Assembly: GCA_041662625.1 (NCBI GenBank) | Contig: JBAZSB010000001.1 | Location: 246,467-310,466, forward strand | Source: Patescibacteria group bacterium | Lineage (GTDB): Bacteria; Patescibacteriota; Patescibacteriia; Buchananbacterales; UBA6539 | Reading direction: 5' to 3' | DNA: 64,000 nt | Shown: positions 1 to 64,000 of the stretch, in pieces | How the letters are laid out: each line of letters opens with the position of its first letter | How positions within the stretch are numbered: position 1 is the stretch's first letter | Position numbers and translations under genes: made by a program | Notes under the pieces: model-generated | The model's input: only the letters and a program-made list of their open reading frames with translations | Databases searched by the model: none | What the model was told of the DNA's origin: nothing

Positions 1-1222
1 ACTGATCATCATCACCGGATAAAGGCGGTGACGATTTCTTTTTAAAGCCGGAAAAAAGAACCAGAGCTATAACTAAAGTAAAAATTAACCAGACAGTTAG
101 CCAACATTGGGGATAACCCAAAATAGTCGGTCCCAAAACTAAAATTAAGGTAATCCACCATAAATTTTTAGCCAAAGGATTCTTAGTCCTTTTGCCCCGT
201 GACCAGATGGCGATAATCATTAATAAATTTAAAACCAAAAGCAGCCAGATATAGATGAGGCAATTTTTTGAAAGGAAAGACAATTGATCAGTGGAGGTTG
301 TTTCATTCAATGGTTTATTTTGTAATTCTTCTTGTAATTCCCCTAATTCCCCCGCGGCTACTTTGCCAGTTGTTCCGGTTTTCCATTCCGGGCTAGAGAT
401 TGATGAAATTTTTCCTTCAAATTCATCCCCTGCCATTGGACCACCCGTACCGTCGGTTAAAGAGGTGGTAGTAAAACTTAATTCCGAACTGAAAATCCGA
501 GGAGCACCTCGCCATTGTTTTGGATCAGCCAGGGCAATAATCCGAAAGTAATAAGTAGTTTCCGGCTCCAGATTAGTCAGGGTAAGGGTGTGGTAAGTCT
601 TTAGCCCAAAATCTAGTGGCGTAGAACTAGCATAACCAAAATTAATATCGTAAGCGATTAATTTAAGACCCAAAATTGAGGTTTGGTCAAAAACGATTTG
701 GCTTGTAGCCAGGTAATTAGTAAACCAAGTAACTTTGACTGCGGTCGGAGAAATAGTTTCAATTGAATAATTGGAAATATTCATCATTGGGCCCATTCCC
801 CTCTCTTCACGAATTACTTGGTAATTAGCAAAATTAATGATTGCTTTTTCTTCAGCTGATAAACTAACGAAACTGCTGCTGCCGTTTATTGCCGCCCAAG
901 AATTTGGTACCTCAACTTTTACTTGATAATCATCGGGGACAAGATTAGTAAAATCATATTCACCTGCACTATTAGTCAATTGGGTTTTAATTAATTTTTC
1001 TTTTTGGTACAGAGAAACCCGCCAATCAGCTAGCTTTGTTTCATAAAGATCCAAATTGTTATTAAAATTTAGATCTTCAAAAACAAGCCCAGAAACCGCA
1101 CCGGCGGTCTGGGCTTGTAGAGGTTGGACACAAAGTAAAGAAAAGCTAATCAAGAGGAAAGGTAGTCCAACTTGAAGTATTATTATTAACTTTTTAGAGT
1201 AGCTATTAATTGGCCAGTTCAT
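1..1222 (-). CDS. Secreted surface protein, 3'-truncated at the window edge: signal peptide, SdrD-B-like domain, PAP-N-like Fn3 domain and the shared C-terminal two-TM anchor cassette
   Basis: Hand translation from ATG (rc at 1220-1222) gives MNWPINSYSKKLIIILQVGLPFLLISF...VSGLVFEDLNFNNNLDLYE...TVKVTWFTNYLATSQIVFD...TYYFRIIA...KNCLIYIWLLLVLNL...YPQCWLTVWL. There is no stop before position 1. The C-terminus is homologous to those of ORFs 1261..7479 and 7710..9059. Confidence 0.6.
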   Translation of the reverse strand, partial: MNWPINSYSKKLIIILQVGLPFLLISFSLLCVQPLQAQTAGAVSGLVFEDLNFNNNLDLYETKLADWRVSLYQKEKLIKTQLTNSAGEYDFTNLVPDDYQVKVEVPNSWAAINGSSSFVSLSAEEKAIINFANYQVIREERGMGPMMNISNYSIETISPTAVKVTWFTNYLATSQIVFDQTSILGLKLIAYDINFGYASSTPLDFGLKTYHTLTLTNLEPETTYYFRIIALADPKQWRGAPRIFSSELSFTTTSLTDGTGGPMAGDEFEGKISSISSPEWKTGTTGKVAAGELGELQEELQNKPLNETTSTDQLSFLSKNCLIYIWLLLVLNLLMIIAIWSRGKRTKNPLAKNLWWITLILVLGPTILGYPQCWLTVWLIFTLVIALVLFSGFKKKSSPPLSGDDDQ

Positions 1223-1260
1223 TGTCAGTATAAGGCTTCTCCCTCGCAACCAATAGAAGA

Positions 1261-4200
1261 TTATTTTTTACCAGAAAGAGTATTTGGGCTGACCAGTAAA
1301 ACGATTAAGTAGATAACCGCCAAAACTAGAATGACTGCTAGCCAGGTAATCAACCAGCATTGAGGATACCAGATTATTACGGAAACAATAGCAATTAGCG
1401 CCGGAACTAACCCGGAGTATTTGACTGATTTAGTACCATTTTTGCCCTTGAAGGCAATGATTGCTGAGGCAATTAAATCCAGAATAAGTAAGAGCCAGAT
1501 ATAATTACTGCAGTTTTGCGTTGTAGCCGCTGGGGGTGTGGTTTCATCAGTAGTTTCGCCCAGTACGGTCCCTTCTTCAGCTGGCTGTTCAGCTGGCGGA
1601 GTGGGTGGAGTTTCTGTGTCGGTTGGAGTTGTTTCTTCTTGATATTCAACTCCAGCAACATTACCACTTGGATTAGCAGGCGTTCCTTCAGCTGGTGGAG
1701 GAGGAGTTGTCTCTTCGGTTGGTGGGACTTCTTCTGTTGGCGGAATTGCCGGTGGCACTTCCTCTAAAGTGAAGGTTAATTCATCGCCATAGACTTCAGG
1801 CGAAGCGGCTGAAAGTGGCCGGAAATAATAGACTGTAGCTGGTAATAAACCGGTAATTGTAACTGAATGATTGAGAACTTTGGGATCAGTATCAGTTGTG
1901 GCAGTTGACCAGGCATAGCCATAATTTGGTGCATAGCCAATAGCGGGATGGGAAACTAAATCATAGATTACCCGACTGGTAGCTTCGCGGTTAGTCATCC
2001 AAGTTACGGTTACTGAGCCAACTTCAGCTCCTCTGGTTAATCTAATGGTATGAATAAGCAAGCTATAAGGAGTACTACCGCCACCGCCACCTCCGCCACC
2101 GCCGCTGCCACCGCAAGCACCACAGTCGGCAGGACAGGCAGAGCAGGTTTCATTGCCGTTGCAAGAGCCATCTTCACAATATGGTTCGGTTTGATTGCAG
2201 CCTTCGTCAATGTTACTGTCGCAATCATTATCAATGCCGTCGCCACAAACTTCAGTAGCGCCCGGGTTTATACCTCTATCAGAGTCATTGCAGTCGTTAC
2301 CGTTCGGGCAGTAAGCTTCATTATAGACGGAATAAGTATCTTCATCAGCATCAACACATTGGATATCATGGCATTCATTGTTTTCACAATATTGACCCGT
2401 GCTGCAATCCTCATCAGTATTACATTCCGGACCAATCGATTCAGTACATAAGCTGATAGTATAAATGTCACCACCACCCTGGCCAGCACCATCGTCCCGG
2501 ATATCGATCTTATAAGAGCCATCCCAATTAACTGTTCCCCGACCAGCTAATTTAGTGAATGAATCAAGCTGATTGATAGCAACCGTAAGAGAACTTTGGC
2601 CATTAATTAAATAATTTGAATCCTGTAATAAGCTGATTGGATAAGAAACGCCATCAATTTTTATAATATCCCACCAATCTTGCGAACAATTATCATGAGA
2701 GCCGATTGGACTATAGGTTCCGTGACTTAATGATAACTGCCCGCCAGTTACTGTTAGCCAATCGCTACCATCAACGCAGGCTTGGAATTCAATGCAATTG
2801 CCTGTCTGGTTTTGGACTAACACGCAAGCGGATGTGCAAGAATAATTTTCATTTGGTACTCCATCTTGTCCATCGCACTCTTCATTGCCATTATCTTGCG
2901 GTCCGCCGGTGCCAACACCATTGGGTGTTTGCTTAATGCCATCACCGCAGAAAGTTTGGTAATTAAAGAAGTTTATTCCACCAATTCCTTGGCCATCAGC
3001 CAAAGTGACATCCTGAGATAACGGGGTGGTATTAAGCCAGCCAGTAACTAATTCTTCATAAATCGTCCAGATACCGGCAGTCAAGGCATTAAAGCAATAT
3101 AACCCGCTATCGTTAGTTTGAGTCGAGCTTAAGGTGGTATCTTTAGACGCCCAAATTGTCCAGGCTGGGATGACTACATCATTATTATTAAATATTCCAT
3201 CTCGATCATAATCATTATATTTATAACCGCAGATACTATTGGGTTCAATATCCCCTAGCCAATCATTGCCGAAATTAACATAAACGGTTTGTTCTGGAAC
3301 AGCGGTTACATCCTGAAATAAATCAGTGATATTCTTCCAACCCGGCTGCATCTCTTCCTGAACTCGGTAATTACCTGGCGTGACATCTTCAAAGCAGTAA
3401 TTTCCACCTTCGTCAGTTACCCGGTAGTCAATAATGGTTTGGTCGGTAGCGCAATGTAAAGCTTGGACACCGTCGACATCAAAACCATCAGTCTCGGCTC
3501 CGAATATTGTGGCAAACTTATTGGAAGTGTCAGTTAACTTTAAGTATTTAGCCCAAGCCAGACTACCTAAATCAAAAGTGCTGTCTTGGCAACCTTCACC
3601 AGCTAGTTCAACCCAGCTACTACCGTCTTGAGAAGCGGAAACTTTGACTTTTTCCGGATAGCTGGCGCAGCTGGGACTGCCATATGAAGTTTCAACTACA
3701 TCAATGTCATCCCCTGCTTCATTAAGAATTAAATTATCAAAGCTTAAAACCAGTTCACCGCCAAAGCCCAAAGCAACAAATTCAACCGGATCGCTATTGG
3801 AATATTGAGCCGCTCCTAATGCTTTAGAAGGATCGGTTCGTTCAGTGATAATTGGTGTACCATTTTTTCGTGTGCCGGGATTATAGCTAACCACGCCATC
3901 GGCCCATTGTTCACCTTCAGTACAGAAAGAAAACTCGATTAAATTTATAGTCCAATTTGCCAATCCGGGTTCTTCATCACGCTGTCCGTTTTCATTCTGG
4001 TCATGCCATTTATAACCGCAAATTGAGCTTTCGCAATCCTCGTCAACATATCCGTCGCAATCATTGTCAAGCTCGTCGCCACAAAATTCTTTTTCGCCTT
4101 CAGTTGGCACGGCGGAACAAACTGCCGGACCAGCTGGATCTTGCGGGTCGCAAGCGTAAGTACCACTTTGTTGGCAAATGCCTTGGCCGGCAATACATTC

Positions 4201-7200
4201 ACTGCCGACGTTCCAGCCTTCATCAATTAAGTCATCACAGTCATTATCAACGCCATCGCAGACTTCAGTGGTACACTCCGGCGGAGTGGGAATACAGCGG
4301 ACGCTGACATTATCTAAAAATGTGCCTAAAGAATTAGAAGTACCGCCGTCAGCAAATTCCAGCAAAGTTGTATAGCCACTGGCGGTTAAATTATATTGAT
4401 AAGGTGACCAGTTCAGACTACTGCCGCCAGCACCGGTAAGCGTAGAAACTAGGTTACCATCCCAGTTAAAATTCAAGACGTTATCACTGCTGCCAGTATT
4501 TGGTCGCGGTGAAAAATTGAAACTGACTAAATAGTTATAACCGGGCCAAGTGTTTAATTCCTGAGAAATTTTCACTGAAGCCGGTTCGCCATCGCCAGAA
4601 CCATTAGGGCCGGCCCAATCGCCGTCTAATTCAACATATTGGCTGCCATCAGGAATCAAACCGGAGAATAAACCTGATCGATGTAATTCTAAAGTCGCTT
4701 CAGTTGGTCTGGTCTGGCCTGGATAAGAATCAGAAGAAACCCAATCGGTAATCCAACTGGTTAAAGATGGAAGAAATATATCCCATTTGTTGGGGTTAGT
4801 AACAATTGGGTTTTCAAAACTACGGTTAAGCACTAACTCAACATCCGGATCACAGGTTGGCGGTAAGCCACATTCGGGCGAACATTCAAACGAACCGTTT
4901 GGCCCGTCATCGCAGTCTTCATCGCCTTCTTTAATATAATTGCCGCATTCTGGGCATTCTTCGGAATAAGGAGATATGGCCACACCTTCGCTTGTAAAAT
5001 TAAAGGAGAAATGAGATTGGACTGTATGGCGTTCGGCAAAAAAGATGTCCACTACATTATGGCCAGTCAAATGTAAACTGCCGGTTTTAGTGGTTGGGGC
5101 ATGAATGCCGCCATTATCAACGACTAAAACGCCGTCTAGATAAACCCAGGCATCATCATCGGAAGTCAGAGTATAATTATAATCTCCTTCAGTCTCAACT
5201 GAAACTAAGCCGCTCCAGTGAGCACCGAAATGATATTCATGGCCATTATCGATTTCTTCGACTGCTATATCAAAAGGAAAGAAATTTTCACCAAAAGTTA
5301 TAGCATTATCAATTCTTGTAAATTTTAAATATTGTGAATCATACCAATCATCGGTATCCCAGCTACCCAGCGGATCGCCATGACCGTCATCCGGCCATTC
5401 ATTGCCAGGCAAGTTCATATCCTGGTGATCTCTTGAATAATTATAATATTGGCCATACCAGCCGCTGCCTTCAGTTAGCTCTTCACAAGTTAATTGTTCA
5501 AGGCTGCAACTGGCAGAACAACCATCACCATCAGCAATATTGCCATCATCGCAAGTTTCATCACCTTCAATTTCATTATTACTGCAAACTGGTCCGGTTG
5601 GCTGACAGGTCGGATCGTTAGCACAATCTGAATCAGCACAATCAACAAAAGTATCGCCGTCATTATCTATGGTATCAGTACAATTTTGTTCTGGTTCAAT
5701 GGTGCAATTTTCGGAACAGCCGTCGCCGTTAACAGTATTGCCGTCATCGCAGGCTTCATTGCCTTCAAGGGCATCATTACCGCAAACGCTTGGAGTCGGA
5801 CCAGTACAATCAGAATTACAATGGCCATAGACGCCGTTATATTGACTGCCATCATCACAGATTTCCCGACCATTAACTGCCCCATCACCGCAACTTTGCG
5901 TTGTTATACAACTTCCCCACTGACATTCATTGCAGGCTTTACTGCCATTATAACCAGTTTCGGTAAGACATTCATCTGGGGTTTGTTGGTCACAATTTTC
6001 TGATTGTTGATTAACAATATTATCACCGCAATATGGTACATATTCTAAAGTACAGCTTTGGGTACAAATATAATGCGGGGGTACGCCATCAAGGGTATCG
6101 CATTCTTCATCGCCGTTTTTGGTTCCATCGTTACAGCCTTCCTGGGCAACACAATTGCTCCAGTCCAGACAATCTGATTGGCAGGTTTTCTGACCGGCGT
6201 AAGCACCAACAGAACAAGTGTCAGTTTGGCCAACTTCGCAAACTTCACTGTAACCTGGGTAACCCTGATCTAAAATATTATTATTACAAATTGGTAAATA
6301 GTTACCAAAATCTTTATTGGTTAAATTCTGGCCTTCGCTCAGGGTAACACTGTATGATCCGCTTACCGGATAGGTTTGTTGGTAAGGCTGACTGCTCGGT
6401 TCAGCTCCTTCAGAGACAGTATAATTGCCCGGCAATAAACCAGAGAACTGATAACAACCATTACTGTCAGTCACTTGGTTATCCGAGGTATCGCCGCTTA
6501 AAACAATTGGCCAACCAACTAAGGTGCTGTCGCCGGTAATGCTGCTGTCTTTGGCTACATCAGAATATTTACAGCCAGAGATTGAACCATACTGACAGAT
6601 CTCTTCAGAGATTGAATTGTAAATACTTTCTAGATCAGTTTGACTGGGGGCAAAATAATAACTGCCACCAGTAGCGTTAGCAATATATTGCAGCATGGTG
6701 GTGTTAACATCGCTGCCTAAACCAATGGTAAATATTTTGTAACCTAAACCGGCGGCTTCGTCAGCTTTGGCTTTGGCGTAATTAACATCAGCTTGATTTT
6801 CACCGGAGCCACTGCCATAAGGTTTATTGGCTTTGCCGTCAGTCAAAAGAATTGCAACCTTAACCGCTTGCGGATTAGCCCGAACTGAACCTAGCTCATC
6901 GTTAGACAAATCAATACCGTCACCAATATTGGTTGCACCATTAGCCGCTAAAGCATCAACGGCGATTTGTGTTGCCGGATGATCAGTTGATAAACCTTTA
7001 TCCAAATTTGCTGTGGTAGCAAAAGAAACTAAACCAGACTGGTCGTTGAGTCCCAGCAAACTTAGAAAGGTATCGGCAGCGCTTTTAGCGGCGGCTAATT
7101 TATTTGGCGTAGGTGGTACTGCTGGCGTGTAATTATGAGGACAGCTAGCTACACCTTGATTGTTACATTCAGTCTGAGTTAATCCATTTTTGGTGTGTTT

Positions 7201-7479
7201 ATTCCAGCAACCCCATAAATCACTTTTATTTTTATAATATTCACATTTACTTTGGCTACCCGAACTACCACCTTCGTCCATACTGCCTGACCGGTCAATA
7301 ATCAATACAACGTCAAGGTCAGCATCGCACATGCTTGGCGGCAACGGCGTAGCGGAAACTGCTGTTGGTATAAAGGCGGCACCATTAACCGACCAGAGAA
7401 TGGTAACCAAAGAAACAAAAATAGAAAACATTTTGTGTTTTCTAGGCTTTGAATAAGTGGGTTTTCCCATAGTTTGCAT
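1261..7479 (-). CDS. Giant (2072 aa) secreted multidomain adhesin-like protein: vWA, Cys-rich Myxococcus-type and MopE-like repeats, SdrD-B-like, DUF642/CBM-like, PA14, poly-Gly, PAP-N-like Fn3, Pro/Thr/Glu stalk and C-terminal two-TM anchor
   Basis: N-terminal signal peptide. vWA MIDAS motif DRSGSMDEGG. PA14 motif GDYNYTLTSDDDAWVYLDG (about nt 5040-5300). SdrD-B-like SICGYKYNDYDRDG and GYKWHDQNENGQRD. MopE-like motif NPGATEVCGDGIDNDCD. Myxococcus-type repeat ...CDDGN..GDGCS..C. DUF642-like NRSFENP...QYVELDGD. Fn3 TVTWMTNREATSRVIY...TVYYFRP. C-terminus NCSNYIWLLL...YPQCWLITWL. Confidence 0.85.
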   Translation of the reverse strand: MQTMGKPTYSKPRKHKMFSIFVSLVTILWSVNGAAFIPTAVSATPLPPSMCDADLDVVLIIDRSGSMDEGGSSGSQSKCEYYKNKSDLWGCWNKHTKNGLTQTECNNQGVASCPHNYTPAVPPTPNKLAAAKSAADTFLSLLGLNDQSGLVSFATTANLDKGLSTDHPATQIAVDALAANGATNIGDGIDLSNDELGSVRANPQAVKVAILLTDGKANKPYGSGSGENQADVNYAKAKADEAAGLGYKIFTIGLGSDVNTTMLQYIANATGGSYYFAPSQTDLESIYNSISEEICQYGSISGCKYSDVAKDSSITGDSTLVGWPIVLSGDTSDNQVTDSNGCYQFSGLLPGNYTVSEGAEPSSQPYQQTYPVSGSYSVTLSEGQNLTNKDFGNYLPICNNNILDQGYPGYSEVCEVGQTDTCSVGAYAGQKTCQSDCLDWSNCVAQEGCNDGTKNGDEECDTLDGVPPHYICTQSCTLEYVPYCGDNIVNQQSENCDQQTPDECLTETGYNGSKACNECQWGSCITTQSCGDGAVNGREICDDGSQYNGVYGHCNSDCTGPTPSVCGNDALEGNEACDDGNTVNGDGCSENCTIEPEQNCTDTIDNDGDTFVDCADSDCANDPTCQPTGPVCSNNEIEGDETCDDGNIADGDGCSASCSLEQLTCEELTEGSGWYGQYYNYSRDHQDMNLPGNEWPDDGHGDPLGSWDTDDWYDSQYLKFTRIDNAITFGENFFPFDIAVEEIDNGHEYHFGAHWSGLVSVETEGDYNYTLTSDDDAWVYLDGVLVVDNGGIHAPTTKTGSLHLTGHNVVDIFFAERHTVQSHFSFNFTSEGVAISPYSEECPECGNYIKEGDEDCDDGPNGSFECSPECGLPPTCDPDVELVLNRSFENPIVTNPNKWDIFLPSLTSWITDWVSSDSYPGQTRPTEATLELHRSGLFSGLIPDGSQYVELDGDWAGPNGSGDGEPASVKISQELNTWPGYNYLVSFNFSPRPNTGSSDNVLNFNWDGNLVSTLTGAGGSSLNWSPYQYNLTASGYTTLLEFADGGTSNSLGTFLDNVSVRCIPTPPECTTEVCDGVDNDCDDLIDEGWNVGSECIAGQGICQQSGTYACDPQDPAGPAVCSAVPTEGEKEFCGDELDNDCDGYVDEDCESSICGYKWHDQNENGQRDEEPGLANWTINLIEFSFCTEGEQWADGVVSYNPGTRKNGTPIITERTDPSKALGAAQYSNSDPVEFVALGFGGELVLSFDNLILNEAGDDIDVVETSYGSPSCASYPEKVKVSASQDGSSWVELAGEGCQDSTFDLGSLAWAKYLKLTDTSNKFATIFGAETDGFDVDGVQALHCATDQTIIDYRVTDEGGNYCFEDVTPGNYRVQEEMQPGWKNITDLFQDVTAVPEQTVYVNFGNDWLGDIEPNSICGYKYNDYDRDGIFNNNDVVIPAWTIWASKDTTLSSTQTNDSGLYCFNALTAGIWTIYEELVTGWLNTTPLSQDVTLADGQGIGGINFFNYQTFCGDGIKQTPNGVGTGGPQDNGNEECDGQDGVPNENYSCTSACVLVQNQTGNCIEFQACVDGSDWLTVTGGQLSLSHGTYSPIGSHDNCSQDWWDIIKIDGVSYPISLLQDSNYLINGQSSLTVAINQLDSFTKLAGRGTVNWDGSYKIDIRDDGAGQGGGDIYTISLCTESIGPECNTDEDCSTGQYCENNECHDIQCVDADEDTYSVYNEAYCPNGNDCNDSDRGINPGATEVCGDGIDNDCDSNIDEGCNQTEPYCEDGSCNGNETCSACPADCGACGGSGGGGGGGGGSTPYSLLIHTIRLTRGAEVGSVTVTWMTNREATSRVIYDLVSHPAIGYAPNYGYAWSTATTDTDPKVLNHSVTITGLLPATVYYFRPLSAASPEVYGDELTFTLEEVPPAIPPTEEVPPTEETTPPPPAEGTPANPSGNVAGVEYQEETTPTDTETPPTPPAEQPAEEGTVLGETTDETTPPAATTQNCSNYIWLLLILDLIASAIIAFKGKNGTKSVKYSGLVPALIAIVSVIIWYPQCWLITWLAVILVLAVIYLIVLLVSPNTLSGKK

Positions 7480-7709
7480 AGGTTTTTGAGATAATTTAGG
7501 TAAAATTAGTAAAAATATATAATAAATAGCTTGTTTCTCTTTCTACCATATTTACTCATAATTTGTCAATAGAGAGTATTTTTATAGCTAAAAACTGATT
7601 AATTTGAAACAAAATTTGAAAAATTAGTTTTTAACCTGAAAAACCATTTCTCAAAAATGGCTTAAAAATAATAATGATGAATAATAGCCAAAGCTAGTAA
7701 TAATTAAAA

Positions 7710-9059
7710 TTATTTTTTACCCAAAAGAGTATTGGGGCTAGTAAAAAGAATAATTAAATAGACAACCGCTAGGACTAAAACTATTGCTAACCAAGTAACC
7801 AGCCAGCATTGAGGATACCAGATTATTACTGAAACAATAGCAATTAGCGCCGGAACTAACCCAGAGTATTTGACTAGCTTATTACCATTTTTACCTTTAA
7901 GGGCAATAATTGCCGCTGTCACTAAATTCAGAACAAGTAAAAGCCAGATGTAATTAATGCAATTTTTTGGCGTAGCGGCTGGCTCTTCTTCGGTAGTTTC
8001 GGCAAGAACTTTCCCTTCTTCTTCAGTCGGCTGCTCCTTTCCGGTAACTACTGTGGAAGTCGGCGTTATTTCTTCTTGAAAGCCAACCCCAGCTACTGTA
8101 CCAGCCGGATTGGTTGGCGCAGTTGGGTTGCCAGATATTGGCGGAGTTTCAGCCGGCGGCAGGGTTTCTTCTGCCGGTGGAACTGGTAATCCAGCTGATT
8201 CGCCTGTAGTTTTGAAAGTTAAACTGCGGCTGACCGTATCAGGCGAAGCGTGGGAAATTACGCGATAATAATAAGTTGTGCCGGGCGTTAAGCCGGTCAA
8301 AGTCACGGAATGAAAAGTAACTTTGGTTAAATCATCAATCGTTGAATGGGCATAACCGTAATTCGGTGGACTGCTGAAATCAAAAGTGTGCGCTTCATTT
8401 TCCGCGCCCCAAATCACCCGGCTGGTAGATAAATAATTAGTCTGCCAAGTGAGTGTCGCCGTAACAGTCATAACATTAATTTCCGCTTCATTGAAAATCG
8501 TCAGACCGGCTGGCACACTGCCACCACCACCGCTACCGCCACCAGCTCCTCCACCGCCGCCTTGGCCGGGCGGAGTAACGGGTGTCTGCTCGCCTTGAAA
8601 ACCGACTAAGATATCGAAATTATTCAAAATTTTATTTTTGTAATCATTGCCGGCGCTGGAATTAAAAGTCACTATTAAATCATAAGTTGTACTCGCGTTG
8701 TTTGCCAAATTGGATAAAAATGTCTCGCCTTGATTGAAAAATTCAGTTAAACTTTTATTTAGAATCGTTTGGCTCCCCTCTTTTATTTCTAAATTTAAAG
8801 CATTGCCAAAATGATTTGGGTCATTGACATTAATCGCTTCAATAGCCAAGGGCTTTGATACGCCGCTTTTGTTTTTAATTTCAATGTGAGCGGTTACTGC
8901 TTGGCCGGGCAAAAAATTCACCGCGCCAAAAAGCGGATTGGGATTAAAGATGACAACTATATTACTTTCGGTCGCTAAAACTGGGCCGGCAAACATAAAT
9001 CCGGCTATCAGGGCAATAGCGGTAATTCCGATAAATTCTAATTTTTTTATTCTAAGCAT
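7710..9059 (-). CDS. Secreted surface protein (449 aa) with signal peptide, Gly-rich linker, PAP-N-like Fn3 domain, Pro-rich stalk and the shared C-terminal two-TM anchor
   Basis: The signal peptide, GQGGGGGAGGGSGGGG linker, Fn3 segment TLTWQTNYLSTSRVIWG...TTYYYRVIS and the C-terminal 85 aa are about 85% identical to the giant protein at both protein and DNA level. Confidence 0.8.
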   Translation of the reverse strand: MLRIKKLEFIGITAIALIAGFMFAGPVLATESNIVVIFNPNPLFGAVNFLPGQAVTAHIEIKNKSGVSKPLAIEAINVNDPNHFGNALNLEIKEGSQTILNKSLTEFFNQGETFLSNLANNASTTYDLIVTFNSSAGNDYKNKILNNFDILVGFQGEQTPVTPPGQGGGGGAGGGSGGGGSVPAGLTIFNEAEINVMTVTATLTWQTNYLSTSRVIWGAENEAHTFDFSSPPNYGYAHSTIDDLTKVTFHSVTLTGLTPGTTYYYRVISHASPDTVSRSLTFKTTGESAGLPVPPAEETLPPAETPPISGNPTAPTNPAGTVAGVGFQEEITPTSTVVTGKEQPTEEEGKVLAETTEEEPAATPKNCINYIWLLLVLNLVTAAIIALKGKNGNKLVKYSGLVPALIAIVSVIIWYPQCWLVTWLAIVLVLAVVYLIILFTSPNTLLGKK

Positions 9060-9070
9060 ATTGATTATTT

Positions 9071-11596
9071 TTAAGCGGCAGGAGCAGCGTCAGTCGGCGC
9101 TGGTGGCGCTGGATCAGGACCGGGAGCGGACTCTACTGGCGCGGGCGGCTCAACCGTAATCGCCGGCTCCGGCTCAAGGGCCGGATTTTGTTCGCTTAAT
9201 TCCGCCGGGGTATCCGGAATATTTTCCGTAGTATCAGCCGGCTGGTCGTTAGAATCGCCGGTTTCATTGCTAAAATTGTCTGCGGGATTATCAGCGGGCA
9301 GCTCAGGTTCAGTCACCAAACCGGTATGATCAGCTGGATCAGTAATAGTAGTTTCTTCTTCCGGCACGGTTGTTTCCAAAGGTGTATCAGTTGGTGGTTC
9401 AGCTACTGTTTCAGCCGCCTCCTGACCGGAATTATCACCAGTATTTCCCGAATCGGCCGGGATCTCAATGGCTGGCTCGGTATTACCGGTATCGGCCGGC
9501 GGATCAGTATTTTCCGGGGTAGTTGTTGCTTCATCTTGTGTTATTATAGGCGTTTCAAAAATCGATGGCTCTTCAATCGGGAACAACTCCATCCCTTCTG
9601 GCAGCAAGCCCAAAAATCTCAGCATTTCTATTTCTTCGGGCAAAAGCAAACCGTAATCAATGGGCGGACAAAAATCTTGGTCTGATTGATCCCAGGCCTG
9701 AACCATAAAGTTTTCCGGCCCATGGGCCACCACCTTAACTCTGGCTGTATGCGAAGGCGCATAATAACAACCGCCATTACCGTCATCAAAGCAAAGCGGC
9801 ACCCGGAAATCATAAGTTCCGCTATTATTGATTCCTCTCACGACATTACCCCAAGTGGCACCACTATCTTTGGAATACCAAAGGTCAATAGTTAAAGCGG
9901 AATCAGGGCCGTTAGGATTGGTTGCGGTCCAGCTTATATTATGGGTTCGGCCCACCCACCAAATTTCGCCGCCATTAGGCGATAAAACCGTAACTTGGGG
10001 CAAACCTAAATCGATGAAATCCGACGGCTGATCCGTATCAAGACCCAAAGGCACTCGGCCCAGCATATGGCCTTCTGTCACATCCGTGCAGCCAGGATCC
10101 CAAACGTTTAAATTGTAGTTTGGCCAATCTGAATCAGGCGCGCCCCAGTTCATCTGATCAATAATTTTGCCGGCGGGATTTTTTAAAATAAGCATGTCGG
10201 CGGTGTTGTTGAGGCTATTGCCGATTGGGCTACTTAAAACAATTCTGGTAACACCAGTGGGAATTTCCCAATAATTCCAGGTAGTATCTTGATTAGTAAT
10301 AATGGCAAAGCCGCCGGCGGGAATTAGAGTAGAATCTGGTAAAATATCGCAAGCGTTATTGTCGCAAATTTTCCAATTTGATAAATCAACAGAACCAGAG
10401 GCCGGATTATAAAGTTCAATCCACTCGTTGTCAGCTTCATCACCGTGGCTTGAATCCACATCATAATAAACTTTATTTATGGCCACATAACTCCAGTCAC
10501 CGGAGGAAACCGTATCAGCAATTGTTTCTTCATCGGTAAAACCTTGGCTTTCGTTGGTAAAATCCGTCTGCCAACCAAAAACAGTATATTTGAATTCGCA
10601 GGTTTTATTTTGCAGTGAAGAAGGCGCATCAGCTGGCAAGCCGATATCTAGCTGCCATTCATTGGTTAAAATTGAAAAGATGCTTGGCGTGTAAGTAAAA
10701 TCCAGTAAATTTCCCGAGTATACTAAAGTTCCGTTAAGGTAAGCATCAACATCAAGGGCTTGGCAAAAATCAGTGTCGCCTGATGTTTGTTCGATATTCA
10801 TCTGATATTGAAAATTCAAAAGGCCGATATTAATAATATCAATCCACCGCCCGACAGATTCGTCAGGTGTTATTTTTCGGGTTAGGCCGTCATCAAATTT
10901 GTTATTAATTTCATCAATGCAGCCATTGATAACCGACGGACTGAAAACGCTTAGTTGTCCGGCTAATATATTATTGGCTTCAGTCAAAACTTCGCCGGCC
11001 GTCATGTCTTCGCACGGACTGGCTGGTTCGTTGGCATAATAATTTTCCAGCGTGCTGGTGTTGACGCTAAAATTGGGATCATAAACGTCAAAGCCGAGGT
11101 TAAGCGTTAGGGCAACAACTTGGCCGGCCAAGACTCCGGCTTCGGTATCAGTCGGGTTTTCATGGTTTTGCGAAAATGGCGCCGGTGGTCCCCCGCTTGG
11201 CAAAAAATTTTCTATATCCGCGCTGGTTGCAAAATGGGCAGAATAGCCAAACCCCCCGCCGATAGTCAAACCAGTGGGAAAGGCCAGATCAAAATTAGCG
11301 TCGCGGTAAACGGCTGGGTTATCACCATGAGCAGAGGCTCCCCAACCGCCTTGGGTTTGGGTGCGAAAGCCGTCTGAGCGGGTAAAATCCAAAGAAAAAT
11401 CCAGGGTACTGGCGGTAAAATTACCATCTGAAGTTTCCAAATCGTTATAATAGGCAATGGTCTGACCAATTGCCGAAAGTCCGGTCCAATTAAGGCCAAA
11501 CAATAACAAAATCGCTACTACTTTTAATAATGGTTTTTTTACCAAATCAAAATTAGTTTGTTTTTTCTGGATTTTTCTTTTTCTTGATTTCCGCAT
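9071..11596 (-). CDS. Secreted 841-aa protein with camelysin/TasA-type (SipW-cognate) N-terminus, lamin-tail domain, BNR/Asp-box and an acidic Pro/Thr/Glu-rich C-terminal tail
   Basis: N-terminus ...LSAIGQTIAYYNDLETSDGNFTASTLDFSL matches the camelysin-type mature N-terminus. LTD motif EWIELYNPASGSVDLSNWKI. BNR motif SKDSGATWGN. The start overlaps the sipW-like ORF by 44 nt, so an alternative TTG/GTG start is possible. Confidence 0.7.
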   Translation of the reverse strand: MRKSRKRKIQKKQTNFDLVKKPLLKVVAILLLFGLNWTGLSAIGQTIAYYNDLETSDGNFTASTLDFSLDFTRSDGFRTQTQGGWGASAHGDNPAVYRDANFDLAFPTGLTIGGGFGYSAHFATSADIENFLPSGGPPAPFSQNHENPTDTEAGVLAGQVVALTLNLGFDVYDPNFSVNTSTLENYYANEPASPCEDMTAGEVLTEANNILAGQLSVFSPSVINGCIDEINNKFDDGLTRKITPDESVGRWIDIINIGLLNFQYQMNIEQTSGDTDFCQALDVDAYLNGTLVYSGNLLDFTYTPSIFSILTNEWQLDIGLPADAPSSLQNKTCEFKYTVFGWQTDFTNESQGFTDEETIADTVSSGDWSYVAINKVYYDVDSSHGDEADNEWIELYNPASGSVDLSNWKICDNNACDILPDSTLIPAGGFAIITNQDTTWNYWEIPTGVTRIVLSSPIGNSLNNTADMLILKNPAGKIIDQMNWGAPDSDWPNYNLNVWDPGCTDVTEGHMLGRVPLGLDTDQPSDFIDLGLPQVTVLSPNGGEIWWVGRTHNISWTATNPNGPDSALTIDLWYSKDSGATWGNVVRGINNSGTYDFRVPLCFDDGNGGCYYAPSHTARVKVVAHGPENFMVQAWDQSDQDFCPPIDYGLLLPEEIEMLRFLGLLPEGMELFPIEEPSIFETPIITQDEATTTPENTDPPADTGNTEPAIEIPADSGNTGDNSGQEAAETVAEPPTDTPLETTVPEEETTITDPADHTGLVTEPELPADNPADNFSNETGDSNDQPADTTENIPDTPAELSEQNPALEPEPAITVEPPAPVESAPGPDPAPPAPTDAAPAA

Positions 11597-12071
11597 AAAT
11601 TTTTCTGGCTTCGTCGAAAATTATAGCTAAGGCCGGCACGATGATTATTAGCAGGAATCCCAGCGGTTTTCTGGCAAAATCAACGGCATAACCGGCAAAG
11701 GGAACGGAAAACAGAACTTTGCCGTGAATCTCGGCTGGCGTAACCTCTCTGGTATCTGGCGCGTTATTAGCGTCGCCCTTGGTGATATAAATCGGCTTAC
11801 CTTCCTGAACGCGAATGTCATTAATCCGGTGGGTAATCGGCGTTTGGGTTTTACCGATTTTGCCGAAAGTAATGATGTCGCCGATCTGATAATTAGTTGC
11901 CGGCTTTACCATTACAATACTGCCGGTATGAATTGCCGGCTCCATTGAACCGGAAAGCACAGTCAGAACCTTGAAATTACCGGTCAGGGGCAAAATCGAA
12001 ATCACCAAAAGCAAGGCGATCGCCGCAATCAGCGCAATAAATATGTAATAAACAACTTTAAAGATTTTCAT
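11553..12071 (-). CDS. sipW: Signal peptidase I, ER/archaeal type (SipW class, S26B)
   Basis: N-terminal TM helix followed by VLSGSMEPAIHTGSIVMVKP (SGSMEP catalytic-Ser motif of Sec11/SipW-type SPases). Size 172 aa. Sits directly adjacent to camelysin/TasA-like genes, as in Bacillus tapA-sipW-tasA. Confidence 0.8.
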   Translation of the reverse strand: MKIFKVVYYIFIALIAAIALLLVISILPLTGNFKVLTVLSGSMEPAIHTGSIVMVKPATNYQIGDIITFGKIGKTQTPITHRINDIRVQEGKPIYITKGDANNAPDTREVTPAEIHGKVLFSVPFAGYAVDFARKPLGFLLIIIVPALAIIFDEARKIYAEIKKKKNPEKTN

Positions 12072-12095
12072 GGATTTTCATGGATTATTTTATTC

Positions 12096-14111
12096 TTACC
12101 AGCCAAAATCTGGTAAATCTGGTGGCCAATCAATTGTACAAGTCGGATAATTTAGTCCCGGCATATAGCAAATACAGCCGGTTTGACCGGTATTGGGATC
12201 ACAATATCCATACGATGAACTTGTGCAAGTAGGCAGGATTGTAGGATTATGCGCACAACCAGCTATGCCGCAAATGTCGGCTGTACAGGCGTTACTGTCA
12301 TCGCAATTATTCGGACAATTTGGATTGAGGTTGCAGCTGACTACGCCGGCGCTGCAAGTACCGCTAAATGTGCATTGTAAAGAAACTAAGCTCACATGCT
12401 GGCAAATGGTTGCCGAGCAGGAATCAGCAGTACAGCTGTTATTGTCATTACAATCGGCACTGGAAGTGCAGCCGCCCGGAGGAATTAGTGGCGCAATGCA
12501 TGCTCCAATTGCGCTGCAGGTATATCCGTTGCAACCGCCGCCTAACATACAGGTTAAATTTGAGCACGATGCGCCCACATTGGGACTTGCCTCGTAAACA
12601 CAGCCCCACATGTCTCCGCCCGCGCCGATGCAAGTCGATAATAGACAGGAATTCATCGCCTGGCTAGCGCATATATTATTACTCGGCGTATGAACGCAGC
12701 TGCCATTCACGCAAGTATCAACAGTGCAAGCTACGCCATCATTATTACAATCGTTATTACTTGTACATTCAGGCGCTGGTGGCAGACAATCGGCCGCACA
12801 GGTGGCAGTCGTTTCCGAAGGCGAGCAAGTGCCATCCGGACAGACCGGGTTACAATCTAAACTATTTAGAAAACAACCATAATCAGCGCAATCGATTTGG
12901 CCATCACCTTCATTGTCTATACCGTCATGGCAGTTAGTTTCCGGGCTGCAAACGCCATCTTCATCAGTTGCGCCATCACAGTCATTATCAAATGAATCAC
13001 AAGCTTCCACACCGTTGTTTGTCGGGGTGCAATCACTGCAATTATTATCAGTACTACCGTCGCAATCATCGTCTAAGCCATTGTCACAGATTTCAGTTCC
13101 GGCTTGATTATTTTGCGTACATTGAAGCGCCCCGCCAGTACAAGTTAAAGTTCCAGCTGAACAAACACCCGATAAGCCCGTGTTGCACACGCTTCCGCCG
13201 CCTGGATTTCCTTCATCAACAACTTGGTCGCAATCATCATCTAGGCCATTACAGACTTCTGTGGTTGGCGTGCAAGTGGGCTCGCATGCTAAATCGCTGC
13301 CGTTACAATCTTCATCAATATCATTGCCGCAGATTTCGGTTGTCGGAGAGCAGCCGCCGGTAGCGTTACAAACAAATTGGGGCAAATTTCTGGCTTGAAC
13401 CGCGGTAAAGATAATATCCGCTAGTAAACTGTCAGTTTGGATTTCATTGCCGGTGGCCAAAGGCACATTCCATTTAACGCCCAAACAATGAGTAGTGCCG
13501 CCTTGCATTGGCGCGCCTAAAGATGAATCGGCAATCGGCCAGTAACCCGCCTGGACGGTCTGGTTTTGAATTACATAAGTTTCGTCTTCATCTTTGATAT
13601 TATTACAATTATGCTCACCGGCTCCGTTATCGTTCCAAATTGTGAAAAATAAATTATTTTGCAGTTCACCTTCGCCCGCGCCGCAGGTGGAGTCAACCTT
13701 GTTTTCCGGACTGTCGCAACCGTTGTCATCTTTAACTAAATTGGCAATTTCGGCGCACATCCAGGCGTCATTATTATCCACGTGCAAGCTGATAGTGTCT
13801 TCACCACTATCCCCGGGCTTAACATCCAAAAGATTAAAATAAAGTTCACCATTCAAATCTTTGGCTGACCAGGTACAGAAACATTCCTCTTGTGTCCCCT
13901 GCCAGAAATACTTTCCTGATCCGCTCGGATCTAAAATGCAAACTTTGCCGTTGTAATGGCAGGTGTTATCAATTTGTAAATTGAATTTTCCGGCTTTAAA
14001 AGTATTTCCGACTGAGCTTTCGGTGTCGGAAAAATAGGCAATGGTTCCGCCAATGGCAATGGCAGCCACAATTGCGATGACACCGAGACTGATTACGATT
14101 TTTTTCTTCAT
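12096..14111 (-). CDS. Camelysin/TasA-like domain (Peptidase M73 family) fused to a long C-terminal Cys-rich MopE-like repeat region
   Basis: MKKKIVISLGVIAIVAAIAIGGTIAYFSDTESSVGNTFKAGKFNLQID is the SipW-cognate signal plus TasA-like N-terminus. Residues ~250-671 carry repeated C..DxDCDG..DE motifs (CGNDIDEDCNG, CNGLDDDCD, CDNGLDDDCDG, CDSFDNDCDG). Confidence 0.8.
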   Translation of the reverse strand: MKKKIVISLGVIAIVAAIAIGGTIAYFSDTESSVGNTFKAGKFNLQIDNTCHYNGKVCILDPSGSGKYFWQGTQEECFCTWSAKDLNGELYFNLLDVKPGDSGEDTISLHVDNNDAWMCAEIANLVKDDNGCDSPENKVDSTCGAGEGELQNNLFFTIWNDNGAGEHNCNNIKDEDETYVIQNQTVQAGYWPIADSSLGAPMQGGTTHCLGVKWNVPLATGNEIQTDSLLADIIFTAVQARNLPQFVCNATGGCSPTTEICGNDIDEDCNGSDLACEPTCTPTTEVCNGLDDDCDQVVDEGNPGGGSVCNTGLSGVCSAGTLTCTGGALQCTQNNQAGTEICDNGLDDDCDGSTDNNCSDCTPTNNGVEACDSFDNDCDGATDEDGVCSPETNCHDGIDNEGDGQIDCADYGCFLNSLDCNPVCPDGTCSPSETTATCAADCLPPAPECTSNNDCNNDGVACTVDTCVNGSCVHTPSNNICASQAMNSCLLSTCIGAGGDMWGCVYEASPNVGASCSNLTCMLGGGCNGYTCSAIGACIAPLIPPGGCTSSADCNDNNSCTADSCSATICQHVSLVSLQCTFSGTCSAGVVSCNLNPNCPNNCDDSNACTADICGIAGCAHNPTILPTCTSSSYGYCDPNTGQTGCICYMPGLNYPTCTIDWPPDLPDFGW

Positions 14112-14142
14112 AGATTTTTGCTGATTGAAAATTTAAATTAAA

Positions 14143-14169
14143 ATATTTGGTGGCTGCCTTAGTCTCACT
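14143..14169 (-). terminator. Hairpin (possible terminator/attenuator) between TasA-like paralogues 2 and 1
   Basis: ggctgccttag-tctca-ctagggcagcc with an A/U-rich tail on the minus strand. Confidence 0.5.
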
Positions 14170-14296
14170 AGGGCAGCCTTTACCCCCACACCAAATAAGT
14201 CTAGTGCATTTTAAACTTATTTAGTGTAGGGGAAAATCCCCTAAGCACTCCCCCTTTCACCAAAAATAATTGGTGTGGGGGTAAATATTTCAAGTA

Positions 14297-15586
14297 TTAG
14301 TAGTCTAAGTCTTGAATCGGAGGCAGAGCTACACTATCACAACTGAAGTTTTCGTTGTTTCTTTGCTGAGTGGCATACAAAACAATGTCAGCAAGCAGTT
14401 GATCTGTTTGCGCGTTGTTTTGATTACCGCTACCCGAGCATGAAATAGTTCCGTCCAAAGCAACTGTTTGAGTTCCAACACACCAGGCAATTCCCAAATT
14501 ACCAGAGCCATTTGCCAAAATCGGTAATCTGCCAATTGCTGGAAGAGTATCAAACGGCCCATTATATAGGAGTGGTGACTCTGTACCCGGTTCATATACT
14601 CCATCGCCATCATCTTCCCAAACAACTAGATTAAGGTATTGAGACAATTCTCCTGGTTCACCGGTATCTCCTGAAGCTGTTTCCGGTTCAGCTAAGCTGT
14701 TCTCTAAATTCTGCTCATTATTTACCAGCATACAAACATAAGCGTCATTGCTTTCAACATGCAGAGAAATTACATTAGTTCCCCAGTCGCCCGGTTTAAC
14801 ATCACCGAAATTCCAGAAAGTGTCGCCTAAGCCGAGATCTCTCTCACCCCAAAGCGTACAAATGCCGCCGCCTTCGAACTGGCTGGTGCAGTTAAGTTCC
14901 ATAACGCTGATATCATCCAAATATCCGCCGTAGGAATTATTGGTCCCTAAATCGGAAAACATCACTTTTGTGGCAGCATCGGTGGCAATAAAGTTATAGG
15001 TATATGCTGTCCAAACCGTATTTGAACCGCCGGCAGAAGCTGCGCCAATGGTGTCATTTACCAAAATGGTGCTGTCGCTCACGACTTTGACTATGGCGCC
15101 AATGGTGTTATCGCCAGCCGGACGATTCGGGCGGGGCGAATACCAAAAGGTCAGGCGGTACTGCTGGCCGGCAACTGTTGTTAAAGTTTGGGAAATAGCA
15201 GATGAATTATTACTGTCTAATTCCGCTAACTGGCTGCCGCCATGTGGCGCACCCGCGGCGTTGTCCTGGATTTCTAGACCCGCGCCAGATTCCACTGTCC
15301 AAGAAGTTAGGCTGGCATCAGGATAAATTGCCCAACCGCCTGATGGCACGTTTGGCGTCTCAAAGCCGCCATTTAAAATAAGATTACTGCCAGTCTCTAC
15401 ACAAATGCCCACACAATTATGGCCATTATAGGTCTGTTTGGTGTGATCGACTTTTAAGTCAATCGAACCGGCGGTAAAGGTATTACCGCTGGAAATTTCC
15501 GTGTCGCTGAAATAAGCCACGGTTGCCCCGATTGCCAAAGCGGCGACGACCGCGATGACACTCAAGCTTAGTACGATTTTCTTCAT
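14297..15586 (-). CDS. Camelysin/TasA-like protein with inserted DUF642/CBM-like beta-sandwich domain
   Basis: N-terminus MKKIVLSLSVIAVVAALAIGATVAYFSDTEISSGNTFTAGSIDLKVD. Insert contains LNGGFETPNVPSGGWAIYP...LTSWTV. The conserved TasA-like C-terminal half (ISLHVESNDAY...QTDQLLADIVLYATQQRN) is shared with the paralogues. Confidence 0.8.
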   Translation of the reverse strand: MKKIVLSLSVIAVVAALAIGATVAYFSDTEISSGNTFTAGSIDLKVDHTKQTYNGHNCVGICVETGSNLILNGGFETPNVPSGGWAIYPDASLTSWTVESGAGLEIQDNAAGAPHGGSQLAELDSNNSSAISQTLTTVAGQQYRLTFWYSPRPNRPAGDNTIGAIVKVVSDSTILVNDTIGAASAGGSNTVWTAYTYNFIATDAATKVMFSDLGTNNSYGGYLDDISVMELNCTSQFEGGGICTLWGERDLGLGDTFWNFGDVKPGDWGTNVISLHVESNDAYVCMLVNNEQNLENSLAEPETASGDTGEPGELSQYLNLVVWEDDGDGVYEPGTESPLLYNGPFDTLPAIGRLPILANGSGNLGIAWCVGTQTVALDGTISCSGSGNQNNAQTDQLLADIVLYATQQRNNENFSCDSVALPPIQDLDY

Positions 15587-15637
15587 AGTTTTTGTTGATT
15601 TATTAATTTTTAAAATAATTATTTAAAACCTTTATCG

Positions 15638-15664
15638 GTTGCCTTAGCGAGGCTAAGGCAACCT
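15638..15664 (-). terminator. Hairpin (possible terminator/attenuator) between TasA-like paralogues 3 and 2
   Basis: ggttgccttagc-gag-gctaaggcaacc perfect 12-bp stem with an A/U-rich tail on the minus strand. Shares the gccttag core with the 14143 hairpin. Confidence 0.55.
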
Positions 15665-15688
15665 AAAAGATTTCTAGTATTATCGGTT

Positions 15689-16960
15689 TTAGTTCAGTAG
15701 TAGAGTTGTGCTGGCACAACTGAAATTCTCGTTGTTTCTTTGCTGTTCTGCATAAGCGGTAAAGGAAGCAGACAGAATGTCAGTTTGGGCAATATCACCC
15801 ATACTGGAACCATCGCAAAGAATATTATTACCGCTCAAACTCTGCGTTCCGGCACACCAGGCAAAGCCAATATATTGGGTATTGGATGCCACAAGCGATA
15901 TATTACCTATTGCCGTATTGAAGGAGGCGTTTGGTCCGGTGATTACTGTTTCACCTTCGTATACGCCATTACCGTCGTCTACCCAGGCAAAAACCTTGAT
16001 AAACTGCGAAAGCTCTCCGACTACGGAATTGATATTATCACCCGCGGTAATTTCCGGATCAACAACGGTTTCTTCTACGTCAACAATGTCGCTGGTGATT
16101 AAACAAGCATAAGCGTCATTGTTGTACACGTGCAGGCTGATAAGATTCGTTCCTCGGTCACCAGGTTTGACATCGTCAAAGCTGAAGAATTTTTCATTGG
16201 TCAAATCTTTTTCGCCCCAAAGCTGACAATGAGCTTTGTAGTAGTTATCCTGGCAATTCCCGCTAATGAAGAACTTATAAATAAGTCCGCCGGGATTGTT
16301 GAACGGCGTACCGGGCGGATTTAACAAAGCCCAGTTTTTAACTTCAAAGGTGAGAACATTTGTGCCTTGCACGATATAGCTGTTGACCAATGCTCCGGGA
16401 ATATGAAGCATGTTTCCCTGCCGATAACCAAACTCCATGGTATTTTCGGCAATTAGTGTACCGTTTAGCCAAATTTTGATGCTGTTATCAGAACCGACGC
16501 CAAACCAGAGGTCAGATGAAAGAATCGGACCATACCACTCAAATGTCTTTTCAAAAGTGTAAGTGACATCCGAAGTGGTATCTTCTTGTCTGGTTGGGTC
16601 TGATTCCCAGATCCATTTAGCGCCCGCGGCTACTAAGTCGGGGTCATTTTGCGCTGTCCAGGCTGAATGGATGAAGAAAGGCGTAAGGCTGCCAACAAAC
16701 ACCGCGGGATATGGAGTAACTGAAACTCCGTTTCTTTTAACCACGATGTTGCTCGGGTTGCTTATTAAGGTGAGGTTGCAAGTATTGCAATCAACATCAT
16801 TATAAGTCTGCCGCAAGTGATCCACTTTCAAATCCATGGTGCCGGCAACTAAGATATTGCCAGCTGAAGTCTCCGTATCATTGAACAAAGCCACAGTTGC
16901 TCCAATTGCTACTGCCGCAACTATTCCGATAACACTCAAGCCGAGTATTATTCTTTTCAT
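15689..16960 (-). CDS. Camelysin/TasA-like protein with a different inserted beta-sandwich domain
   Basis: N-terminus MKRIILGLSVIGIVAAVAIGATVALFNDTETSAGNILVAGTMDLKVD. C-terminal half (ISLHVYNNDAYACL...QTDILSASFTAYAEQQRN) is paralogous to 14297..15586. Only a 27-nt gap separates it from the upstream paralogue. Confidence 0.8.
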   Translation of the reverse strand: MKRIILGLSVIGIVAAVAIGATVALFNDTETSAGNILVAGTMDLKVDHLRQTYNDVDCNTCNLTLISNPSNIVVKRNGVSVTPYPAVFVGSLTPFFIHSAWTAQNDPDLVAAGAKWIWESDPTRQEDTTSDVTYTFEKTFEWYGPILSSDLWFGVGSDNSIKIWLNGTLIAENTMEFGYRQGNMLHIPGALVNSYIVQGTNVLTFEVKNWALLNPPGTPFNNPGGLIYKFFISGNCQDNYYKAHCQLWGEKDLTNEKFFSFDDVKPGDRGTNLISLHVYNNDAYACLITSDIVDVEETVVDPEITAGDNINSVVGELSQFIKVFAWVDDGNGVYEGETVITGPNASFNTAIGNISLVASNTQYIGFAWCAGTQSLSGNNILCDGSSMGDIAQTDILSASFTAYAEQQRNNENFSCASTTLLLN

Positions 16961-16987
16961 ATCGGTTTAATGATTATTGCGGGTTAA

Positions 16988-17719
16988 TTAGGATTGGAAA
17001 GGATTTGGATTATTTCTGTACTGTTCAACTTGGAATTCCATTGTTGCACTCATGCTATCATTCTGGACTTCATTGCCAACTGTGGTTGGTAAATTCCAGG
17101 TAATCCCAAAACAGACGGTTTGATCACCTAATACAGGAGTTGGCAAGGTCCAAGTTTCACCGTTAGCATCAATGGTTCCAGCAGAAATCAATTCAACATC
17201 GCTTTCATTTAGAATGTTATCACAATTACCATCTGCAAAAACGGTAAATATGAGATTTTCTCTTAACTCACCGGACGTTAAGCCATCAGTATCTACGCTT
17301 GCTTCCGGTTCGGTAAGCGTATTGTCATTATCGGTAACATCATCAATAACTAATCTCAACCAGGCATCATTATTATTGACGTGTAAGCTTATAGTGTTTT
17401 CTCCAGAATCACCTGGCTTAAGATCGGAGAAATTAAAGAATTTCTGAACGCCTAAATCAGTTGCTGTCCAAGTGCCATCGCAAAGAGTTCCTGGTACTGG
17501 GTAAATATCAGTTCCTTGCCATACATATACCTCTTGGTCATTAAGAGCACAAACATTTCCGTTGTAATGCTGGGTACTATCAACTGTTAAATCAATTGCT
17601 CCAGCAGTAAAAGTATTACCAGCTGAAGTTTCGGTGTCGCTGAAGTAAGCAACGGTTGCGCCAATGGCAATCGCGGCCACAATGGCAATCGCGCTTACGC
17701 TAATTAGAATTTTTTTCAT
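16988..17719 (-). CDS. Camelysin/TasA-like protein, minimal 243-aa form
   Basis: MKKILISVSAIAIVAAIAIGATVAYFSDTETSAGNTFTAGAIDLTVD...ISLHVNNNDAWLRL...QNDSMSATMEFQVEQYRN. First gene of the minus-strand cluster, preceded by about 600 bp of non-coding DNA. Confidence 0.85.
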   Translation of the reverse strand: MKKILISVSAIAIVAAIAIGATVAYFSDTETSAGNTFTAGAIDLTVDSTQHYNGNVCALNDQEVYVWQGTDIYPVPGTLCDGTWTATDLGVQKFFNFSDLKPGDSGENTISLHVNNNDAWLRLVIDDVTDNDNTLTEPEASVDTDGLTSGELRENLIFTVFADGNCDNILNESDVELISAGTIDANGETWTLPTPVLGDQTVCFGITWNLPTTVGNEVQNDSMSATMEFQVEQYRNNPNPFQS

Positions 17720-18347
17720 AGTTTTTTATTATTCTTTCTTATCCCCCACCACTTTTTATTATTAAACGAAAGTAGTGAGAGAGTTTATTAAGTAACTTAC
17801 CCTATCATTTAAGACAGGGCCTTGCCCTTTTTTGATGGGGCAAGCCACTTAATCTAATCTCGGTTACGACCCGAGAACGTCGACCTTTATCCGCCTAAAT
17901 TTTGGCGGATTAATTATTTTATTAGGTAAGTTACAACTTGTTATTTAATTTCTCAAGGAACAAAAAAATCTCTACCAATCGAGCAGAGACTTAATATATA
18001 TAAATTTTTTATTGTTGAAATCTGGCAATTACAGCAATGCTTCCCAATTTGCCAATAAAGATATTCTTTTGTGCTTTTATTACCCATGTCTTAATTCTTA
18101 AATTAAAATAAAAAACCAATTTCTAACCCCCTATTTTTCACCCCCTTTGCTTTTTGAAGCTTTTATGCCCGTCTTTGGCAGGTTAAATTTGGTTTTTGGT
18201 TTTTTCTTTTTTGTCGATTTTAGCTTAATGAAAGTAAAATCTCCCCCTTAGCTTATCAAAAATATTTTTTATTAGCAATAGCTATCGAGCCTGATTTATC
18301 CACACTTTAAAAACTATTTGGTCACCCTAATTTTTAAAACAAAACTA

Positions 18348-19430
18348 TTAATTTGTCAATTCTAATCCACCACTAGTATAGCGGTTGGAGGCATTCCATA
18401 AAAGCCAGCCATAACCGCCAGAGTCATTATTGGCCTGAATTTGGGTTTTAATCATTTCCGGCGTATAAACCGCGCCTAAATCAAAGGCTTGCAGCCAAGG
18501 CCGAATTTTGGTCTGGCTGGAGCCTAATTTATCTTTTGCCTTAATTAAGCTGCGATAAATTATTTCATAAGGATGTTCAGCTGGATTATTGAAGTCTTCA
18601 AACCCGGCTGGGTAGTGGGAGGGGTAAACCATCGGGCAGATATAGTCGAAATTGCCCACGGCGTCTTCCAGTCTTTGGCCAATATTTAAGCCATCGGACC
18701 GCCATAAAACCATGCCGAAAAGATCAGCCGAAGTTAAGGCCGGATAAAAAACTAAGGTCTTTTTAACATACTGATAAAACTCAGCCATCACCTTAGCCTT
18801 GCCCTCGAAAGTGGCATTGTCTAGATTAGCGTAGACAATTTGTTTAATGTTGCCGTCTGAAGGAAAACGGATGTAGTCAAAATTGACTTCAGCAAATCCG
18901 AGTTTAATTGCTTCTTTAGCTAAATCCAAGTTATATTCCCAAACCTGCTTTTGGGTTGGGTCAACCCAGGCTAAACCTTTGTAATCCCGCCAGATTCCCC
19001 CGCCCTTGGCTTTCAGGGCAATGTCTGGCTGCTTTTCGGCCAAATAAGGATCCTGGAAGACGACAATTCGGGCAATCGGGTAAATCTCCTGCTTTTTTAA
19101 TTCTTTTAGCCAACTAGCCAGGTCCGGGATGCGAATTTCTTCGGCATCAATTTCTTCGGCCAAAGGGTTAGAAGTATCAAAAAAGACCTTGCCGCTATAA
19201 TCTTTAAGGTCAATAACAATGGAATTTAGTTCAGTACTTTTGATTAAATCAACCAATTCCGCTCGCCTTGTCTTGGCGCCGGCCGTATAAGCGGTCAGAT
19301 AAATCCCTTTATTTTCGATTTTTTCTGGTTTTTTCAAAACCTGGTAGGTTGGTTGCTGATTAAAGGTAAAAACCAAAGAAAAAAGAATTACTGGGATAAT
19401 CACTAATAAGTTGACTAAAGGTAAAAACAT
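18348..19430 (-). CDS. Putative glycoside-hydrolase-like TIM-barrel protein (DUF4015/GHL-type) with N-terminal TM anchor
   Basis: N-terminal hydrophobic helix. Motifs IKGIYLTAYTAG...IVIDLKDYSG...EVNFDYIRFP resemble the GHL10/DUF4015 family. The family assignment is uncertain. Confidence 0.45.
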   Translation of the reverse strand: MFLPLVNLLVIIPVILFSLVFTFNQQPTYQVLKKPEKIENKGIYLTAYTAGAKTRRAELVDLIKSTELNSIVIDLKDYSGKVFFDTSNPLAEEIDAEEIRIPDLASWLKELKKQEIYPIARIVVFQDPYLAEKQPDIALKAKGGGIWRDYKGLAWVDPTQKQVWEYNLDLAKEAIKLGFAEVNFDYIRFPSDGNIKQIVYANLDNATFEGKAKVMAEFYQYVKKTLVFYPALTSADLFGMVLWRSDGLNIGQRLEDAVGNFDYICPMVYPSHYPAGFEDFNNPAEHPYEIIYRSLIKAKDKLGSSQTKIRPWLQAFDLGAVYTPEMIKTQIQANNDSGGYGWLLWNASNRYTSGGLELTN

Positions 19431-19635
19431 TAGTTTAATTTTACCCCTTCACCTTAACAATAAACTCTAGGGGGTCATACATAAAACTATAACAAATAAT
19501 TACATTTTTTAAAACTTAATCTATTGTGGGCAAGGTGAAGGGGTTTAGCAAAAAACGGCTTTAAAAAGAAATAGCCCTATTTTTTAAAACGCTGCCTGGT
19601 TTAGGCAGCTTATTTAATCTGTTTTTACCAATTCA

Positions 19636-19890
19636 TTAAAACCCTAGGTTCATTCCTTGAAGTTTTTGGGCCATGCCTTTTTGGGCTTTAGTGATTGCTT
19701 CGTTTATACAGTCTTTGATTATTTGGTTTTGTTGTTCAGCCGGTAACTCCGGATTTATGATTACTTCTTCGACCTGGAGGTTACCATTCATTACGATTTT
19801 AAAGCCTTCTTTTTCAACAATAAATTTTTCGCTTTTCATTGAATCTTGTAAAGCTTTGAGTTGGCCGAGTTGTTTGAGTTTATCGAGCAT
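19636..19890 (-). CDS. ybaB: YbaB/EbfC family nucleoid-associated protein
   Basis: 84 aa, MLDKLKQLGQL...IVMNGNLQVEEVIINPEL... pattern. Sits downstream of dnaX, the conserved dnaX-ybaB arrangement. Confidence 0.8.
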   Translation of the reverse strand: MLDKLKQLGQLKALQDSMKSEKFIVEKEGFKIVMNGNLQVEEVIINPELPAEQQNQIIKDCINEAITKAQKGMAQKLQGMNLGF

Positions 19891-19922
19891 AAGGTTGTGA
19901 AATGATTCACCTAGTTAATTCA

Positions 19923-20085
19923 AATATCCACTTCTCGGGGACCCGCCTACGTCCCTTCGGGACTACGGCGGGCAGGCAGAATCTGGCGTCTCCCGACGTC
20001 GCCCATTGCTTTATTTTTATGGCGAGTCGGGATGCCGACCTTACGTCGGCACTACTTAGTCAACAATGTTCACTTCTCGGGGACC
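19923..20085. repeat. About 21-bp direct repeats (aat[ag]t[tc]cacttctcggggacc at 19923..19943 and 20065..20085) flanking a 121-bp insert; the right copy is the 3' end of tRNA-Gln
   Basis: Seen directly. The 3' acceptor segment of tRNA-Gln (ggtccccgagaagtg) is duplicated 142 bp away. The intervening DNA carries the 26-nt motif gaatctggcgtctcccgacgtcgcc, also present at 37598..37623. Confidence 0.6.
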
Positions 20086-20146
20086 AGGAATCGGACCTGG
20101 ATTAGCAGAGCCAGAATCTGCCGTCCTACCATTAGACGATCCCCGA
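20076..20146 (-). tRNA. tRNA-Gln (anticodon CUG)
   Basis: Manual fold of the minus-strand RNA: acceptor tcgggga/tccccga with U1-A72 and G73 discriminator (the Gln identity set), D-arm gtc/gac, anticodon arm gcaga-ttCTGgc-tctgc, T-arm ccagg-tccgatt-cctgg. CCA is not encoded. Confidence 0.7.
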
Positions 20147-20304
20147 GAAGTGAACACTTGGATTAAAAACCTTTTAAATGTTTCACCTTCATCCCGCCGT
20201 AGGCAGGACAAGTTAGATTCACCCGCCGAAGTCCCGACCTCAAGGAGGGACGTAAGCGGGCGATCCCCGAGTTATGTCTTGGAGAGTTTGCAAATTCAGA
20301 AATT

Positions 20305-21903
20305 CTAGTTGACAATCTGACCGCCGAAGGTTTCTAAAACATTTTTTAATGATTCATCAGTTGGGCTTTCCGCCAAAGCTTCAACTTCCACTTTGTCATC
20401 TGCTAAATCTTTGACAATTACGGTTTTAACAATTAGCTTAACCCCAAAAATTTCTTCTAAAACTTTTTCCAAAGTTTGTTTGTTTTTTAAATCATTAACC
20501 CGTTGCTGATGGAATTTATGCTTAAAGCAAAGTTCCAAAGTGCCATCTTCTTTAACCGTCGATGGTCGGCCAATTCTTAAAGTTGAGGCCAAGCTTTGAT
20601 TATACTTTTTTAAACAAATCAGCACTTCTTCCCATTTTTCTTTGATTTGTTCCAGGCTTAGTTTGACTTTGCTTAAATTTTTTTCTGGTCTCGGTTTTGG
20701 TAAAGGATTTATAATCGGCACCTCAGCTTTTTTATTTTCACCTTGATTTAAACCGCCCGAAAAATTGCTATCATCATTTTTATTTTTTGGGCTGTCATTT
20801 GAGTCTTGGTGGCTAGTAATAATTTCTAAAACTGCTAGTTCCAAAGGCAATTGCGGGATGTCGGCAAATTTGATTTCATAGCGTTTGGCAACAAAAATTT
20901 CAATGACTTTAACCAATAATTCTAAAGAGATCTTTTCGGCGGTATCAACTATCCTTTTTTCTAAGTCTTTACTAAAAGAGGCAGTGAATTCATTTAATTT
21001 AGTGCTGACCTTGACTAGTAAGATTTTCCGCAAGACTTCAATTAAGTCGTTGGTAAATCTTTCCAAATCAATTCCATTTTCCACCAGCCGATTGATTAAG
21101 GCTATTGCCGATATTGAATCTGATTTAATTAAATAGTCAATTAATTCAAGGACTAAATCAAAATGGGAATGGGGTAAAACTAATTCAGCCTGTTCAAGAG
21201 TTATTTCTTTTTCACCCAAAGAAAGAACCTGACCCAGCAGACTTTCGGCATCGCGAATGCAACCTTCAGAATGATAAGCAATATTTTCTAAAATGGCTTG
21301 ATCAACCTTTTTGCCTTCTTTACTTACAAGTTGGGCGAGACGCTGGATAATATCTTTTTCCGGCACTTTATGAAAATCAAAATGCTGGCAGCGGGAAATA
21401 ATCGTTTGGGGGACTTTATGAATTTCGGTAGTGGCCAAAACAAAAATGACATGGCTGGGTGGTTCTTCCAAGGTTTTCAGTAAAGCATTAAAAGCAGCAG
21501 TAGAAAGCATATGGACTTCATCAATAATGAAGACCTTGAATTTCCGGCTGGTCGGAGTAAAACGAGAATTATTAATGATATTTTCCCGTACATTATCAAC
21601 GCCGGTATGCGAAGCCGCATCAATTTCAATCACATCTAAAGATTTATTGGCGATTAATTCAAGGCAAGAATCGCAACTGTCACAAGGTTCACTTTCGCCT
21701 TCTTTCCGCTTGAGGCAATTGACAGCTTTAGCTAAAAGTCGGGCGGTGGTAGTTTTACCTAACCCGCGGGGACCGGAAAACAAATAAGCGTGAGCGACTT
21801 TTCCGTTTTCCAGCTCACTTTGAATCGTTGTTCGGATGTGGTTTTGGCCAACCAGTTCTTTAAATTTCTGGGGCCGATATTTTCGATAGAGGGTTGATGA
21901 CAT
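20305..21903 (-). CDS. dnaX: DNA polymerase III subunit gamma/tau
   Basis: AAA+ Walker A YLFSGPRGLGKTTTARLLAKAVNC, zinc module CDSCDSC, 532 aa. Confidence 0.9.
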   Translation of the reverse strand: MSSTLYRKYRPQKFKELVGQNHIRTTIQSELENGKVAHAYLFSGPRGLGKTTTARLLAKAVNCLKRKEGESEPCDSCDSCLELIANKSLDVIEIDAASHTGVDNVRENIINNSRFTPTSRKFKVFIIDEVHMLSTAAFNALLKTLEEPPSHVIFVLATTEIHKVPQTIISRCQHFDFHKVPEKDIIQRLAQLVSKEGKKVDQAILENIAYHSEGCIRDAESLLGQVLSLGEKEITLEQAELVLPHSHFDLVLELIDYLIKSDSISAIALINRLVENGIDLERFTNDLIEVLRKILLVKVSTKLNEFTASFSKDLEKRIVDTAEKISLELLVKVIEIFVAKRYEIKFADIPQLPLELAVLEIITSHQDSNDSPKNKNDDSNFSGGLNQGENKKAEVPIINPLPKPRPEKNLSKVKLSLEQIKEKWEEVLICLKKYNQSLASTLRIGRPSTVKEDGTLELCFKHKFHQQRVNDLKNKQTLEKVLEEIFGVKLIVKTVIVKDLADDKVEVEALAESPTDESLKNVLETFGGQIVN

Positions 21904-22006
21904 AAAGGATATAGCATAAAAATTCTAACTCTTTTTGAATTTTTAAGCAAGCTAAACAAAAATAAAAATAACCTCAAATTTTTAGGTTACCGAAAACAAA
22001 TTTTTG

Positions 22007-23137
22007 CTAATTAAACACTAATTCTATCCAGATCGTTCCGGGGTTAAATTCGACTTCTTCACCAGTCTGATTGTAAAATCTAGTTCGGCCACCACTTTTC
22101 TTCCACTCCCCTTCAATTTTTCGGCCATCTTGATAGATTTCGGCCACCCCACCGCTTTTAACGTTGACTTCTAAACGACCATAATCATCGATAATTCTAT
22201 AATCGACATACTGAACAATGATATTTTTGGCTTTAAGAATAATGCCTGATTCGGTTTTATGAAATTCTCCGGCTAAATAGCGGGTGTAGTCATTATTGAT
22301 AGGATTATATTGGTATTCCACTTGATAATCAGGATTACTGGCAAACTCAACTTTGACTGGTGAGACAATATTTGCTGAAGCGGCATTTTCTTTTTTAAAC
22401 AGCCAAGGAGAAAAATCAGCCCGGGCTTCTATTTCTTTAGCGGTAATGGCCCGCTTCATTAAATCAGCTGAAGTAAAAAGATTATGGGGCTCATTACGTT
22501 TTGGATCACGCCAGAAATAAATACCGTCAGCGGAAATTTCATTGATACTGTAAACAGGACTATAGGTTAATTTATACATGGCGTCCGAACTTCCGCCGGC
22601 ATGAAACAAAACCACTTGCCATTCTTCCGCGAGTTCAACAAAAAAAGGCCTGACTGATCTGACTGGCCCAATTCGGGTGGCCTTAATTTGGGGATCAAAG
22701 ATTGCTAAAAATCGGGTGATGTCTCCTTCGACAATACTTTCATAAATAATACTGGCACTTTCTAAACCGGCAAGGGGGCGACTATCAACGTGGTTTTCCA
22801 GCATTACGGCAATTGGTCTTAGAGCTGATTTTTCGGTTGGAATTAGCCGACCATCAAGCAAACGATGGGTTCGGGGGTTGGCTTGATGATTAATTTGTGA
22901 TTGCCAATTAAACTTTTGGTCAGTTACTAAATAGCTGGCAATGAGCCCAAAAGCAACTAAAAAAATAATAATTAAAATAATCAAGAAGCGATAATCACTG
23001 ATTATCTTTTTAAGTTCAATTTTCATTTGATTATTATCCCTCCAACTTGGGGGGGGGTTGAAGACTTTATTATTTTTCTTTACCTTCAGCTTTTTTGTCA
23101 GCCGGAGTGGTTTCTTCAGTTTCGGCTTCAGCTGCAA
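22007..23137 (-). CDS. DUF3048 domain-containing membrane-anchored protein (YerB-like); true start probably at 23026
   Basis: Motif IAVMLENHVDSRPLAGLESASIIYESIVEGDITRFLAIF is typical of DUF3048. The annotated start overlaps rplY by 68 nt; an internal Met (MKIELKK, nt 23026) precedes the TM helix. Confidence 0.7.
   Translation of the reverse strand: MQLKPKLKKPLRLTKKLKVKKNNKVFNPPPSWRDNNQMKIELKKIISDYRFLIILIIIFLVAFGLIASYLVTDQKFNWQSQINHQANPRTHRLLDGRLIPTEKSALRPIAVMLENHVDSRPLAGLESASIIYESIVEGDITRFLAIFDPQIKATRIGPVRSVRPFFVELAEEWQVVLFHAGGSSDAMYKLTYSPVYSINEISADGIYFWRDPKRNEPHNLFTSADLMKRAITAKEIEARADFSPWLFKKENAASANIVSPVKVEFASNPDYQVEYQYNPINNDYTRYLAGEFHKTESGIILKAKNIIVQYVDYRIIDDYGRLEVNVKSGGVAEIYQDGRKIEGEWKKSGGRTRFYNQTGEEVEFNPGTIWIELVFN
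23049..23057. repeat. G9 homopolymer tract between rplY and the DUF3048 gene
   Basis: cttgggggggggttg. Unique long G/C run in an AT-rich backbone. Confidence 0.8.
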
Positions 23138-23747
23138 CTTCGGGTTCTTTTGGCTTAACTTCCAGGCCTTCTAATTCCTTGTCAGTTCTGGGCTGTTGGA
23201 TTAAAGCCACCACGTCATGAGGATTATTAGTAATGGTTAAACCCGAGGGTATTTTTATATCCGCAATATGGATGACATCCTCAAAAGTTTTTAGAACTGA
23301 CAAATCAACATTAATTTCATGGACTAAATCTTGAGGTAAACATTCCACTTCCAAAGAATCAATAGTGGTGACTAAAATGCCACTCAATTCTTTGACTGCC
23401 GGCGGTTCATTGATAAAATTCAAAGCAATTTCGGCATGAAGCTTTTCATCCATTCTCACTTGGTGAAAATCAGTATGGATAATTTGATTGGTTTTCGGAT
23501 CAAGCTGGTAATCCTGAACCAAAACTTTTACCGGTTTTTGATCATCAATTGTTAAATCAATTAGAGTACTTTCGCCAGCTTCCGTAAAAATCTTCTCAAA
23601 AGTCGAGTAATCTAAAGTCAGGTTTAATGGTTTAATTTTATGACCATACAAAACAGCCGGGATTTCACCCTGCTTTCTTAATTGATTGACTTGTTTACCT
23701 GTTTCTTTGCGGGTTTTAGCTTTCAGGCTTAAATTTAAATTGGTCAT
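23070..23747 (-). CDS. rplY: 50S ribosomal protein L25 / general stress protein Ctc
   Basis: N-terminus MTNLNLSLKAKTRKETGKQVNQLRKQGEIPAVLYGH, followed by an acidic/Lys-rich C-terminal tail. Confidence 0.85.
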   Translation of the reverse strand: MTNLNLSLKAKTRKETGKQVNQLRKQGEIPAVLYGHKIKPLNLTLDYSTFEKIFTEAGESTLIDLTIDDQKPVKVLVQDYQLDPKTNQIIHTDFHQVRMDEKLHAEIALNFINEPPAVKELSGILVTTIDSLEVECLPQDLVHEINVDLSVLKTFEDVIHIADIKIPSGLTITNNPHDVVALIQQPRTDKELEGLEVKPKEPEVAAEAETEETTPADKKAEGKEK

Positions 23748-23773
23748 TACTGTTTTTTATCCTTTCTTAATAA

Positions 23774-24109
23774 TTAATCAAAATTATCAATCATTACTTT
23801 TTCCTTGCTAAGAAATTGATGGACTTCAATTACATCATCACAGCTAATCGGTTTAGCCTTTTTAAATCGTAAAACATCTTCACCGTTTAAGTCAGTGATT
23901 AAACCTACCGAGCTCACCCCCAGGTTATTAGTGACAATAACAGCCAGAATTGCCGATTGACAATGGCGGCAATGGATATAAACCAGATGAGCGTTTTTCC
24001 CCTCTTCCAAAATCTTGGCTTCTAAAGGATCGTAACGCAGATTGCAAATCGGACAGTGGGTAATTAGGCTAGGATTATCGCCAAATAAATTAAACAGTCT
24101 GTCGTCCAT
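23774..24109 (-). CDS. Small zinc-ribbon (CxxC...CxxC) hypothetical protein
   Basis: HCPICN...CRHCQS cysteine pairs. 111 aa. No family recognised. Confidence 0.5.
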   Translation of the reverse strand: MDDRLFNLFGDNPSLITHCPICNLRYDPLEAKILEEGKNAHLVYIHCRHCQSAILAVIVTNNLGVSSVGLITDLNGEDVLRFKKAKPISCDDVIEVHQFLSKEKVMIDNFD

Positions 24110-24152
24110 ATTAATAAATAGAGTGTAGCTAAAATCTTTGATTTCGTCAAGC

Positions 24153-25259
24153 TTAGGAAGTTTGGTTCCTAATTATCATACTTTCAACTATGCCAATTGC
24201 CATCAGACTAATCAACAAAAAACTGCCGCCATAGCTTAAAAAAGGCAAAGCAATGCCGGTCACCGGTACTAAGCCAAGATTCATTCCAATATTAATGATA
24301 ATTTGACTAAAAAATAAAGCCGAGATACCTAGTATTACTAAAAGAGAGAAGTTGTCCCGCATCATTTTTGCGGCTTTAATCAGCCGGTAAAAAATTACCC
24401 CCCACAAAAAGAAAACTAAGCCAATTCCCAGAAAGCCTAATTCTTCGGCAATGACAGCAAAAATGAAATCAGTCTGGCTGGCCGGAATAAATTTTAACTG
24501 GCTTTGTGAGCCAAAACCAAGACCACGGCCCAAAAAACCGCCTGCCCCAACCGCTGTTAAAGCCTGCCGGACATGGTAAGATCGACCGTAAGGATCAGCC
24601 TGGGGATCAAAAAATGTTAAAATTCGATCTTTTTGATAATCATGGAAAAGAAAAATCCAGGCCAGAGCCGATAGAATGATTAAAGTTAAACCTAGAAAGG
24701 CCAGATGCTTTTTATCAGCGCCGGCAAAAAATATCATCACTAACCAGACAAAAAATAAAATCAGGCCAGAACCAAAATCAGGTTGTAAAACAACTAATAG
24801 AAAAAATAAACCGACAGCCGAAGCGCTCAAGAGAAAAATCTTAAATTCTCTGATCAGACGGGCCTGCTTATTTATAAACCAAGCCGAAAAAATAATTAAA
24901 GCAATTTTAGCTAATTCAACCGGTTGAAAATTAAAACCAAAAATAGAAAACCATCCGGTCGTGCCGCGAATTGTCTGGCCAAAAAGTAAAACCGCCACTA
25001 AAACTAAACCTACGGCGATATATAAGAGATAACTATAATCTTGCCAGAGGCGATAATCCAAAAAGCTAATCAAGAAAAGCAAAACTAAACCAATCAAAGC
25101 GGCAATAATTTGTTTTTTGAAATTCAAAAAATCAGGATTTTCTGAGCTGATGGTGATGCTATAAATGCCACTTAGGCCAAAACAAATTAGCAAAGATATT
25201 GCCCCAAATAATACCCAATCAAAGTTTTTTAGGCTATTGAAAAGCCTACGGAAGACCAT
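24153..25259 (-). CDS. SEDS family peptidoglycan glycosyltransferase (RodA/FtsW)
   Basis: About 10 TM helices and typical FtsW/RodA/SpoVE sequence character (…GFQPVELAKIALII…). 368 aa. Confidence 0.8.
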   Translation of the reverse strand: MVFRRLFNSLKNFDWVLFGAISLLICFGLSGIYSITISSENPDFLNFKKQIIAALIGLVLLFLISFLDYRLWQDYSYLLYIAVGLVLVAVLLFGQTIRGTTGWFSIFGFNFQPVELAKIALIIFSAWFINKQARLIREFKIFLLSASAVGLFFLLVVLQPDFGSGLILFFVWLVMIFFAGADKKHLAFLGLTLIILSALAWIFLFHDYQKDRILTFFDPQADPYGRSYHVRQALTAVGAGGFLGRGLGFGSQSQLKFIPASQTDFIFAVIAEELGFLGIGLVFFLWGVIFYRLIKAAKMMRDNFSLLVILGISALFFSQIIINIGMNLGLVPVTGIALPFLSYGGSFLLISLMAIGIVESMIIRNQTS

Positions 25260-25271
25260 AGAAAATCTATT

Positions 25272-26966
25272 TTACTTCTTTACTTCGCGGATAAAAGTAA
25301 TTACCTGATCACCAATCTTTAGTCCGGATTTTACTTCAACTAATCCCTCATCGCCTTTTAGACCTAAAATTACCTCAACTGATTTTGGTTGGTTATTTTC
25401 TAAGATTTGGACTACTGCTTTATCACCTTCGTCTTTAACCGCTCGTTGGGGAATGATTAAAACATCCTTAACAAAAGCCGTATTAACTGTAACATTAGCT
25501 GTCATACCGGGTTTAATTTTATCCATCAAAGCGCTGACCGGTTCGGGCTGATCTTCCTGAAAAGTCACAGTAACCCGATAATAGATAACATCCTGAATTT
25601 CAGTTTGGGCCGGGTTAATAGTTGTTATTACCCCTTGGAAAATATCATTACTACTAAAGGCATCAAGAGTTATTTCGACTTTATCACCAGCACTAATTTT
25701 TACAATATCTGATTCAGGAATATCCACTTCAATTTCATAATTTTCTACAGCTAGCATCTTGATTACCGGCTCACTTAAATTAGTTTGTTCACCAACATTA
25801 AAATTAATGTCAGTAATTACCCCATTAATTGGCGCCCGAATAATAGTTTCTTCGTATTTGTCTTGAGCTAAATTTAACTCGGCCCGGGCCCTATTCAATC
25901 GCGCTTCATACAGAGTAATGTCTTCCGGTCGGGCCGGAGCTTCTTTAAAGTTCAAATCAGCCTGGGCTTTAGCTAAATTTTTTTCCGCGACGCTAATGGC
26001 ATCTTGAGCCGCATCAACTTTTGTTTGATAATTCAACCGGGCATCAGCTAAATCTTCTTTAGACGTCTGGACCGCCGAGCTGCTTGAATCAATGGTTGTC
26101 CTTTGAGTGTTAATTGTGGTCTTTAAAGTATCAAGTTCGGTTTGAGTCAAAACTGTGTTAACCAGAACATAATTTAAAAGGTCACTTAAATCATTTAAAA
26201 GAGCCGAAACATTATGGACCGTCACTAGACTTTCTTCAATTAGGCTATCAATGGCGTCGTCATTGTTGGGATCAAGTTTAGTCTGATTATAGACTGATTC
26301 AGTTTGATCTAATTTTTCTGATGCCAAATCGTATCCCGTATTGACTTTTATTTCCAATCCCATATTAGTCGCGCTGAAATTATCACTAGTGCCCTTGAAA
26401 TGGAGGGTATCATAAACTTCTTGCAAAGCAATACTAGACTTAGTTAAAGCACTATCAATATCAACTAAAATGCTGCCCCGCTCATTAACTAAAGCTTGTT
26501 TGTAAGTGTCTTCGGTACTCACCAAGTCATTTTGAGCGTTGGCTAAATCGGTTTGGGCTTTTTCGACTGCGGCCTCACTCACTGTAACATCTTGGGTCGT
26601 TGCGCCAGCCTTCAGCTTATCTAAATTTGCTTGAGCTTCCTTAAGATCGGCTTGAGCACTGCTGACCTGAATAGATAAATCAGTCGCTTTGAGCTGAGCC
26701 AATATTTGATTAGCGGTGACAGTATCGCCTACTTTTACATTCAAAATTGCCAGTTTGCCGGTATTTTTAAAATTCAGTTCGATTTCCGAAGCCGATTTAA
26801 TTTTACCGGTCGCCGAAACTGTTTGTTTAATGTCGCCACTCTTTACTTCGGTGGTGACGTATTCGACACTTTTTGCTTTCGGGCCGAATTTAAGATAAGC
26901 GCCAACGGCAATCACTAAAATTATAATGATTACCCAAACGATTTTAGATTTGATAATTTTTTTCAT
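25272..26966 (-). CDS. HlyD-family membrane fusion / efflux adaptor protein
   Basis: N-terminal TM, long coiled-coil (…DLKEAQANLDKLKAG…ARAELNLAQDKY…), C-terminal beta-barrel segments. Next to a TetR regulator. Confidence 0.7.
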   Translation of the reverse strand: MKKIIKSKIVWVIIIILVIAVGAYLKFGPKAKSVEYVTTEVKSGDIKQTVSATGKIKSASEIELNFKNTGKLAILNVKVGDTVTANQILAQLKATDLSIQVSSAQADLKEAQANLDKLKAGATTQDVTVSEAAVEKAQTDLANAQNDLVSTEDTYKQALVNERGSILVDIDSALTKSSIALQEVYDTLHFKGTSDNFSATNMGLEIKVNTGYDLASEKLDQTESVYNQTKLDPNNDDAIDSLIEESLVTVHNVSALLNDLSDLLNYVLVNTVLTQTELDTLKTTINTQRTTIDSSSSAVQTSKEDLADARLNYQTKVDAAQDAISVAEKNLAKAQADLNFKEAPARPEDITLYEARLNRARAELNLAQDKYEETIIRAPINGVITDINFNVGEQTNLSEPVIKMLAVENYEIEVDIPESDIVKISAGDKVEITLDAFSSNDIFQGVITTINPAQTEIQDVIYYRVTVTFQEDQPEPVSALMDKIKPGMTANVTVNTAFVKDVLIIPQRAVKDEGDKAVVQILENNQPKSVEVILGLKGDEGLVEVKSGLKIGDQVITFIREVKK

Positions 26967-26986
26967 AATAAATATTCATTCTTAAG

Positions 26987-27733
26987 TTATTTAAGTTTTT
27001 CCCCATATTTTTTATAAAGCCCGCTAATTTTTTGTCGGCCAATGTTGACTGAGCCGGGCTTTGCTCCTAAAACTCGGGTGATGACTTCTTCGATAAAATT
27101 TAATCTTTCTTCAATAACATTTAAATTTTCCGGATATTTTTTGAAATCCAAAGAAAGTTTAACAATTGCTGAACGGGTATAAAAGGCAAGCAAAATAATG
27201 AGCTCGAAAATTTCTTTGGGATAATCAGTTTTAAAATTACCTTCCTTTACTCCTTGCTTAATAATTTTTTCAAAGGTTTGACTGACTGATTCAACAATTT
27301 TTTCAAATAATTCGTGGGTTAGTTTCCAATCCAAAATATTGCCTTGTCTTAAAAATTTATCAACCTTAAGTAATTCTTCTAAATTGGCAAATTTGTAGTC
27401 CTGGATCGTCACTATTGCCTGATTAAGTTTTTCTTGAGCATTGAGTTTGGGGTTTTGGACAATTCGCTCAGTTAAAACGTTTATTTCTTCGGCAAAGTTA
27501 GTAAGAATCCCCTCTAGGACTTCTTCTTTAGTGGTAAAATAATGATAAAAAGCGCCTTTTGATACCCCGGCTTTTTTGACGATAGCGTCAATTGACGTTT
27601 TGTCATAGCCCTCACGGGAAAATAAATCTAAAGCCGTATTTTGTAGTTTTTGTTTGGTCGATTGTTCAGTTGAGGCATATACCATATTTTTCTCTCTTCT
27701 TTTAAGATAACATACCGACGGTCGGTATGTCAA
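26987..27733 (-). CDS. TetR/AcrR family transcriptional regulator (probable start 27685)
   Basis: HTH segment TSIDAIVKKAGVSKGAFYHYFTTKEEVL. Confidence 0.8.
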   Translation of the reverse strand: MTYRPSVCYLKRREKNMVYASTEQSTKQKLQNTALDLFSREGYDKTSIDAIVKKAGVSKGAFYHYFTTKEEVLEGILTNFAEEINVLTERIVQNPKLNAQEKLNQAIVTIQDYKFANLEELLKVDKFLRQGNILDWKLTHELFEKIVESVSQTFEKIIKQGVKEGNFKTDYPKEIFELIILLAFYTRSAIVKLSLDFKKYPENLNVIEERLNFIEEVITRVLGAKPGSVNIGRQKISGLYKKYGEKLK

Positions 27734-27793
27734 GAAAATACTAAGAAAAATAGGTAAATTCTATCCGTTATTTTTGTCTCAATCAAGCTAAAT

Positions 27794-28138
27794 TTATTTA
27801 GTTTCAGCGGTAATTTGATTTAAAACAAAACTAACAATCGACAAAACCAAACTGAACAGCAAAGCCCACCAAAAATTAGTCACTTCAAATCCCGGAACAA
27901 TAATACTGGCTAGCAACACCAAAAGGGCATTAATCACCAGCGTGAATAAACCCAGGGTCAGAATATTAATCGGTAGGGTGATAATAATCAGAATCGGTTT
28001 TAGGAAAGCATTAATTAAGCCCAAAACTAAGGCTGCCACTAAAGCGGCAAAGAGCCCATTAATGGCGATTCCGGGTAGTAAATAAGCCGTAATCAGAATG
28101 GCTAAAGTAGCCACCAACCAACTTAACAAAAATTTCAT
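27794..28138 (-). CDS. DUF360 / phage-holin-4-like small membrane protein
   Basis: Four TM helices with LLPGIAINGLFAALVAALVLGLINAFLKPIL...TLGLFTLVINALLV pattern. Confidence 0.6.
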   Translation of the reverse strand: MKFLLSWLVATLAILITAYLLPGIAINGLFAALVAALVLGLINAFLKPILIIITLPINILTLGLFTLVINALLVLLASIIVPGFEVTNFWWALLFSLVLSIVSFVLNQITAETK

Positions 28139-28155
28139 ATTTTTAAAATTAAGAA

Positions 28156-29403
28156 TTAGTTAAACCCAAAAATTGAAGAAAAAACTAAAACGAAGGTGGC
28201 CAAAATGATGCCAGCAATCGTCACCCAGGCAATTATATTATCAAATAGTTTATTGGTTTGATCCCCCATTATCCGTTTATTATTAATAATCAGCATCACA
28301 AAAATTAAAATGAACGGCAGTAAAATTCCATTGACATCCTGGGATAAAATCATGAGATTAATCAAAGAAATTTTTGGCAAAATGACAATGAGTGCCGGAA
28401 TAATGATGCTTAAAGCAATAATGGTATAAAAAGCTTTTCCATCTTTCCATTTGGTATCAAAGCCGTATTCCCAGCCGGCGGCTTCACAAATGGCGTAAGC
28501 GGTAGCCGTTGGTAAAATAAAAGCTCCTAAAACTGAGGCGCTAAATAAACCAAAAGCAAATAAAATTTCTGCCAGGTGGCCAGCCAGCGGTTCAAGAGCA
28601 ATGGCGGCATCCTTGGCGTCAGTAATTTGGATGCCGTGCTGGTAAAGGGTGGCGGCGGTACCAATGATAATGAAAAAGCTGACAATATTAGTGATAAAAG
28701 CGCCCAGATAGACTTCGGCTTTTTCCGCTTTGTAATGTTTAATTTCTAAACCTTTATCAACCACGTAAGACTGGATGAAAAATTGGCCCCAAGGGGTAAT
28801 CGTTGTACCAATCAAAGCAATCATTGCCAGAAAAAACGGGGTACTCCATTCTAAAGTTGGCCTGACCATGCTGGACAAAGCGTCGCCAAAATCCGGTTTA
28901 ATGATAAAACCATTAATAATATAAACTATATAGAAAGCCGAAAAAATCAAAAAGATTTTTTGGGTGGTCTTAAAAGAACCTTTATAAAGAATAAACCAAA
29001 TAGCCAAAGCAGCAATGGGCACGGCCAGATATTTAGAAATGCCAATGATTGATAATGAAGCGCCGATGCCGGCAAACTCTGCCGTCATGGTGCCGAGATT
29101 GGCAATCAGCATAGTAATCATGGCAAAAGCTGTCCAGCGCACGCCAAAATTTTCCCGGATAATGCCCCCTAAGCCCTGCCGCGTGACTAAGCCAATTCTA
29201 ATGCCCATTTCCTGAGTTACAGCTAAAGAAAAAGTGATCAAAAGCAATACCCACAGCATTTTGGTGCCAAAATGGGCACCGACAACTGAATAAGTCGTGA
29301 TTCCGCCGGCATCATTATCAGCATTAGCCGAGATTATGCCGGGTCCAACCACGCTGAAGAAAAATAAAATTTTATACCAATGGCGGCGTAATTTCTCTTT
29401 CAT
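28156..29403 (-). CDS. NRAMP-family divalent metal cation transporter
   Basis: GPGIISANADNDAGGITTYS motif; 415 aa polytopic. Confidence 0.7.
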   Translation of the reverse strand: MKEKLRRHWYKILFFFSVVGPGIISANADNDAGGITTYSVVGAHFGTKMLWVLLLITFSLAVTQEMGIRIGLVTRQGLGGIIRENFGVRWTAFAMITMLIANLGTMTAEFAGIGASLSIIGISKYLAVPIAALAIWFILYKGSFKTTQKIFLIFSAFYIVYIINGFIIKPDFGDALSSMVRPTLEWSTPFFLAMIALIGTTITPWGQFFIQSYVVDKGLEIKHYKAEKAEVYLGAFITNIVSFFIIIGTAATLYQHGIQITDAKDAAIALEPLAGHLAEILFAFGLFSASVLGAFILPTATAYAICEAAGWEYGFDTKWKDGKAFYTIIALSIIIPALIVILPKISLINLMILSQDVNGILLPFILIFVMLIINNKRIMGDQTNKLFDNIIAWVTIAGIILATFVLVFSSIFGFN

Positions 29404-29414
29404 AAAACAAAACT

Positions 29415-30629
29415 TTAGGCATCAGGCACAATATTTCGCATGATATCATCAACATTGACTATGCCGAGCAACCGTCTTTTACGGTCCAAAACTACAGCCG
29501 TAAACAAATTATATTTAGTCATGATTTTAATAATGTCACTGAATTTTTGCGCGGGTTTTAAAATCGAAGTGCTCGGGTAGGGTTTAAGCAGTTCTTGTAA
29601 TTTTTGGTTTGGTTCAGAAATTATGAGTCGCCGTAACGACACTGCCCCGTAAAAATATCTTTTTTCGTCAGTAACGTAGATATAAATGATTGACCGAAAC
29701 TTGGGCGAACTGGCCTTAATTTCTTCAATTGTTTGCTGAACTGTCCATTCCGGCCGGACCATCATGTAATCCAGACTCATTAAACCGCCAGCGGTATCAT
29801 CGGGATAAGTAATTAAATTTTCAACCTTTTCCACCACGCCGGCTTGAAGTTGGCCTAAATAAACTTTTGCCTCTTCTTTGCTTAAAGTTTTTATTAAGTC
29901 GACGACTTCATCAGTTGACATCTGGGACAAAATTTTACCGGCCCTATTCGGACCTAAAAATTTTACTAAAATTTTCTGCAAACGAGGGTCAACTTCTTCC
30001 AAAACTTTTGCCGCTTTCAAATCATCCAAAGAAGTGACCAGCTGGCTGCCCTGTTTAATGTTTAGGTCTTCAATGATATTAGCTAAATCAGCCGGATGAA
30101 GTTTATTCAGGTCTTTGGAAACAATATCCAGCTTTAATGTTCCTCTGACTGGCTGGGCAGAGCGCCAGTCAATTAGATGGACTGCACGCAGATTAAAAAT
30201 TTTTAATCGCTCAATACCAAGCCGTCGCATTAAACCCCGGCTAGAAATATCAACGCCGATGACACACATTTTTTCGCCAAAAATACCTAATCTTAAATCA
30301 TTAACTCGGACCACTCTGGCGCCGGCCATATCAACAATTTGTTGGTCTAAAATGTCTTTTTTCAAAAAGGTATAGTCTTCCCCGACTTCTTCCAACTGAT
30401 TGACATTGCTAAAAACATTTTTTAAAGAAATTTCCTGCCGGCTTAAATTTTCCACGTAGCGGTAAGGAATATAAATTATCTTCTTCGGCCTCTTAGTCTT
30501 GACTACTAAAAATTCCAAAGGGTCATATTCCCCGGCTTTTGGGATAATCAAAATATCCTTCAGACGGCCAATCACTTCATCGGCGCTGTCTTGGACCTTA
30601 CTGTTTAAGAGGTGGCTTAGATAAGGCAT
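29415..30629 (-). CDS. Cytosolic MgtE-N / CBS-domain protein with N-terminal PRC-barrel-like region
   Basis: No TM segments. MgtE_N-like helical region (…MSTDEVVDLIKTLSKEEAKV…) and a CBS pair near the C-terminus. Confidence 0.55.
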   Translation of the reverse strand: MPYLSHLLNSKVQDSADEVIGRLKDILIIPKAGEYDPLEFLVVKTKRPKKIIYIPYRYVENLSRQEISLKNVFSNVNQLEEVGEDYTFLKKDILDQQIVDMAGARVVRVNDLRLGIFGEKMCVIGVDISSRGLMRRLGIERLKIFNLRAVHLIDWRSAQPVRGTLKLDIVSKDLNKLHPADLANIIEDLNIKQGSQLVTSLDDLKAAKVLEEVDPRLQKILVKFLGPNRAGKILSQMSTDEVVDLIKTLSKEEAKVYLGQLQAGVVEKVENLITYPDDTAGGLMSLDYMMVRPEWTVQQTIEEIKASSPKFRSIIYIYVTDEKRYFYGAVSLRRLIISEPNQKLQELLKPYPSTSILKPAQKFSDIIKIMTKYNLFTAVVLDRKRRLLGIVNVDDIMRNIVPDA

Positions 30630-30777
30630 ACTTTTAAAAACTAAAAAATCCCCCGGTCAATTTCGTTTATTAACGCTAAGTTATATCTATCTTAATTATA
30701 CTCCAATAAATTATAACTAGACAAGAAAAATCGCCTTTTCAGCGATTTTTTGGGTCAATCATCATCTAGTTTTCTTT

Positions 30778-32580
30778 TTAGGCCTTACTCTTTTTGCGTT
30801 TAACCCGAGTGCGGTCTATTTCGGTTAAATATCTTTTCCGTAAACGAATATTTTTTGGGGTCACTTCTAAATATTCATCATTATTCATAATACTTAAGCC
30901 AATTTCCAAAGTCAGGGCTAAAGGTGGAGTCAAAATGATTGCTTCGTCTGAGGCTTTGGAGCGCATATTGGTCAATTGTTTGCCTTTAATCGGATTAACG
31001 CTCAAGTCCTTGCCTTTGGCCGCATTGCCAATAACCATGCCTTCATAAACTTCGGTATTTGGTCCGATATACAAATCGCCCCGATTCTGCAGGTTGGCCA
31101 AAGAATAAGCCAAAGTTTTCCCAGTTACCATTGAGACCATTGCCCCCAGTGAACTATGCTCAATTTCACCGGCTAAAGGCCGGAATTCTAAGAAATGGGA
31201 GCATAAGATCCCTTCGCCGCGCGTATCCATCATAAATTCGTTTTGATAACCCAGCAAGCCGCGGGTTGGCAATTCAAAAAGCAATTTAACCTGACCGTGA
31301 TGATTTTTTAAATCCATCATTTGCCCTTTTCTTTTGGCTAGTTTTTCAATTACTACGCCAGACATTTTTTCCGGGACATCAACTACCACTTCTTCAAACG
31401 GTTCATACTTTTTGCCCGCTATTTCTTTGATAATTACCTGGGGTTGCGAAACTTGCAGTTCATAACCTTCGCGCCGCAAATTTTCCAGCAGAATTGCAAT
31501 GTGTAATTCCCCCCGGCCGCAAACTTTGTAAAAAGCCGGATCAGAAAAATCGATTTTCAAACCAACGTTTATCTCCAATTCTTTTTCGAGGCGTTCCCGA
31601 AGCTGGCGGTTAGTGACAAATTTTCCTTCCCGGCCGGCAAACGGCGAATTATTAACCAAAAAATCCAAAGAAATTGTCGGCTCATCAATTTTAATTGCTG
31701 GTAGTGGCTCTTGATCAGGGTTAGCGGCAATAGTTTCACCAATATCAATATCTGGTAAACCGGCAATCATAACGATATCACCGGCACTGGCCTGATTAAT
31801 TTCCTGGCGCTTTAAACCTTCGAAAGTAAATAATTTGGTGATTTTACCCTTGTGCTTTTCACCGATTGAATTTATAACATAAACTTCCTGTGCTGCTTTA
31901 ACAGTTCCGGCATAAATTCGGCAAATGGCACAGCGGCCCAAAAAATTATCATAAGCCAGATTAAACGGCTGAGCCGCCAAAGGCAGATTAACCAAATTAC
32001 TGTCAGCGGGTTTTACTTTTTCTAAAATGAAATCAAGCAGTGGCGTTAAATCTTTTGTCTCGTCATTCAAATTGAGCTTGGCAATCCCCTGCTTGGACGA
32101 AGTGTAAATTACCGGAAAATTTAATTGCTCATCACTGGCGCCAAGGTCGAAAAATAATTCATAAACCAGGTCCACAACGTGCTTGGGCCGGGCCGTTGGC
32201 TTGTCGATTTTATTAATCACCACAATCGGATCAAGCCCTAATTCTAATGACTTTTTCAGGACAAATTTGGTCTGGGGCATGGGGCCTTCCTGGGCGTCAA
32301 CCAAAAGCAAAACGCAGTCAATTGAGCGCAAAATCCGCTCGACTTCCGAACTGAAATCAGCGTGTCCGGGGGTATCAACAATATTGATTTTAGTGCCTTT
32401 ATAAAAGACTGAGGTGTTTTTGGAGTAAATCGTAATCCCCCGCTCTTTCTCCAAATCATTGCTGTCCATGCTGCTGCTTTCGTCCGACATCCCCGTTTGG
32501 CGCATCAAAGCATCGGTCAGAGTGGTCTTACCGTGATCAACGTGGGCAATAATTGCGATGTTTCTAATTTCCATTGGCAA
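30778..32580 (-). CDS. typA: Translational GTPase TypA/BipA
   Basis: IRNIAIIAHVDHGKTTLTD G1 motif, DTPGHADF motif, 600 aa. Confidence 0.9.
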   Translation of the reverse strand: MPMEIRNIAIIAHVDHGKTTLTDALMRQTGMSDESSSMDSNDLEKERGITIYSKNTSVFYKGTKINIVDTPGHADFSSEVERILRSIDCVLLLVDAQEGPMPQTKFVLKKSLELGLDPIVVINKIDKPTARPKHVVDLVYELFFDLGASDEQLNFPVIYTSSKQGIAKLNLNDETKDLTPLLDFILEKVKPADSNLVNLPLAAQPFNLAYDNFLGRCAICRIYAGTVKAAQEVYVINSIGEKHKGKITKLFTFEGLKRQEINQASAGDIVMIAGLPDIDIGETIAANPDQEPLPAIKIDEPTISLDFLVNNSPFAGREGKFVTNRQLRERLEKELEINVGLKIDFSDPAFYKVCGRGELHIAILLENLRREGYELQVSQPQVIIKEIAGKKYEPFEEVVVDVPEKMSGVVIEKLAKRKGQMMDLKNHHGQVKLLFELPTRGLLGYQNEFMMDTRGEGILCSHFLEFRPLAGEIEHSSLGAMVSMVTGKTLAYSLANLQNRGDLYIGPNTEVYEGMVIGNAAKGKDLSVNPIKGKQLTNMRSKASDEAIILTPPLALTLEIGLSIMNNDEYLEVTPKNIRLRKRYLTEIDRTRVKRKKSKA

Positions 32581-32768
32581 AAAATTAAAAGAATTACGAA
32601 TCAGCGTAATTCTCGGGTATCATTCCAATATGATAACAGTTTTTCGCTTTAATGTCAAAAATTATGTTAGTACGGAATTAAATGAGATAAAAAAAGCGGT
32701 TGGCAGCGGTAACCCTTTTGGGTCGTTGCTGTCAACCACTGTCAAAATAGAAAACGCTGGACTGTCCC

Positions 32769-34061
32769 TCAGTCAGCCAGTCGCTGGACTTCGCCGATGT
32801 TATCGACCACCTTCTGTACCGCCTTGGCGATGAGGTCCATGTTGCTTCTGGGACCCATCAAAATGGCATGGTGGACGACCACGCCACTGTGCTCGTTGGC
32901 TTCCTTACAGACCGACAGATCGAAGCGCTTGGGGTTAATCGCGTCCCAGTATTCATTGTCGAGGTGGTGACGCCGCTTGGTCCACGGCTTGTAAAGGTCG
33001 CACTTGTTCAATGAATCGTATGGCGGCTCGAAGGAACCGTCTTGGCCTTCTTCGAAACCGAGTTCGGCGTTCAGGGCCCGGCAGAATTTCCGATTGCCGA
33101 TTCCGAGATCCTCTGTGGCCAGACGAAACGCATAGTTGAAGTAGCTCTGCCGGGTGACTTGCGGCCGACGATACATCGTCAGAACGCCGGGAATCTGCTC
33201 CAACAGGCCGTTCAGATACTGGGCATTGTCATCGCGCTGGGCGACTTGTGCCGGTAAGCGGCTCAGTCCGCCAAGCAGGATTGCTGCTTGCCATTCCGTC
33301 AGCCGGCAGTTACCTGATTGCACGGTATTTCTTGGTTTGCCGGATCCTTCAAGGCCAAAGGCTTTGACGCCTGATTCGGCAAACGGCCGGCCGCAGTTAC
33401 GCAGCGAGTATAGCCGCTCGAACATCTTCCTGGTTTGGCAAGTGTTGTACCCGCCTTCACCACTGCTCAGGACTTTGGATTCCTGGAAGCTGAAGCAGCC
33501 AACATCGCTAAGGGTACCAACACCCTTGCCTTCCCATAACGAGCCGTGCTGGTGGGCGCAATCCTCAATGAGACGCAGATGGCGCTTCTTGCACAGTCGT
33601 TGCAGGCTTGCCATATCAGGCATGCAGCCGTAGAGATGCACGGCGATGACGGCTTTAGTCTTTGGCGTAATTGCCGCCTTGACCTTGTCGACGTCGATGC
33701 ACCAAGTGCTTGGTTCCACGTCAACCAGGATGGGAACGGCATTGACGTCGATGCAGGCCGCAGCCGTGGCTTGCCAGGTCATGCCTGGCACAATCACTTC
33801 ATCGAACGCGCCGATGTCGAGAGCTTCCAGCGCCAACTGGATCGCGACGGTTCCGTTGGCACAACAGGCACCGTATTTGGCGCCAAGGAAGGCAGCGAAC
33901 CGCCGGGCAAACTCCCATTCATAGGGGCCGTCATACGACCATTTCCCCGATCTGGTTATTGCCGCTAATCGTCTGACATCAGCTTCGTAGCCTCTTGGCC
34001 AGCGGGGCCATTTCTTACCAGGAGCAGCTACTGGCTTGCCACCGTTGATTGCCAGTTTCAT
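32769..34061 (-). CDS. DegT/DnrJ/EryC1/StrS-family PLP-dependent sugar aminotransferase, in a GC-rich island
   Basis: Fold-type I DegT pattern: ...KYGACCANGTVAIQLALEAL...VIAVHLYGCMPDM...LIEDCAHQHGS...GCFSFQESKVLSSGEGG. GGAGGGAGAAUC-AUG RBS. GC is much higher than the flanks. Confidence 0.8.
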   Translation of the reverse strand: MKLAINGGKPVAAPGKKWPRWPRGYEADVRRLAAITRSGKWSYDGPYEWEFARRFAAFLGAKYGACCANGTVAIQLALEALDIGAFDEVIVPGMTWQATAAACIDVNAVPILVDVEPSTWCIDVDKVKAAITPKTKAVIAVHLYGCMPDMASLQRLCKKRHLRLIEDCAHQHGSLWEGKGVGTLSDVGCFSFQESKVLSSGEGGYNTCQTRKMFERLYSLRNCGRPFAESGVKAFGLEGSGKPRNTVQSGNCRLTEWQAAILLGGLSRLPAQVAQRDDNAQYLNGLLEQIPGVLTMYRRPQVTRQSYFNYAFRLATEDLGIGNRKFCRALNAELGFEEGQDGSFEPPYDSLNKCDLYKPWTKRRHHLDNEYWDAINPKRFDLSVCKEANEHSGVVVHHAILMGPRSNMDLIAKAVQKVVDNIGEVQRLAD

Positions 34062-34201
34062 GATTCTCCCTCCTAAACGTGGAAGACAAAAAACGGAGGA
34101 ACACCCTCCTTGAACTTGCTAATTTTTTACCACGCCTGAATACAAAAGTCAATCTAAAACAAAAAACACTTGGCGATTAAACCAGTGTTTTTTAAACTAA
34201 C

Positions 34202-34699
34202 TTATTCAATCTTAATTACTTTGTATTCTATCACTGCATCTTTGGCCTTAATCCTTATTGTATCCCCAACTTTATGTCCTAAAATGGCCGAGCCAATCGG
34301 TGAATTGCGCGAGATAATGCCTTGGCTTGGATCAGTTTCCGAAGATCCCAGGATCAGATAAGTTTTTTGCTTGCCAGCAGTTTCAATAGTTACCTTGTGC
34401 CCCAGCTGAACCGTATCCGTGTTTTTGTTCGGCTTAATAATTACAGCGTGGTGCAGATAGTCTTCAAGCTCTAAAATTCTTTGGTTAATACTCCGCAGGT
34501 GTCCTTTGGCCATTTGATAAGCGGCATTTTCGGATAAATCACCCATCTCGGACAAACGCTTCACTTCCCGGGCTGCCTCCGGCTGGCTGGCTTTTAATTT
34601 GGCCAGCTTATCTTTAAATTCAATAAATTTATCCTCAGTCAAGTGAGGGTCAGGTTTGTCATGGGTATATTTACCCGGTTTTCTTATTGGTACTTGCAT
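34202..34699 (-). CDS. greA: Transcription elongation factor GreA
   Basis: Coiled-coil N-terminal domain plus FKBP-like C-terminal domain (…GDLSENAAYQMAKGH…ISRNSPIGSAILGHKVGD…). Confidence 0.85.
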   Translation of the reverse strand: MQVPIRKPGKYTHDKPDPHLTEDKFIEFKDKLAKLKASQPEAAREVKRLSEMGDLSENAAYQMAKGHLRSINQRILELEDYLHHAVIIKPNKNTDTVQLGHKVTIETAGKQKTYLILGSSETDPSQGIISRNSPIGSAILGHKVGDTIRIKAKDAVIEYKVIKIE

Positions 34700-34709
34700 C
34701 TAATTACTT

Positions 34710-34952
34710 TTAATTCTTTATTAGTTTTATTTTCTCTTGTCGCGACAAAGCTTTGATTCTAAATTCTTCTTTTTGGGCACTTGACCGGGTGCGAAACTTT
34801 TTTGAGTAAACCAGTTTAAGGGGCCGCCGCGATCTGGTATATTTTGCCCCAAGTTTTGACAAATTATGTTCTTTCAGTCTCTTTTGTAAATCAATGGCAA
34901 TACCAGTATAAAGTGTTTTATCAGCGCACTTGAGGATATAAAGATAATACAT
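34710..34952 (-). CDS. GIY-YIG nuclease-family small protein (UPF0213-like)
   Basis: MYYLYILKCADKTLYTGIAIDLQKRLKEHN. Confidence 0.75.
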   Translation of the reverse strand: MYYLYILKCADKTLYTGIAIDLQKRLKEHNLSKLGAKYTRSRRPLKLVYSKKFRTRSSAQKEEFRIKALSRQEKIKLIKN

Positions 34953-34971
34953 GCTTTGGTAATAATATTTT

Positions 34972-36207
34972 TTATTTTTGGCAAATATAAAATACGGGCG
35001 ACTTATCAGCCTGATCCTTTTTTGTCAGTGTGCTTCGGCGGTTGGCAGCGTCGGATTCTGAAAGTTTAGCCATCACGACAGTTTCAACCAGTTTAAACCC
35101 GGAATTTTGGATTTGCTTTTTGACTTCAGAAACGTTGGGGATATGGATATATTGCCATTGGTTTGTTTTTTTACCGTTGACGTTTCTTTGGAAAAAGCGG
35201 TCGCCAAATTCAAGTTCTTTAACCTTAAAGCCTAACGGTTTGAGAAGATAAAGTTTTAACCATTGCTTTAGCCAAAAAAATATATGGTACGGCGAATAGT
35301 ATCTTTGATGGGCGGTAAAAATAAAATAGCCACCAGGCTTTAAGACTCGATAAATTTCATCCAGGGCTTTCTGCCTTTTAGTCGAGCCGGGAATTTGCGT
35401 CCAGCCGTTATTGGCAAAAATCGCGTTGTCAAAAAAATTATTTTCAAATTCCAATTTGGTCGCGTCTCCTATCTGGTAATGAATATCCAACTTTTTAGCA
35501 GTGATGATTTTTTTGGCCGACTCAATCATCATGGGCGTAATATCAACGCCAAGAACTTGATAGCCTTTAAGATGCAAAGGAATAGTAGTGCGACCGGTGC
35601 CGCAGCCAATATCCAAAACACTGGAATTTTTTGGAAAATACTTGTCAATTACAATTTCCTCGCTTTGCCATAAGCCTTTCTCCGCCTGCGCCAAATACAT
35701 GTCTTTGGTCAGCTCAGAACTAAATTCATCTATAACGTCTTGCTGGAGCTCATTGGCGCAGTTAAAACTTTTTACTCGACTGGCGTTTATTAATTCTTCA
35801 GCCTTATTTTTATCTAAAAATTTGCCTAACTGATATTGCTTATCTGTCCGATTAGCAATAAACTGCACGGCAAAATCAGTAATTTTTCGTTGGACTGCAC
35901 CATCTACTTCCCTCTGTTCATCCATAAGCCTTGCTAAAATCTTATGGTCTGCTTGCCCATCTTCAAACCATTCCACCATTCCAACCGGTTCACACTCGAC
36001 AATACTGCTTATTGCCAGCTTTCTGTCTGAAATGACGTAACAATCTAAGCTGCCACCGTCAGACGCTTTAGTATCTAAAATATAGCCGTATGGATATGGA
36101 TAACTCAACGGAATTATGACAGTATCTAAAAATTTCCCGGTCTTTTCATCAAAGACATTTTTCTTGTTTAATTCACCAGTTTGTTCAATAAATACTTTTA
36201 TCACCAT
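34972..36207 (-). CDS. Fusion protein: inorganic-pyrophosphatase-like N-domain plus class I SAM-dependent methyltransferase C-domain
   Basis: N-terminal PPase-like segment (…EKTGKFLDTVIIPLSYPYPYGYILDTKASDGGSLDCYVIS…). C-terminal MTase motif I VLDIGCGTGRTTIPL plus post-I acidic loop. Confidence 0.6.
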   Translation of the reverse strand: MVIKVFIEQTGELNKKNVFDEKTGKFLDTVIIPLSYPYPYGYILDTKASDGGSLDCYVISDRKLAISSIVECEPVGMVEWFEDGQADHKILARLMDEQREVDGAVQRKITDFAVQFIANRTDKQYQLGKFLDKNKAEELINASRVKSFNCANELQQDVIDEFSSELTKDMYLAQAEKGLWQSEEIVIDKYFPKNSSVLDIGCGTGRTTIPLHLKGYQVLGVDITPMMIESAKKIITAKKLDIHYQIGDATKLEFENNFFDNAIFANNGWTQIPGSTKRQKALDEIYRVLKPGGYFIFTAHQRYYSPYHIFFWLKQWLKLYLLKPLGFKVKELEFGDRFFQRNVNGKKTNQWQYIHIPNVSEVKKQIQNSGFKLVETVVMAKLSESDAANRRSTLTKKDQADKSPVFYICQK

Positions 36208-36240
36208 AACGCATTATCTCCTAATTTTAGTACTACTCTA

Positions 36241-36897
36241 CTATTTTACCTCTACACTCTCAATTGTCACAGCTGTAGTTGGCCGCGCAGAACTGTCAGT
36301 TGGCACATTTTTGATTTTATCGATAACATCCATACCAGAAATTACCTCACCAAAATTAGTATGTTTGCCGTCAAGCCAAGGCGTTTCAGGAATTACCACG
36401 ATAAAAAACTGGCTGCCGTTGGTGTTAGCTCCGGAATTAGCCATAGCTAATGATCCCTGGACTAATTTATGGCTATTAATTTCATCGGCAAATTTATAGC
36501 CCGGCCCGCCGGTTCCCCATCTGGCTTTTAGGCTGTCGTCTTTGGACAACGGATCGCCGCCCTGAATCATAAAGTCTGAAATTATCCGGTGAAATCTGGT
36601 GCCATCGTAAAAGCCGGCTTTTGCCAATTTAACAAAATTAGCAACGGTTTTTGGTGCATCTTCTTTGTAAAATTTTACGGTAAAACTGCCTAAATTGGTT
36701 TTAACAACTGCCTGGGTGATGTTTTCTAAATCACTAGCAGTAGTATCATTTTGGCTGGGCATAGTTTGGTTTTGGTTAACTGCCTGATTAAGATTTTGGG
36801 CAGGCTGATTTAAATTGCTTGACTCGGTATTAGCAGCATTTTGCTGACAACCAGCCAAGGTAAGACTGAAAACTACTAGAATAACTAATTTTTTCAT
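36241..36897 (-). CDS. Cyclophilin-type peptidyl-prolyl cis-trans isomerase, lipoprotein
   Basis: Lipobox LTLAGC; FYDGTRFHRIISDFMIQGGDP cyclophilin signature. Confidence 0.85.
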   Translation of the reverse strand: MKKLVILVVFSLTLAGCQQNAANTESSNLNQPAQNLNQAVNQNQTMPSQNDTTASDLENITQAVVKTNLGSFTVKFYKEDAPKTVANFVKLAKAGFYDGTRFHRIISDFMIQGGDPLSKDDSLKARWGTGGPGYKFADEINSHKLVQGSLAMANSGANTNGSQFFIVVIPETPWLDGKHTNFGEVISGMDVIDKIKNVPTDSSARPTTAVTIESVEVK

Positions 36898-36907
36898 AAA
36901 TTATTTT

Positions 36908-37315
36908 TTAATTATTAATTTTGAAATCAGCCAAAAAATCTGCCATATATGACATTGCCGGAAGCTTTTTTATTTCATCAACATCAGCCCACTTATAATC
37001 ATCATGCTCAAAATTTATCCTTACTTCGCCGGCAATAACCTCGGCCATAAATATAATAAATTTAACTGATTTTTTGTTCAGTTCGCCAAAATATGTCCCA
37101 AGAATCTCTTTCGGTTTGATATCCAAGGCGGTCTCTTCTTTAACTTCCCTGATTAAGCTTTGCTCATCATTTTCCCCGATTTCCGCTTTGCCCCCGGCAA
37201 AATCCCATAGTCCCGCAAACGCCTTTTCAGTTTGACTTCTTTTTAAAATCAAAAGCTGAGTGCTTTTGATAATAACTGCCTTTTGCGTAATTATTTCTTC
37301 TTTTTGCTCAGCCAT
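36908..37315 (-). CDS. NUDIX hydrolase
   Basis: Nudix box GGKAEIGENDEQSLIREVKEETAL. Confidence 0.8.
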   Translation of the reverse strand: MAEQKEEIITQKAVIIKSTQLLILKRSQTEKAFAGLWDFAGGKAEIGENDEQSLIREVKEETALDIKPKEILGTYFGELNKKSVKFIIFMAEVIAGEVRINFEHDDYKWADVDEIKKLPAMSYMADFLADFKINN

Positions 37316-37322
37316 TATTTTG

Positions 37323-37517
37323 TTAATTAATGATATTTTTCACCCGGCCCACTTCCCCGCTAACTAAACGTACCTTTATCCCATGGGGATGATTTGAAGA
37401 ATTAGTTAAAATATCAGCCACAATGCCTGAGGTTAATTTTTCCGTCGGCTGGTCTTGCTTTTGCACAATCTCAACCCGCAAGCCAGGTTTAATATTTTCT
37501 CGGATAGTTCCGTCCAT
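37323..37517 (-). CDS. YwbE-family small protein (TIGR03833-like)
   Basis: NIKPGLRVEIVQKQDQPTEKLTSGIVADILTNSSNHPHGIKVRL matches Bacillus subtilis YwbE. Confidence 0.7.
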   Translation of the reverse strand: MDGTIRENIKPGLRVEIVQKQDQPTEKLTSGIVADILTNSSNHPHGIKVRLVSGEVGRVKNIIN

Positions 37518-37526
37518 AATTTAATT

Positions 37527-37623
37527 GGTAGCCCCAAGCGGAATCGAACCGCTGTTACATGGATGCCACCCTATTGGGTGGTCGCCCGAAAGGGCGAAGA
37601 ACCTGGCGTCTCCCGACGTCGCC
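37527..37623 (-). other. tRNA-like 3' fragment (T-arm, acceptor 3' strand and encoded CCA) fused to the 26-nt motif shared with the tRNA-Gln locus; no matching 5' acceptor strand
   Basis: Minus-strand RNA ...catccatgtaac-agcgg-ttcgatt-ccgct-tggggct-a-cca. The required 5' partner agcccca is absent. Upstream is gcggcgacgtcgggagacgccag (motif at 37598..37623). Confidence 0.45.
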
Positions 37624-37733
37624 GCATGCTTATTTATTCATCTCATTTTTACCGCCACGGGGAATCTCCGCCGATGGCGGATGCGCCTTTTTTTATTAAT
37701 TAAGGTGGCGCAGAACCCCAAATATTGGCAATT

Positions 37734-37805
37734 TAGCCCGTGGGAGAATCGAACTCCCGTTACATGGATGAGAACCATGCGTCCTAGCCGCTAGACGAAC
37801 GGGCC
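37734..37805 (-). tRNA. tRNA-Glu (anticodon CUC)
   Basis: Manual fold: acceptor ggcccgt/acgggct (G1-U72), D-arm gtct-agcggcta-ggac, anticodon arm catgg-ttCTCat-ccatg, T-arm gggag-ttcgatt-ctccc, 72 nt. CCA not encoded. Confidence 0.8.
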
Positions 37806-37885
37806 ACGTATTTTGATTAGATTGGTAGACCGGTAGGTTGGTAGGTAGGCGCCTACCGTTCTACTCCCTACTTACTAACGGAAGT
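37806..37885. repeat. Intergenic palindromic repeat, family 1 (ggtagg/cctacc units plus gttagtaagtag), copy 1
   Basis: ...ggtagaccggtaggttggtaggtaggcgcctaccgttctactccctacttactaac... Confidence 0.65.
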
Positions 37886-38534
37886 CAAACCGGGAGCCGC
37901 GGCCTTTGAAAAAGACTAAGGCCAAAATCGGCAGAACAATCCAGCAAAACTTGCCTAAATCGCTTAAAAAAACTATTTGGGTAAAATGCGATAAATGCTC
38001 AACTGCAACACTGGGCAAAAATGAAAGGATGATACTAGCCAAAAGCCCGACTTGTAAAAGCGAAAAGATGATTACCTGCCACCAGCCGCCGGAAAGACTG
38101 CTGAAACCTTGAACCAAAACACTACGAGATAAAAAGACAAAGAGGAGGGCAAAGACAATCAGAAAAGCAGAAATTTGGAAAGAGAAAACCGAAATACTGT
38201 TTATCATTGTTGTCAGCTTATCCATATAAGGCAGATTGGTGGTAACAGCCAAAGCTAAATAGGTGCTGATTAAAATTGAGACGATCCGATTACGGCCTAA
38301 AGTGAAACTATAAATTAAAACGCTGACAATGAAAAAAAGTAGGATCACTATATCCCAGGTTGGCGTTGACCAGTCAATTCCTAAAAAACTAAACCAGATG
38401 TCTTTGCCGCCAGCGGCAGCTTGGTTTGCAACTGGCGTGACCTGCTCCTGAAGCGAATTGGCTAAGTCCATTAGGGTAGTGGTAGCGGTTTCTAGGGTCA
38501 TACATTTAGAATCAAGAATTAAGGGGCCGTTCAA
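37875..38534 (-). CDS. Polytopic membrane protein, unknown function
   Basis: 219 aa with 5-6 predicted TM helices; no recognisable motif. Confidence 0.5.
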   Translation of the reverse strand: MNGPLILDSKCMTLETATTTLMDLANSLQEQVTPVANQAAAGGKDIWFSFLGIDWSTPTWDIVILLFFIVSVLIYSFTLGRNRIVSILISTYLALAVTTNLPYMDKLTTMINSISVFSFQISAFLIVFALLFVFLSRSVLVQGFSSLSGGWWQVIIFSLLQVGLLASIILSFLPSVAVEHLSHFTQIVFLSDLGKFCWIVLPILALVFFKGRGSRFDFR

Positions 38535-38547
38535 TTTTCTTTAACTC

Positions 38548-39663
38548 TTAATCATTTTGTTCTAACTCTTTTAAAAGCTCTTTCTGGCGGCGGGATAATC
38601 GGGAAGGCGTTTTGACAATTATTTCAACCAACTGGTCACCCCGGCCGCGGCCATGAAGAATGGGTACACCTCTGCCTTTGAGCTGAAAGATTTTGCCGCT
38701 TTGGGTGGCTTCGGGAATTTTCAACCGAACCGTGCCGTCAAGAGTCTCAATATCAATTTTAGCACCTAAAGCCGCCTGAGTAAAAGAAATTTCTTTTTTA
38801 GTTTTCAAGTCAAAACCAGCTCGCTTAAACCGCAAGTCGGGCAAAACTTTGATGCGCAAATAAAGATCACCGGCTTGCCCGCCTTTATTGCCCGCCTGGC
38901 CTTTGCCGGCTAAACGGACAGTCTGGCCGTTATCAATTCCGGCCGGAATTTTAACTTTAATATGTTCAGTTTCTTTGGTGACACCCTGACCGCGGCACTG
39001 GCTGCATTCCTTTTCCGCTTTTTTGCCCGTACCTTCACAAGTGGGGCAGACACTGGGAAAGCCAATGCCAAAACCCATATTTCTCACCACTTGGCCGGTT
39101 CCCCGGCAAGTTGAGCAAGTCATGACTTTTGCGCCTGGTTCAGCGCCTTCGCCTTTGCATTTTTGACAGACACTATTTTTATTTAGGCTGAGTTCTTTTT
39201 CCGTACCAAAAACCGCTTCCTGAAAATCCAAGGTCAGCTCGGCTTCAATATCGGCACCCTGAAATTTACTAGCCCGGCGTGACTTGCTGCGGCTTGAGCC
39301 CATACCAAACAAATCACCAAAGATATCGCCTAAGTCGCCAAATTCAAAAGAGAAATTATTGCCGCCCTGGCCGCCTTGCTGGCCAAAAGCTGAAGCAAAA
39401 TCGGAAAAATCACGAAAGCCACCGGCACCAGAAAAACCGCCTTGTGAGCGGGCTTGTTCAAAAGTTTGGCCGTACTGGTCATACTGGGCTTTCTTTTCAG
39501 CGTTACCTAAAACGCTATAAGCCTCATTGATTTCTTTCATCTTGGCTTCATCGCCGCCTTTGTGCGGATGATGCTGATGGGCCATTTTGTAATAGGCTTT
39601 TTTAACTTCTTCCGGGCTGGCACCCTTAGAAATGCCTAAAGTTTGATAGTAGTCTTTTGCCAT
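38548..39663 (-). CDS. dnaJ: Chaperone DnaJ
   Basis: J-domain HPD (YYKMAHQHHPHKGG), G/F-rich region, four CxxCxGxG zinc-finger repeats. Confidence 0.9.
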   Translation of the reverse strand: MAKDYYQTLGISKGASPEEVKKAYYKMAHQHHPHKGGDEAKMKEINEAYSVLGNAEKKAQYDQYGQTFEQARSQGGFSGAGGFRDFSDFASAFGQQGGQGGNNFSFEFGDLGDIFGDLFGMGSSRSKSRRASKFQGADIEAELTLDFQEAVFGTEKELSLNKNSVCQKCKGEGAEPGAKVMTCSTCRGTGQVVRNMGFGIGFPSVCPTCEGTGKKAEKECSQCRGQGVTKETEHIKVKIPAGIDNGQTVRLAGKGQAGNKGGQAGDLYLRIKVLPDLRFKRAGFDLKTKKEISFTQAALGAKIDIETLDGTVRLKIPEATQSGKIFQLKGRGVPILHGRGRGDQLVEIIVKTPSRLSRRQKELLKELEQND

Positions 39664-39760
39664 AGGTTAGTAAGTAGGGCGGTAGGTTGGTAGGACGGTA
39701 GGATATTGAAATTATTCCTACCGATCTGCCGCTCTACCAACCTACTAATCTATTCTGCTT
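39664..39760. repeat. Intergenic palindromic repeat, family 1, copy 2 (about 30-bp imperfect stem)
   Basis: gttagtaagtagggcggtaggttggtaggacggtagga-N11-tcctaccgatctgccgctctaccaacctac. Confidence 0.7.
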
Positions 39761-40040
39761 TAAACCCAATCTCACTTTTTGGTGCTTCGGCTTCTTCAAC
39801 TTTGCCAAAAGTGGCTTCGTATTTTTTTAAATTTTCGTCCAAAGCCCGGATAATCCGCTTAAGATGACCGGGACTGGTGATGATTTTGCCGACAACGCGG
39901 CCAGAGGGTGCAACAATGTTTAGAAAAGTCAGCAAGAATTCTTCTTTAGTGTGGCCGACTGACATGGCATTAGCATATTCGCCGCCAGCAAAAGTGTCAC
40001 GGATTTGAATTTGATTTGGTGTTGGTTGTTGTTTGTCCAT
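39750..40040 (-). CDS. Small conserved hypothetical protein between dnaK and dnaJ (likely start MDKQQ)
   Basis: ORF of 96 aa from the internal Met; no assignable family. Confidence 0.45.
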   Translation of the reverse strand: MDKQQPTPNQIQIRDTFAGGEYANAMSVGHTKEEFLLTFLNIVAPSGRVVGKIITSPGHLKRIIRALDENLKKYEATFGKVEEAEAPKSEIGFKAE

Positions 40041-40148
40041 ATGATTATTGGATGCCGGATCAAGTCCGGCATGACACGACAAGGCGGAGCAGGACTGCCC
40101 CGCCTTTATTTTCTTAATTTTTTAATTTATTATTTTCTTACTCTTAAG

Positions 40149-42083
40149 TTATTTCTTAGAATCCTCAACTTCGCCTTCAACGACTTCGCCTTCTTCTGGC
40201 TTTCCGCTAGAGGCGGATTCACCTTCGGCGGATTTCTGTTCTCCGGCTTGCCCATTAGCCTGCTGACTAGCTTGCTGTTGCTGCTGTTGTTGATACATGG
40301 CCTGGCCAATTTTTTGGGCCACCTGGCTTAATTCCTGGCTGTGCCGCTTTATTGCTTCTAAATCTTCGCCATCTTTGACTTTCTTTAGTTCATCAACCTT
40401 AGCTTCAATTTCTTTTTTGTCAGCTTCCCCGACTTTGTCACCGGCATCGCGCAAAGCCTTTTCTGTAGAGTAAACCAAAGTATCAGCCATGTTTCTGGCT
40501 TCAATCAGTTCCTTTTTCTTCAAATCTTCCGCCGCATGAGTTTCGGCTTCGCGTTTCATCTTTTCCACTTCTTCTTTGGAAAGCCCAGATGAAGCAGTAA
40601 TAGTGATTTTTTGTTCCCGGCCAGTCCCCCGGTCTTTGGCACTGACATTCAAAATGCCATTGGCATCAATGTCAAAAGTGACTTCAATTTGAGGTAAACC
40701 TCGGGGTGACGGCGGAATACCATCCAAGATAAAGCGGCCTAAAGTTTTATTGTCATGAGCCATTGGCCGTTCGCCCTGGAGGACATGAATTTCAACCGAT
40801 GGCTGGTTATCCGCTGCTGTAGAGAAAACCTGTGACTTGGTGGTCGGGATCGTAGTGTTTCTTTCAATCAAAGGTGTGGCGACACTGCCCAAGGTTTCAA
40901 TACCTAAAGTTAACGGCGTCACGTCAAGCAATAATACATCTTTGACATCACCCTGCAGAACTCCAGCTTGCACTGCCGCACCCAAAGCGACCACTTCATC
41001 AGGATTAACTGAGATATTTGGTTTTTTACCGAAGAATTGCTCAACCGTTTTTAAAACCAAAGGCATGCGGGTCATACCGCCGACCATAACCACTTCTTCA
41101 ATATCTTTAGTTTGCACACCGGCATCAGCCAAGGCTTTTTTACAAGGCTCTAAAGTCTTTTGAACTAAATCTCCGACTAATTCTTCGAGTTTGGCCCGGG
41201 TCAGTTTCATAACCAGGTGCTTTGGTCCGGAAGCATCAGTTGTGATAAACGGCTGGTTAATTTCAGTTTCTTGAGCCGTCGAAAGTTCAATTTTGGCTTT
41301 TTCCGCTGCTTCCTTAATCCTTTGTAAGGCTAAAGGATCTTTGGACAGATCAATCCCCTGATCCTTTTTAAATTCTGCGATAACCCATTCAATCAGGCGC
41401 TGATCAAAATCATCACCGCCCAAATGAGTGTCACCATTGGTTGATTTGACTTCCACGGTATCTTGAGAAATATCTAAAACCGAGATATCAAAGGTACCGC
41501 CACCGAGGTCATAAACTGCAATTTTTTGGCCTTTCTTTTTCTCAAAGCCATAAGCCAAAGCTGCGGCGGTTGGTTCATTGATAATCTGCTTAACTTTCAA
41601 ACCGGCAATTTCTCCGGCATCTTTAGTCGCTCGGCGTTGTGAGTCATTGAAGTAAGCCGGCACGGTAATAATGGCTTCAGTGATTTTTTCACCGAGTCTG
41701 GCTTCGGCATCAGCTTTCAGTTTAGCTAAAATCATCGCCGAAATTTCTTGCGGCGTGTATTCTTTGCCCGACATCACGATTTTAATGCCATCGCCCGCTT
41801 TAACCATTTTAAACGGCATTAGCTTAACATCGCGCTGGACTTCGTCTTCTTCCCAGCGGCGGCCGATTAAGCGTTTGATGGAAAATAAAGTATTCTGCGG
41901 ATTGGTCACGGCTTGCCGCTTGGCCAGTTGGCCGACTAAGCGTTCACCAGTTTTATTAATGGCTACCACTGAAGGCGTGGTACGGGCACCTTCGGCGTTT
42001 TCCAACACCTTCGGCTCGCCGCCTTCAATAATTGCCATGCAGGAATTAGTGGTTCCTAGATCAATACCTAAAATTTTACTCAT
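40149..42083 (-). CDS. dnaK: Chaperone DnaK (Hsp70)
   Basis: [36 protein letters not shown] signatures. 644 aa with a Q-rich C-terminal tail. Confidence 0.95.
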
Positions 42084-42102
42084 AGTATTTTGTAATTAAT
42101 TA

Positions 42103-42516
42103 TTATTTTTTATTTACCGAAATCGGAATAGTCTTAGGTTTGACTTCTGGGGACTTGGGAATGCTGATTTTTAGCACGCCATCATTGTATTCGGCTTTGG
42201 CATCATTAGGCATAACGTGGGTTGGCAAAGCGACCGACCGGAAAAAACTGCCCGAGCGAATTTCTTTGCGGTAATAATTCTTTTCTTCCACTTCTGACTC
42301 TTTCTTGGCTTCACCTTTGATTGTTAAAACGTCATTTTCTACCGAAATCTCAACGTCTTTGGGGTCAATGCCAGCCAGCGGCGTTTCCACCACCACATCA
42401 TTTTTAGTTTCATAAACATCAATTGCCGGGGCAAAGCCCTGATTGCCGTGCTCGGTCATAAACTTTTCCATTTCCTCGAATGGTTCAAGAAATGGGGTCC
42501 ATTTTATAATAGCCAT
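42103..42516 (-). CDS. Hsp20/alpha-crystallin family small heat-shock protein
   Basis: PAIDVYETKNDVVVETPLAGIDPKDVEISVENDVLTIKGE...GSFFRSVALP. Confidence 0.85.
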   Translation of the reverse strand: MAIIKWTPFLEPFEEMEKFMTEHGNQGFAPAIDVYETKNDVVVETPLAGIDPKDVEISVENDVLTIKGEAKKESEVEEKNYYRKEIRSGSFFRSVALPTHVMPNDAKAEYNDGVLKISIPKSPEVKPKTIPISVNKK

Positions 42517-42559
42517 AAATTTATTTCCTTTTACAGCTTCTCGGAAAATCCGAGTTAGC

Positions 42560-42660
42560 TTGATTAATTTTTATTAGGAATTAGGAAGTTAAGAATTTAG
42601 GAGTTAGCACATTGTCTAAGTCTAATTCCTAATTTCCTAAATTCCTAAAGCCTAACTTCC
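42560..42660. repeat. Intergenic palindromic repeat, family 2 (aggaatt/aattcct units), copy 1
   Basis: ttaggaattaggaagttaagaatttaggagttag ... ctaattcctaatttcctaaattcctaaagcctaacttcctac. Confidence 0.7.
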
Positions 42661-43160
42661 TACTTCGCCACTTTCACCTTGGCCGGATAAATCACTTTAC
42701 CATGCAAAGTATAGCCGGCTTTGACTTCTTCAAAGATAACATCTGTTTCAAAACCTTCTTTTTCTTCATGACTGGCTGCTTCATGAAACTGGGGGTCAAA
42801 CTTTTCACCAACTGTTTTGATTTCTTCAATGCCAAGCTGTTTCAAAAAGTCTTCAAACTGTTTTTTAATATGGAAAAACCCAATTACCCAATCGGCTTTT
42901 TTTTGTTCGGGCGGCACATGCTGCAAAGCCAGTTTAAAATGGTCGAAAACCGGCAAAAGCTGGGCCACCAAAGCGGCATTGGCAAATTGGATTAATTCTC
43001 CTTGTCTTTTTTCGGTATCTTTCTTTAAATTCAAATAATCCGCCTTAGCCCGTTTCCAGCCGTCTAAATGTTCCTCGGCTTTTCTTTGGGCTAGCTCAAG
43101 TTCTGATTTTAGTTCATCGATATCAAAGTCGTTGTCTTGTTGTTGAGTTTTGTTTTGCAT
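42660..43160 (-). CDS. grpE: Nucleotide exchange factor GrpE
   Basis: Coiled-coil N-terminus, GrpE C-terminal beta domain, position within the hrcA-grpE-dnaK operon. Confidence 0.85.
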   Translation of the reverse strand: MQNKTQQQDNDFDIDELKSELELAQRKAEEHLDGWKRAKADYLNLKKDTEKRQGELIQFANAALVAQLLPVFDHFKLALQHVPPEQKKADWVIGFFHIKKQFEDFLKQLGIEEIKTVGEKFDPQFHEAASHEEKEGFETDVIFEEVKAGYTLHGKVIYPAKVKVAK

Positions 43161-43255
43161 AAATTAGTATTTAGTAAGTAGAACGGTAGATTGGTAGAAC
43201 GGTAGGTGCTTGCCTACCAATCTACTTTCCTACCGACCTACCGATCTAGGCTGTT
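43161..43255. repeat. Intergenic palindromic repeat, family 1, copy 3
   Basis: tttagtaagtagaacggtagattggtagaacggtagg-tgcttg-cctaccaatctactttcctaccgacctacc. Confidence 0.7.
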
Positions 43256-43960
43256 AATTATCTGCTGGCTATACTTAACTAAACTAAAATTAGTTTGGTA
43301 GTCCATTCTGGTTGGACCTAAAATCCCCAAAATACCCTGACTGTTTTTCACCTGATACTTAGCTAAAACCGAACTGCAATCCTGGCCAAAGGGATTTTTG
43401 CTGCCGATTACCACTTCGACTTCAGAGTCAATTTTATTAAAAATTTTATTAACTACTTTATCCAAATGGTCAATTACCCGGCTTAAATGATAAACCACTT
43501 GATGCTGGGTAAATTCTGGCTGCTCAAAAAGATTAGAAAGGCCGGTGTAATAAAAATCGTTATCGGCAAAAGCAATAAAAACGGCATTGTCCGAAAGCTC
43601 AGCCAGACTTTTAGCCAATTCTTTTAAAGTTCTGGGTTCAAAATTCTTGAGGCTTTTAAAAGTCTTGTCAATCAGCTCCTGCTGCTTTTTGGCTAGCTTC
43701 AAATCCTGCAAAAAATTATCGACAAAAAATTGATAGCCAAGTTCGGTCGGCACCCTCCCGGCAGAAGTATGCGGGTGAGAGATATAGCCCTGGTCTTCGA
43801 GCTCGGCCATTTCGTTTCTGATGGTGGCCGAACTCAAATCAAAATTCCCCGCTTCGGTAATGAATTTGGAGCTTACCGGCTGGGCGGTTTTAATATATTG
43901 GGAAGTAATAATTTTAAGCAAATTTTGCTGGCGTGGGTTCATTTTTGCTAAATTTAGCAA
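43238..43960 (-). CDS. hrcA: Heat-inducible transcription repressor HrcA (short form)
   Basis: Winged-helix N-terminus (…SSKFITEAGNFDLSSATIRNEMAELEDQGYISHPHTSAGRVPT). A CIRCE operator lies immediately upstream. Confidence 0.85.
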   Translation of the reverse strand: MLNLAKMNPRQQNLLKIITSQYIKTAQPVSSKFITEAGNFDLSSATIRNEMAELEDQGYISHPHTSAGRVPTELGYQFFVDNFLQDLKLAKKQQELIDKTFKSLKNFEPRTLKELAKSLAELSDNAVFIAFADNDFYYTGLSNLFEQPEFTQHQVVYHLSRVIDHLDKVVNKIFNKIDSEVEVVIGSKNPFGQDCSSVLAKYQVKNSQGILGILGPTRMDYQTNFSLVKYSQQIINSLDR

Positions 43961-43965
43961 TCTTA

Positions 43966-43992
43966 GCTTATTAGCACTCTCTTACTTAGAGT
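43966..43992. promoter_or_regulatory. CIRCE operator (HrcA binding site)
   Basis: TTAGCACTC-N9-GAGTGCTAA perfect inverted repeat upstream of hrcA. Confidence 0.9.
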
Positions 43993-44073
43993 GCTAATTT
44001 TATTCTAACTGGTTAGAAAATAGCTGTCAAGACTATTGGCATACCCTATATCAAAAGGTTTTAGTTAATTCAT

Positions 44074-44103
44074 TGACAGTCAAGTTACGATACGATAAAA
44101 TTA
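44074..44103 (+). promoter_or_regulatory. Sigma-70-like promoter for the plus-strand GC-island gene
   Basis: TTGACA - 17 bp - TAAAAT about 55 bp upstream of the 44161 start. SD GGAGGAG 6 nt before the ATG. Confidence 0.55.
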
Positions 44104-44160
44104 GAAGACATTTACCGCTCATTTGTCAGGAGGATACAGAATACACTGGAGGAGAATGGC

Positions 44161-44586
44161 ATGGCCCCTTATCGATTTAGTTTCCGTCACCCTTTTTCCC
44201 GAGACGGCCACCTTAAACCCCTGATATCAGGGTGCCGGCTGGTTTTCCGGGTGGAAGTCAGATGCCGCAAAGGCGAGAAACAATGCTATGGCGTATTGGT
44301 CCTGATCAACGAATTGCCGGCTGCGGCAGGAGGTAACGACAGGTTCTTCGATTGGCTCTACAGCCGCCTCGAAAGTCGTGCAGTCAAACTGCCGGCCAAT
44401 CTGCTAGTCTGGGATAAAGGGATCGTTCGCACCAAAAGGACTATCAGAATTTCGTTTTCTTTCAAGCCCGAGAAGAGTGGCGACTTTATGACGGCTGCCG
44501 AGGAAGCCAGGGTTTCCTTAGTTGGTATGCAACAGCATATCGCTGAAGCAATCGCGCCTTTCGAAAGAGAATGCAGCCAGCAATAA
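44161..44586 (+). CDS. Hypothetical protein (141 aa) in a GC-rich island
   Basis: Strong promoter, SD and terminator frame the ORF. No recognisable family. Confidence 0.55.
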   Translation: MAPYRFSFRHPFSRDGHLKPLISGCRLVFRVEVRCRKGEKQCYGVLVLINELPAAAGGNDRFFDWLYSRLESRAVKLPANLLVWDKGIVRTKRTIRISFSFKPEKSGDFMTAAEEARVSLVGMQQHIAEAIAPFERECSQQ

Positions 44587-44610
44587 CTGGAGGGTAAACC
44601 GGAATCATCA

Positions 44611-44648
44611 GTCTGGGACAGTAAGTTTAGGTCCCAGACTTTTTTTGT
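44611..44648 (+). terminator. Rho-independent terminator
   Basis: gtctgggac-(11 nt loop)-gtcccagac followed by TTTTTTTG. Confidence 0.8.
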
Positions 44649-44737
44649 TGCTTATTTTTAGATTAAAAAAAGAGAGTGTACATGCCACTCTCCATAAGAT
44701 TCCTCCACGAGTAATTTACCCCCCACTATTGTTGCGG

Positions 44738-45805
44738 CTACACGCCGACTGGCTGTCCTGATTCAGCCGAGACATAGATAGCCTGGGCAAGAGCCACGGC
44801 TTTTCGGGCCTCTTTACCATCAACCACTGGCTGACGGCCCGACTGAATCGCCTCGGTGAAATCGCGCAGTTGAAGCAGATGGCCCTCACCCTTCAAAGCC
44901 GCAATCGGGTCTTTGGCTGCGGAACCGGTTCCCGATTCCCCGCCAATCTCAGCTTTGACTCTGTCATCTGCATCCTTGTGTTCGGCGTAATCGGCAAATT
45001 CCCAGAGTATGATTTTGCCGTCTTCGAGAACCACTGTACCCTTGGTGCCGTAGATTCCAAACCGCACCGCGCCACCCGGCCAAGTAGCGGTCGTGGACAT
45101 GACGGTACCCAATGCCCCGTTCTCGAATTCAAGAAGAGCACCGGCGAGATCTTCCATCTCTATCCCCTGATGGAATCTCTTTCTCGTCTGCCCAAAAACC
45201 CGGCTGATCGGTCCCAAAAACCACTGGGCCAAATCGAGTTGGTGGATACCTTGGTTGATGAGCGCTCCTCCACCATCGAACTTCAGCGTACCGCGCCAAG
45301 AGACTGATGTGTAGTAATCAGGTTCCCGCCACCAGGGAATGTGGACTAAGCAGGAAACAAACTGCCCAAAGCGGCCCTGGTCAATGGCCTGTTTTGTCAA
45401 CTGCGGCCCGCGCAGAAAACGACTCTGGAAGATACAGCCGAGTAAGACATCGGCCTGCTCCGCCGCAGCGATCAAATCGTCCGCCCGTGCGATATTAACC
45501 TCAATTGGTTTCTCGCACATGATGTGTTTACCTGCCTGAATACAGTCCAGGCCAATTTCCAGTCGCATGCCGCTTGGCACGCACAGGCAAACGGCATCTA
45601 TCTCCGGCCGCTCCAGCATTTCCCGAAAGTCAACATAACGGTCCACGCCATACTTCAAACCCAACCGTGAGGCCGCTGCATAAACTACGTCCGAAACAGC
45701 AACCAAATGGGCACCGGGAATACTGGCGATAGCATCGGCGTGCTTCGGCGCGATGTTGCCGCAGCCGATTATACCGTAACCGACTTTGTCTTTCTTACTA
45801 GCCAT
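44738..45805 (-). CDS. Gfo/Idh/MocA-family NAD(P)-dependent oxidoreductase, GC-rich
   Basis: N-terminal Rossmann motif VGYGIIGCGNIAPKHADAI...AVSDV; 355 aa. Confidence 0.8.
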   Translation of the reverse strand: MASKKDKVGYGIIGCGNIAPKHADAIASIPGAHLVAVSDVVYAAASRLGLKYGVDRYVDFREMLERPEIDAVCLCVPSGMRLEIGLDCIQAGKHIMCEKPIEVNIARADDLIAAAEQADVLLGCIFQSRFLRGPQLTKQAIDQGRFGQFVSCLVHIPWWREPDYYTSVSWRGTLKFDGGGALINQGIHQLDLAQWFLGPISRVFGQTRKRFHQGIEMEDLAGALLEFENGALGTVMSTTATWPGGAVRFGIYGTKGTVVLEDGKIILWEFADYAEHKDADDRVKAEIGGESGTGSAAKDPIAALKGEGHLLQLRDFTEAIQSGRQPVVDGKEARKAVALAQAIYVSAESGQPVGV

Positions 45806-45848
45806 ACGCTCTCCTTCTCCTGATCATCAGGTGGTTGACTGCGTTTCG

Positions 45849-46649
45849 TCAAAGTCCCAGCATTTGGTCCATCGTGTACCACCCAGCGGGTTTACCGGCA
45901 ATCCACTTAACCGTTGCCAACGCCCCTTCGGCAAAAACCTGGGGACTCTGAGCATGGTGCTCAAGGCACAGGGTTTCGCTTGGGCCGGCGAAGAGCACTG
46001 CGTGGTCACCGGCGATACTGCCAGCCCTGAGGGAATGAATGACGACCTGCTCGTCAAGTCTGGGGCTCTCGCTACGCCCAGCTTGACGACCGACGCTGAT
46101 CGCTAATTCAGGATTCCATTCCCGGGATTGACAGACGGTCTGAGCCAACATCCTGGCGGTGCCGCTGGGCGCATCCAGCTTTCGGCCATGGTGAGCCTCA
46201 ACAATCTCGATCTGAAAATACGGCGGCAGAGCCTTGGCCATTTTAGCCAACACTGCATTCATCACGTTGACGCCCAGGCTGAAGTTATTCGACACCAGCA
46301 CGGGCACGCTTCCGCTGAGCACTCTCAACGAAGCCAAGCGGGTTTCGCCCAAGCCTGTCGTGGCCACGACCACAGCGGTCTTGGTTTTGGCGGCGGACTC
46401 GGCTTGCACCACCACAGAATCCGGATCGTTGTTGAAGATCAACAGAACGTCAATGCCTGCAGTAGCTTGGGCGGGTAATGGTTCGCCTGGTTTGACTTGA
46501 ATCGTGCTGGTCGTGACCAAGCGGGTATCGATTCCAGAAACCGGACCGATACCAGGTTCTTTTATGGCTAATGCCTCAACCAACTGGCCCATTCTTCCCC
46601 CTACTCCTGAGATAATCAAACTTACTGGTTTCATCGTTCGCTCCTCCAA
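45849..46649 (-). CDS. Dihydrodipicolinate-reductase-like (DapB-family) oxidoreductase, GC-rich; probable start 46634
   Basis: N-terminal GVGGRMGQ dinucleotide-binding motif; C-terminal DapB-like domain (…EIVEAHHGRKLDAPSGTA…). Confidence 0.65.
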   Translation of the reverse strand: MEERTMKPVSLIISGVGGRMGQLVEALAIKEPGIGPVSGIDTRLVTTSTIQVKPGEPLPAQATAGIDVLLIFNNDPDSVVVQAESAAKTKTAVVVATTGLGETRLASLRVLSGSVPVLVSNNFSLGVNVMNAVLAKMAKALPPYFQIEIVEAHHGRKLDAPSGTARMLAQTVCQSREWNPELAISVGRQAGRSESPRLDEQVVIHSLRAGSIAGDHAVLFAGPSETLCLEHHAQSPQVFAEGALATVKWIAGKPAGWYTMDQMLGL

Positions 46650-46744
46650 TTTAGGGACACAAGGTTAAACACGACACTCACTAAACTAGCTCTAAATTAC
46701 CCCATTTCTTCCCTTAATGTCAATTTTTATGGTAAAATAATAAT

Positions 46745-47182
46745 ATGACAACAATCAGCAATAGAAACAAAAATCAAAAAGATACGGCTGACCGCTGGGT
46801 TTTGAAGACTATCTTAAACCTTTGGACCATCCTGACGATGGCTCTTTTCGTTATTGATTTTATTTCTGGCAATAAATTTGATAGCTCTGCAAGCGTCATT
46901 GGTATCATTTACCTGGCAATTTTAGGGATTTATGTCAGTGAAAAAGAATATATCCGCTGGCGAAGCAAATTCATCTCTTATTTTCTCGGCGAAGGCTTTA
47001 TTATTGCCTGGACCGTGATCATGGTGATGTTTGTTATCGGTGCTCCCCTTTCCTTTGGCCGTTTTCGTCTGCCAGCCGAATTTGCCATGGTTTATACTAG
47101 CGTAGTTGGTGCTTATGCCATCAGCCAGCATTCAAAAAACCTTTACCAGCAAAAAACAACCAAGGGCTTGCCAAAAAAATAA
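46745..47182 (+). CDS. Small membrane protein, unknown function
   Basis: 145 aa, about 4 TM helices. Confidence 0.5.
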   Translation: MTTISNRNKNQKDTADRWVLKTILNLWTILTMALFVIDFISGNKFDSSASVIGIIYLAILGIYVSEKEYIRWRSKFISYFLGEGFIIAWTVIMVMFVIGAPLSFGRFRLPAEFAMVYTSVVGAYAISQHSKNLYQQKTTKGLPKK

Positions 47183-47230
47183 GATAATGCTAATATATGC
47201 CAATAACAGATTAAATTACTACATTTACCT

Positions 47231-47518
47231 ATGAAAAAAGATATTCATCCCAAATATTATCCTGAGGCCAAGGTTATCTGCGCTTGCGGTAACCAGTTTA
47301 AGGTTGGTTCAACGATGCCGGAAATCCATGTGGAAATTTGCTCAATGTGTCACCCTTTTTATACGGGTAAACAAAAATTAGTGGATAGTGCCAGACGGGT
47401 AGAAAAATTCCAGGAAAGACTGGCTAAAAAGGCAGAAATTTCTGCCACCCGTAAAGGCAAAAAAGCCAAACGAGCAACTAAAACGAAGACGAAAAAAAGA
47501 GCCGAGAAAGAAAAATAA
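47231..47518 (+). CDS. rpmE: 50S ribosomal protein L31 with Lys-rich C-terminal extension
   Basis: [28 protein letters not shown]...[13 protein letters not shown]. Confidence 0.9.
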
Positions 47519-47568
47519 CTAAGCTAAACTTAAAACTCCCTCAAGGGGTTTTTTGTTATAATCAAAAT

Positions 47569-48609
47569 ATGAAAAAAGAATTTGACCAAATTAAAAAACA
47601 GTACCAAAAATTAGAGCAGGATTTAAGTGATCCTAAAGTTATTGGTGATAAAGAAAAACTGAAGAAAATTTCCCAAGAGTTTAATCATTTGGAGCCAATC
47701 CTCAAAAAAATTGAAGAATTAGAAAAAACGGAACGGCAAATCGCTGCTTCTCAAGCCACACTCAGTGAAGAGACTGATAATGATTTATTGACTATTGCCC
47801 AGGAAGAACTGACTAGCCTTAGTGAACTTAAAAATGAATTGGAAAAAGATATCAATGACGCTTTAAAGCCATTTGATCCGATGAATCAAAAAAATATCAT
47901 CGTGGAAATCCGGGCGGGAACGGGTGGTGATGAAGCGGCTTTATTTGCTGCTAATTTATTTAGGATGTATTCTCGTTACGCCGAAACACAGGGTTGGCAG
48001 GCAAAAATTTTGAGTTCTAATCGGACTGGAATTGGCGGTTTTAAGGAAATAATTTTTGAAATTACCGGTAAAAATGTTTATTCCAATCTTAAATATGAAA
48101 GCGGCGTCCACCGGGTCCAAAGAGTACCGGAAACCGAAAAAAGCGGCCGGGTTCATACATCTGCGGCAACAGTTGCCGTTTTGCCCGAAGCCGAAGAAGT
48201 TGATATTGCCATTAAACCAGAAGATCTAAGAATTGATGTATTTCGCTCCGGCGGCCATGGCGGGCAAAGTGTTAACACTACTGATTCAGCGGTCCGGATC
48301 ACTTACCTGCCCACTAATACCGTTGTGACTTGCCAAGATGAAAAATCACAGCAAAAAAATAAAGTTAAAGCGATGCAAATTCTACGTTCCCGGCTTCTGG
48401 CCGCTGAACAGGAAAGATTAGCCAAGGAACGAGGTGAGCAAAGAAAATCGCAAATCGGTTCCGGCGACCGTTCGGAAAAAATCAGGACTTATAATTTTCC
48501 TCAAGACCGAGTGACTGACCATCGGCTCAAAGAAAATTGGCATAATATTATGGTGATTATGGATGGCAAAATCCAGCCAATTATTGATAAACTTAAAGAA
48601 GTTGAGTAA
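47569..48609 (+). CDS. prfA: Peptide chain release factor 1
   Basis: GGQ motif SGGHGGQSVNTTDSAVRITY; PxT-type tripeptide PET; 346 aa. Confidence 0.9.
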   Translation: MKKEFDQIKKQYQKLEQDLSDPKVIGDKEKLKKISQEFNHLEPILKKIEELEKTERQIAASQATLSEETDNDLLTIAQEELTSLSELKNELEKDINDALKPFDPMNQKNIIVEIRAGTGGDEAALFAANLFRMYSRYAETQGWQAKILSSNRTGIGGFKEIIFEITGKNVYSNLKYESGVHRVQRVPETEKSGRVHTSAATVAVLPEAEEVDIAIKPEDLRIDVFRSGGHGGQSVNTTDSAVRITYLPTNTVVTCQDEKSQQKNKVKAMQILRSRLLAAEQERLAKERGEQRKSQIGSGDRSEKIRTYNFPQDRVTDHRLKENWHNIMVIMDGKIQPIIDKLKEVE

Positions 48610-48639
48610 TAAAAAAAGGGGTGCTACCCTTTCACAAAG

Positions 48640-49110
48640 AACGATTTTAGGGGCGACGAAGGTCTGCCAACTGCTTTCTGAAAGTCGCGACTTCTTGTTG
48701 GTGTGATATCTCACGATGAGATGTCAGGTGGCGAGAATTGCAGTCGCCACGGTGAATCCAAGAAGGCAAACATTCGGGATTGTACGCACTTGGGAGTGTG
48801 TCTGTCATATGGAGTGGTCTTCGAATCAAACACCCCCCATCTTTACCACAGACGCAGCAAAGATGATTCTCGTAGGCAATCCGGCGCCTTACTGCCTGTC
48901 GGGCCTCCTCTCCCTCTGGCAGCCATAAAGCTGATTGTTCGTGCCGGTGGCGACACCGGCCCTGATGGACAGACTTTACTTCTCCAGCCGGGTTGTAGTG
49001 ACTCCTTAGTGAAGTCGCTGTTAGTGGCCAAAAAGGCCACCAAGTGATACCCTGACAGACGCAACATGTCTTACTGAATATGCCGGTTAGTTTGGGCATC
49101 ATACAAAGGA
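48640..49110. other. GC-rich, about 470-bp insert separating prfA from prmC; coding status doubtful, possibly a structured RNA or a degraded gene
   Basis: Only mutually antisense ORFs (151 aa on minus, 114 aa on plus) with no protein-like features. No convincing RBS. A sharp GC jump against the AT-rich flanks. Confidence 0.35.
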
Positions 49111-49152
49111 CCCTCCCTTCCTATACTATCAGCAAAGCAGGTATTTTTATTT

Positions 49153-50028
49153 ATGTCAAGGATAAAAAATAACAATAATACAAGGAATGAAATTAAAAAA
49201 ACCTTGGTTTTAGTTACCAGGTCTTTAAAATCAGCTAAAATTACAACTGCCCTACTTGATGCTGAAGTATTGCTAGCCTTTGTTTTGAAAAAGCCGAAAG
49301 AATTTTTATATACTCACCCTGAATATAAGCTAAATAAACAGCAACTAGCTCAGTTGAAACAAATGGTGAATCGGCGAGGCAAGGGTGAACCAGTGGCTTA
49401 CTTAAGAAATACTAAAGAATTTTATGACCTGGATTTTTATGTTGATAAACGTGTCTTAATCCCCCGTCCGGAAACAGAAGTATTGGTTGAAGAAGTGCTT
49501 AAGCAGTTCAGAGTTCAGAGTTCAGAGTTCAGAGCTATTGCTGATATTGGCACGGGATCTGGATGTATTGCAATTACCTTGGCTAAACATCTGCCAAAAG
49601 CTAAGATTTTAGCAACTGACATCTCTAAGTTAGCTCTAGATGTGGCTAGAAAAAACGCTAAAAAACATCAGGCTAAGATAAAATTTTATCATGGTGATTT
49701 ACTGGAACCACTAAAAAATAAAAGAATTGACATTATCGTTGCCAATCTTCCCTATTTGGATAATTACTATAAATCTTCAAAAAATCCTGGTTTAAAATTT
49801 GAGCCAAAAACCGCTTTAGAAGGTTACCAACAAGGTTTGGCAGTCTATGAAAAACTCTTCAAACAAATTGCCGGCCTAAAACATAAACCGAAAATAATCA
49901 TCTGCGAAATTGGACCAACGCAGGCGGAAAAAATGAAAAGGCTAACAAAAAAATACCTGCCTAAAAGTAAAACAGAAACAAAAAAAGACTTAGCCGGACT
50001 AAATCGTTTATTGATTACTAAGATTTAA
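49153..50028 (+). CDS. prmC: Release factor glutamine N5-methyltransferase PrmC/HemK
   Basis: NPPY-type motif VANLPY; motif I ADIGTGSGCIAI; directly downstream of prfA. Confidence 0.9.
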   Translation: MSRIKNNNNTRNEIKKTLVLVTRSLKSAKITTALLDAEVLLAFVLKKPKEFLYTHPEYKLNKQQLAQLKQMVNRRGKGEPVAYLRNTKEFYDLDFYVDKRVLIPRPETEVLVEEVLKQFRVQSSEFRAIADIGTGSGCIAITLAKHLPKAKILATDISKLALDVARKNAKKHQAKIKFYHGDLLEPLKNKRIDIIVANLPYLDNYYKSSKNPGLKFEPKTALEGYQQGLAVYEKLFKQIAGLKHKPKIIICEIGPTQAEKMKRLTKKYLPKSKTETKKDLAGLNRLLITKI

Positions 50029-50345
50029 AAAAAGAGACCTTAGTCAGTCAAGCTTACCAAACCAAGGCTTCTTATGAAGCAAGGTACGAACTATCAGGTG
50101 AGACGATGAATCGGACGAACTCTATCGCCCTGATAACGACCCCAAAAGTCCGGGTCTGGCTCAGGCCGATACGCCGGGATAGAGTCCATTATCGCCTGTA
50201 TGGTTGCAGCCGCTTCTGCGAACTCGTCCATAACCTGTCCTCCTATTAGACACGGGTTTATCCTTATAAATAATCTAACAAGATAATATAATTTTGGCAA
50301 ATAAAAAAAGACTTAGCCGGGCTAAATCGTTTGTTAATTGTTAAG
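49981..50345. repeat. Imperfect 42-bp direct repeats (49981..50022 and 50303..50345) duplicating the 3' end of prmC and bracketing a 270-bp GC-rich insert
   Basis: aaaaaagacttagccgg[ag]ctaaatcgttt[ag]tt[ga]att[ag][ct]taag seen in both copies; 5 mismatches in 42 positions. Confidence 0.75.
50094..50231 (-). CDS. 45-aa ORF inside the GC-rich insert, with a perfect AGGAGG RBS
   Basis: AGGAGGACAGGUU-AUG precedes MDEFAEAAATIQAIMDSIPAYRPEPDPDFWGRYQGDRVRPIHRLT. Confidence 0.45.
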   Translation of the reverse strand: MDEFAEAAATIQAIMDSIPAYRPEPDPDFWGRYQGDRVRPIHRLT

Positions 50346-50361
50346 TGTTAATTGTTAAAAG

Positions 50362-50982
50362 CTATCTATTCCCGTTTCTAATAATATTTTCCACCGCCGC
50401 CCATTTACTCTCGCCGTCATCAGGCGTCAAAATTACCACTTCATCACCTGGCGCCCCATGGAAATAAGTGACTGACGCCGTCAGCAATTTCCATTTCTTT
50501 TTGCCGTCAACCGCATACCACTCGCCGGCTTTTTCGTCCTGGACTAAAGTGGCCACCAATTGTTTTCTTTCCACCGGACCAATTTGTTTATAAATAAAAG
50601 AACCATCTTTGCGGATGGTTAATTTCAAAATATCACCTTCAACTAGTTTTGATTTCGAGGCATAATTGGCCGGCACGTTATATTCAATCCCGTCACCCCC
50701 AACCATCTTTTCACCGGTAAAAACGCCTTCGATAATCCGTTCACTGCCTTCGCTTAAATTAATAAAGCCTTCACTGGCTTCTTTAGTATCTTTAAGGCTA
50801 TCAAGTAAAGCAGCCGGATTAACATCTTTTTCATTCAATAACTTCAAAGCTTTCTTGATATTAGCTTGAGTATTTTCTAAAATATCCTTCAATAAATCCA
50901 AATGACGTTTGGTATCTTCGTCATCTAATTCTGGAGTTTCAAAGTTTTCGTCTTTTTGATTTTTTTTCTTTTTTCCCACCAT
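50362..50982 (-). CDS. Hypothetical protein (206 aa)
   Basis: Charged N-terminal region; no recognisable motif. Confidence 0.5.
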   Translation of the reverse strand: MVGKKKKNQKDENFETPELDDEDTKRHLDLLKDILENTQANIKKALKLLNEKDVNPAALLDSLKDTKEASEGFINLSEGSERIIEGVFTGEKMVGGDGIEYNVPANYASKSKLVEGDILKLTIRKDGSFIYKQIGPVERKQLVATLVQDEKAGEWYAVDGKKKWKLLTASVTYFHGAPGDEVVILTPDDGESKWAAVENIIRNGNR

Positions 50983-50999
50983 TTTTATTTTTATTAATT

Positions 51000-51536
51000 T
51001 TATTTTTGGTAAAGATAGATTGTGGCTTTTTTTGGGTTTGGTTTATCAACGATTTTGGGCGGCCAACCGGGCAGGCTGAAGGCATAAGAAACAATCCGGC
51101 AGCCGGGTTTAGTTTCTTTTTCTAATTTTGGTTTTATTTTTTTCATGGCTGGCGGGGTCAAAAACATGCAAATGACATCAGCCTGGCTTAGATCCTGACT
51201 GAAAAAATTGGCATATTTGAGCTTAACTTTCCCCGCTAAGCCCCTTAATATTATTTTAGTATACCCTAGCAGATATGGCAAGGTAGCAATTTCAAATCCG
51301 GTCGCTTTAGCGCCAAATTCTGTTGCCGCAATGATGATAATTCGGCCATCGCCGGCGCCCAAGTCATAAACAATTTCTCCGGGTTTAACCTCAGCAATTT
51401 TCATCATTCGCCGGATGTCGTCTTTCCAAAGCGGTACCCAGGGAGCAGCAGAAATTCCACCCAAAACAAAGGTGCCGAGTATCAAAAACAAAAAAATAAT
51501 GAATAACACCCAAAAAATAAAGATTAAAACCGTCAT
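51000..51536 (-). CDS. Membrane-anchored class I SAM-dependent methyltransferase
   Basis: N-terminal TM helix; motif I VYDLGAGDGRIIIIAA. Confidence 0.65.
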   Translation of the reverse strand: MTVLIFIFWVLFIIFLFLILGTFVLGGISAAPWVPLWKDDIRRMMKIAEVKPGEIVYDLGAGDGRIIIIAATEFGAKATGFEIATLPYLLGYTKIILRGLAGKVKLKYANFFSQDLSQADVICMFLTPPAMKKIKPKLEKETKPGCRIVSYAFSLPGWPPKIVDKPNPKKATIYLYQK

Positions 51537-54106
51537 AAGGACCGCTCCAGCGGCGGATTAAATTCATCGGCCTTTCTTAAACCAAGCTGACTACGCCGCG
51601 AAACATCAGCTTCGACTTTTTTCCGGTCAGCCCCGTATTTCCAGCGGGAAAATTCTTTAATTTCCGAAGCAATATCCTTGTTGCCAATTTTAGGGGGAAA
51701 AGCATGAAAATTGAAAGCCCGCGCCGGCTGATTATCAATCAATAATCTCACATAAGCATTAAATTTTTCAATATTCATCAAATCATACTCATCAACGACT
51801 GGCGCCATTTGTTTGGCGATTTCCTCGGCATCTTCCGGGCCAATCCGAAAAGCAGCAATCGTACCGACATTACCAAAGATAGCGTCTTTAACTTTATTCC
51901 CCTGGTTTTTGCCTTCCGGTCCGCTACTTTCAGTTAATTGCCCGATATACTGATGGGCTAAAATTAAATTAAGTTTATATTTTCTGGCTTCGGCTAAAAT
52001 TGTAGCGATACTATCAGTAATAAAGTTTTGGAACTCATCAATATATAAATAAAAATCATGACGCTTTTCTTCAGAAATATCTGTTCGTGACAAAGCCGCC
52101 ATTTGAAGTTTAGCCACAATAATTAGCCCCAGCAAATTACTGTTAACTTCGCCCGTTGTACCTTTAGCCAAATTAACTAATAATATTTTTTGCTGATCCA
52201 TCACTTCACGAAAATTAAAGCCGGATTTTGGTTGGCCGATGATATTTCTGATCATTTGATTTTCCACAAACCGGCCAACCTTGGAAATTAAATAGCCAAG
52301 CATTTCTGATTTATGGAAGTCGGAAGTTTTGGCCATTTCCTGTTCCCAAAACGACCGGACCATCGGATCAGTAACTTTAGTCAATTTATATTTTTGGAAA
52401 TCTTTGTCCGTAAACATCCGAGGGATTTCGGCAATCGTGCCTGGATATTCCCGATCCGCCATCAAAGTCAGCATAGCATTTCTCATGTTATGCTCAAACA
52501 TTGGGCCAATCATTGAAGGATCGGTGACCAATTTATAAAAAATCGAAATCATTTCTTGAATCGCAAAATCCTGCTGGTCAATGGTTTCTGCTTCCAACAT
52601 ATTCAAACCAATTGGCCGCTCCATATCAGAAGGATTGAAATAAATTACATCTTCTACTCTTTCTTTAGGGACATGGGGTAAAATATCTTCAACAAAACTA
52701 CCGTGCGGATCAATGATACAGACACCTTTACCATTTTTAATATCCTGAACCGCTAAATTAATCAATAAATTAGATTTACCAGTTCCGGTCATCCCGATGA
52801 TATAAAGATGACGCCGTCGGTCGTTAGTTTTTAAATAAATATTACTCGTTACGCCGCGATAAATATTTTCCCCCAGTAATATTCCTTCCTCGCCTAAATT
52901 AGACGGCGGGGGTAATCTTTTGGCCAAAAGCCACCGGACATTTGGCGTTTCCAAATAAGGGGTGGGAAAATGAAAGAGACTGGCCAATTCTTCCGTGTTT
53001 AAAATCAATTTTTGGTTATGATGAAAAGTCCGATAAATGAAGCTACTCACAAGCTTGTTGGCTGATTCTTTAACTAATTTAAAGCTGTTGCCATATTGGT
53101 AAAAATTGAACTGAGCAAAGGAATCAACGACGCTATTGAGATGCGCTTCAGCCCTGGCTTTATCCGGCGCTGAGGCAACAATTCTAATATTGCAATCCAG
53201 GCCGGCTTTAGAGGTTTTTTCTTCTAAACCTTTAACTAATTCTTGCTCCATCGGCGAAAGAGTCCTTGGGGCTTTAACTTTTTCCGCCTCAATTTGCTTT
53301 GCGGTCTTAGTATTAAATAAATTAAAAACACTACTAAAACTCAATTTGGACATTGCTTCATTAACGGTTTTTCCTTTCTGAACTTCAGTGGCCACTCTTG
53401 AACCTTTGGCGTGCCAGCCTTTTTTAGCCGACCGGGCGATAATTTGAATCGCAACGCCGTCGGTCTTATTAATTTTGCTCAAGGAATTAGTAACGGCATT
53501 CAAGGGGTCAGTGCCCAATTTTTGGTAAGTTTTGATGGGAAAAATATAACTGCGGGTAAATTTTAAATAACCGGTTATTACCTCCTCTTGGGGCGAAAAA
53601 ATATTATAATCCTGGACTTCAGACAAATTCGCTTCGGGATGTTGGGCCAAAATTTGCTGTTCCAGATGGTTTTGTAGATATTTAGGAGCGGCGACATAAA
53701 AAGAAATTAAACCATCCCGGGCAACAATCTCAAAAGAAAAAACATCAGTCCTGCCCCAAAACCAGGCCCGTAGTCCGCGCTGGGCTTTTAGGCCACCGAT
53801 AGTTGAAAGCCAGCTTTCGGCCAAAGAAATCTGGCTGCGAATTTGCTCAATAGTTTTTTCTTGATCAGCCGATTCAGCCGATTCCTTGGGGACGGTGACT
53901 AAAAAAATTACTTTTTGGAATGCCGCCGGCAAAAAATTCCTCAATCGTAATAATGCCCTAATCAAAAAAACCAAGATAACCAAAAGTATTATCAAGGTTA
54001 ATATATCAATGGCGATAAAAAGGTATGCCTGGTTAATTGTCACTGTCGGATCAATGGTCGGATATTGGGGGCTAGGAACACCAAATTGAGTTGCCAGTAA
54101 ACTCAT
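51533..54106 (-). CDS. VirD4/TraG/TraD-like coupling-protein ATPase (T4SS DNA-binding domain), membrane-anchored
   Basis: N-terminal TM; Walker A IIGMTGTGKS; Walker B YLYIDEFQNF; 857 aa. Confidence 0.6.
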   Translation of the reverse strand: MSLLATQFGVPSPQYPTIDPTVTINQAYLFIAIDILTLIILLVILVFLIRALLRLRNFLPAAFQKVIFLVTVPKESAESADQEKTIEQIRSQISLAESWLSTIGGLKAQRGLRAWFWGRTDVFSFEIVARDGLISFYVAAPKYLQNHLEQQILAQHPEANLSEVQDYNIFSPQEEVITGYLKFTRSYIFPIKTYQKLGTDPLNAVTNSLSKINKTDGVAIQIIARSAKKGWHAKGSRVATEVQKGKTVNEAMSKLSFSSVFNLFNTKTAKQIEAEKVKAPRTLSPMEQELVKGLEEKTSKAGLDCNIRIVASAPDKARAEAHLNSVVDSFAQFNFYQYGNSFKLVKESANKLVSSFIYRTFHHNQKLILNTEELASLFHFPTPYLETPNVRWLLAKRLPPPSNLGEEGILLGENIYRGVTSNIYLKTNDRRRHLYIIGMTGTGKSNLLINLAVQDIKNGKGVCIIDPHGSFVEDILPHVPKERVEDVIYFNPSDMERPIGLNMLEAETIDQQDFAIQEMISIFYKLVTDPSMIGPMFEHNMRNAMLTLMADREYPGTIAEIPRMFTDKDFQKYKLTKVTDPMVRSFWEQEMAKTSDFHKSEMLGYLISKVGRFVENQMIRNIIGQPKSGFNFREVMDQQKILLVNLAKGTTGEVNSNLLGLIIVAKLQMAALSRTDISEEKRHDFYLYIDEFQNFITDSIATILAEARKYKLNLILAHQYIGQLTESSGPEGKNQGNKVKDAIFGNVGTIAAFRIGPEDAEEIAKQMAPVVDEYDLMNIEKFNAYVRLLIDNQPARAFNFHAFPPKIGNKDIASEIKEFSRWKYGADRKKVEADVSRRSQLGLRKADEFNPPLERSL

Positions 54107-54111
54107 TTATT

Positions 54112-54603
54112 TTATTTTAAGTGGATTATTTTATCGGTTTTTATTTTAGCTTCTTGGCGAATAAAGAATTTGCTGACTCCGGGGATAATCTTTAGCCAAG
54201 CCAAAATCAGCTTAAAAATTTTTTTAGTTTTTACTTTAGTCTTAGCTAAAATTTTTTCAATTTGCTTAGCTGTATCTTCGCCTTTAGCTTTGAATTGTTG
54301 CCTCAGCGCCGGGTCCATCTTAAAATAGGCATCTTCTAATTCTTCTTCCAAAATACCTTCAATTTTAATCAACGCCTCACTTTTATCCAAAGGCACAATT
54401 TTTGCTGCCATTGCTGGCGGCGGGATAGGGGTTGGTTTAAACCCCGCTTCCTTTTCTTGGGCAACTTCAGCCACTCCTTCTTCTACTGGTTCACTTTCCG
54501 GCTTTACCAGCTTTTCTTTTGACTCCGGCTCAAATTCTTTTGGCGGAATTATCTCGCGCCTAGGGGTTGGTTCAGTTTGTTTTTGAAAAAATTGAGGGCT
54601 CAT
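54112..54603 (-). CDS. Hypothetical Glu/Lys-rich protein (163 aa)
   Basis: Low-complexity charged protein; only a 5-nt gap from the upstream ATPase gene. Confidence 0.45.
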   Translation of the reverse strand: MSPQFFQKQTEPTPRREIIPPKEFEPESKEKLVKPESEPVEEGVAEVAQEKEAGFKPTPIPPPAMAAKIVPLDKSEALIKIEGILEEELEDAYFKMDPALRQQFKAKGEDTAKQIEKILAKTKVKTKKIFKLILAWLKIIPGVSKFFIRQEAKIKTDKIIHLK

Positions 54604-54716
54604 ATATCCTAATTATAATACAAAAAACCAAAAATTACCAGCTCTTCTTTCCTAGCAAGGCTAATTATGGTATTATATAAGTAATTTAGATACTCAATAT
54701 TATTAATTAAATCTCT

Positions 54717-55649
54717 ATGGCGACAACCCAAAAAGTGGAATTCCCTAATTTTACTTGGATTAATATTGGTAACCCAACAGAATCAGATATCAGGCAACTA
54801 GGCGAAAAATACAAATTCCATCCCCTAGATCTGAATGACTGTCTGACCCTAAGCCATCGCAGTAAAATTGACATTTATTCTAAATATACTTTTTTAGTCT
54901 TTCTTTTTCCTGTTTACCGTGAAGCAACTCGTGAGATTGTTGCCTCAGAACTTAACCTTTTCATCGGCAAGGATTATTTAATCAGCATCCACCGCGGTGA
55001 TTTGAAGGTTTTCAGTGATTTTTTTGACCTTTTTCGTCTGAGCTCAGATTTACGACAAAGATACCAGGACAAATCCCCCGAAAAGCTGCTTTATGAAATC
55101 TTAAATAAGCTTTTCTTGTATTGTTTCCCGATGATGGATCATTTAAGTGATGATTGTGACGCCATTGAAAAAGCCATCTTCTCCGGCCGGGAAAGGCATA
55201 TGGTTTCCGAGATTTTAGTTATCAGACGTAATATTACTGATTTTCGCCGGATTATGCAGGTTCATAAAAACGTTTTGAAAAAAGCCATCATCCATTTTAA
55301 AGAAAACCCAATCTATGTGATGAAAAAGGCCGATCTGTATTTTGAAAGTCTGATCGATTATGCCAAAGAAATCTGGGACAATCTAGAAAATCTTAAAGAA
55401 AGGATTGAAGCCCTCCAACAGACTAACGAATCCCAGATTTCCTTTAAGCTCTCCGACATCATGCGAATTTTGACAATTATTTCAGTCACCACTTTCCCTG
55501 TCACACTTTTAGCCACAATTTTTGGGATGAATACCATTAATGCCATGCCTTTCATGGGACATCCTTTTGGTTTTTGGATGGTAATCAGTTTAATGGTTAT
55601 TATAGTTTTCGGAATGTTAACTATATTCAAAAAAAAGGGCTGGCTGTAA
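54717..55649 (+). CDS. corA: CorA-family magnesium/cobalt transporter
   Basis: GMN signature in IFGMNTINAMPF; two C-terminal TM helices; 310 aa. Confidence 0.85.
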   Translation: MATTQKVEFPNFTWINIGNPTESDIRQLGEKYKFHPLDLNDCLTLSHRSKIDIYSKYTFLVFLFPVYREATREIVASELNLFIGKDYLISIHRGDLKVFSDFFDLFRLSSDLRQRYQDKSPEKLLYEILNKLFLYCFPMMDHLSDDCDAIEKAIFSGRERHMVSEILVIRRNITDFRRIMQVHKNVLKKAIIHFKENPIYVMKKADLYFESLIDYAKEIWDNLENLKERIEALQQTNESQISFKLSDIMRILTIISVTTFPVTLLATIFGMNTINAMPFMGHPFGFWMVISLMVIIVFGMLTIFKKKGWL

Positions 55650-55676
55650 TCCCCTATATATTTTCCAAATAGTTTT

Positions 55677-55707
55677 ACCCCAACACTAAAGTGTCATGGG
55701 GTTTTTA
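55677..55707 (+). terminator. Probable intrinsic terminator of corA
   Basis: accccaacac-taaa-gtgtcatggggt hairpin followed by TTTTTAT. Confidence 0.5.
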
Positions 55708-55824
55708 TATTGACAAAAATAGGATATTATGATACTTTCAAATGATGTTCATTTTGTTATAGTGATTGAGGAGAGAAGCAAGGGAATCACATTCTTCCAT
55801 TAGGAAGGAAGGAAGGAGCAAGTC

Positions 55825-56067
55825 ATGGCGAAGTTATTGTCTGATAAAGACATAGTCTGTAGACGTACAACAGGATGTCGAGGCACTGACCGGGTCAGAC
55901 GATACGCTTGTGGCTGCAGGCGAGAGACAAATGAAAATCCGCATAGCCCAGAATGTCTGGCCAGTATGCGGGTCAATAGCCGCGGCAATCGTTCCTGCGG
56001 TCAACCCGGAGAACCTGAAACACACACTGCTCGGAGACGAGCAAGGAGGTGCGCATGTCGACACTAG
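55825..56067 (+). CDS. Cys/Arg-rich 80-aa ORF, first gene of the GC-rich three-gene unit; coding status uncertain
   Basis: GGAAGGAAGGAAGGAGC SD-like run 5 nt before the ATG. Its stop overlaps the next gene's start (ATGTCGACACTAG). Composition is unusual (15 Arg, 8 Cys). Confidence 0.35.
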   Translation: MAKLLSDKDIVCRRTTGCRGTDRVRRYACGCRRETNENPHSPECLASMRVNSRGNRSCGQPGEPETHTARRRARRCACRH

Positions 56068-56342
56068 CCCCTACCACAGATCTGACGAGTTTGGTCTACA
56101 CGATTCTGACAATGGCCGCGCCGGGAGCGTGGATGGAGGACGCAGTACCCGTTCTTACTGCTGCTTGTGCGGCAGAAGTATTTGGCGGGTCTACTGCCAA
56201 CGTCATCGTGATCGTTGGCAATCATGGCCTTGATGACATCAAAAAGGCCCTGGGGTTGTCCACCGACACCTTGGGCTTTACACACGAAGTTATCGATGGC
56301 CAAACCGCAAGCCAGCGCGGACTACTCCCGCCACAACGATAG
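56055..56342 (+). CDS. Hypothetical 95-aa protein, GC-rich unit gene 2
   Basis: AAGGAGG 5 nt before the ATG. MSTLAPTTDLTSLVYTILTMAAPGAWMEDAVPVLTAACAAEVFGGSTANVIVIVGNHGLDDIKKALG... Confidence 0.55.
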   Translation: MSTLAPTTDLTSLVYTILTMAAPGAWMEDAVPVLTAACAAEVFGGSTANVIVIVGNHGLDDIKKALGLSTDTLGFTHEVIDGQTASQRGLLPPQR

Positions 56343-56361
56343 ACAGGAAGGAAAGCAAACG

Positions 56362-56559
56362 ATGCAGATCCCAGAATTCGGAGTAGCAGACTGCGACGGA
56401 CAGAAACGTCCGGTCAGGGTGACCAAGGTGGCCATAAGCGTCGAATTCCTCGACACACACGAAAGTGGCGAGGTCACGGCTGAACAAATCGTTCACACTT
56501 CCTGGAGCGGAGCTGATGCAGCCAACGACGCCAAGGCTCTGAGCGAAAAGCAGCCATAG
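56362..56559 (+). CDS. Hypothetical 65-aa protein, GC-rich unit gene 3
   Basis: GGAAGGAAAG 7 nt before the ATG. MQIPEFGVADCDGQKRPVRVTKVAISVEFLDTHESGEVTAEQIVHTSWSG... followed by a terminator. Confidence 0.5.
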   Translation: MQIPEFGVADCDGQKRPVRVTKVAISVEFLDTHESGEVTAEQIVHTSWSGADAANDAKALSEKQP

Positions 56560-56582
56560 TCCCTCCCCCTCCTCACTGCGAA

Positions 56583-56637
56583 GAGCCCCGCGTCTGAACT
56601 GTAATGGTTCGGACCGGGGCTCGCATTTTTTTATTAA
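56583..56637 (+). terminator. Rho-independent terminator closing the GC-rich three-gene unit
   Basis: gagccccg ... cggggctc stem followed by gcaTTTTTTTaTT. Confidence 0.7.
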
Positions 56638-56926
56638 AAAATTGGAACTAACTACCGCAACCAACCCAAAAATTTTTAAATTTAAATCAATAATGATGGT
56701 TCAAGGGATGGGGGTTTGGGGGTCAACTTTGAGCCCACTGCGAGCCGGAAGAGATTTGATTGGCGTTAAAGGCGAATAGTTGACCCCCAAAACTTTTGGT
56801 TACTTTTGGTTACAAAAGTAACCCCTGCCGGAGGCAAAAGCTAAAAAGTAGGTTAGAGATTTGATTGGCCTGGGTGATAGAAAGAGAAAAATAACTTATT
56901 AGAGCTTATAATCATTAAAGAAACAT

Positions 56927-57862
56927 TCACTTTAAAATCTCTTTAATGTCTTTAATGCTTTCGACTCTAACCAACCTTTGGCGCAAATCCGCCGCACCGG
57001 GGAAACCCTTGGCATAGTAAGCCAGATGTTTTCTGGTTTCAATAATCCCCCACTTCCCTTTGGTTTTTTCGGCCAACCTCGCATGTTTAATGGCCACTTT
57101 TTTTATATCTTTGAAGTCTAATTCGTGATAATTACCTTTTTTTAAAAAATCCTTGATTTGTTTAAACAGCCAAGGCTTGCCATAAAGCCCGCGGGCCAAA
57201 CCCACTCCATCAACGCCAGTTTTTTCCAGCATCAGTTTAGCGTCTTCAGGCCTATTAATCCCGCCATTGCCTAAAACAATGCCGGAAAAATTAACTTTTA
57301 CTTTTCTAATCATTTCATAATCAATCGGCGCCGAGTAAGGATTTTTGAAAGGCCGGCCGTGAATCATAACGGCGGCTAATCGCAGATCGCTAATCGCTTT
57401 AATAAAATCCAAGGCAGTAACTTTATCATATCCCGAACGAATCTTAACTGAAACTGGCAAGCTGGTATTCTCTAGCACTACTTGGATTAGTTTGCGGCAA
57501 TGCTTTAAATCACGCATCATGGTTACGCCACCGCCGTGCGCCACAACTTTTCTGGCCGGACAGCCGAAATTCAAATCAATCCCATCAAAGCCGGCTTTTT
57601 GGACAATCTTTGCCGCTTTAGCAAACATTTCTGGCCGCTTACCAAAAAGCTGGCAGACAATAGGTTTTTCTGCCTTTTTAAACTTTAGTAATTCTAAAGT
57701 TTTTTTAGCATCATAATGCAAACCGTCAGCGGAAATCATTTCAGTGTAAACTACATCCGCGCCAAAAGACTTGCAAAGCTGACGGAAAGCTGAGTCAGAA
57801 ACACCCGCCATTGGGGCGAGCGCTAAAATTGGCTTATGAAGTTTTAACCAGAAGTTATTCAT
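56927..57862 (-). CDS. tRNA-dihydrouridine synthase (DusB-like)
   Basis: LAPMAGVSDSAFRQLCKSFGADVVYTEMISADGL; TIM-barrel Dus pattern; 311 aa. Confidence 0.85.
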   Translation of the reverse strand: MNNFWLKLHKPILALAPMAGVSDSAFRQLCKSFGADVVYTEMISADGLHYDAKKTLELLKFKKAEKPIVCQLFGKRPEMFAKAAKIVQKAGFDGIDLNFGCPARKVVAHGGGVTMMRDLKHCRKLIQVVLENTSLPVSVKIRSGYDKVTALDFIKAISDLRLAAVMIHGRPFKNPYSAPIDYEMIRKVKVNFSGIVLGNGGINRPEDAKLMLEKTGVDGVGLARGLYGKPWLFKQIKDFLKKGNYHELDFKDIKKVAIKHARLAEKTKGKWGIIETRKHLAYYAKGFPGAADLRQRLVRVESIKDIKEILK

Positions 57863-57954
57863 ATTCTTACTTTTTCTTTGTCACCCTAAATTTAATTCAG
57901 GGTCTCATTAATATAATGAGATTCCGGATTAAATCCGGAATGACAATAGTAAGA

Positions 57955-59082
57955 CTATTTTTCATTAATCTTATTATAAACAAAATCAGCTAAATCAGTA
58001 GCAGAATTTGGTTTACCAATCTTTTTTGCCGCTTCTTTCATGGCCGAAATCTTTTCTGGATTGTTAAGCAATTCATTAACGACACCGGCCACTTCGGAAA
58101 AATTACTGACTTTTACCGCCGCGCCTTTGCTGACTAAATAATTAACGTTATCTTCCTCCTGACCCGGGATCACTTTGTTAATTATCATTGGCAGGCCTTT
58201 GGCCATGCATTCCGAAACGGTCAGGCCGCCGGCTTTGGAAAAAATAACATCAGAAACCGTCATTAATTCATGCATGTTATCAATAAAACCAAAAACCTTA
58301 GTATTGGAATCACCGTCTAAGTTTGAATTTTCAATCGCGGTTTTTAATTCCTTATCTCGGCCAGCCACCACTAAAAATTGGACCTTATCTTTATTCGCTT
58401 TTTGGACTCCGCCAATTACCTTTTGTAAGGCGGCAAAAGTGAACTGGCCGCCGACAATCAACATGGTAAATAAATTGGGATCCAGACCGAATTTTTTCAT
58501 TAACTCGGGTTTAGAGAAATTTTGGCTGAATTTAAGCTCAATTGGAATTCCAGTCACCACCATTTTATTTGGCACGGCATCATAATTTTGCAGACATTTG
58601 GCAACGTCTTGGGTGGCCACAAAATAATAATTTACCTCGGGATCAACCCAAAAACTGTGGCAGCCAAAATCAGTCACGACCATCGAGGACAAAATATCAA
58701 TTATATCTTTTCTTTTAGAGCTGGAAACCAATATCATTGGTAAAGGATGGGTGGAAACAATGAAATCGGGGTTAAATTCCTTGATAAACGGAATAAAATT
58801 GCCTTCAATGGCCAGCTTAGACAAGGCAGTGGGCAATTTTTGGCTGGATTTTTTATTAAAAGTCCGGTACAACCAACCCCAAAGCTCCGGCTTTTTGGCG
58901 CTGACATAATTATAACCATCAACAAAAACTTTCTTGTAGAGCTTGGCAGCATAATCAATCACATCAACTCGCTTAACTTCCACTTCCGGATATTTATTTT
59001 TGAAAGCCTCTTCAACGGCTTTCGCCGCGGTGACATGGCCCATGCCACCAGTGGCATATACGATTAAGACTTTTTTTGGCAT
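57955..59082 (-). CDS. MGDG-synthase-like / GT28 diacylglycerol glycosyltransferase
   Basis: KVLIVYATGGMGHVTAAKAVEEAF N-terminal MGDG_synth pattern; C-terminal GT28-like domain; 375 aa. Confidence 0.75.
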   Translation of the reverse strand: MPKKVLIVYATGGMGHVTAAKAVEEAFKNKYPEVEVKRVDVIDYAAKLYKKVFVDGYNYVSAKKPELWGWLYRTFNKKSSQKLPTALSKLAIEGNFIPFIKEFNPDFIVSTHPLPMILVSSSKRKDIIDILSSMVVTDFGCHSFWVDPEVNYYFVATQDVAKCLQNYDAVPNKMVVTGIPIELKFSQNFSKPELMKKFGLDPNLFTMLIVGGQFTFAALQKVIGGVQKANKDKVQFLVVAGRDKELKTAIENSNLDGDSNTKVFGFIDNMHELMTVSDVIFSKAGGLTVSECMAKGLPMIINKVIPGQEEDNVNYLVSKGAAVKVSNFSEVAGVVNELLNNPEKISAMKEAAKKIGKPNSATDLADFVYNKINEK

Positions 59083-59085
59083 TAT

Positions 59086-59160
59086 ATTTAGGAATTAGGA
59101 ATTAGGAATTAGGAATTAGGACCAATTTCCTAACTTCCTAATTCTTAATTCCTTATTCAC
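59086..59160. repeat. Intergenic palindromic repeat, family 2, copy 2, with (aggaatt)x4 tandem core
   Basis: tttaggaattaggaattaggaattaggaattagga-ccaatttcctaacttcctaattcttaattcctta. Confidence 0.75.
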
Positions 59161-60557
59161 TTCCTTGTCTTGATAACAAAACTATCATTAGCATCCTCAA
59201 CTAAATAACCTTCTAACTCAATTTGTTTGCGTAGATCATCAGCTTTCTGCCAGTCTTTTGACAGCCGAGCTTTTTGCCGCTGCTCGGCAAGATTGATGAC
59301 TTCTTTAGGTACTTCTTTGACTTCAGCTAAATTTAGGCCAAGCACTTGATCAAAATCCAGCAACGTTGCTTTTTTGTCACCAGACTTTTCGCTGCTTCTT
59401 AGTAGATCCCAAACAACTGATAAGGCTTTTGGAATATTAAAATCATCACTCAGAGCAGCAATAAACTTATCTTGATATTCTTTAGCTACTTTGCCCTTAC
59501 CATCTAAAAGTCTGATTTCATTTTGCAGCTGAACTAAAGCATTACTCGCTGACTGTAAAGCCGGCCAAGTAAAATTCTGTTTTGACCGATAATGGGCCTG
59601 CAAAAAAAAGTAACGCAGCACCAACGGGTCAAAATCTTTATCTCTAATTTCCTGCAAAGAATAACTGGTGCCGGCAGATTTTGACATCTTACCGCCATCA
59701 ACAGTCAAGTGCTCATTGTGTAACCAGTAGTTAACGAATTTTTTGCCACTTGCCGCTTCGCTTTGAGCGATTTCGTTAGTGTGGTGAACCGGAATATGCT
59801 CAATGCCGCCCATATGAATATCTAAAGTGTCGCCCAAGTATTTCTGCGACATGGCTGAGCATTCAATATGCCAGCCGGGAAAACCTTCACCGTCTTTAAC
59901 CAAAGCAGAATTAAACGGACTGGGCCAAGTCTGCAAAGCGTTTTTATGCACGCCGGCTTTAAAAAACCACAAAGCAAAATCCGCCGGGTGCTTCTTGGCT
60001 GGATCGCTGACTTCGCCTTTACCGGCATCGCTGATATTTTTTTCCAAATCCTGGCCGGAAAGCTGGTTATAATTTTTTGCCTTACTGACGTCAAAATAAA
60101 CTGCTAAATCGGTCTGATAAGCATAGCCATTATCTAGAAGCATCTGCACCATTTTTATCATTTCTTTAATATGCTTGGTAGCCACTGGTTTTTTCCAGGG
60201 TTCTAAAACATTTAAATCTTTAACATCTTGCTCAAAAACTTTTGTGTACTTGGCGGCGATTTCTTCTGGCGTTTTGCCTTCACGCCTTGCCCCTTTTTCC
60301 AATTTATCTTCGCCTAAATCTTGATCACTGGTTAAATGGCCGACATCCGTGTAATTCCTGACAAATTTTACTTTATAGCCTAAGTAATCCAATGACCGCA
60401 CCATCAAATCCGCTAAAACCATGGCCCGCATATTGCCGATATGCTGGGTCCAGTAAACCGTAGGCCCGCACTGATAAAAAGTGACCACTTTATCTTTAAG
60501 CGGCTTAAATTCTTCTTTTTTACGAGCCAGGGTATTATATAAAAATAATTTTTCCAT
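59157..60557 (-). CDS. cysS: Cysteine--tRNA ligase
   Basis: CGPTVY signature, HIGN (HIGH-type) motif, KMSKS motif; 466 aa. Confidence 0.9.
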   Translation of the reverse strand: MEKLFLYNTLARKKEEFKPLKDKVVTFYQCGPTVYWTQHIGNMRAMVLADLMVRSLDYLGYKVKFVRNYTDVGHLTSDQDLGEDKLEKGARREGKTPEEIAAKYTKVFEQDVKDLNVLEPWKKPVATKHIKEMIKMVQMLLDNGYAYQTDLAVYFDVSKAKNYNQLSGQDLEKNISDAGKGEVSDPAKKHPADFALWFFKAGVHKNALQTWPSPFNSALVKDGEGFPGWHIECSAMSQKYLGDTLDIHMGGIEHIPVHHTNEIAQSEAASGKKFVNYWLHNEHLTVDGGKMSKSAGTSYSLQEIRDKDFDPLVLRYFFLQAHYRSKQNFTWPALQSASNALVQLQNEIRLLDGKGKVAKEYQDKFIAALSDDFNIPKALSVVWDLLRSSEKSGDKKATLLDFDQVLGLNLAEVKEVPKEVINLAEQRQKARLSKDWQKADDLRKQIELEGYLVEDANDSFVIKTRK

Positions 60558-60640
60558 AATTAAATTTTAGCTGTTTTTAAGCTTTTAGGCAAGAAAAAAG
60601 CCCGGCGTTTTGTACCAAGCTAATTTACTTTCTTACTTTC

Positions 60641-61948
60641 TTATCTCACCCACTCTTTATCCTGTCTAACCAGCAATTCTGCTGCTTTCTGCGGTTCAGC
60701 CATTAATTCTTTGACTGCCTTTTCCATCCGCATACCTTGCGAACCTTTAATTAAAAGCAAGTCACCTTCATTAATTCGCTGCTGTAAAAATTTACCAGCT
60801 TCTAAACTATTTGGGAAATTGAAACAGTGATCTTTAGACATTCCTTTTTTGATTGCCCCCCGGACCGTATCACGCGAAATTTCACCAACCGTGATTAAAT
60901 AGTCAATCCCATATTCAACCACAGCTTCGCCAATTTCCTGATGGGCTTGTTCGGCAATTACCCCTAGCTCCAGCATATCCCCTAAAACGGCATACTTTTT
61001 ATGGTGCGAGTTTAAATTGATCTGGCTGAGCTGATACAAAGCCTGGCGCACTGCTAAAGGCGAAGAATTATAAGTATCGTCAATAATCAAAGTATTTTTA
61101 ATGCCTGGAATTATCCGCATCCGGCCAAGAGGTGGTTGGAAGTTTTTTAGGGCCGCAACAATATTGTGTAAATTTAAATTATAAATTATACCAACCGCAA
61201 TCGCTGCTAAAGCTGTGGGAACCAAATGCCGGCCTAAAACTTTGGGTAAAAGTACTGGAACGGTTTTACCTTGATAAACGACTTTAAAACTGATTCCTTG
61301 AATGGTAGAAACATCTTTATAACTAACGTCATGACTGATGGCAATGTCTGAGGCCGAAACATCGGCCTGGGGCAAATTGCCAAAAGTTATCACTTTAGCT
61401 TTGGTTCTTTCCCTCATCGGCTGAACTAACTTATCGTCATAATTTAAAACCGCATAACCGTCTTTGGCCAAATTTTGGATTAACATTCCTTTTTCTTTAG
61501 CAATCATCTCTAAAGTGCCAAAAAATTCTAAATGGACTGGGGCAATTGTCGTTATCACTCCGACTTTGACCGGAACAAAGCTGGTTAAATATTTGATATC
61601 GCCAACTCGGTCTGCCCCCATTTCCAAAACTAAAATTTTTGGATAGTTATTGTCCTTTTTGATTAATAAACCTGCAGCTTTTATAAATACACCAAACCAC
61701 TTAAATGGATTCTTACCACCAGCTTCAGCGCCAATAATTGTTAAAGGAATGCCAATCTCATTATTATAATTTTTTTGGTTCCGCCGGCAATTGAAAGCCG
61801 AGGCTAGTACGGTATAAATTGCTTCTTTAGTTGAAGTTTTGCCAACGCTGCCAGTAATGGCTACAACTTCGGGCTTATATTTATTCAAAATCGCCTTAGC
61901 CAGAAATCTAAGTTTTAGCTCAAGAATTTTCTTAAAAATATTTTTCAT
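60641..61948 (-). CDS. murF: UDP-N-acetylmuramoyl-tripeptide--D-alanyl-D-alanine ligase MurF
   Basis: VVAITGSVGKTSTKEAI P-loop; Mur ligase middle and C-terminal domains. Confidence 0.85.
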   Translation of the reverse strand: MKNIFKKILELKLRFLAKAILNKYKPEVVAITGSVGKTSTKEAIYTVLASAFNCRRNQKNYNNEIGIPLTIIGAEAGGKNPFKWFGVFIKAAGLLIKKDNNYPKILVLEMGADRVGDIKYLTSFVPVKVGVITTIAPVHLEFFGTLEMIAKEKGMLIQNLAKDGYAVLNYDDKLVQPMRERTKAKVITFGNLPQADVSASDIAISHDVSYKDVSTIQGISFKVVYQGKTVPVLLPKVLGRHLVPTALAAIAVGIIYNLNLHNIVAALKNFQPPLGRMRIIPGIKNTLIIDDTYNSSPLAVRQALYQLSQINLNSHHKKYAVLGDMLELGVIAEQAHQEIGEAVVEYGIDYLITVGEISRDTVRGAIKKGMSKDHCFNFPNSLEAGKFLQQRINEGDLLLIKGSQGMRMEKAVKELMAEPQKAAELLVRQDKEWVR

Positions 61949-61957
61949 AGCTTATAG

Positions 61958-63703
61958 CTAATAATCCGGCGGTATCTGATAATAGTTTAACAGAAATTCA
62001 GCAATTTGCCTAAACAACGGCCCTAGGCTATCTGAAGCAAAACCAATCCCTTGCGGATTATTGAGTTTCAGTAGCATGACAAATTTCGGTTTACTTACCG
62101 GCCCATAGCCGATAAAAGTATGGATAGTTTTTCCGCTATAACCGCCGTTTTTCCCAGCCACCTGGGCGGTACCAGTCTTTGCCGCTAAATAATACCCGGC
62201 GACTTTGGCTTTTTTATCATAACCTTTTTCCGTCACTGAAACCAGCATCCCGGTCAGTAAAGCGGCTGACTTTGGCGCCATCACTTGTCTGATTGTCTGA
62301 GGTTGAATCACTTCTTTGGTACCATCAAGCTTGATAATTTCGGAAACAATATAAGGTTTGCTTAAAATGCCATTATTAGCCATGGCGCCATAAGCCGCGA
62401 CTAACTGTAAAGGCGTTATGGTAATCCCTTGACCAAAAGAAGCAGTTAAATAATAAACATCGCCTTTCTTATCTAATTGGGAAATATCACCCGGCACTTC
62501 TTTATCTAAAGTAATGCCGGTATTTTTGCCGAATCCAAAATCATTAACATACTTTCTGAGAGTTTCCTTACCAACTTTTTCCGCGGCAAACATGGCACCG
62601 GTATTAAGTGACTCTTCCAGGACTTCAGTCATGGTTTTAACCCCATGGGCTTTATTGTCAAAATTTCTAATTTTAAAAGGGCCAACTTTGACTTCACCCG
62701 TATCCTCATAAGTAGTGTCCGGAGAAACCTTCCCTGTATCCAAGGCGGCGGCCATCGTGATTGGTTTAAAGACTGAACCAGGTTCGTAATCAGAAAAAAT
62801 CGCCGGGTTGTTTAAATAATTGATATCTTCAACGGCATTATAATTATCCGGGTCAAAATCAGGAAAATTACACATCGCTAAAATTGCCCCCCTTGGTTCC
62901 ATAATAATTACTGTGGCACTCTCCGCTTTGAAATACTCATAAAAGTGTTTAAGTTTCTGGCAGGCAGTGAATTGAACGTGGCGGTCAATGGTTGTAACTA
63001 AATCCACACCGTTTTCTGCTTTTTGAACTGAACGCGGACCAATGGTAATCAAAGAACCCAGGGCATCTTTGACTGACTTAAGTAAACCCGATTTGCCGGA
63101 AAGTTCTTTATTAAAATAACCTTCCAGACCATACTGACCAATTCTTTTATCATTTTCAACACTGACAAACCCAAAAATATGGCCGCCAATCCCCGTCTCC
63201 GGATAAAACCGATATGATTCGGGGGAAAAACCAATGCCGGTTAAATTCAAAGCTTTAATTTGTTCCATCTGCTGTTTAGTTACTTTATGTTTAATTGGTT
63301 CATAGGGGTCATTAGTTTTAGCTAAACGGCCGAGTAAATCCTTCCATTCTTCTTCCTTTAAATCTAAAATTGGCGTAATTGAATCAACAATTTTTTTGGG
63401 GCTTTCAATCTTGACCGGTTCGGCAAAAACCAGATAATAATCCCGATTGGTGACTAGGGGGTAAAGTTCGCCTTGCTCATTAGTATAAATTGATCCCCGG
63501 ACCGGAAATAAATTTTTATAAACTTCCTGTTTGTCTGAAGCCAAAGCCAAATAAAAGGAATTTTGTAATACTTGAAGACTAAATAAGCGTAAAATTATAA
63601 TCAGACCAAAGACAAAAATAAAACCGACTAAAATTAATAGCCGTTTTTCAAAAACTGATGGTAAAACGTCTGGTTTTTGCCGCAGTAAAATTGCCATAAT
63701 CAC
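61958..63703 (-). CDS. Penicillin-binding protein 2 / FtsI-type transpeptidase
   Basis: N-terminal TM; SxxK (SVFKP), SxN (SLN), KTGT (KTGTAQ) motifs. Confidence 0.9.
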   Translation of the reverse strand: MIMAILLRQKPDVLPSVFEKRLLILVGFIFVFGLIIILRLFSLQVLQNSFYLALASDKQEVYKNLFPVRGSIYTNEQGELYPLVTNRDYYLVFAEPVKIESPKKIVDSITPILDLKEEEWKDLLGRLAKTNDPYEPIKHKVTKQQMEQIKALNLTGIGFSPESYRFYPETGIGGHIFGFVSVENDKRIGQYGLEGYFNKELSGKSGLLKSVKDALGSLITIGPRSVQKAENGVDLVTTIDRHVQFTACQKLKHFYEYFKAESATVIIMEPRGAILAMCNFPDFDPDNYNAVEDINYLNNPAIFSDYEPGSVFKPITMAAALDTGKVSPDTTYEDTGEVKVGPFKIRNFDNKAHGVKTMTEVLEESLNTGAMFAAEKVGKETLRKYVNDFGFGKNTGITLDKEVPGDISQLDKKGDVYYLTASFGQGITITPLQLVAAYGAMANNGILSKPYIVSEIIKLDGTKEVIQPQTIRQVMAPKSAALLTGMLVSVTEKGYDKKAKVAGYYLAAKTGTAQVAGKNGGYSGKTIHTFIGYGPVSKPKFVMLLKLNNPQGIGFASDSLGPLFRQIAEFLLNYYQIPPDY

Positions 63704-63770
63704 TAGTAATTATACACTATTAAACCCCGTTAATAAAACGGGGTTTAAATATGAAGTTAAATTGAAAATT

Positions 63771-64000
63771 TTAACGGGCCAAAGCAACCGGTGTGGGCAT
63801 TAAATAAGCTGGCTCACCCGCTGCGACTAACCCAAGCTGACTTACCTTTTCCTGGACTGTTCCCATTGATTGTAAACTTAAAGTCTGAAGCTCCAAATCG
63901 GCTTTTTCTTGATTCAAATCCGTAATTTTGTTTTCCAGTTCTTTAATTTGATAGCCACGAGTAGCCAAACTATTAATTTGGACTAGGTAACTGACTCCGC
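63771..64000 (-). CDS. FtsL-like cell-division protein, 5' end beyond the window
   Basis: Open frame continues to position 64000. The visible part has a hydrophobic segment then a coiled coil (QIKELENKITDLNQEKADLELQ). Sits upstream of ftsI and murF. Confidence 0.6.
   Translation of the reverse strand, partial: GVSYLVQINSLATRGYQIKELENKITDLNQEKADLELQTLSLQSMGTVQEKVSQLGLVAAGEPAYLMPTPVALAR

Follow-up and report, generated by a model that had tools for sequence, protein, structure and literature searches.

A lamin tail domain protein of a Patescibacteria group bacterium as a candidate accessory subunit of a TasA-type surface assembly

The 64,000-nucleotide stretch of DNA analysed here (the window) carries, on the minus strand, an 841-residue ORF lying between a sipW-like signal peptidase gene and a gene for a 449-residue membrane protein. 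Its product is 100% identical to public protein P0001, encoded on a 922-kb contig and named in the database 'lamin tail domain-containing protein [Patescibacteria group bacterium]', and it is a member of an unannotated family of the ultra-small Patescibacteria (CPR bacteria), which we examined through 60 homologues. The genes and their junctions are as follows.

12096–17719, minus: four TasA-like paralogues (16988–17719, 15689–16960, 14297–15586 and 12096–14111), matched by PF12389 and/or TIGR04088
11553–12071, minus: sipW-like signal peptidase I of the ER/archaeal type
11553–11596, minus: 44-nt overlap of the sipW 3' end with the annotated ATG start of the 841-residue ORF
11543–11545, minus: alternative TTG start at codon 18, 7 nt past the sipW stop
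9071–11596, minus: 841-residue ORF, putative TasA-family accessory protein with a lamin tail domain (LTD), Ig-like and acidic-tail payload
7710–9059, minus: 449-residue partner with a signal peptide, a TasA-like sandwich without donor strand, an FN3 domain, a P/T/E linker and three TM helices

Gene order and start codon

TasA, TapA and SipW constitute the model Gram-positive fibre system. The sipW-like ORF of the window scores 131 bits against TIGR02228 (cut-off 52) and 119 bits against the Bacillus SipW model, under that model's cut-off of 190, and the four TasA-like paralogues are presumed to be the major or variant subunits. About 30 species-level genomes share the order of one to four TasA-like genes, then sipW, the gene of the LTD protein and that of the membrane-anchored protein. 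Across 34 species-level loci found with a trimmed family alignment, at least one TasA-like gene lies upstream of the LTD gene in 21 of 22, sipW is directly upstream in 26 of 30 informative loci, and a homologue of the 449-residue protein is directly downstream in 28 of 32. A scan for promoters and terminators inside the operon was uninformative. In the literature on CPR/Patescibacteria with SipW, TasA or camelysin we found no description of a TasA-like/sipW/LTD cassette, the closest statement being that PF12389 is present in Patescibacteria.

The coordinates confirm the original prediction that the ATG-start ORF overlaps the peptidase ORF by 44 nt, and sipW and LTD ORFs, taken from their longest-ORF starts, overlap in 18 of 26 homologous loci. 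The overlap may reflect translational coupling or a mis-set start, and the true start may be either ATG(11596) or TTG(11545). N-regions are long and K/R-rich, like that of the ATG form, in 37 of the 60 homologues and 5–6 residues long, like that of the TTG form, in the other 23; the TTG product would begin MVKKPLLKV, resembling short n-regions such as MLYKPIIKI of P0018. Shine-Dalgarno inspection could not decide between the two because most genes here lack such a sequence. With either start sipW and the 841-residue gene are contiguous, the junction being the 44-nt overlap or a 7-nt gap.

The N-terminal module and the TasA-like sandwich

The N-terminal half of the protein is divided as follows.

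11528–11596, minus: residues 1–23, basic n-region with 10 K/R
11462–11527, minus: residues 24–45, h-region or TM helix with the family-specific GLNWxGLSA motif (family consensus; helix 17–49 in the AlphaFold model)
11384–11461, minus: residues 46–71, SipW-type c-region and predicted donor strand
10883–11380, minus: 166-residue helical insert module (GFRTQTQGGWG...) at the hinge after the donor strand, pLDDT >85
10499–10882, minus: residues 239–366, TasA-like β-sandwich core placed by hhalign, with model strands at 241–365

The translation begins with MRKSRKRKIQKKQTNFDLVKKPL, followed by LKVVAILLLFGLNWTGLSAIGQ and then TIAYYNDLETSDGNFTASTLDFSLDF, and the SipW-type motif, TIAYYNDLETSDGNFTASTLDFSL, comes after the basic n-region and h-region. 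The basic stretch, TM-like h-region and paralogue-type mature end that had been described are seen in the translation, and alignment with the four TasA-like paralogues gives 16 invariant columns, which upholds the proposed N-terminal similarity. A CPR-specific HMM built only from 59 TasA-like N-termini, with the LTD proteins left out, matches the protein at 27.7 bits (E 1.6e-8); among the 179 ORFs of the window it matches just this ORF and the four paralogues. The NCBIfam model for SipW-cognate signals, TIGR04088, gives a borderline 18.4 bits for the ATG form and 19.3 bits for the TTG form (cut-off 19). K/R-rich leaders of a similar kind are also found in P0110, P0037 and P0011.

By analogy with the A27|A28 site of TasA, cleavage is predicted at A48|Y49. 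The donor strand of TasA comprises residues 28–38 (PMC9674648), and in the AlphaFold monomer model of the 841-residue protein residues 46–60 are disordered (pLDDT<50) while the sandwich is confident. T46, A48, D52, E54, N59, L65 and F67 are nearly invariant in the 60 homologues, and the donor segment is the best-conserved part of the protein. The suggestion that this is a fifth SipW substrate is well supported at the level of sequence by the significant motif similarity, these near-invariant residues and the adjacency of sipW.

The relation to TasA extends into the folded domain. An hhalign comparison of the family N-domain with a TasA-like paralogue profile gives 98.7% (E 4.3e-16) over 149 columns, from the signal through the last strand; the four paralogues of the window alone align over the first 50 columns only, and the deeper profile was needed to reach the remainder. 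On profile comparison, this homology over the whole length of the N-terminal domain makes the protein a paralogue within the TasA family rather than a homologue of TapA. PF12389 (gathering score 22.5 bits) does not match the 841-residue protein itself at E<=0.01; it matches 11 of the 60 family members, reaching profile positions 15–79, and exceeds its cut-off in P0012 (31.3 bits) and P0010 (26.1 bits). A PDB sequence search with the protein, a short paralogue and two profiles returned no TasA or TapA match; the signal region is missing from the PDB constructs, and HMMER does not reach so remote a relation. No TasA structure is among the best 50 Foldseek matches of the whole model. Most of those matches are multi-Ig arrays of a generic kind, such as complement MG domains and Saf/Fim pilins, at rmsd >15 Å, and we do not take them to support a macroglobulin- or TapA-like fold. 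The helical insert is absent in most family members and has no Pfam match; a T9SS protein of Bacteroidota contains the module twice, with 48% and 44% identity to the insert.

The C-terminal payload and the downstream partner

Three further regions follow the sandwich, the second of them containing a short motif.

10007–10486, minus: residues 371–530, lamin tail domain
9677–9997, minus: residues 534–640, Kre9_KNH-like Ig-like domain, all-β in the AlphaFold model
9851–9874, minus: residues 575–582, single Asp-box SKDSGATW
9074–9583, minus: acidic Pro/Thr/Glu/Asp tail of 170 residues

The predicted lamin tail domain is significant in Pfam, with PF00932 matching residues 371–485 at 56.6 bits (E 3.8e-15, cut-off 34.3), and Foldseek pairs it with the lamin tails 3gef, 1ifr and 3jt0 (lamin A/C, B1) at probability 1.0 and TM 0.61–0.66; the domain is found in 52 of the 60 family members. 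PF10342 (Kre9_KNH) matches the Ig-like domain at 20.6 bits, under its cut-off, and 14 of the 60 members match it; the module also occurs as 10–56 tandem repeats in giant proteins. What had been called a BNR motif is one true Asp-box, an exact S-x-D-x-G-x-T-W that is present once and conserved in the family; a BNR domain or propeller is not borne out, as no BNR Pfam profile matches the protein at E<=10 and the box lies inside the Ig-like sandwich.

The tail has the size and composition originally described (E 14%, D 9%, P 19%, T 15%, K and R 0%). It is predicted to be disordered by AlphaFold (pLDDT 30–40), contains no TM segment, sorting signal or recognisable anchoring or binding signature, and is matched by acidic tails almost without Lys (0–5%) in all family members measured. 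Family members differ in the modules of their payload, the LTD being lost or CBM96 or surface-Ig domains gained, and have a constant N-terminal module.

The 449-residue protein aligns with the LTD-family N-domain in hhalign (98.2%, E 3.9e-14) with a gap positioned exactly over AYFNDxExSxxNxF, and with the TasA-like profile at 90.4%. Its three TM helices are C-terminal, and its model matches WxLIP (9i1y, the top match) and the TasA fibre (8aur_A) in Foldseek. From these sequence and model comparisons we propose that it is a membrane anchor or acceptor. The anchoring role once suggested for the 841-residue protein better fits this next gene (7710–9059), with its donor-less sandwich and C-terminal helices.

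A proposed strand-donation assembly and its relation to known systems

We consider it reasonably probable that the product of the 841-residue gene is a minor subunit with a specialised role in a cell-surface assembly of TasA type that depends on SipW. The protein would be exported by Sec and then cut by SipW after the predicted site at A48, and the freed N-terminus (Y49–N59) would serve as a donor β-strand entering the open sandwich of a partner, which may be the 449-residue membrane protein encoded downstream or one of the TasA-like fibre subunits. Displayed in this way, the helical insert, LTD, Ig-like domain and acidic tail of the C-terminal payload would form the binding end. The 449-residue protein is predicted to accept a strand without being able to donate one, and would tie the assembly to the membrane. 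Within the fibre system the 841-residue protein, which is predicted to be secreted, probably has an accessory or adhesive role, and it may sit at the distal tip or beside the anchor.

A broader scheme, which we hold only tentatively, takes the membrane-anchored, acceptor-only TasA-like protein as a socket and the SipW-freed strand of the LTD protein as its plug. A chain of TasA-like subunits, which bear inserted binding domains, would be attached via the modular plug's own sandwich, and these parts together would make a conserved, self-contained donor-strand surface-display system of the Patescibacteria.

It is less likely, in our estimate, that the protein is a signal-anchored type II surface protein, with a basic cytoplasmic stub, an uncleaved helix and a membrane-near TasA-like motif that nucleates or tethers fibres, making it the true TapA-like anchor. 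The GLNWxGLSA h-region, conserved far above ordinary signal peptides, and the n-regions of 15–99 residues and 30% K/R in the 37 homologues with long leaders could both reflect an uncleaved anchor; residues 17–49 form one continuous helix in the AF2 model, and TapA itself co-localises with the membrane (PMC10151520). Against such an anchor, the small residues at −1 and −3 (A48 and T46) are almost invariant and align with the TasA cleavage site, the gene overlaps that of a dedicated signal peptidase, and the next gene of the operon already encodes another protein with TM anchors at its C-terminus.

Somewhat more doubtful still, in our estimate, is a stand-alone adhesin or matrix protein that is secreted with a borrowed SipW signal and does not join a TasA-like assembly, its LTD, Ig-like domain and tail binding a host surface, DNA or mineral. 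LTDs are known from many unrelated secreted bacterial proteins, nucleases among them (PMC6085458), LTD relatives in 434 GTDB genomes are mostly outside the TasA-like/sipW cassette, and repeats of the Ig-like module are common in giant adhesin-like proteins. An adhesin of this kind fits poorly, however, with the retention of a complete TasA-like sandwich besides the signal, with a donor segment conserved above all else in the protein, with strict co-linearity with a donor-less TasA-like partner, and with a payload that varies behind an unchanging N-module. A BNR/sialidase-like glycan-processing enzyme or camelysin-type metalloprotease is highly improbable: the exact Asp-box and the name Peptidase_M73, which Pfam gives to the TasA family, suggest it, but the box sits in an Ig-like sandwich with no BNR profile match, Pfam and NCBIfam find no catalytic domain, and the role of TasA in fibres is structural (PMC9674648).

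The favoured reading, a minor subunit of a TasA-type assembly, would give a proposed role to a widespread family whose sole annotation so far is 'lamin tail domain-containing'. The pairing of a donor-bearing payload paralogue with a donor-less membrane-anchored protein sets out in concrete, testable form how TasA-type fibres might be anchored and tipped, and a constant assembly module with a variable payload (LTD, CBM96, Ig, Bacteroidota T9SS-cargo module) suggests a general surface-display scaffold in reduced genomes. Attachment to host cells is the way of life of CPR bacteria. If the plug-and-socket scheme is true, a membrane anchor would for the first time be defined for a TasA-type fibre, and the system would be a candidate for the organelle by which CPR episymbionts attach to their hosts.

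In domain layout, a tandem pair of Ig-like domains with a TM anchor at the C-terminus, the 449-residue partner resembles WxLIP (DUF916-DUF3324-TM) of the Enterococcus WxL loci, and WxLIP binds a partner surface protein by β-strand insertion (PMC10599100). The likeness is structural, the two align poorly (rmsd ~17 Å over both domains), and the present locus has no WxL proteins.

With TasA and camelysin (PF12389) the 841-residue protein shares the signal/donor motif AxFxDxExSxxNxFxAGxLDL, a β-sandwich homologous over its whole length and a sipW gene encoded alongside, whereas its sandwich is compact, a foreign module of 166 residues sits at the hinge and a C-terminal payload of ~470 residues follows.

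TasA fibres assemble by donor-strand exchange, TapA donates its N-terminus, and the tapA stop overlaps the sipW start (PMC9674648, PMC10151520). The idea of a TapA-like accessory holds as a plausible analogy and fails as family membership: the TapA model TIGR04087 reaches 15.3 bits (E 0.011) over the N-terminal 64 residues only, far under its cut-off of 80, and the N-domain is TasA-like. Common to TapA (YqxM, of the Bacillus subtilis tapA-sipW-tasA operon) and the 841-residue protein are a SipW-type signal, a disordered N-segment resembling the TasA donor, and a low-copy accessory gene overlapping sipW; the likeness extends to the proposed start or anchoring of TasA fibres through strand donation (PMC10151520, PMC9674648). 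In contrast, TapA has a V-set Ig domain and the folded domain here matches the TasA-like profile from one end to the other, sipW precedes the 841-residue gene and tapA precedes sipW in B. subtilis, and the present protein adds an LTD, an Ig-like domain and the acidic tail and has a separate membrane-anchored partner.

AbpB of the Pyrobaculum archaeal bundling pilus and FimH-type tip adhesins illustrate the same concept of a minor subunit, with a first complementing strand and distal β-rich adhesin domains (PMC9245690). Neither has detectable homology to the 841-residue protein; AbpB is TapA-like, and FimH, which accepts a strand and has none to donate, is of opposite polarity. By analogy with these systems, we view the 841-residue protein as a functional counterpart of TapA or of a FimH-type adaptor.

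Organization and conservation of the gene cluster

The window is part of the metagenome-assembled genome of a Patescibacteria (CPR) bacterium and carries eight head-to-tail genes on the minus strand, from the first TasA-like gene at 17719 to a VWA/PA14 gene ending at 1261.

Genes of the cluster, in order of transcription
17719-16988 (-), TasA-like protein 1
16960-15689 (-), TasA-like protein 2
15586-14297 (-), TasA-like protein 3
14111-12096 (-), TasA-like protein 4
12071-11553 (-), SipW-type signal peptidase (TIGR02228, 131 bits)
11596-9071 (-), 841-aa ORF, the lamin tail domain (LTD) protein
9059-7710 (-), 449-aa protein
7479-1261 (-), 2072-aa VWA/PA14 protein

Database annotation picks up the LTD alone in the 841-aa protein, and a public protein 100% identical to it, encoded on a 922-kb contig, is annotated only as a "lamin tail domain-containing protein". 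To describe its surroundings, 80 loci from GTDB species-representative genomes were annotated by phmmer/hmmsearch with the window proteins as queries; in 34 of them a gene for a family member bearing the N-terminal motif is present. Where these 34 have sufficient flanking sequence, sipW lies directly upstream on the same strand in 26/30, a homologue of the 449-aa protein directly downstream in 28/32, and at least one TasA-like gene upstream in 21/22 (mean 2.1). Across CPR lineages, then, the cassette is conserved as a unit, in the order TasA-like(n), sipW, LTD protein, 449-aa protein. In some genomes a divergent second pair of sipW-like and LTD-protein genes lies close to the main cassette (fetched loci L007, 5259-6976, and L026, 6991-9735).

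The four TasA-like paralogues (12096-17719) are a modular set sharing one core: the 429-aa paralogue has a DUF642/choice-of-anchor-C insert, the 423-aa paralogue a ~190-aa insert without annotation at the same hinge, and the 671-aa paralogue a ~420-aa Cys-rich C-terminal extension (Dicty_CTDC, MopE-like, acidic disulfide repeats). Directly 3' of the cassette, the 2072-aa protein combines VWA, PA14, SdrD_B, CarboxypepD_reg, Cys-rich repeats and an FN3-like domain; it is only loosely linked to the cassette, since homologues lie nearby in just two fetched loci (L066 and L075). At the other end, a terminator-like hairpin (17992-17966, minus strand; 11 pairs plus a T-run) 3' of a DUF4015 glycosyl-hydrolase-like gene is followed by a promoter-like site (17944-17916, minus strand) upstream of the first TasA-like gene, making 17916-17992 a plausible operon boundary as judged purely by consensus matching.

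The TasA-like N-terminal domain and the translational start

An HMM built from 59 TasA-like non-LTD N-termini (4 from the window and 55 from other CPR genomes) matches the 841-aa ORF at 27.7 bits (E 1.6e-8), and of the 179 ORFs in the window that are 60 aa or longer, just five match it, this ORF and the four paralogues. The N-terminal likeness to the paralogues proposed in the original prediction is therefore not due to chance, and the sequence features quoted there were all found where it had placed them. With the curated NCBIfam SipW-cognate signal model the score is 18.4-19.3 bits, right at the cut-off (19). In the family, a basic n-region precedes an h-region with a conserved GLNWxGLSA, and across 60 measured homologues the best-conserved part of the protein is the motif T-x-A-Y-F-N-D-x-E-x-S-x-x-N-x-F-x-A-x-x-L-D-F-S-L (T46 in 56/60, A48 in 52/60, D52 and E54 each in 59/60, N59 in 54/60 and F67 in 57/60). 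Profile-profile comparison of the family N-terminal domain with the TasA-like paralogues extends from the signal peptide through the last strand (98.7%, E 4.3e-16, 149 columns), and PF12389 matches 11/60 family members, reaching past the signal region to profile positions 15-79. By this full-length homology and these PF12389 matches, the 841-aa protein is a paralogue within the TasA family that has been extended at its C-terminus. It is not a homologue of TapA, whose model gives 15 bits (cut-off 80).

The predicted 44-nt overlap with sipW is real, and gene callers choose the ATG. The basic leader of this form, MRKSRKRKIQKKQTNF, is similar to those of the homologues P0110 (MARLKRKRKKQNNF) and P0037 (MKLKRKKQNNF). 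In 37/60 homologues the n-region runs to 15 aa or more, with 30% K/R; some of these n-regions are wholly downstream of sipW and so are not overlap artefacts. The start lies 5-6 residues ahead of the h-region in 23/60; a TTG at 11545, 7 nt past the sipW stop, would give MVKKPLLKV, close to MLYKPIIKI of homologue P0018, and 17 codons without a stop could plausibly arise by chance. With either start, tight coupling to sipW holds. In the family, the cytoplasmic n-region has a bimodal length distribution, with one class of 5-6 aa and another of 15-99 aa (~30% K/R); the second class exceeds in length and basicity what is usual for a cleaved signal peptide. Shine-Dalgarno motifs are uncommon in this genome: AGGAG-like sequence is present at just 2/19 inspected gene starts, and most window genes have A-rich leaders instead.

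Domains and relatives of the 841-aa protein

More than 70 CPR proteins found by homology search have the whole architecture, in which the signal and motif are followed by a ~125-aa beta domain, the LTD, an Ig-like domain and an acidic tail. When 1.84 billion cluster representatives were scanned, 2762 proteins reached E<=1e-30; the best 150 of these comprise ~80 full-length single-stretch members, the remainder being giants in which the Ig-like module recurs. The giants (P0241, P0243, P0246 and others; 2,000-6,900 aa) have 10-56 tandem copies of the Ig-like, Asp-box-bearing module that forms residues 534-640 of the 841-aa protein.

The anticipated LTD is solid (PF00932 56.6 bits, E 3.8e-15; Foldseek to lamin tails with probability 1.0 and TM 0.61-0.66), and the 170-aa acidic tail has the expected composition (E 14%, D 9%, P 19%, T 15%, no K/R) and is predicted by AlphaFold to be disordered. 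The proposed BNR motif stands as one genuine, family-conserved Asp-box (S575-x-D-x-G-x-T-W582) and fails as a BNR domain: no BNR profile matches the protein even at E<=10, and the fold here is that of an Ig-like sandwich, which Kre9_KNH matches below its threshold. Several non-propeller folds also carry Asp-boxes, so the motif need not mean a sialidase-like domain.

Directly after the LDFSLDF strand, at the TasA-like domain hinge where window paralogues have inserts of their own, the 841-aa protein and a subset of its relatives carry a 166-aa helical module (10883-11380, minus strand; GFRTQTQGGWG...NPxxYRDxxF...EAGVLAGQ), for which Pfam has no family. The module has two relatives within one T9SS-sorted protein of Cryomorphaceae (48% and 44% identity), is found at the mature N-terminus of ~45 Bacteroidota T9SS/SprB proteins, and looks like a mobile extracellular module common to CPR and Bacteroidota.

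The 449-aa partner and a model for assembly

TasA polymerizes when the N-terminal strand of the mature protein (residues 28-38) enters the neighbouring subunit, and TapA, whose disordered N-terminus is similar to the TasA donor strand, starts assembly; the tapA stop overlaps the sipW start (PMC9674648, PMC10151520). In the AlphaFold monomer of the 841-aa protein the sandwich is confident and residues 49-60 are disordered (pLDDT<50). We take residues 49-60 to be the donor strand equivalent, with Y50, L53 and F60 matching TasA F29, I32 and F39, and by the same alignment to TasA the mature end is presumably Y49. From this mature end, the strand correspondence and the disorder we infer that the protein would be exported by Sec and cleaved by SipW after A48, the freed strand then being given to an acceptor sandwich.

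A candidate acceptor is the 449-aa protein, whose annotation reads 'fibronectin type III domain-containing'. Its N-terminal domain is homologous to the LTD-family sandwich (hhalign 98.2%, E 3.9e-14, 148 columns), with a gap falling exactly on the AYFNDxExSxxNxF segment, and its alignment with the TasA-like profile begins just past the donor strand (90.4%, E 1.4e-6). For this protein AlphaFold models a signal helix ahead of the sandwich (34-154), then an FN3-like domain at 187-283, and a disordered P/T/E linker before three TM helices at the C-terminus. As it could accept a strand but not donate one, and would be fixed in the membrane, it would be the natural anchor. The 841-aa protein may then be an adaptor plugged into this anchor, or a capping or tip subunit at the far end of the TasA-like chain. 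An adaptor or adhesin role fits, because across the family the N-module is constant and the payload varies, the LTD being absent in some members and CBM96 or a surface Ig domain added in others. What the analysis demonstrates of this scheme is the homology and the synteny; cleavage, donation of the strand and the place of the protein in the assembly are inferred.

That the 841-aa protein instead stays in the membrane as an uncleaved signal anchor is unlikely: conservation of the h-region and the length and basicity of the leaders would suit such a role, whereas the -3/-1 residues are conserved, a dedicated peptidase is present and a TM-anchored partner exists as a separate protein. Somewhat less probable still is an independent adhesin that just uses the SipW signal, as the full TasA-like sandwich is kept and the partner is co-conserved. 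An enzyme of BNR or metalloprotease type is very improbable, no catalytic domain being detectable in the 841-aa protein.

No account of the cassette was found in the searchable literature, the sole related statement being that PF12389 homologues are present in Patescibacteria. Foldseek places Enterococcus faecium WxLIP at the top for the 449-aa model and also lists the TasA fibre (8aur_A, E 1.3e-4, probability 1.0). WxLIP has two Ig-like domains and a TM anchor, an architecture similar to that of the 449-aa protein, and the cassette as a whole probably belongs with the known TasA/SipW donor-strand systems, as a variant of them.

Follow-up and report, generated by a model that had tools for sequence, protein, structure and literature searches.

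The window analyzed here, a stretch of 64,000 nucleotides from a Patescibacteria group bacterium, harbors a gene cluster on the minus strand in which a TasA-like subunit is fused to a Cys-rich acidic tail. The fused gene (12096..14111, minus strand, as are all features below) is one uninterrupted ORF of 671 aa. Its product is identical to NCBI MFA6254642.1, which is annotated as 'MAG: TasA family protein [Patescibacteria group bacterium]' and lies on a 922-kb contig. The preliminary description of the gene had put its cysteines at about 70; 68 were counted, 59 of which fall within aa 246-671. The boundary between the two halves was placed correctly, at about window positions 13368-13376, and the N-terminal unit is complete as described, since about 248 aa align end to end with a 243-aa paralogue and with the family profile.

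This stand-alone paralogue (16988..17719; TIGR04088 35 bits, profile score 314) is the first gene of the cluster, shares 52% identity with the fused N-domain over its full length and is likely the major or bulk subunit. Two further TasA-like paralogues of 423 aa and 429 aa (14297..16960) each carry an insertion of about 160 aa inside the jelly-roll, which in the 429-aa protein matches DUF642/choice-of-anchor C. With the fused gene, the operon contains four TasA-like genes. A SipW-type (archaeal/ER-type) signal peptidase I (11553..12071) is encoded 24 bp downstream of the fused gene and scored 131.2 bits with TIGR02228 (cut-off 51.85) and 118.6 bits with NF046067. An 841-aa lamin-tail-domain (LTD) protein (9071..11596; LTD 56.6 bits) resembles the TasA-like subunits only at its N-terminal strand, aa 41-70 (IGQTIAYYNDLETSDGNFTASTLDFSLD; PF12389 15.8 bits), and thus follows a TapA-like logic; in related loci the LTD gene is located directly after sipW or one gene later. 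Profile matches further identified two membrane-anchored surface proteins (1261..9059), a 449-aa FN3-like protein and a 2072-aa giant (1261..7479) with VWA, PA14, SdrD_B, MopE and TIGR02232 matches, which have a C-terminal module and TM anchor in common. The same layout was found in five independent loci, and a sortase adjoins the cluster in two related loci. In the window itself, neither a sortase nor a thioredoxin-like oxidoreductase was detected by motif regex among ORFs of at least 100 aa. Likewise, no disulfide-forming enzyme was seen with a CxxC regex on the same set of ORFs or in Pfam scans of about 20 ORFs.

A fusion of this kind could arise if a frameshift or a chimeric assembly had linked a TasA-like gene with a Cys-rich gene that has nothing to do with it. 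We consider such an artefact highly improbable. The ORF is continuous, the identical protein, on the 922-kb contig, is present in three sources, and homologues from other samples (P0002 with 57% identity, P0003, P0014, P0033 and P0040) share the junction, in which …FTAVQARN..F.C is followed by the Cys-rich tail. Full-length homologues with 42-57% identity were obtained from independent metagenomes, and their loci keep the same gene order. Neither a frameshift nor a misassembly thus accounts for a fusion that is seen again, with the gene order kept, in assemblies of independent origin.

The protein starts with a signal peptide (aa 1-25, MKKKIVISLGVIAIVAAIAIGGTIA; 14037..14111) of the SipW-dependent type. 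TIGR04088 (cognate_SipW) matched aa 10-43 with 36 bits (cut-off 19), and PF12389 (Peptidase_M73) reached 26.3 bits (gathering cut-off 22.5). The latter match is limited to aa 1-50, corresponding to model positions 2-50 of 196. PF12389 matches in Patescibacteria have been mentioned before in one sentence (PMC9245690). Cleavage probably occurs after A25, as suggested by alignment with TasA, the mature chain of which begins with AFNDIKSK (verified against 8aur_A). The names attached to these families, 'Camelysin metallo-endopeptidase' in Pfam and 'predicted ribosomally synthesized peptide with SipW-like signal peptide' at JGI, are all that speaks for a metalloprotease of the camelysin type (MEROPS M73) or for the precursor of a ribosomally synthesised peptide, and both identities are hardly credible: the PF12389 match covers nothing beyond the signal peptide and the first strand, and the HExxH motif of a metalloprotease is absent from the fused protein. 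For a RiPP precursor 671 aa is far too large, and no modification enzymes were found in the cluster.

The signal peptide is followed by a candidate donor strand (aa 26-45, YFSDTESSVGNTFKAGKFNL; 13977..14036), identified from conservation, structure models and the TasA alignment. Among 74 relatives, the best-conserved 20-aa window starts at aa 22 (consensus fraction 0.90). In both monomer models aa 26-45 were left unplaced (pLDDT 25-44). The segment aligns with TasA residues 28-46, which contain the donor strand with the key residues F29 and F39 (PMC9674648).

The remainder of the N-domain forms a jelly-roll core (aa 46-248; 13368..13976), as judged from an AlphaFold2 model (pLDDT 85, pTM 0.76) and Foldseek. 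The core contains ten cysteines, eight of which are invariant across the fused subfamily. In the search against the PDB, the two top matches of the N-domain model were AbpA (7ueg_A, E 2.3e-4) and the TasA fibre (8aur_A, E 5.5e-4), both with probabilities of 0.99-1.0, while the third match was more than 10-fold weaker; with the full-length model 8aur was matched again. The domain therefore has a jelly-roll fold like that of TasA and AbpA, with a modest fold similarity to TasA (TM 0.39-0.41, 13% identity). At the sequence level, aa 1-249 correspond to positions 1-242 of the family profile. When this profile was compared with verified mature TasA by hhalign, the last strand aligned with TasA 184-207 at a weak E of 0.045. 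Since this alignment comprises 24 columns, sequence alone is no proof of homology beyond the two ends. The 74-sequence N-domain profile obtained no match among PDB sequences at E<=10, the TasA equivalog NF046066 (BioflmMtrxTasA) did not match the fused protein, and TIGR04090 (BsaA family) gave 23.6 bits, below its cut-off of 60. On these profile and fold comparisons, the fused protein is a member of the TasA superfamily and neither a TasA nor a BsaA orthologue.

With Bacillus subtilis TasA (PDB 5OF1 for the monomer, 8AUR for the fibre) the N-domain shares the SipW-type signal peptide, the adjacent sipW gene, the jelly-roll fold, the conserved N-terminal strand that aligns with the TasA donor strand and the C-terminal strand motif N.[IY]Q..S…F.A.Q. 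The two differ in that structure-based identity is only about 13%, that the core domain described here holds ten cysteines, that four paralogous subunits are encoded instead of one, that the gene order is subunits, sipW and then the TapA-like gene, and that TasA lacks the 420-aa Cys-rich acidic tail. The AbpA bundling pilus (7UEG), the best Foldseek match, belongs together with AbpX and the CanX cannulae to the chaperone-free donor-strand filaments. Archaeal filament genes of the TasA superfamily often adjoin a signal peptidase I or other TasA-like genes, as is the case here. However, AbpA, AbpX and CanX are archaeal single-domain subunits without Cys-rich cargo, and the TM-scores to them are only 0.25-0.31. 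Cannula assembly is described as Ca2+-dependent (PMC12518558).

The tail contains no Lys or Arg and 57 Asp or Glu, resulting in a net charge of about -57. Its first part (aa 249-388; 12948..13367) holds four MopE-type DxDCD(G) half-motifs, one of which is a long unit of about 60 aa with a CxxGxxxCxxGxxxC hairpin behind it. The DxDCD/NG motifs are located at aa 261-272, 287-300, 342-355 and 371-384, and a variant is found at aa 394-413. At least eight C..DxDCDG..DE repeats had been announced for the tail; this number shrinks to four canonical motifs and one variant. With PF11617, neither the whole protein (20.2 bits) nor any individual segment (20.8, 23.2, 21.2 and 23.0 bits) reached the cut-off of 27 bits, and the segments align to model positions 13/14-30 only. 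TIGR02232, the Myxococcus cysteine-rich repeat, did not match either the whole protein or any segment. An acidic double-disulfide module follows (aa 389-425; 12837..12947), for which NF033662 gave 28 bits with the whole protein and 36.3 bits with the isolated aa 388-425, both below the cut-off of 41. The second part of the tail (aa 426-671; 12099..12836) comprises three Dicty_CTDC-like beta-hairpin modules (aa ~449-476, 548-573 and 599-622) with segment scores of 15.3, 29.9 and 23.0 bits for PF00526 (Dicty_CTDC); the whole protein reached 29 bits with this family, above the gathering cut-off of 27. Additional Cys-rich segments lie outside these modules, the Cys and Asp columns of this part are conserved among orthologues, and the tail ends in the aromatic motif …DLPDFGW.

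Model confidence varied along the tail, with pLDDT values of 78-86 at aa 280-350 and 70-87 in the hairpins of the second part, and low confidence at aa 251-278 and 360-443. The full-length model (pTM 0.37) suggests a string of small disulfide-stapled modules, and nothing was found in support of the Cys-knot-like stalk that had been proposed. Foldseek with the full-length model yielded no interpretable matches for the tail. Among homologues with Cys-rich tails, the number of cysteines was even in all 16 that were checked, and 0-8 Lys/Arg stood against 44-75 Asp/Glu in their tails. A recent internal tandem duplication was considered and rejected, as self-blastn of the tail gave only matches of 39-45 nt with 73-82% identity.

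When the whole fused protein was compared with PDB sequences, the C-rich domain of teneurin-4 was the sole match (7plp_A; phmmer E 0.0045 over aa 389-425). This domain binds three Ca2+, and its ligand residues are listed in PMC9058538. Reading of the phmmer alignment showed that aa 389-425 retain seven of the eight acidic Ca2+ ligands as well as the ligand Asn. The tail module differs from the teneurin domain (PDB 7PLP) in its bacterial context, in the replacement of ligand D856 by Gly and in the presence of five cysteines instead of six, so the teneurin 4-6 disulfide cannot be the same in the tail module. The Ca2+ modules of the thrombospondin type-3 and LDL-A types were grouped with the teneurin C-rich domain among the known systems that come closest to the tail. 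Because of the match to the teneurin domain, the metal of the tail is, on sequence grounds, likely Ca2+ and not copper. It is very unlikely that the protein handles copper in the manner of Methylococcus MopE, its tail binding and scavenging this or a different transition metal. This idea draws on the name of the matching Pfam family, Cu-binding_MopE, and on database neighbours annotated as 'MopE-related'. The matches, however, span only the acidic DxDCDG half and remain below cut-off, the acidic modules have their best solved relative in a domain that uses Asp/Glu to bind Ca2+, and the tail has four His, three of them at a fixed CTDC position, and no His-rich site. Copper-related genes were also absent among the scanned genes from 1261 to 36207 (except for two ORFs, 34202-34699 and 19431-20304).

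MopE-related PF11617 ('putative metal-binding motif') repeat proteins of Myxococcota, hundreds of which match the tail, have in common with it the C-x-[DN]-G-x-D-[DN]-D-C-D-G-x-x-DE motifs as well as a long unit that carries the CxxGxxxCxxGxxxC hairpin. They lack a TasA-like N-domain, whereas the tail described here has four half-motifs only and is CTDC-like over half of its length. Within the locus, related Cys-rich repeats of the MopE type do recur in the giant protein (1261..7479), as had been noticed, with 40.4 bits for PF11617 and 60.9 bits for TIGR02232. The exchange of modules between the two genes that was deduced from this recurrence did not hold up: at best, tail and giant share 37% identity over 104 gapped residues, and DNA matches are no longer than 56 nt and lie over the DxDCDG codons. 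Recent exchange is thus unsupported, as the similarity is at motif level only.

The N-domain defines a family of 6,543 cluster representatives, and its genome matches (n=14) are almost all labelled Patescibacteria. Tails of more than 100 aa were present in 153 of 258 sampled members. The C-terminal modules of the relatives vary and include VWA+SpaA_2, PKD, DUF4215, LTD, Notch/LNR and Cys-rich types. Since the N-terminal 'handle' carries such varied modules, the N-domain may serve quite generally to mount binding modules on a fibre. Our literature searches returned no description of tailed SipW/TasA systems in CPR bacteria.

We propose, with a probability of roughly 55%, that the fused protein is a fibre subunit of the donor-strand type and presents an adhesin or stalk stabilised by Ca2+. 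The identities of the domains, the operon and the recurrence of the architecture are observed; we infer that the subunit polymerises, where it is cleaved, that it binds Ca2+ and that it is adhesive. The idea from which the analysis started, that a fibre subunit of the TasA type carries a disulfide-rich array of the metal-binding type, is in its core supported by the signal peptide, the SipW gene and the fold. The SipW-type signal peptide would direct export, and the peptidase encoded by the next gene would cut, probably after Ala25. The exposed conserved strand aa 26-45 would then complete the jelly-roll of the subunit next to it, in the way known from the fibres of TasA and AbpA, and through this donor-strand completion the fused subunit would co-polymerise with its three operon paralogues, of which the 243-aa protein would likely provide the bulk. 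The C-terminal 420 aa would stay outside polymerisation as small modules held by about 29 disulfides and Ca2+ ions, and would extend outward from the fibre, forming a stalk or adhesin that resists proteases. In an episymbiotic Patescibacterium, attachment to a host cell or a surface would be the likely use.

In TasA, the C-terminal residues 239-261 make inter-subunit contact (PMC9674648). By analogy, a bulky tail at the equivalent end could hinder assembly or restrict the subunit to the fibre end. Alternatively, the protein might be secreted or surface-bound without polymerising, its jelly-roll being a domain for SipW-dependent export and folding or a one-off cap or anchor at the fibre end, and its tail a soluble or wall-associated polyanionic protein that binds Ca2+ or other cations or is adhesive. 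The large cargo at the end that makes the contact in TasA fits this possibility, the bulky tails in many family members would be in keeping with monomers or with subunits that are minor or placed at the tip, and the full-length pTM of 0.37 says nothing on assembly. We nevertheless regard it as unlikely, because a conserved but unplaced N-terminal strand is hard to explain in a monomer, as is a multi-paralogue operon with a tail-less 243-aa subunit, and all characterised relatives that share this fold and signal peptide, namely TasA, AbpA, AbpX and CanX, form donor-strand filaments.

A subunit that displays a stalk from a donor-strand fibre resembles the two-domain pilus adhesins. FimH of chaperone-usher pili and the VWA tip pilins RrgA and SpaC of sortase pili combine a fibre-integrating domain with a target-binding domain. 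Relatives of the N-domain carry modules of the VWA+SpaA type known from sortase-pilus tip adhesins. However, the polymerisation domains are not homologous, chaperone-usher genes are absent from the cluster and no sortase adjoins it here, and the polymerisation domain is N-terminal with the cargo at the C-terminus.

Taken together, the TasA-type subunit with its acidic tail appears, from sequence comparison, as a variant on the known TasA theme, a design that recurs in many relatives. The tail probably equips a fibre of the cell surface with an adhesive stalk and probably binds calcium. More tentatively, and possible though not favored, Patescibacteria may build heteropolymeric, chaperone-free TasA-like fibres with swappable, handle-mounted modules, in which the LTD protein would serve as nucleator or cap in the manner of TapA, with the membrane-anchored giant adhesins as further parts of the same apparatus. 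The modules of such fibres would be Cys-rich Ca2+ stalks, VWA+SpaA, PKD, LTD or LNR. If true, ultra-small episymbionts would possess a modular class of pili that decides to which host or surface they attach.

Little is understood of host-cell attachment in ultra-small Patescibacteria (CPR); to our knowledge, type IV pili have been the main focus of work on it so far. The locus points to a second, widespread CPR surface system, with about 6,500 representatives in the N-domain family. The polyanionic tail, free of Lys and Arg and predicted to be stabilised by disulfides and Ca2+, would be an unusual protein material. Should a TasA-type donor-strand fibre with exchangeable adhesin-like tails be confirmed, the TasA superfamily would comprise modular filaments that bear adhesins in addition to matrix fibres of single-domain subunits, and concrete candidates for the determinants of host specificity in CPR bacteria would be at hand.

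The gene at 12096..14111 (-) is a single unbroken open reading frame of 671 aa, and its product is identical to NCBI MFA6254642.1 ('MAG: TasA family protein [Patescibacteria group bacterium]', 922-kb contig), where the 'TasA family' label was already known. PF12389 matched at 26.3 bits (against a cut-off of 22.5) and the profile TIGR04088, 'SipW-dependent-type signal peptide', at 36 bits (against 19), in both cases within aa 1-50 only. Located 24 bp downstream, 11553..12071 encodes a signal peptidase I of the SipW archaeal/ER type (TIGR02228, 131 bits). Residues 1 to ~248 aligned end-to-end with the stand-alone 243-aa paralogue 16988..17719 (52% identity) and likewise with a profile built from 74 relatives; therefore, the preliminary description was correct in proposing a complete N-terminal TasA-like unit that ends near window position 13370. 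An AlphaFold model of this domain, built on the family alignment, was confident (pLDDT 85, pTM 0.76). Its best PDB match was 7ueg_A, the bundling pilin AbpA of an archaeon (E 2.3e-4), followed by 8aur_A, the TasA fibre of B. subtilis (E 5.5e-4, prob 1.0), with remaining matches at least ten-fold weaker and modest TM-scores (0.25-0.41) for the fold matches; 8aur was found again with the full-length model. Sequence comparison by itself revealed little: the family profile matched none of the PDB sequences at E<=10, and hhalign against mature TasA (sequence checked, identical to 8aur_A) aligned the last strand only (E 0.045). The TasA equivalog model NF046066 did not match the fused protein and TIGR04090 reached 23.6 bits (cut-off 60). 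Orthology to TasA or BsaA was therefore rejected, and by its predicted fold and signal-peptide matches the domain is assigned to the TasA superfamily.

Of the 68 Cys of the fused protein, 59 lie in aa 246-671, a part with 57 Asp/Glu and no Lys/Arg. Ten tail segments were scanned one by one against profiles. Four MopE-type (PF11617) matches were obtained (aa 261-272, 287-300, 342-355 and 371-384), each at 20.8-23.2 bits, below the cut-off of 27, and covering model positions 13/14-30 only. They are accompanied by one acidic double-disulfide module (NF033662, aa 389-425; 36.3 bits, cut-off 41) and three Dicty_CTDC-like modules (PF00526, aa ~449-476, 548-573 and 599-622; 15.3, 29.9 and 23.0 bits, cut-off 27), while the Cys-rich stretches aa 424-448, 481-547 and 629-671 had no profile match. 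TIGR02232 did not match the fused protein. Instead of the at least eight MopE repeats initially proposed, the tail thus holds four and one variant, and half of it is of another module type. In the full-length model (pTM 0.37), confidence is limited to local beta-hairpin modules (aa 280-350 and 445-650, pLDDT 70-87), which weak linkers join; as modeled, the tail resembles small disulfide-stapled modules strung together rather than the 'Cys-knot-like' structure envisaged before.

The acidic module aligned with the C-rich domain of teneurin-4 (7plp, E 0.0045), in which an Asn and eight acidic residues bind three Ca2+ (PMC9058538). As we read this alignment, the module retains the Asn together with seven of those eight acidic ligands, which argues for Ca2+ rather than copper as the likely ligand of the tail; with only four His in the tail as well, a copper-handling protein is unlikely. 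A protease and a RiPP are also unlikely. All 16 Cys-rich-tailed homologues checked have an even Cys count, and their tails contain 0-8 Lys/Arg vs 44-75 Asp/Glu; thus, judged from composition, full disulfide pairing and polyanionic character are family traits.

The preliminary description had asked if homologues elsewhere carry the fusion. Full-length homologues from other samples (P0002, 57% identity and 100% coverage; P0003, P0014, P0033 and P0040) have the same junction, …FTAVQARN..F.C followed by Cys-rich modules, and the locus layout of the window, with at least one small TasA-like gene, at least one tailed one and sipW. The fusion is real and recurrent, and an origin as an assembly artefact is unlikely. 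Most homologue loci also encode a lamin-tail-domain (LTD) protein, several a Pur_ac_phosph_N (FN3-like) protein; a sortase is present in two and a giant VWA/SdrD_B/CLIPPER adhesin in at least one. When species genomes were scanned, 14 loci were obtained, nearly all labelled Patescibacteria. The labels 'Candidatus Heimdallarchaeaceae archaeon' and 'uncultured Gammaproteobacteria bacterium', carried by two close homologues (P0183 and locus L008, 36-44% identity), may reflect mis-binned Patescibacterial contigs or gene transfer. Profile searching with the N-domain was exhaustive and gave 6,543 cluster representatives, of which 1,234 have E<=1e-30; among the matches listed the domain is N-terminal. 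A sample of 258 members whose domain is complete includes 84 without a tail and 153 with tails of >100 aa, Cys-rich in 33 of the 153. Other tails carry VWA+SpaA_2, PKD, DUF4215, LTD or Notch/LNR, typical adhesin/stalk modules. PF12389 matches in Patescibacteria are mentioned in one sentence of PMC9245690; our literature search found no published description of tailed TasA-like subunits or the conserved cluster.

The tail has module types in common with the giant surface protein (2072 aa, 1261..7479), in which the MopE-type repeat indeed recurs (MopE 40.4 bits, TIGR02232 60.9 bits, acidic repeat). Module exchange within the locus had been proposed, but there is no sign of a recent one: the best protein alignment has 37% identity over 104 gapped residues, and DNA matches are <=56 nt, on DxDCDG codons. 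Separately, the neighbouring 449-aa protein is paralogous to the last ~300 aa of the giant (window 7710-8650 and 1261-2160, -). Each consists of a Pur_ac_phosph_N/FN3-like domain, a linker rich in Pro, Thr and Glu, and a near-identical ~70-aa hydrophobic C-terminal anchor, and 74% DNA identity over the last ~420 nt suggests a common membrane-anchoring module, duplicated or copied between the genes. The giant ends in this transmembrane anchor and a motif search of the window's ORFs of at least 100 aa found no sortase-like TLxTC ORF; in the related clusters L001 (6156-6785) and L017 (18419-18997) a sortase adjoins the giant adhesin instead. In two TasA-like paralogues (14297-15586 and 15689-16960, -) the extra domain is a ~160-aa insertion inside the jelly-roll, not a tail, a second way to mount cargo on a TasA-like scaffold; in the 429-aa paralogue it matches DUF642/choice-of-anchor C (carbohydrate-binding-module-like).

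Outside the cluster the window carries ordinary chromosomal genes (dnaX, L25, FtsW/RodA, BipA, two tRNAs). An Nramp divalent-metal transporter gene and an adjoining 404-aa ORF lie within 28156-30629 (-); the ORF's only matches are to the MgtE intracellular N domain and to a CBS domain, with no MgtE membrane-domain family among the matches listed at E<=1e-5. Against surroundings of ~0.40, G+C peaks locally at 32001-34000 (0.515, coinciding with a DegT/DnrJ-type aminotransferase gene) and 44001-46000 (0.52).

In TasA, each subunit inserts residues 28-38 (extending to F39) of its mature N-terminus into the one that follows (PMC9674648). The corresponding candidate donor strand is aa 26-45 (YFSDTESSVGNTFKAGKFNL), with Phe positions retained; alignment with TasA puts the probable signal-peptide cleavage after Ala25. 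Among 20-residue stretches, conservation in the family peaks in the one that begins at aa 22 and overlaps this strand (consensus fraction 0.90 vs 0.44-0.62 in the core), and aa 26-45 are unplaced in both the N-domain and full-length monomer models (pLDDT 25-44). This is, indirectly, the pattern that an inter-subunit pairing strand would show. The main alternative, a secreted, non-polymerising protein, is less likely. Likeness of the LTD protein (841 aa, 9071-11596, -) to TasA-like subunits is limited to the N-terminal strand (aa 41-70). Having only this strand in common, it could play a nucleating or capping role as proposed for TapA (PMC9674648), and is a possible donor-strand-only TapA analogue. 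With the start as listed, its gene has a 44-nt overlap with sipW, and in L001, L002, L003, L007, L017 and L018 it lies directly or one gene after sipW.

We propose that the fused protein would be exported and cleaved by SipW, and that its N-terminal strand would insert into a neighbour's jelly-roll and therefore allow co-assembly with the paralogues. C-terminal residues of TasA contribute to an inter-subunit contact (PMC9674648), so by analogy the bulky tail may restrict the position of the fused subunit, along the fibre or at its end. The tail would project as an acidic, protease-resistant stalk or adhesin, stabilised by Ca2+ and disulfides.

Follow-up and report, generated by a model that had tools for sequence, protein, structure and literature searches.

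In the spacer between dnaX and ybaB of the window, by which the whole 64,000-nt stretch of DNA analysed here is meant, one working tRNA-Gln(CUG) gene is probably accompanied by the remains of a second tRNA-Gln gene copy that was split by hairpin insertions. Behind the tRNA-Glu gene, a second locus would hold similar remains, made of tRNA-Glu-like and other tRNA pieces, and we put the same moderate confidence in that assignment. Taken together, the balance of the evidence tips towards decaying tRNA copies that small palindromic insertions have invaded and recombination has rearranged. Small CPR genomes are usually regarded as streamlined. If the two loci are indeed such debris, these genomes would tolerate and keep reshuffling palindrome-filled dead tRNA copies in the middle of a housekeeping operon.

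The working gene lies on the minus strand, where ARAGORN places it at 20075-20147 and the Rfam tRNA model at 20076-20146 (56.6 bits, E 1.5e-9). Its neighbours are ybaB (19636-19890, PF02575) and dnaX (20305-21903), also on the minus strand. The sequence-only reading had placed a tRNA-Gln(CUG) between these two genes, and both programs accept the call with the strand corrected to minus. The tRNA has a U1-A72 pair and G73 but no encoded CCA, and its T loop, UCCGAUU, carries an unusual C at position 55. All genes and both tRNAs share one strand, and neither a promoter nor a terminator was predicted inside the spacers.

Mapping with blastn-short gives the order of tRNA pieces in this spacer as 1-10, intact tRNA, 22-35 and 62-71, which is collinear with a tRNA around the live gene, and the pieces are separated by GC-rich hairpins (all features of the two loci are given on the minus strand). 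Directly after dnaX lies piece 1-10 of the dead copy (UCGGGGAUCG, 20261-20270), a direct repeat which is found as the same piece in the same place in three relatives (L011, L013 and L016); the first 10-11 nt of tRNA-Gln are thus repeated upstream of the gene, at 20261-20271, which the sequence-only reading had not noticed. Inserted after position 10 is the hairpin hp1 (20222-20260, 39 nt, -20.0 kcal/mol), whose site is occupied by a homologous hairpin in L007 and L013 too. Next comes UCUAAC (20212-20217), which comparison with L013 identifies as left over from the D-loop region, and then the hairpin hpX (UCCUGCCUACGGCGGGA, 20192-20208), for which folding gives -10.0 kcal/mol. On the other side of the live gene, a hairpin GCCGAC-GUAAG-GUCGGC (20034-20050), whose stem is identical in L016 while its loop differs in length, precedes a 42-nt hairpin (19991-20032, -19.6 kcal/mol) consisting of UCCCGACUCGCCA, an AU-rich loop and UGGGCGACGUCGGGA. 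Piece 22-35 of the dead copy follows at 19977-19990 (GACGCCAGAUUCUG), 100% identical to the L016-type tRNA-Gln and 93% identical to the window's own, and it covers the 3' strand of the D-stem, the 5' strand of the anticodon stem and the loop through the anticodon CUG. This D-stem/anticodon-loop segment, repeated at 88% identity between 19974-19990 and 20109-20125, had also gone unnoticed. Right after CUG, in the anticodon loop of the dead copy, sits hp3 (19942-19976, 35 nt, -21.7 kcal/mol), which has homologues at the same site in L007 and L016. The series ends with piece 62-71 and 11 nt of trailer at 19923-19943. This is the duplication of the tRNA 3' end that had been described at a distance of 142 bp, and it stands: 19923-19943 and 20065-20085 agree over 21 nt at 90% with a spacing of 142, and within them the 15-mer GGTCCCCGAGAAGTG is found without mismatch at both 19929-19943 and 20071-20085, with 121 bp between the copies. 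Positions 17-21 and 36-61 are missing from the dead copy of the window.

Five distinct genomes were compared, all of them from related groundwater metagenomes. A second tRNA-Gln copy occupies the same spacer in four related genomes, one of which is named Candidatus Buchananbacteria; in two of the four it is complete, with hairpins interrupting the D-stem, the D-loop and the anticodon loop, and in every genome compared an intact tRNA-Gln(CUG) adjoins the interrupted copy. The order of the pieces is 1-10, 10-18, intact tRNA and 17-71 in L011, intact tRNA followed by 3-12, 10-18, 19-35 and 35-71 in L007, and 1-10 followed by the intact tRNA in L013. The live tRNA of L011 is nested in the D-loop insertion of an outer copy, whose two halves are exactly contiguous around the insertion containing the whole tRNA. 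Once the insertions are excised, ARAGORN calls a tRNA-Gln(CUG) in both L011 and L007. These comparisons show that the pieces are tRNA-derived and collinear, and that removal of the insertions in the relatives restores a recognisable tRNA-Gln. The restored copies have pseudogene-like defects, namely a T loop UUUUACU in L011 and mismatches at acceptor pairs 1-72 and 2-71 as well as in the T stem in L007. At a relaxed threshold ARAGORN calls the L007 copy itself a tRNA-Gln whose anticodon loop carries a 43-nt insert, and the partial copy of L011 is called too; because such a run reports "intron-containing" tRNAs, tRNA annotation can be misled by these loci. Three contigs terminate inside such loci.

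The arrangement varies even among close relatives, judging by a window and an L007 spacer that are laid out very differently next to ybaB DNA of 90% identity, and no unique order of events can be reconstructed from the nested copy of L011 and the tandem copy of L007. In L008, dnaX abuts ybaB and the spacer is missing altogether. Homologous hairpins occupy the same tRNA positions across genomes, with identical stems and indel-rich loops; inner stems differ in a compensatory manner (GUCCC/GGGAC versus GCUCC/GGAGC). The hairpin hp1 of L007 contains a C.A mismatch. For the spacer module, identity between the window and L016 reaches 83% (90/109 aligned positions, plus 27 indel columns), compared with 62% for ybaB DNA, which argues against pure neutral decay. 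Four modules amounting to 81 nt are shared without substitutions, but as they were picked for being identical, an initial claim that they prove recent transfer was toned down to the 83% over aligned positions.

The second locus lies behind an intact tRNA-Glu(CUC) (37734-37805; ARAGORN, Rfam 57.9 bits). A 3' fragment of another tRNA occupies 37650-37720 and reads UGGGG-UUC, hairpin Ma (37682-37712), a further hairpin (37667-37681), GAUU-CCCCG-UGGCGGU-A; excision of both hairpins gives the canonical T arm UGGGG-UUCGAUU-CCCCG. This T-loop cassette is common to two places, being found behind tRNA-Glu in the window and behind tRNA-Gln in L016, and its displaced acceptor strand UGGCGGU (37650-37656) is mismatched to the resident tRNA-Glu. 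Pattern search, the blastn-short map and folding place a hairpin arm (GGCGACGUCGGGA) joined to tRNA piece 22-34 (GACGCCAGGUUCU) at 37598-37623, with the arm at 37611-37623 orphaned, as its partner is missing. Two 16-nt hairpins (37566-37597, -10.1 kcal/mol each by folding) then lie inside an anticodon loop, and their excision leaves UUCUCAU, the anticodon loop of tRNA-Glu. The tRNA-Glu-like 3' half that begins 32 nt past the 26-nt motif comprises positions 36-73 (37526-37565; 88% over 25 nt, with a T-arm match). It has its own T stem (AGCGG/CCGCU), and after the acceptor strand UGGGGCU and A73 comes an encoded CCA; 8 nt separate its end from the ywbE start codon. As judged through YwbE homologues, the relatives do not share the tRNA-Glu neighbourhood, and this locus therefore has no orthologue for comparison.

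What links the two loci is a 26-nt motif which had been reported to recur beside a second tRNA. The recurrence is borne out by the 21-mer GGCGACGTCGGGAGACGCCAG (minus strand), exact at 19983-20003 and 37603-37623, the latter beside tRNA-Glu(CUC); the chance expectation is nil, since 100 shuffles gave 0 matches, and the window contains no further match with up to three mismatches. The motif is a junction in which the hairpin arm GGCGACGUCGGGA, the 3' arm of the 42-nt hairpin, is fused to tRNA positions 22-35. The earlier idea of a miniature repeat that targets tRNAs comes closer to the evidence than an integrase scar does, but the 26-nt motif, being an arm/tRNA joint, is not itself the repeated unit. 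The description of the motif as a hairpin followed by a T-run does not hold, as the T-run is the loop of the 42-nt hairpin at 19991-20032, and a terminator was rejected, no terminator-like site having been found on either strand at either locus. We also dropped a "mini D arm" formed by the motif itself (a CGUC-GGGA-GACG tetraloop hairpin), because the partner arm UCCCGACUCGCCA and the orthologues show the 3' arm of a larger hairpin joined to tRNA 22-35. In a scan of 185,579 species-representative genomes the motif was found in one CPR genome and in three high-GC genomes; as no tRNA adjoins the latter three, they are taken as chance matches. A metagenome scan returned only that same CPR contig and the window's own genome.

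Measuring 15-60 nt, the inserts are palindromes that pair flush with themselves, first base with last, and their predicted stabilities are -8 to -22 kcal/mol. Many of them end in CC(C/U)GCC...GGC(G/A)GG. For hairpins with these ends the window yields 8 strand-hits where 0.9 would be expected, and six of the eight (three distinct hairpins) fall in the Gln spacer. In L007, L013 and L016 the matches lie within the same spacer as well, apart from one long-gapped match at 4164-4234 of L016 which is taken as chance. Within the 64 kb nearly all of the family lies in the tRNA-Gln spacer, with no clear dispersed copies elsewhere, and the hairpin joints, ambiguous by just 1-3 nt, lack a consistent target-site duplication; both points tell against mobile hairpins, as does the failure to find a candidate transposase in the window ORFs screened. 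In the course of events that we favour, small GC-rich palindromic insertions would have split dead tRNA copies at the arm tips of the cloverleaf (D-stem/D-loop, anticodon loop, T loop), after which deletion and recombination between copies may have trimmed and rearranged what was left, and the joint between hairpin arm and tRNA 22-35 could have been copied from one tRNA locus to the other. We infer that the hairpins are non-autonomous mobile or self-extending palindromes which survive only in dispensable tRNA copies, and that the dead copies play no part in decoding; the debris would then probably be non-essential. Selection on an RNA or on a protein-binding site could also account for stems that are identical while the loops change freely. 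A bolder version, to which we give little credence, has the palindromes as a family of miniature elements that target tRNA-gene loops specifically for insertion, with the live tRNA-Gln and its leader/trailer palindrome as cargo, such that the invader would destroy the resident tRNA through the D loop and supply a replacement, as the nested arrangement of L011 might suggest. If true, CPR bacteria would harbour a self-rescuing invader of their tRNA genes. GC-rich hairpin arrays are found in tRNA-free intergenic DNA too (L018 and L027), which means that the targeting of tRNA loops may be apparent and not real.

The duplicated 3' end had first been read as the scar of an integrase-mediated insertion with a tiny cargo. 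What survives of this reading is that the repeated 3' end and the shared motif are not due to chance and are linked to tRNA genes, and that no sizeable cargo is present. Site-specific integration into a tRNA gene produces no upstream 5' fragment. A simple scar around 121 bp therefore misfits, as a 5' piece of the tRNA sits upstream of the intact gene; it is further contradicted by pieces 22-35 and 62-71 being split by a hairpin and by the failure to find an integrase in the window ORFs screened. A 17.6-kb genomic island between the two direct-oriented motif copies was rejected, because the interval contains dnaX and other housekeeping genes and no recombinase was found in it. A more elaborate variant, unlikely in our view, is that phages, ICEs or integrase-less elements repeatedly recombined with tRNA-Gln and tRNA-Glu at the anticodon loop, T loop or 3' end and that displaced 3' fragments and element ends were left after deletion of the cargo. 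The 21-nt direct repeat of tRNA 3' end and trailer around 121 bp would fit, as would fragments that start where integrase identity blocks usually do, at the 5' strand of the T stem (37720) and at the D/anticodon stem (19990). The breaks in the anticodon and T loops fall at what Williams is said to have described in 2002 as the classical sublocations of integrase crossover. The CCA encoded by the Glu-like fragment, which the resident tRNAs lack, suggests a foreign origin; modules are common to two divergent genomes of the same metagenome, and such fragments are well documented (PMC4383910, PMC9897764). This model has difficulty with the free 5' fragment upstream of the intact tRNA in four genomes and with the contiguous halves of the outer copy in L011, which point to insertion and not to attachment-site exchange. 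The loops are moreover filled with self-contained palindromes instead of element ends, and the acceptor strand UGGCGGU is unlike that of the resident tRNA-Glu. Screening 46 of the 50 selected window ORFs (at least 110 aa) turned up no integrase, transposase or recombinase domain, nor did viral contigs match any of four exact module or junction patterns.

Selection on RNA structure, a rather doubtful explanation for the spacer as a whole, would have it transcribed together with dnaX and ybaB, with the leader/trailer helix directing cleavage (e.g. by RNase III) and the hairpins shielding the message ends that this creates, 3' for dnaX and 5' for ybaB. REP hairpins in other bacteria do protect message ends. 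The one-strand layout without predicted promoters or terminators in the spacers speaks for such a role, as do the compensatory changes in the leader/trailer helix, the folding of the 356-nt dnaX-ybaB spacer over its full length (z = -12.8), the conserved stems with free loops and the hairpin arrays in further intergenic spacers of relatives. It is harder to reconcile with hairpins that vary widely in number, identity and order among close relatives (window versus L007), with the lack of a spacer in L008 and with broken hairpins, one reduced to an orphan arm (37611-37623) and another, hp1 of L007, carrying a C.A mismatch, and it leaves unexplained why hairpins are placed exactly within tRNA loops. 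It is barely credible that a second working tRNA-Gln arises at the RNA level by removing the hairpins as introns or joining the pieces as halves, in the way of archaeal multi-intron and split tRNAs. Removal of the insertions does restore a full cloverleaf in L011 and L007, and folding allows upstream and downstream pieces to pair through acceptor strands and hairpin arms. For the window itself, a functional interrupted tRNA is refuted by the missing positions 17-21 and 36-61; the restored copies are defective in universally conserved features, an intact tRNA-Gln(CUG) is always adjacent, and by inspection the palindromes are flush and lack bulge-helix-bulge geometry. A group I intron signal is absent, Rfam Intron_gpI giving no match even at E up to 10. 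Group I introns measure about 200 nt or more. Rfam returned only the two tRNAs and chance fragments, whether the window was searched at the gathering threshold or the two loci at E up to 10; ARAGORN found no tmRNA, and the Rfam tmRNA hits cover only an 18-nt T arm with 12 bits against a threshold of 47.

The proposed decaying tRNA copies filled with palindromes share features with several known systems. With the tRNA fragments of islands and prophages (Islander logic, PMC4383910; PMC9897764) they have in common an intact tRNA followed by direct-oriented partial 3' copies and fragments that begin near the anticodon stem or T stem. They differ from them in having no island, no integrase among the screened window ORFs and a 5' fragment upstream, in fragments that are interrupted by palindromes, and in one relative with a whole tRNA nested in the D loop of another copy. 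REP/REPIN and MITE-like repeats (PMC3733652) are likewise short, GC-rich palindromes, conserved in the stem and variable in the loop, which cluster between genes and may stabilise messages; here, in contrast, no clear dispersed copies occur in 64 kb, the palindromes occupy defined positions in tRNA-derived sequence, the ends lack the GTAG/CGTC tags of REPs, and neither a RAYT nor a transposase was seen among the screened ORFs of the window. Mitochondrial GC clusters and hairpin elements (yeast GC42, PMC4478555; repetitive hairpin-forming elements of sponges, PMC2800124) are GC-rich palindromes in an AT-richer background as well, inserting into non-coding DNA and RNA genes with rapid turnover, merger and shuffling, but they belong to organelles and not to a CPR bacterium, and share no sequence similarity with the palindromes described here. 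In archaeal multi-intron, split and tri-split tRNA genes, including the intron transposition of Thermoproteales (PMC10714607), one tRNA gene similarly contains several short insertions at non-canonical positions; the inserts are mutually related and GC-rich complementary segments flank the tRNA pieces. The differences are the bacterial host and the missing bulge-helix-bulge motif, and since the copies described here are defective and redundant, splicing is very improbable. CPR bacteria themselves have group I introns in tRNA genes and introns in rRNA genes (PMC8172020, PMC9297842), so that insertions invade RNA genes in the same bacterial group; the inserts here, on the other hand, are palindromes of 15-60 nt with no ribozyme core and no Rfam intron match. 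If decaying tRNA copies are the right explanation, they would be a bacterial parallel to the archaeal multi-intron and split tRNA genes which bears on the origin of interrupted tRNA genes. On the practical side, such loci break metagenome assemblies.

A separate lead is the helix on which the live tRNA-Gln of the window is carried. The 5' leader arm UGUUCACUUC (20147-20156) pairs with the 3' trailer arm, G73 plus AAGUGAACA (20067-20075), in an inverted repeat of 17 nt that is 100% complementary and extends the acceptor stem to a perfect helix of 17 bp. Most likely this conserved leader/trailer helix guides the release of tRNA-Gln from the dnaX-ybaB transcript, and it could bear on how message-embedded tRNAs are released in bacteria with reduced RNA-processing machinery. 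The leader/trailer helix measures 10-15 bp and is supported by compensatory changes. Covariation in four genomes shows 8 of the 15 extension pairs altered on both sides and 92% of cells paired, a level which was reached in 0/500 shuffles, with slid controls at 38-54%.

The tRNA-Gln gene recognised in the sequence-only reading is genuine: ARAGORN calls a tRNA-Gln(CUG) at 20075-20147 on the minus strand and the Rfam tRNA model gives 56.6 bits over 20076-20146, with U1-A72 and G73 as described, between dnaX (20305-21903) and ybaB (19636-19890), all on one strand. The reported repeat of its 3' end is equally real, since 19923-19943 and 20065-20085 are 90% identical over 21 nt, including an exact 15-mer, and are separated by 121 bp. 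Two more repeats had been overlooked, namely the 5' end (first 10-11 nt), which recurs 124 nt upstream at 20261-20271, and a D-stem/anticodon-loop segment, which recurs at 88% within the presumed insert at 19974-19990. The insert had also been said to hold a hairpin followed by a T-run; the hairpin exists (42 nt), but the T-run is its loop and does not trail it, and terminator-like sites are predicted on neither strand at this or the tRNA-Glu locus.

Orthologous dnaX-ybaB spacers were reached via YbaB homologues in four further distinct genomes, whose ybaB DNA is 90% (L007), 67% (L011), 66% (L013) and 62% (L016) identical to that of the window; L002 has the same spacer as L016, and in a fifth relative, L008, dnaX directly abuts ybaB without a tRNA. 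Short-word BLAST of intact tRNAs against the spacers gives, in tRNA positions, the order 1-10, intact tRNA, 22-35, 62-71 for the window; 1-10, 10-18, intact tRNA, 17-71 for L011; intact tRNA, 3-12, 10-18, 19-35, 35-71 for L007; 1-10, intact tRNA for L013; and intact tRNA, 55-71, 22-35, 35-53 for L016. As the extra pieces follow tRNA order in every spacer except L016, each spacer contains at least one further, cut-up copy of the tRNA-Gln gene, with GC-rich hairpins between the pieces. In L013, DUF1003 and nitroreductase genes (1476-2401) lie between tRNA-Gln and ybaB, and no tRNA pieces follow downstream.

L011 has a complete second copy, which reads TCGGGGATCG, a 20-nt hairpin, TCTAATGG, a 199-nt insert and TAGGAC...CCCCGAG, where the insert, bounded by CCCGCCCGC...GCGGGCGGG, encloses the intact tRNA-Gln. 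Three hairpins interrupt the second copy of L007: one follows position 10, one lies in the D loop, and the third follows CUG in the anticodon loop. With the inserts excised, ARAGORN calls tRNA-Gln(CUG) in both L011 and L007; at a relaxed threshold the L007 copy is called as tRNA-Gln with a 43-nt anticodon-loop insert, and the partial L011 copy is called as well. Both restored copies are damaged, L011 by the T loop UUUUACU and L007 by mismatches in the T stem and at acceptor pairs 1-72 and 2-71, while the copy in the window lacks positions 17-21 and 36-61. These defects imply that the second copies are pseudogenes, which an intact tRNA-Gln(CUG) always adjoins. Three independent metagenome contigs end within such tRNA/hairpin repeats (L006 6424-6500, L007 1-39, L012 1-50), so that short-read assemblies are broken by these loci.

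The 26-nt motif noted at two tRNA loci does recur as an exact 21-nt core at 19983-20003 and 37603-37623, with no further copy in the window at up to three mismatches and none in 100 shuffles. Its second copy is indeed tRNA-associated, with tRNA-Glu(CUC) (37734-37805) upstream of it and a tRNA-like 3' half on its downstream side. On the tRNA strand the motif is GGCGACGUCGGGA, which forms the 3' arm of a hairpin at 19991-20032 (UCCCGACUCGCCA-loop-UGGGCGACGUCGGGA), joined to GACGCCAG(A/G)UUC, which corresponds to tRNA positions 22-35 and matches the L016-type tRNA-Gln exactly. The exact motif is very rare: of 185,579 species-representative genomes, a single CPR genome (Candidatus Buchananbacteria, L002) and three high-GC ones contain it, and the high-GC matches are taken as chance because no tRNA adjoins them; in JGI metagenomes it is confined to the contig of L002 and one identical to the second locus of the window.

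At that second locus the partner arm is absent, leaving the motif's hairpin arm an orphan. The tRNA piece is followed by two 16-nt hairpins and then by CAU-CCAUG-UAAC, a T arm, an acceptor strand and CCA; once both hairpins are excised, the tRNA-Glu anticodon loop UUCUCAU is recovered. Just upstream, the 3' fragment of yet another tRNA holds two hairpins within its T loop, whose excision restores the canonical UGGGG-UUCGAUU-CCCCG, and this T-loop cassette (GGUUC, hairpin Ma at 37682-37712, second hairpin) is also found behind tRNA-Gln in L016. Both loci are thus the same kind of mosaic, with building blocks common to another genome. The dead tRNA-Glu-like copy ends in an encoded CCA (37526-37528, minus strand), just 8 nt ahead of the start codon of ywbE; because neither live tRNA gene in the window encodes CCA, the fragment may be of foreign origin.

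Many hairpins start with CC(C/U)GCC and finish with GGC(G/A)GG, a pattern with 8 strand-hits in the window against 0.9 expected, six of them (three distinct hairpins) in the Gln spacer. Matches in L007, L013 and L016 lie in the same spacer, save for one long-gapped L016 match (4164-4234) taken as chance. Predicted stabilities range from -8 to -22 kcal/mol. Hairpins at equal tRNA positions are homologous across genomes, with identical outer stems, varying loop lengths and two compensating changes in an inner stem (GUCCC/GGGAC versus GCUCC/GGAGC), and some hairpins are decaying, one with a C.A mismatch (L007) and one as an orphan arm (window). Arrays of other, perfect GC-rich hairpins, such as CCTCTCTCCGATCTCGGAGAGAGG and CCCCTCTTAATTTAAGAGGGG, occupy tRNA-free spacers of relatives (L018 460-570, L027 2225-2440).

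A classical integrase scar at a tRNA gene, as first proposed, accounts for the 3' repeat and for break points in loops, but leaves the free 5' fragment, the flush palindromes and the nesting in L011 unexplained; moreover, a screen of 46 of the 50 selected window ORFs (at least 110 aa) revealed no integrase, transposase or RAYT-type domain, and none of four module/junction patterns matched viral contigs. The neighbours are housekeeping genes. The missing positions exclude a functional split or intron-bearing tRNA in the window, and the defects in the copies make one unlikely elsewhere. Protection of message ends after tRNA release, as a selected RNA role of the hairpins, is plausible as a secondary use, but fits poorly with L008, where the spacer is wholly absent, and with the fast turnover implied by the different arrangements in the window and L007 despite 90% identical ybaB.

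An origin by insertion is favoured, as the insertions are precise enough for removal to restore the tRNA, the hairpin ends are mutually related, and one cassette occurs at different tRNAs. We think that a dispensable second copy gained palindromic insertions at the tips of the cloverleaf arms and was then trimmed through deletions in AU-rich loops, with recombination among copies and among loci rearranging it further. Also in favour are the fast turnover noted for the window and L007 and the 83% identity of the spacer module in the window and L016, compared with 62% for ybaB DNA, which points to exchange or constraint. Against insertion stand the lack of a consistent target-site duplication, of clear dispersed hairpin copies within the 64 kb and, in the ORFs screened, of a candidate enzyme. 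Hairpin mobility is a hypothesis, the comparison covered only five genomes, and the remains are most probably debris without cellular function.

The live gene is carried by a perfect 17-bp helix, formed by the acceptor stem and 10 nt of leader and trailer, and the 356-nt spacer folds far more stably than shuffled sequence (z = -12.8). In the four genomes with both flanks known, 10-15 extra leader-trailer base pairs surround the intact tRNA-Gln, with arms that vary in sequence (UGUUCACUUC/GAAGUGAACA in the window, AUAGUAUCCAAUUC/GAAUUGGAUACUAU in L016, UUCAUUACAU/AUGUAAUGAA in L011) and with both sides changed in 8 of 15 extension pairs. In this extension 92% of cells are paired, a value equalled by none of 500 shuffles and compared with 38-54% in slid controls; the tRNA-Glu of the window has no comparable helix. 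The helix is under selection, and given the one-strand gene packing and the lack of a predicted promoter or terminator in the spacer, the most economical reading is that it would free tRNA-Gln from a dnaX-ybaB transcript. The T loop of the intact tRNA-Gln is UCCGAUU (20087-20093, minus strand), with C at the near-universally U position 55; in L007, the closest relative, this tRNA-Gln type is the interrupted pseudogene and the intact copy has a canonical T loop.

Displaced tRNA fragments at integration sites (PMC4383910, PMC9897764) and bacterial REP-type palindromes (PMC3733652) are well described. Mobile mitochondrial GC clusters undergo merging and shuffling (PMC4478555, PMC2800124), and archaeal tRNA genes may be split or have several introns, with introns also moving from one tRNA to another (PMC10714607). 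For CPR bacteria, tRNA genes with group I introns and rRNA genes with introns are reported (PMC8172020, PMC9297842), and one review mentions insertion sequences in their tRNA genes without detail (PMC9698310). The literature searched yielded no description of bacterial tRNA copies with several short loop palindromes, nor any case in which the D loop of one copy encloses another tRNA gene. The arrangement is clearly a curiosity, and the mobile-element hypothesis that it raises is testable.

Palindromes of a second, GGTAGG/CCTACC-rich family (CGGTAGG...CCTACCG; 37831-37858, 39680-39723, 43200-43243), possibly a regulatory or REP-like element, occupy spacers of the heat-shock row hrcA-grpE-hsp20-dnaK-DUF3467-dnaJ and a site just upstream of tRNA-Glu. 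The window's only hint of conjugation-type machinery is an 857-aa protein within 50362-54603 whose domains TrwB_AAD_bind and T4SS-DNA_transf are those of type IV secretion coupling proteins; the ORFs on either side of it have no Pfam match. A 2072-aa ORF occupies 1261-7479 on the minus strand.
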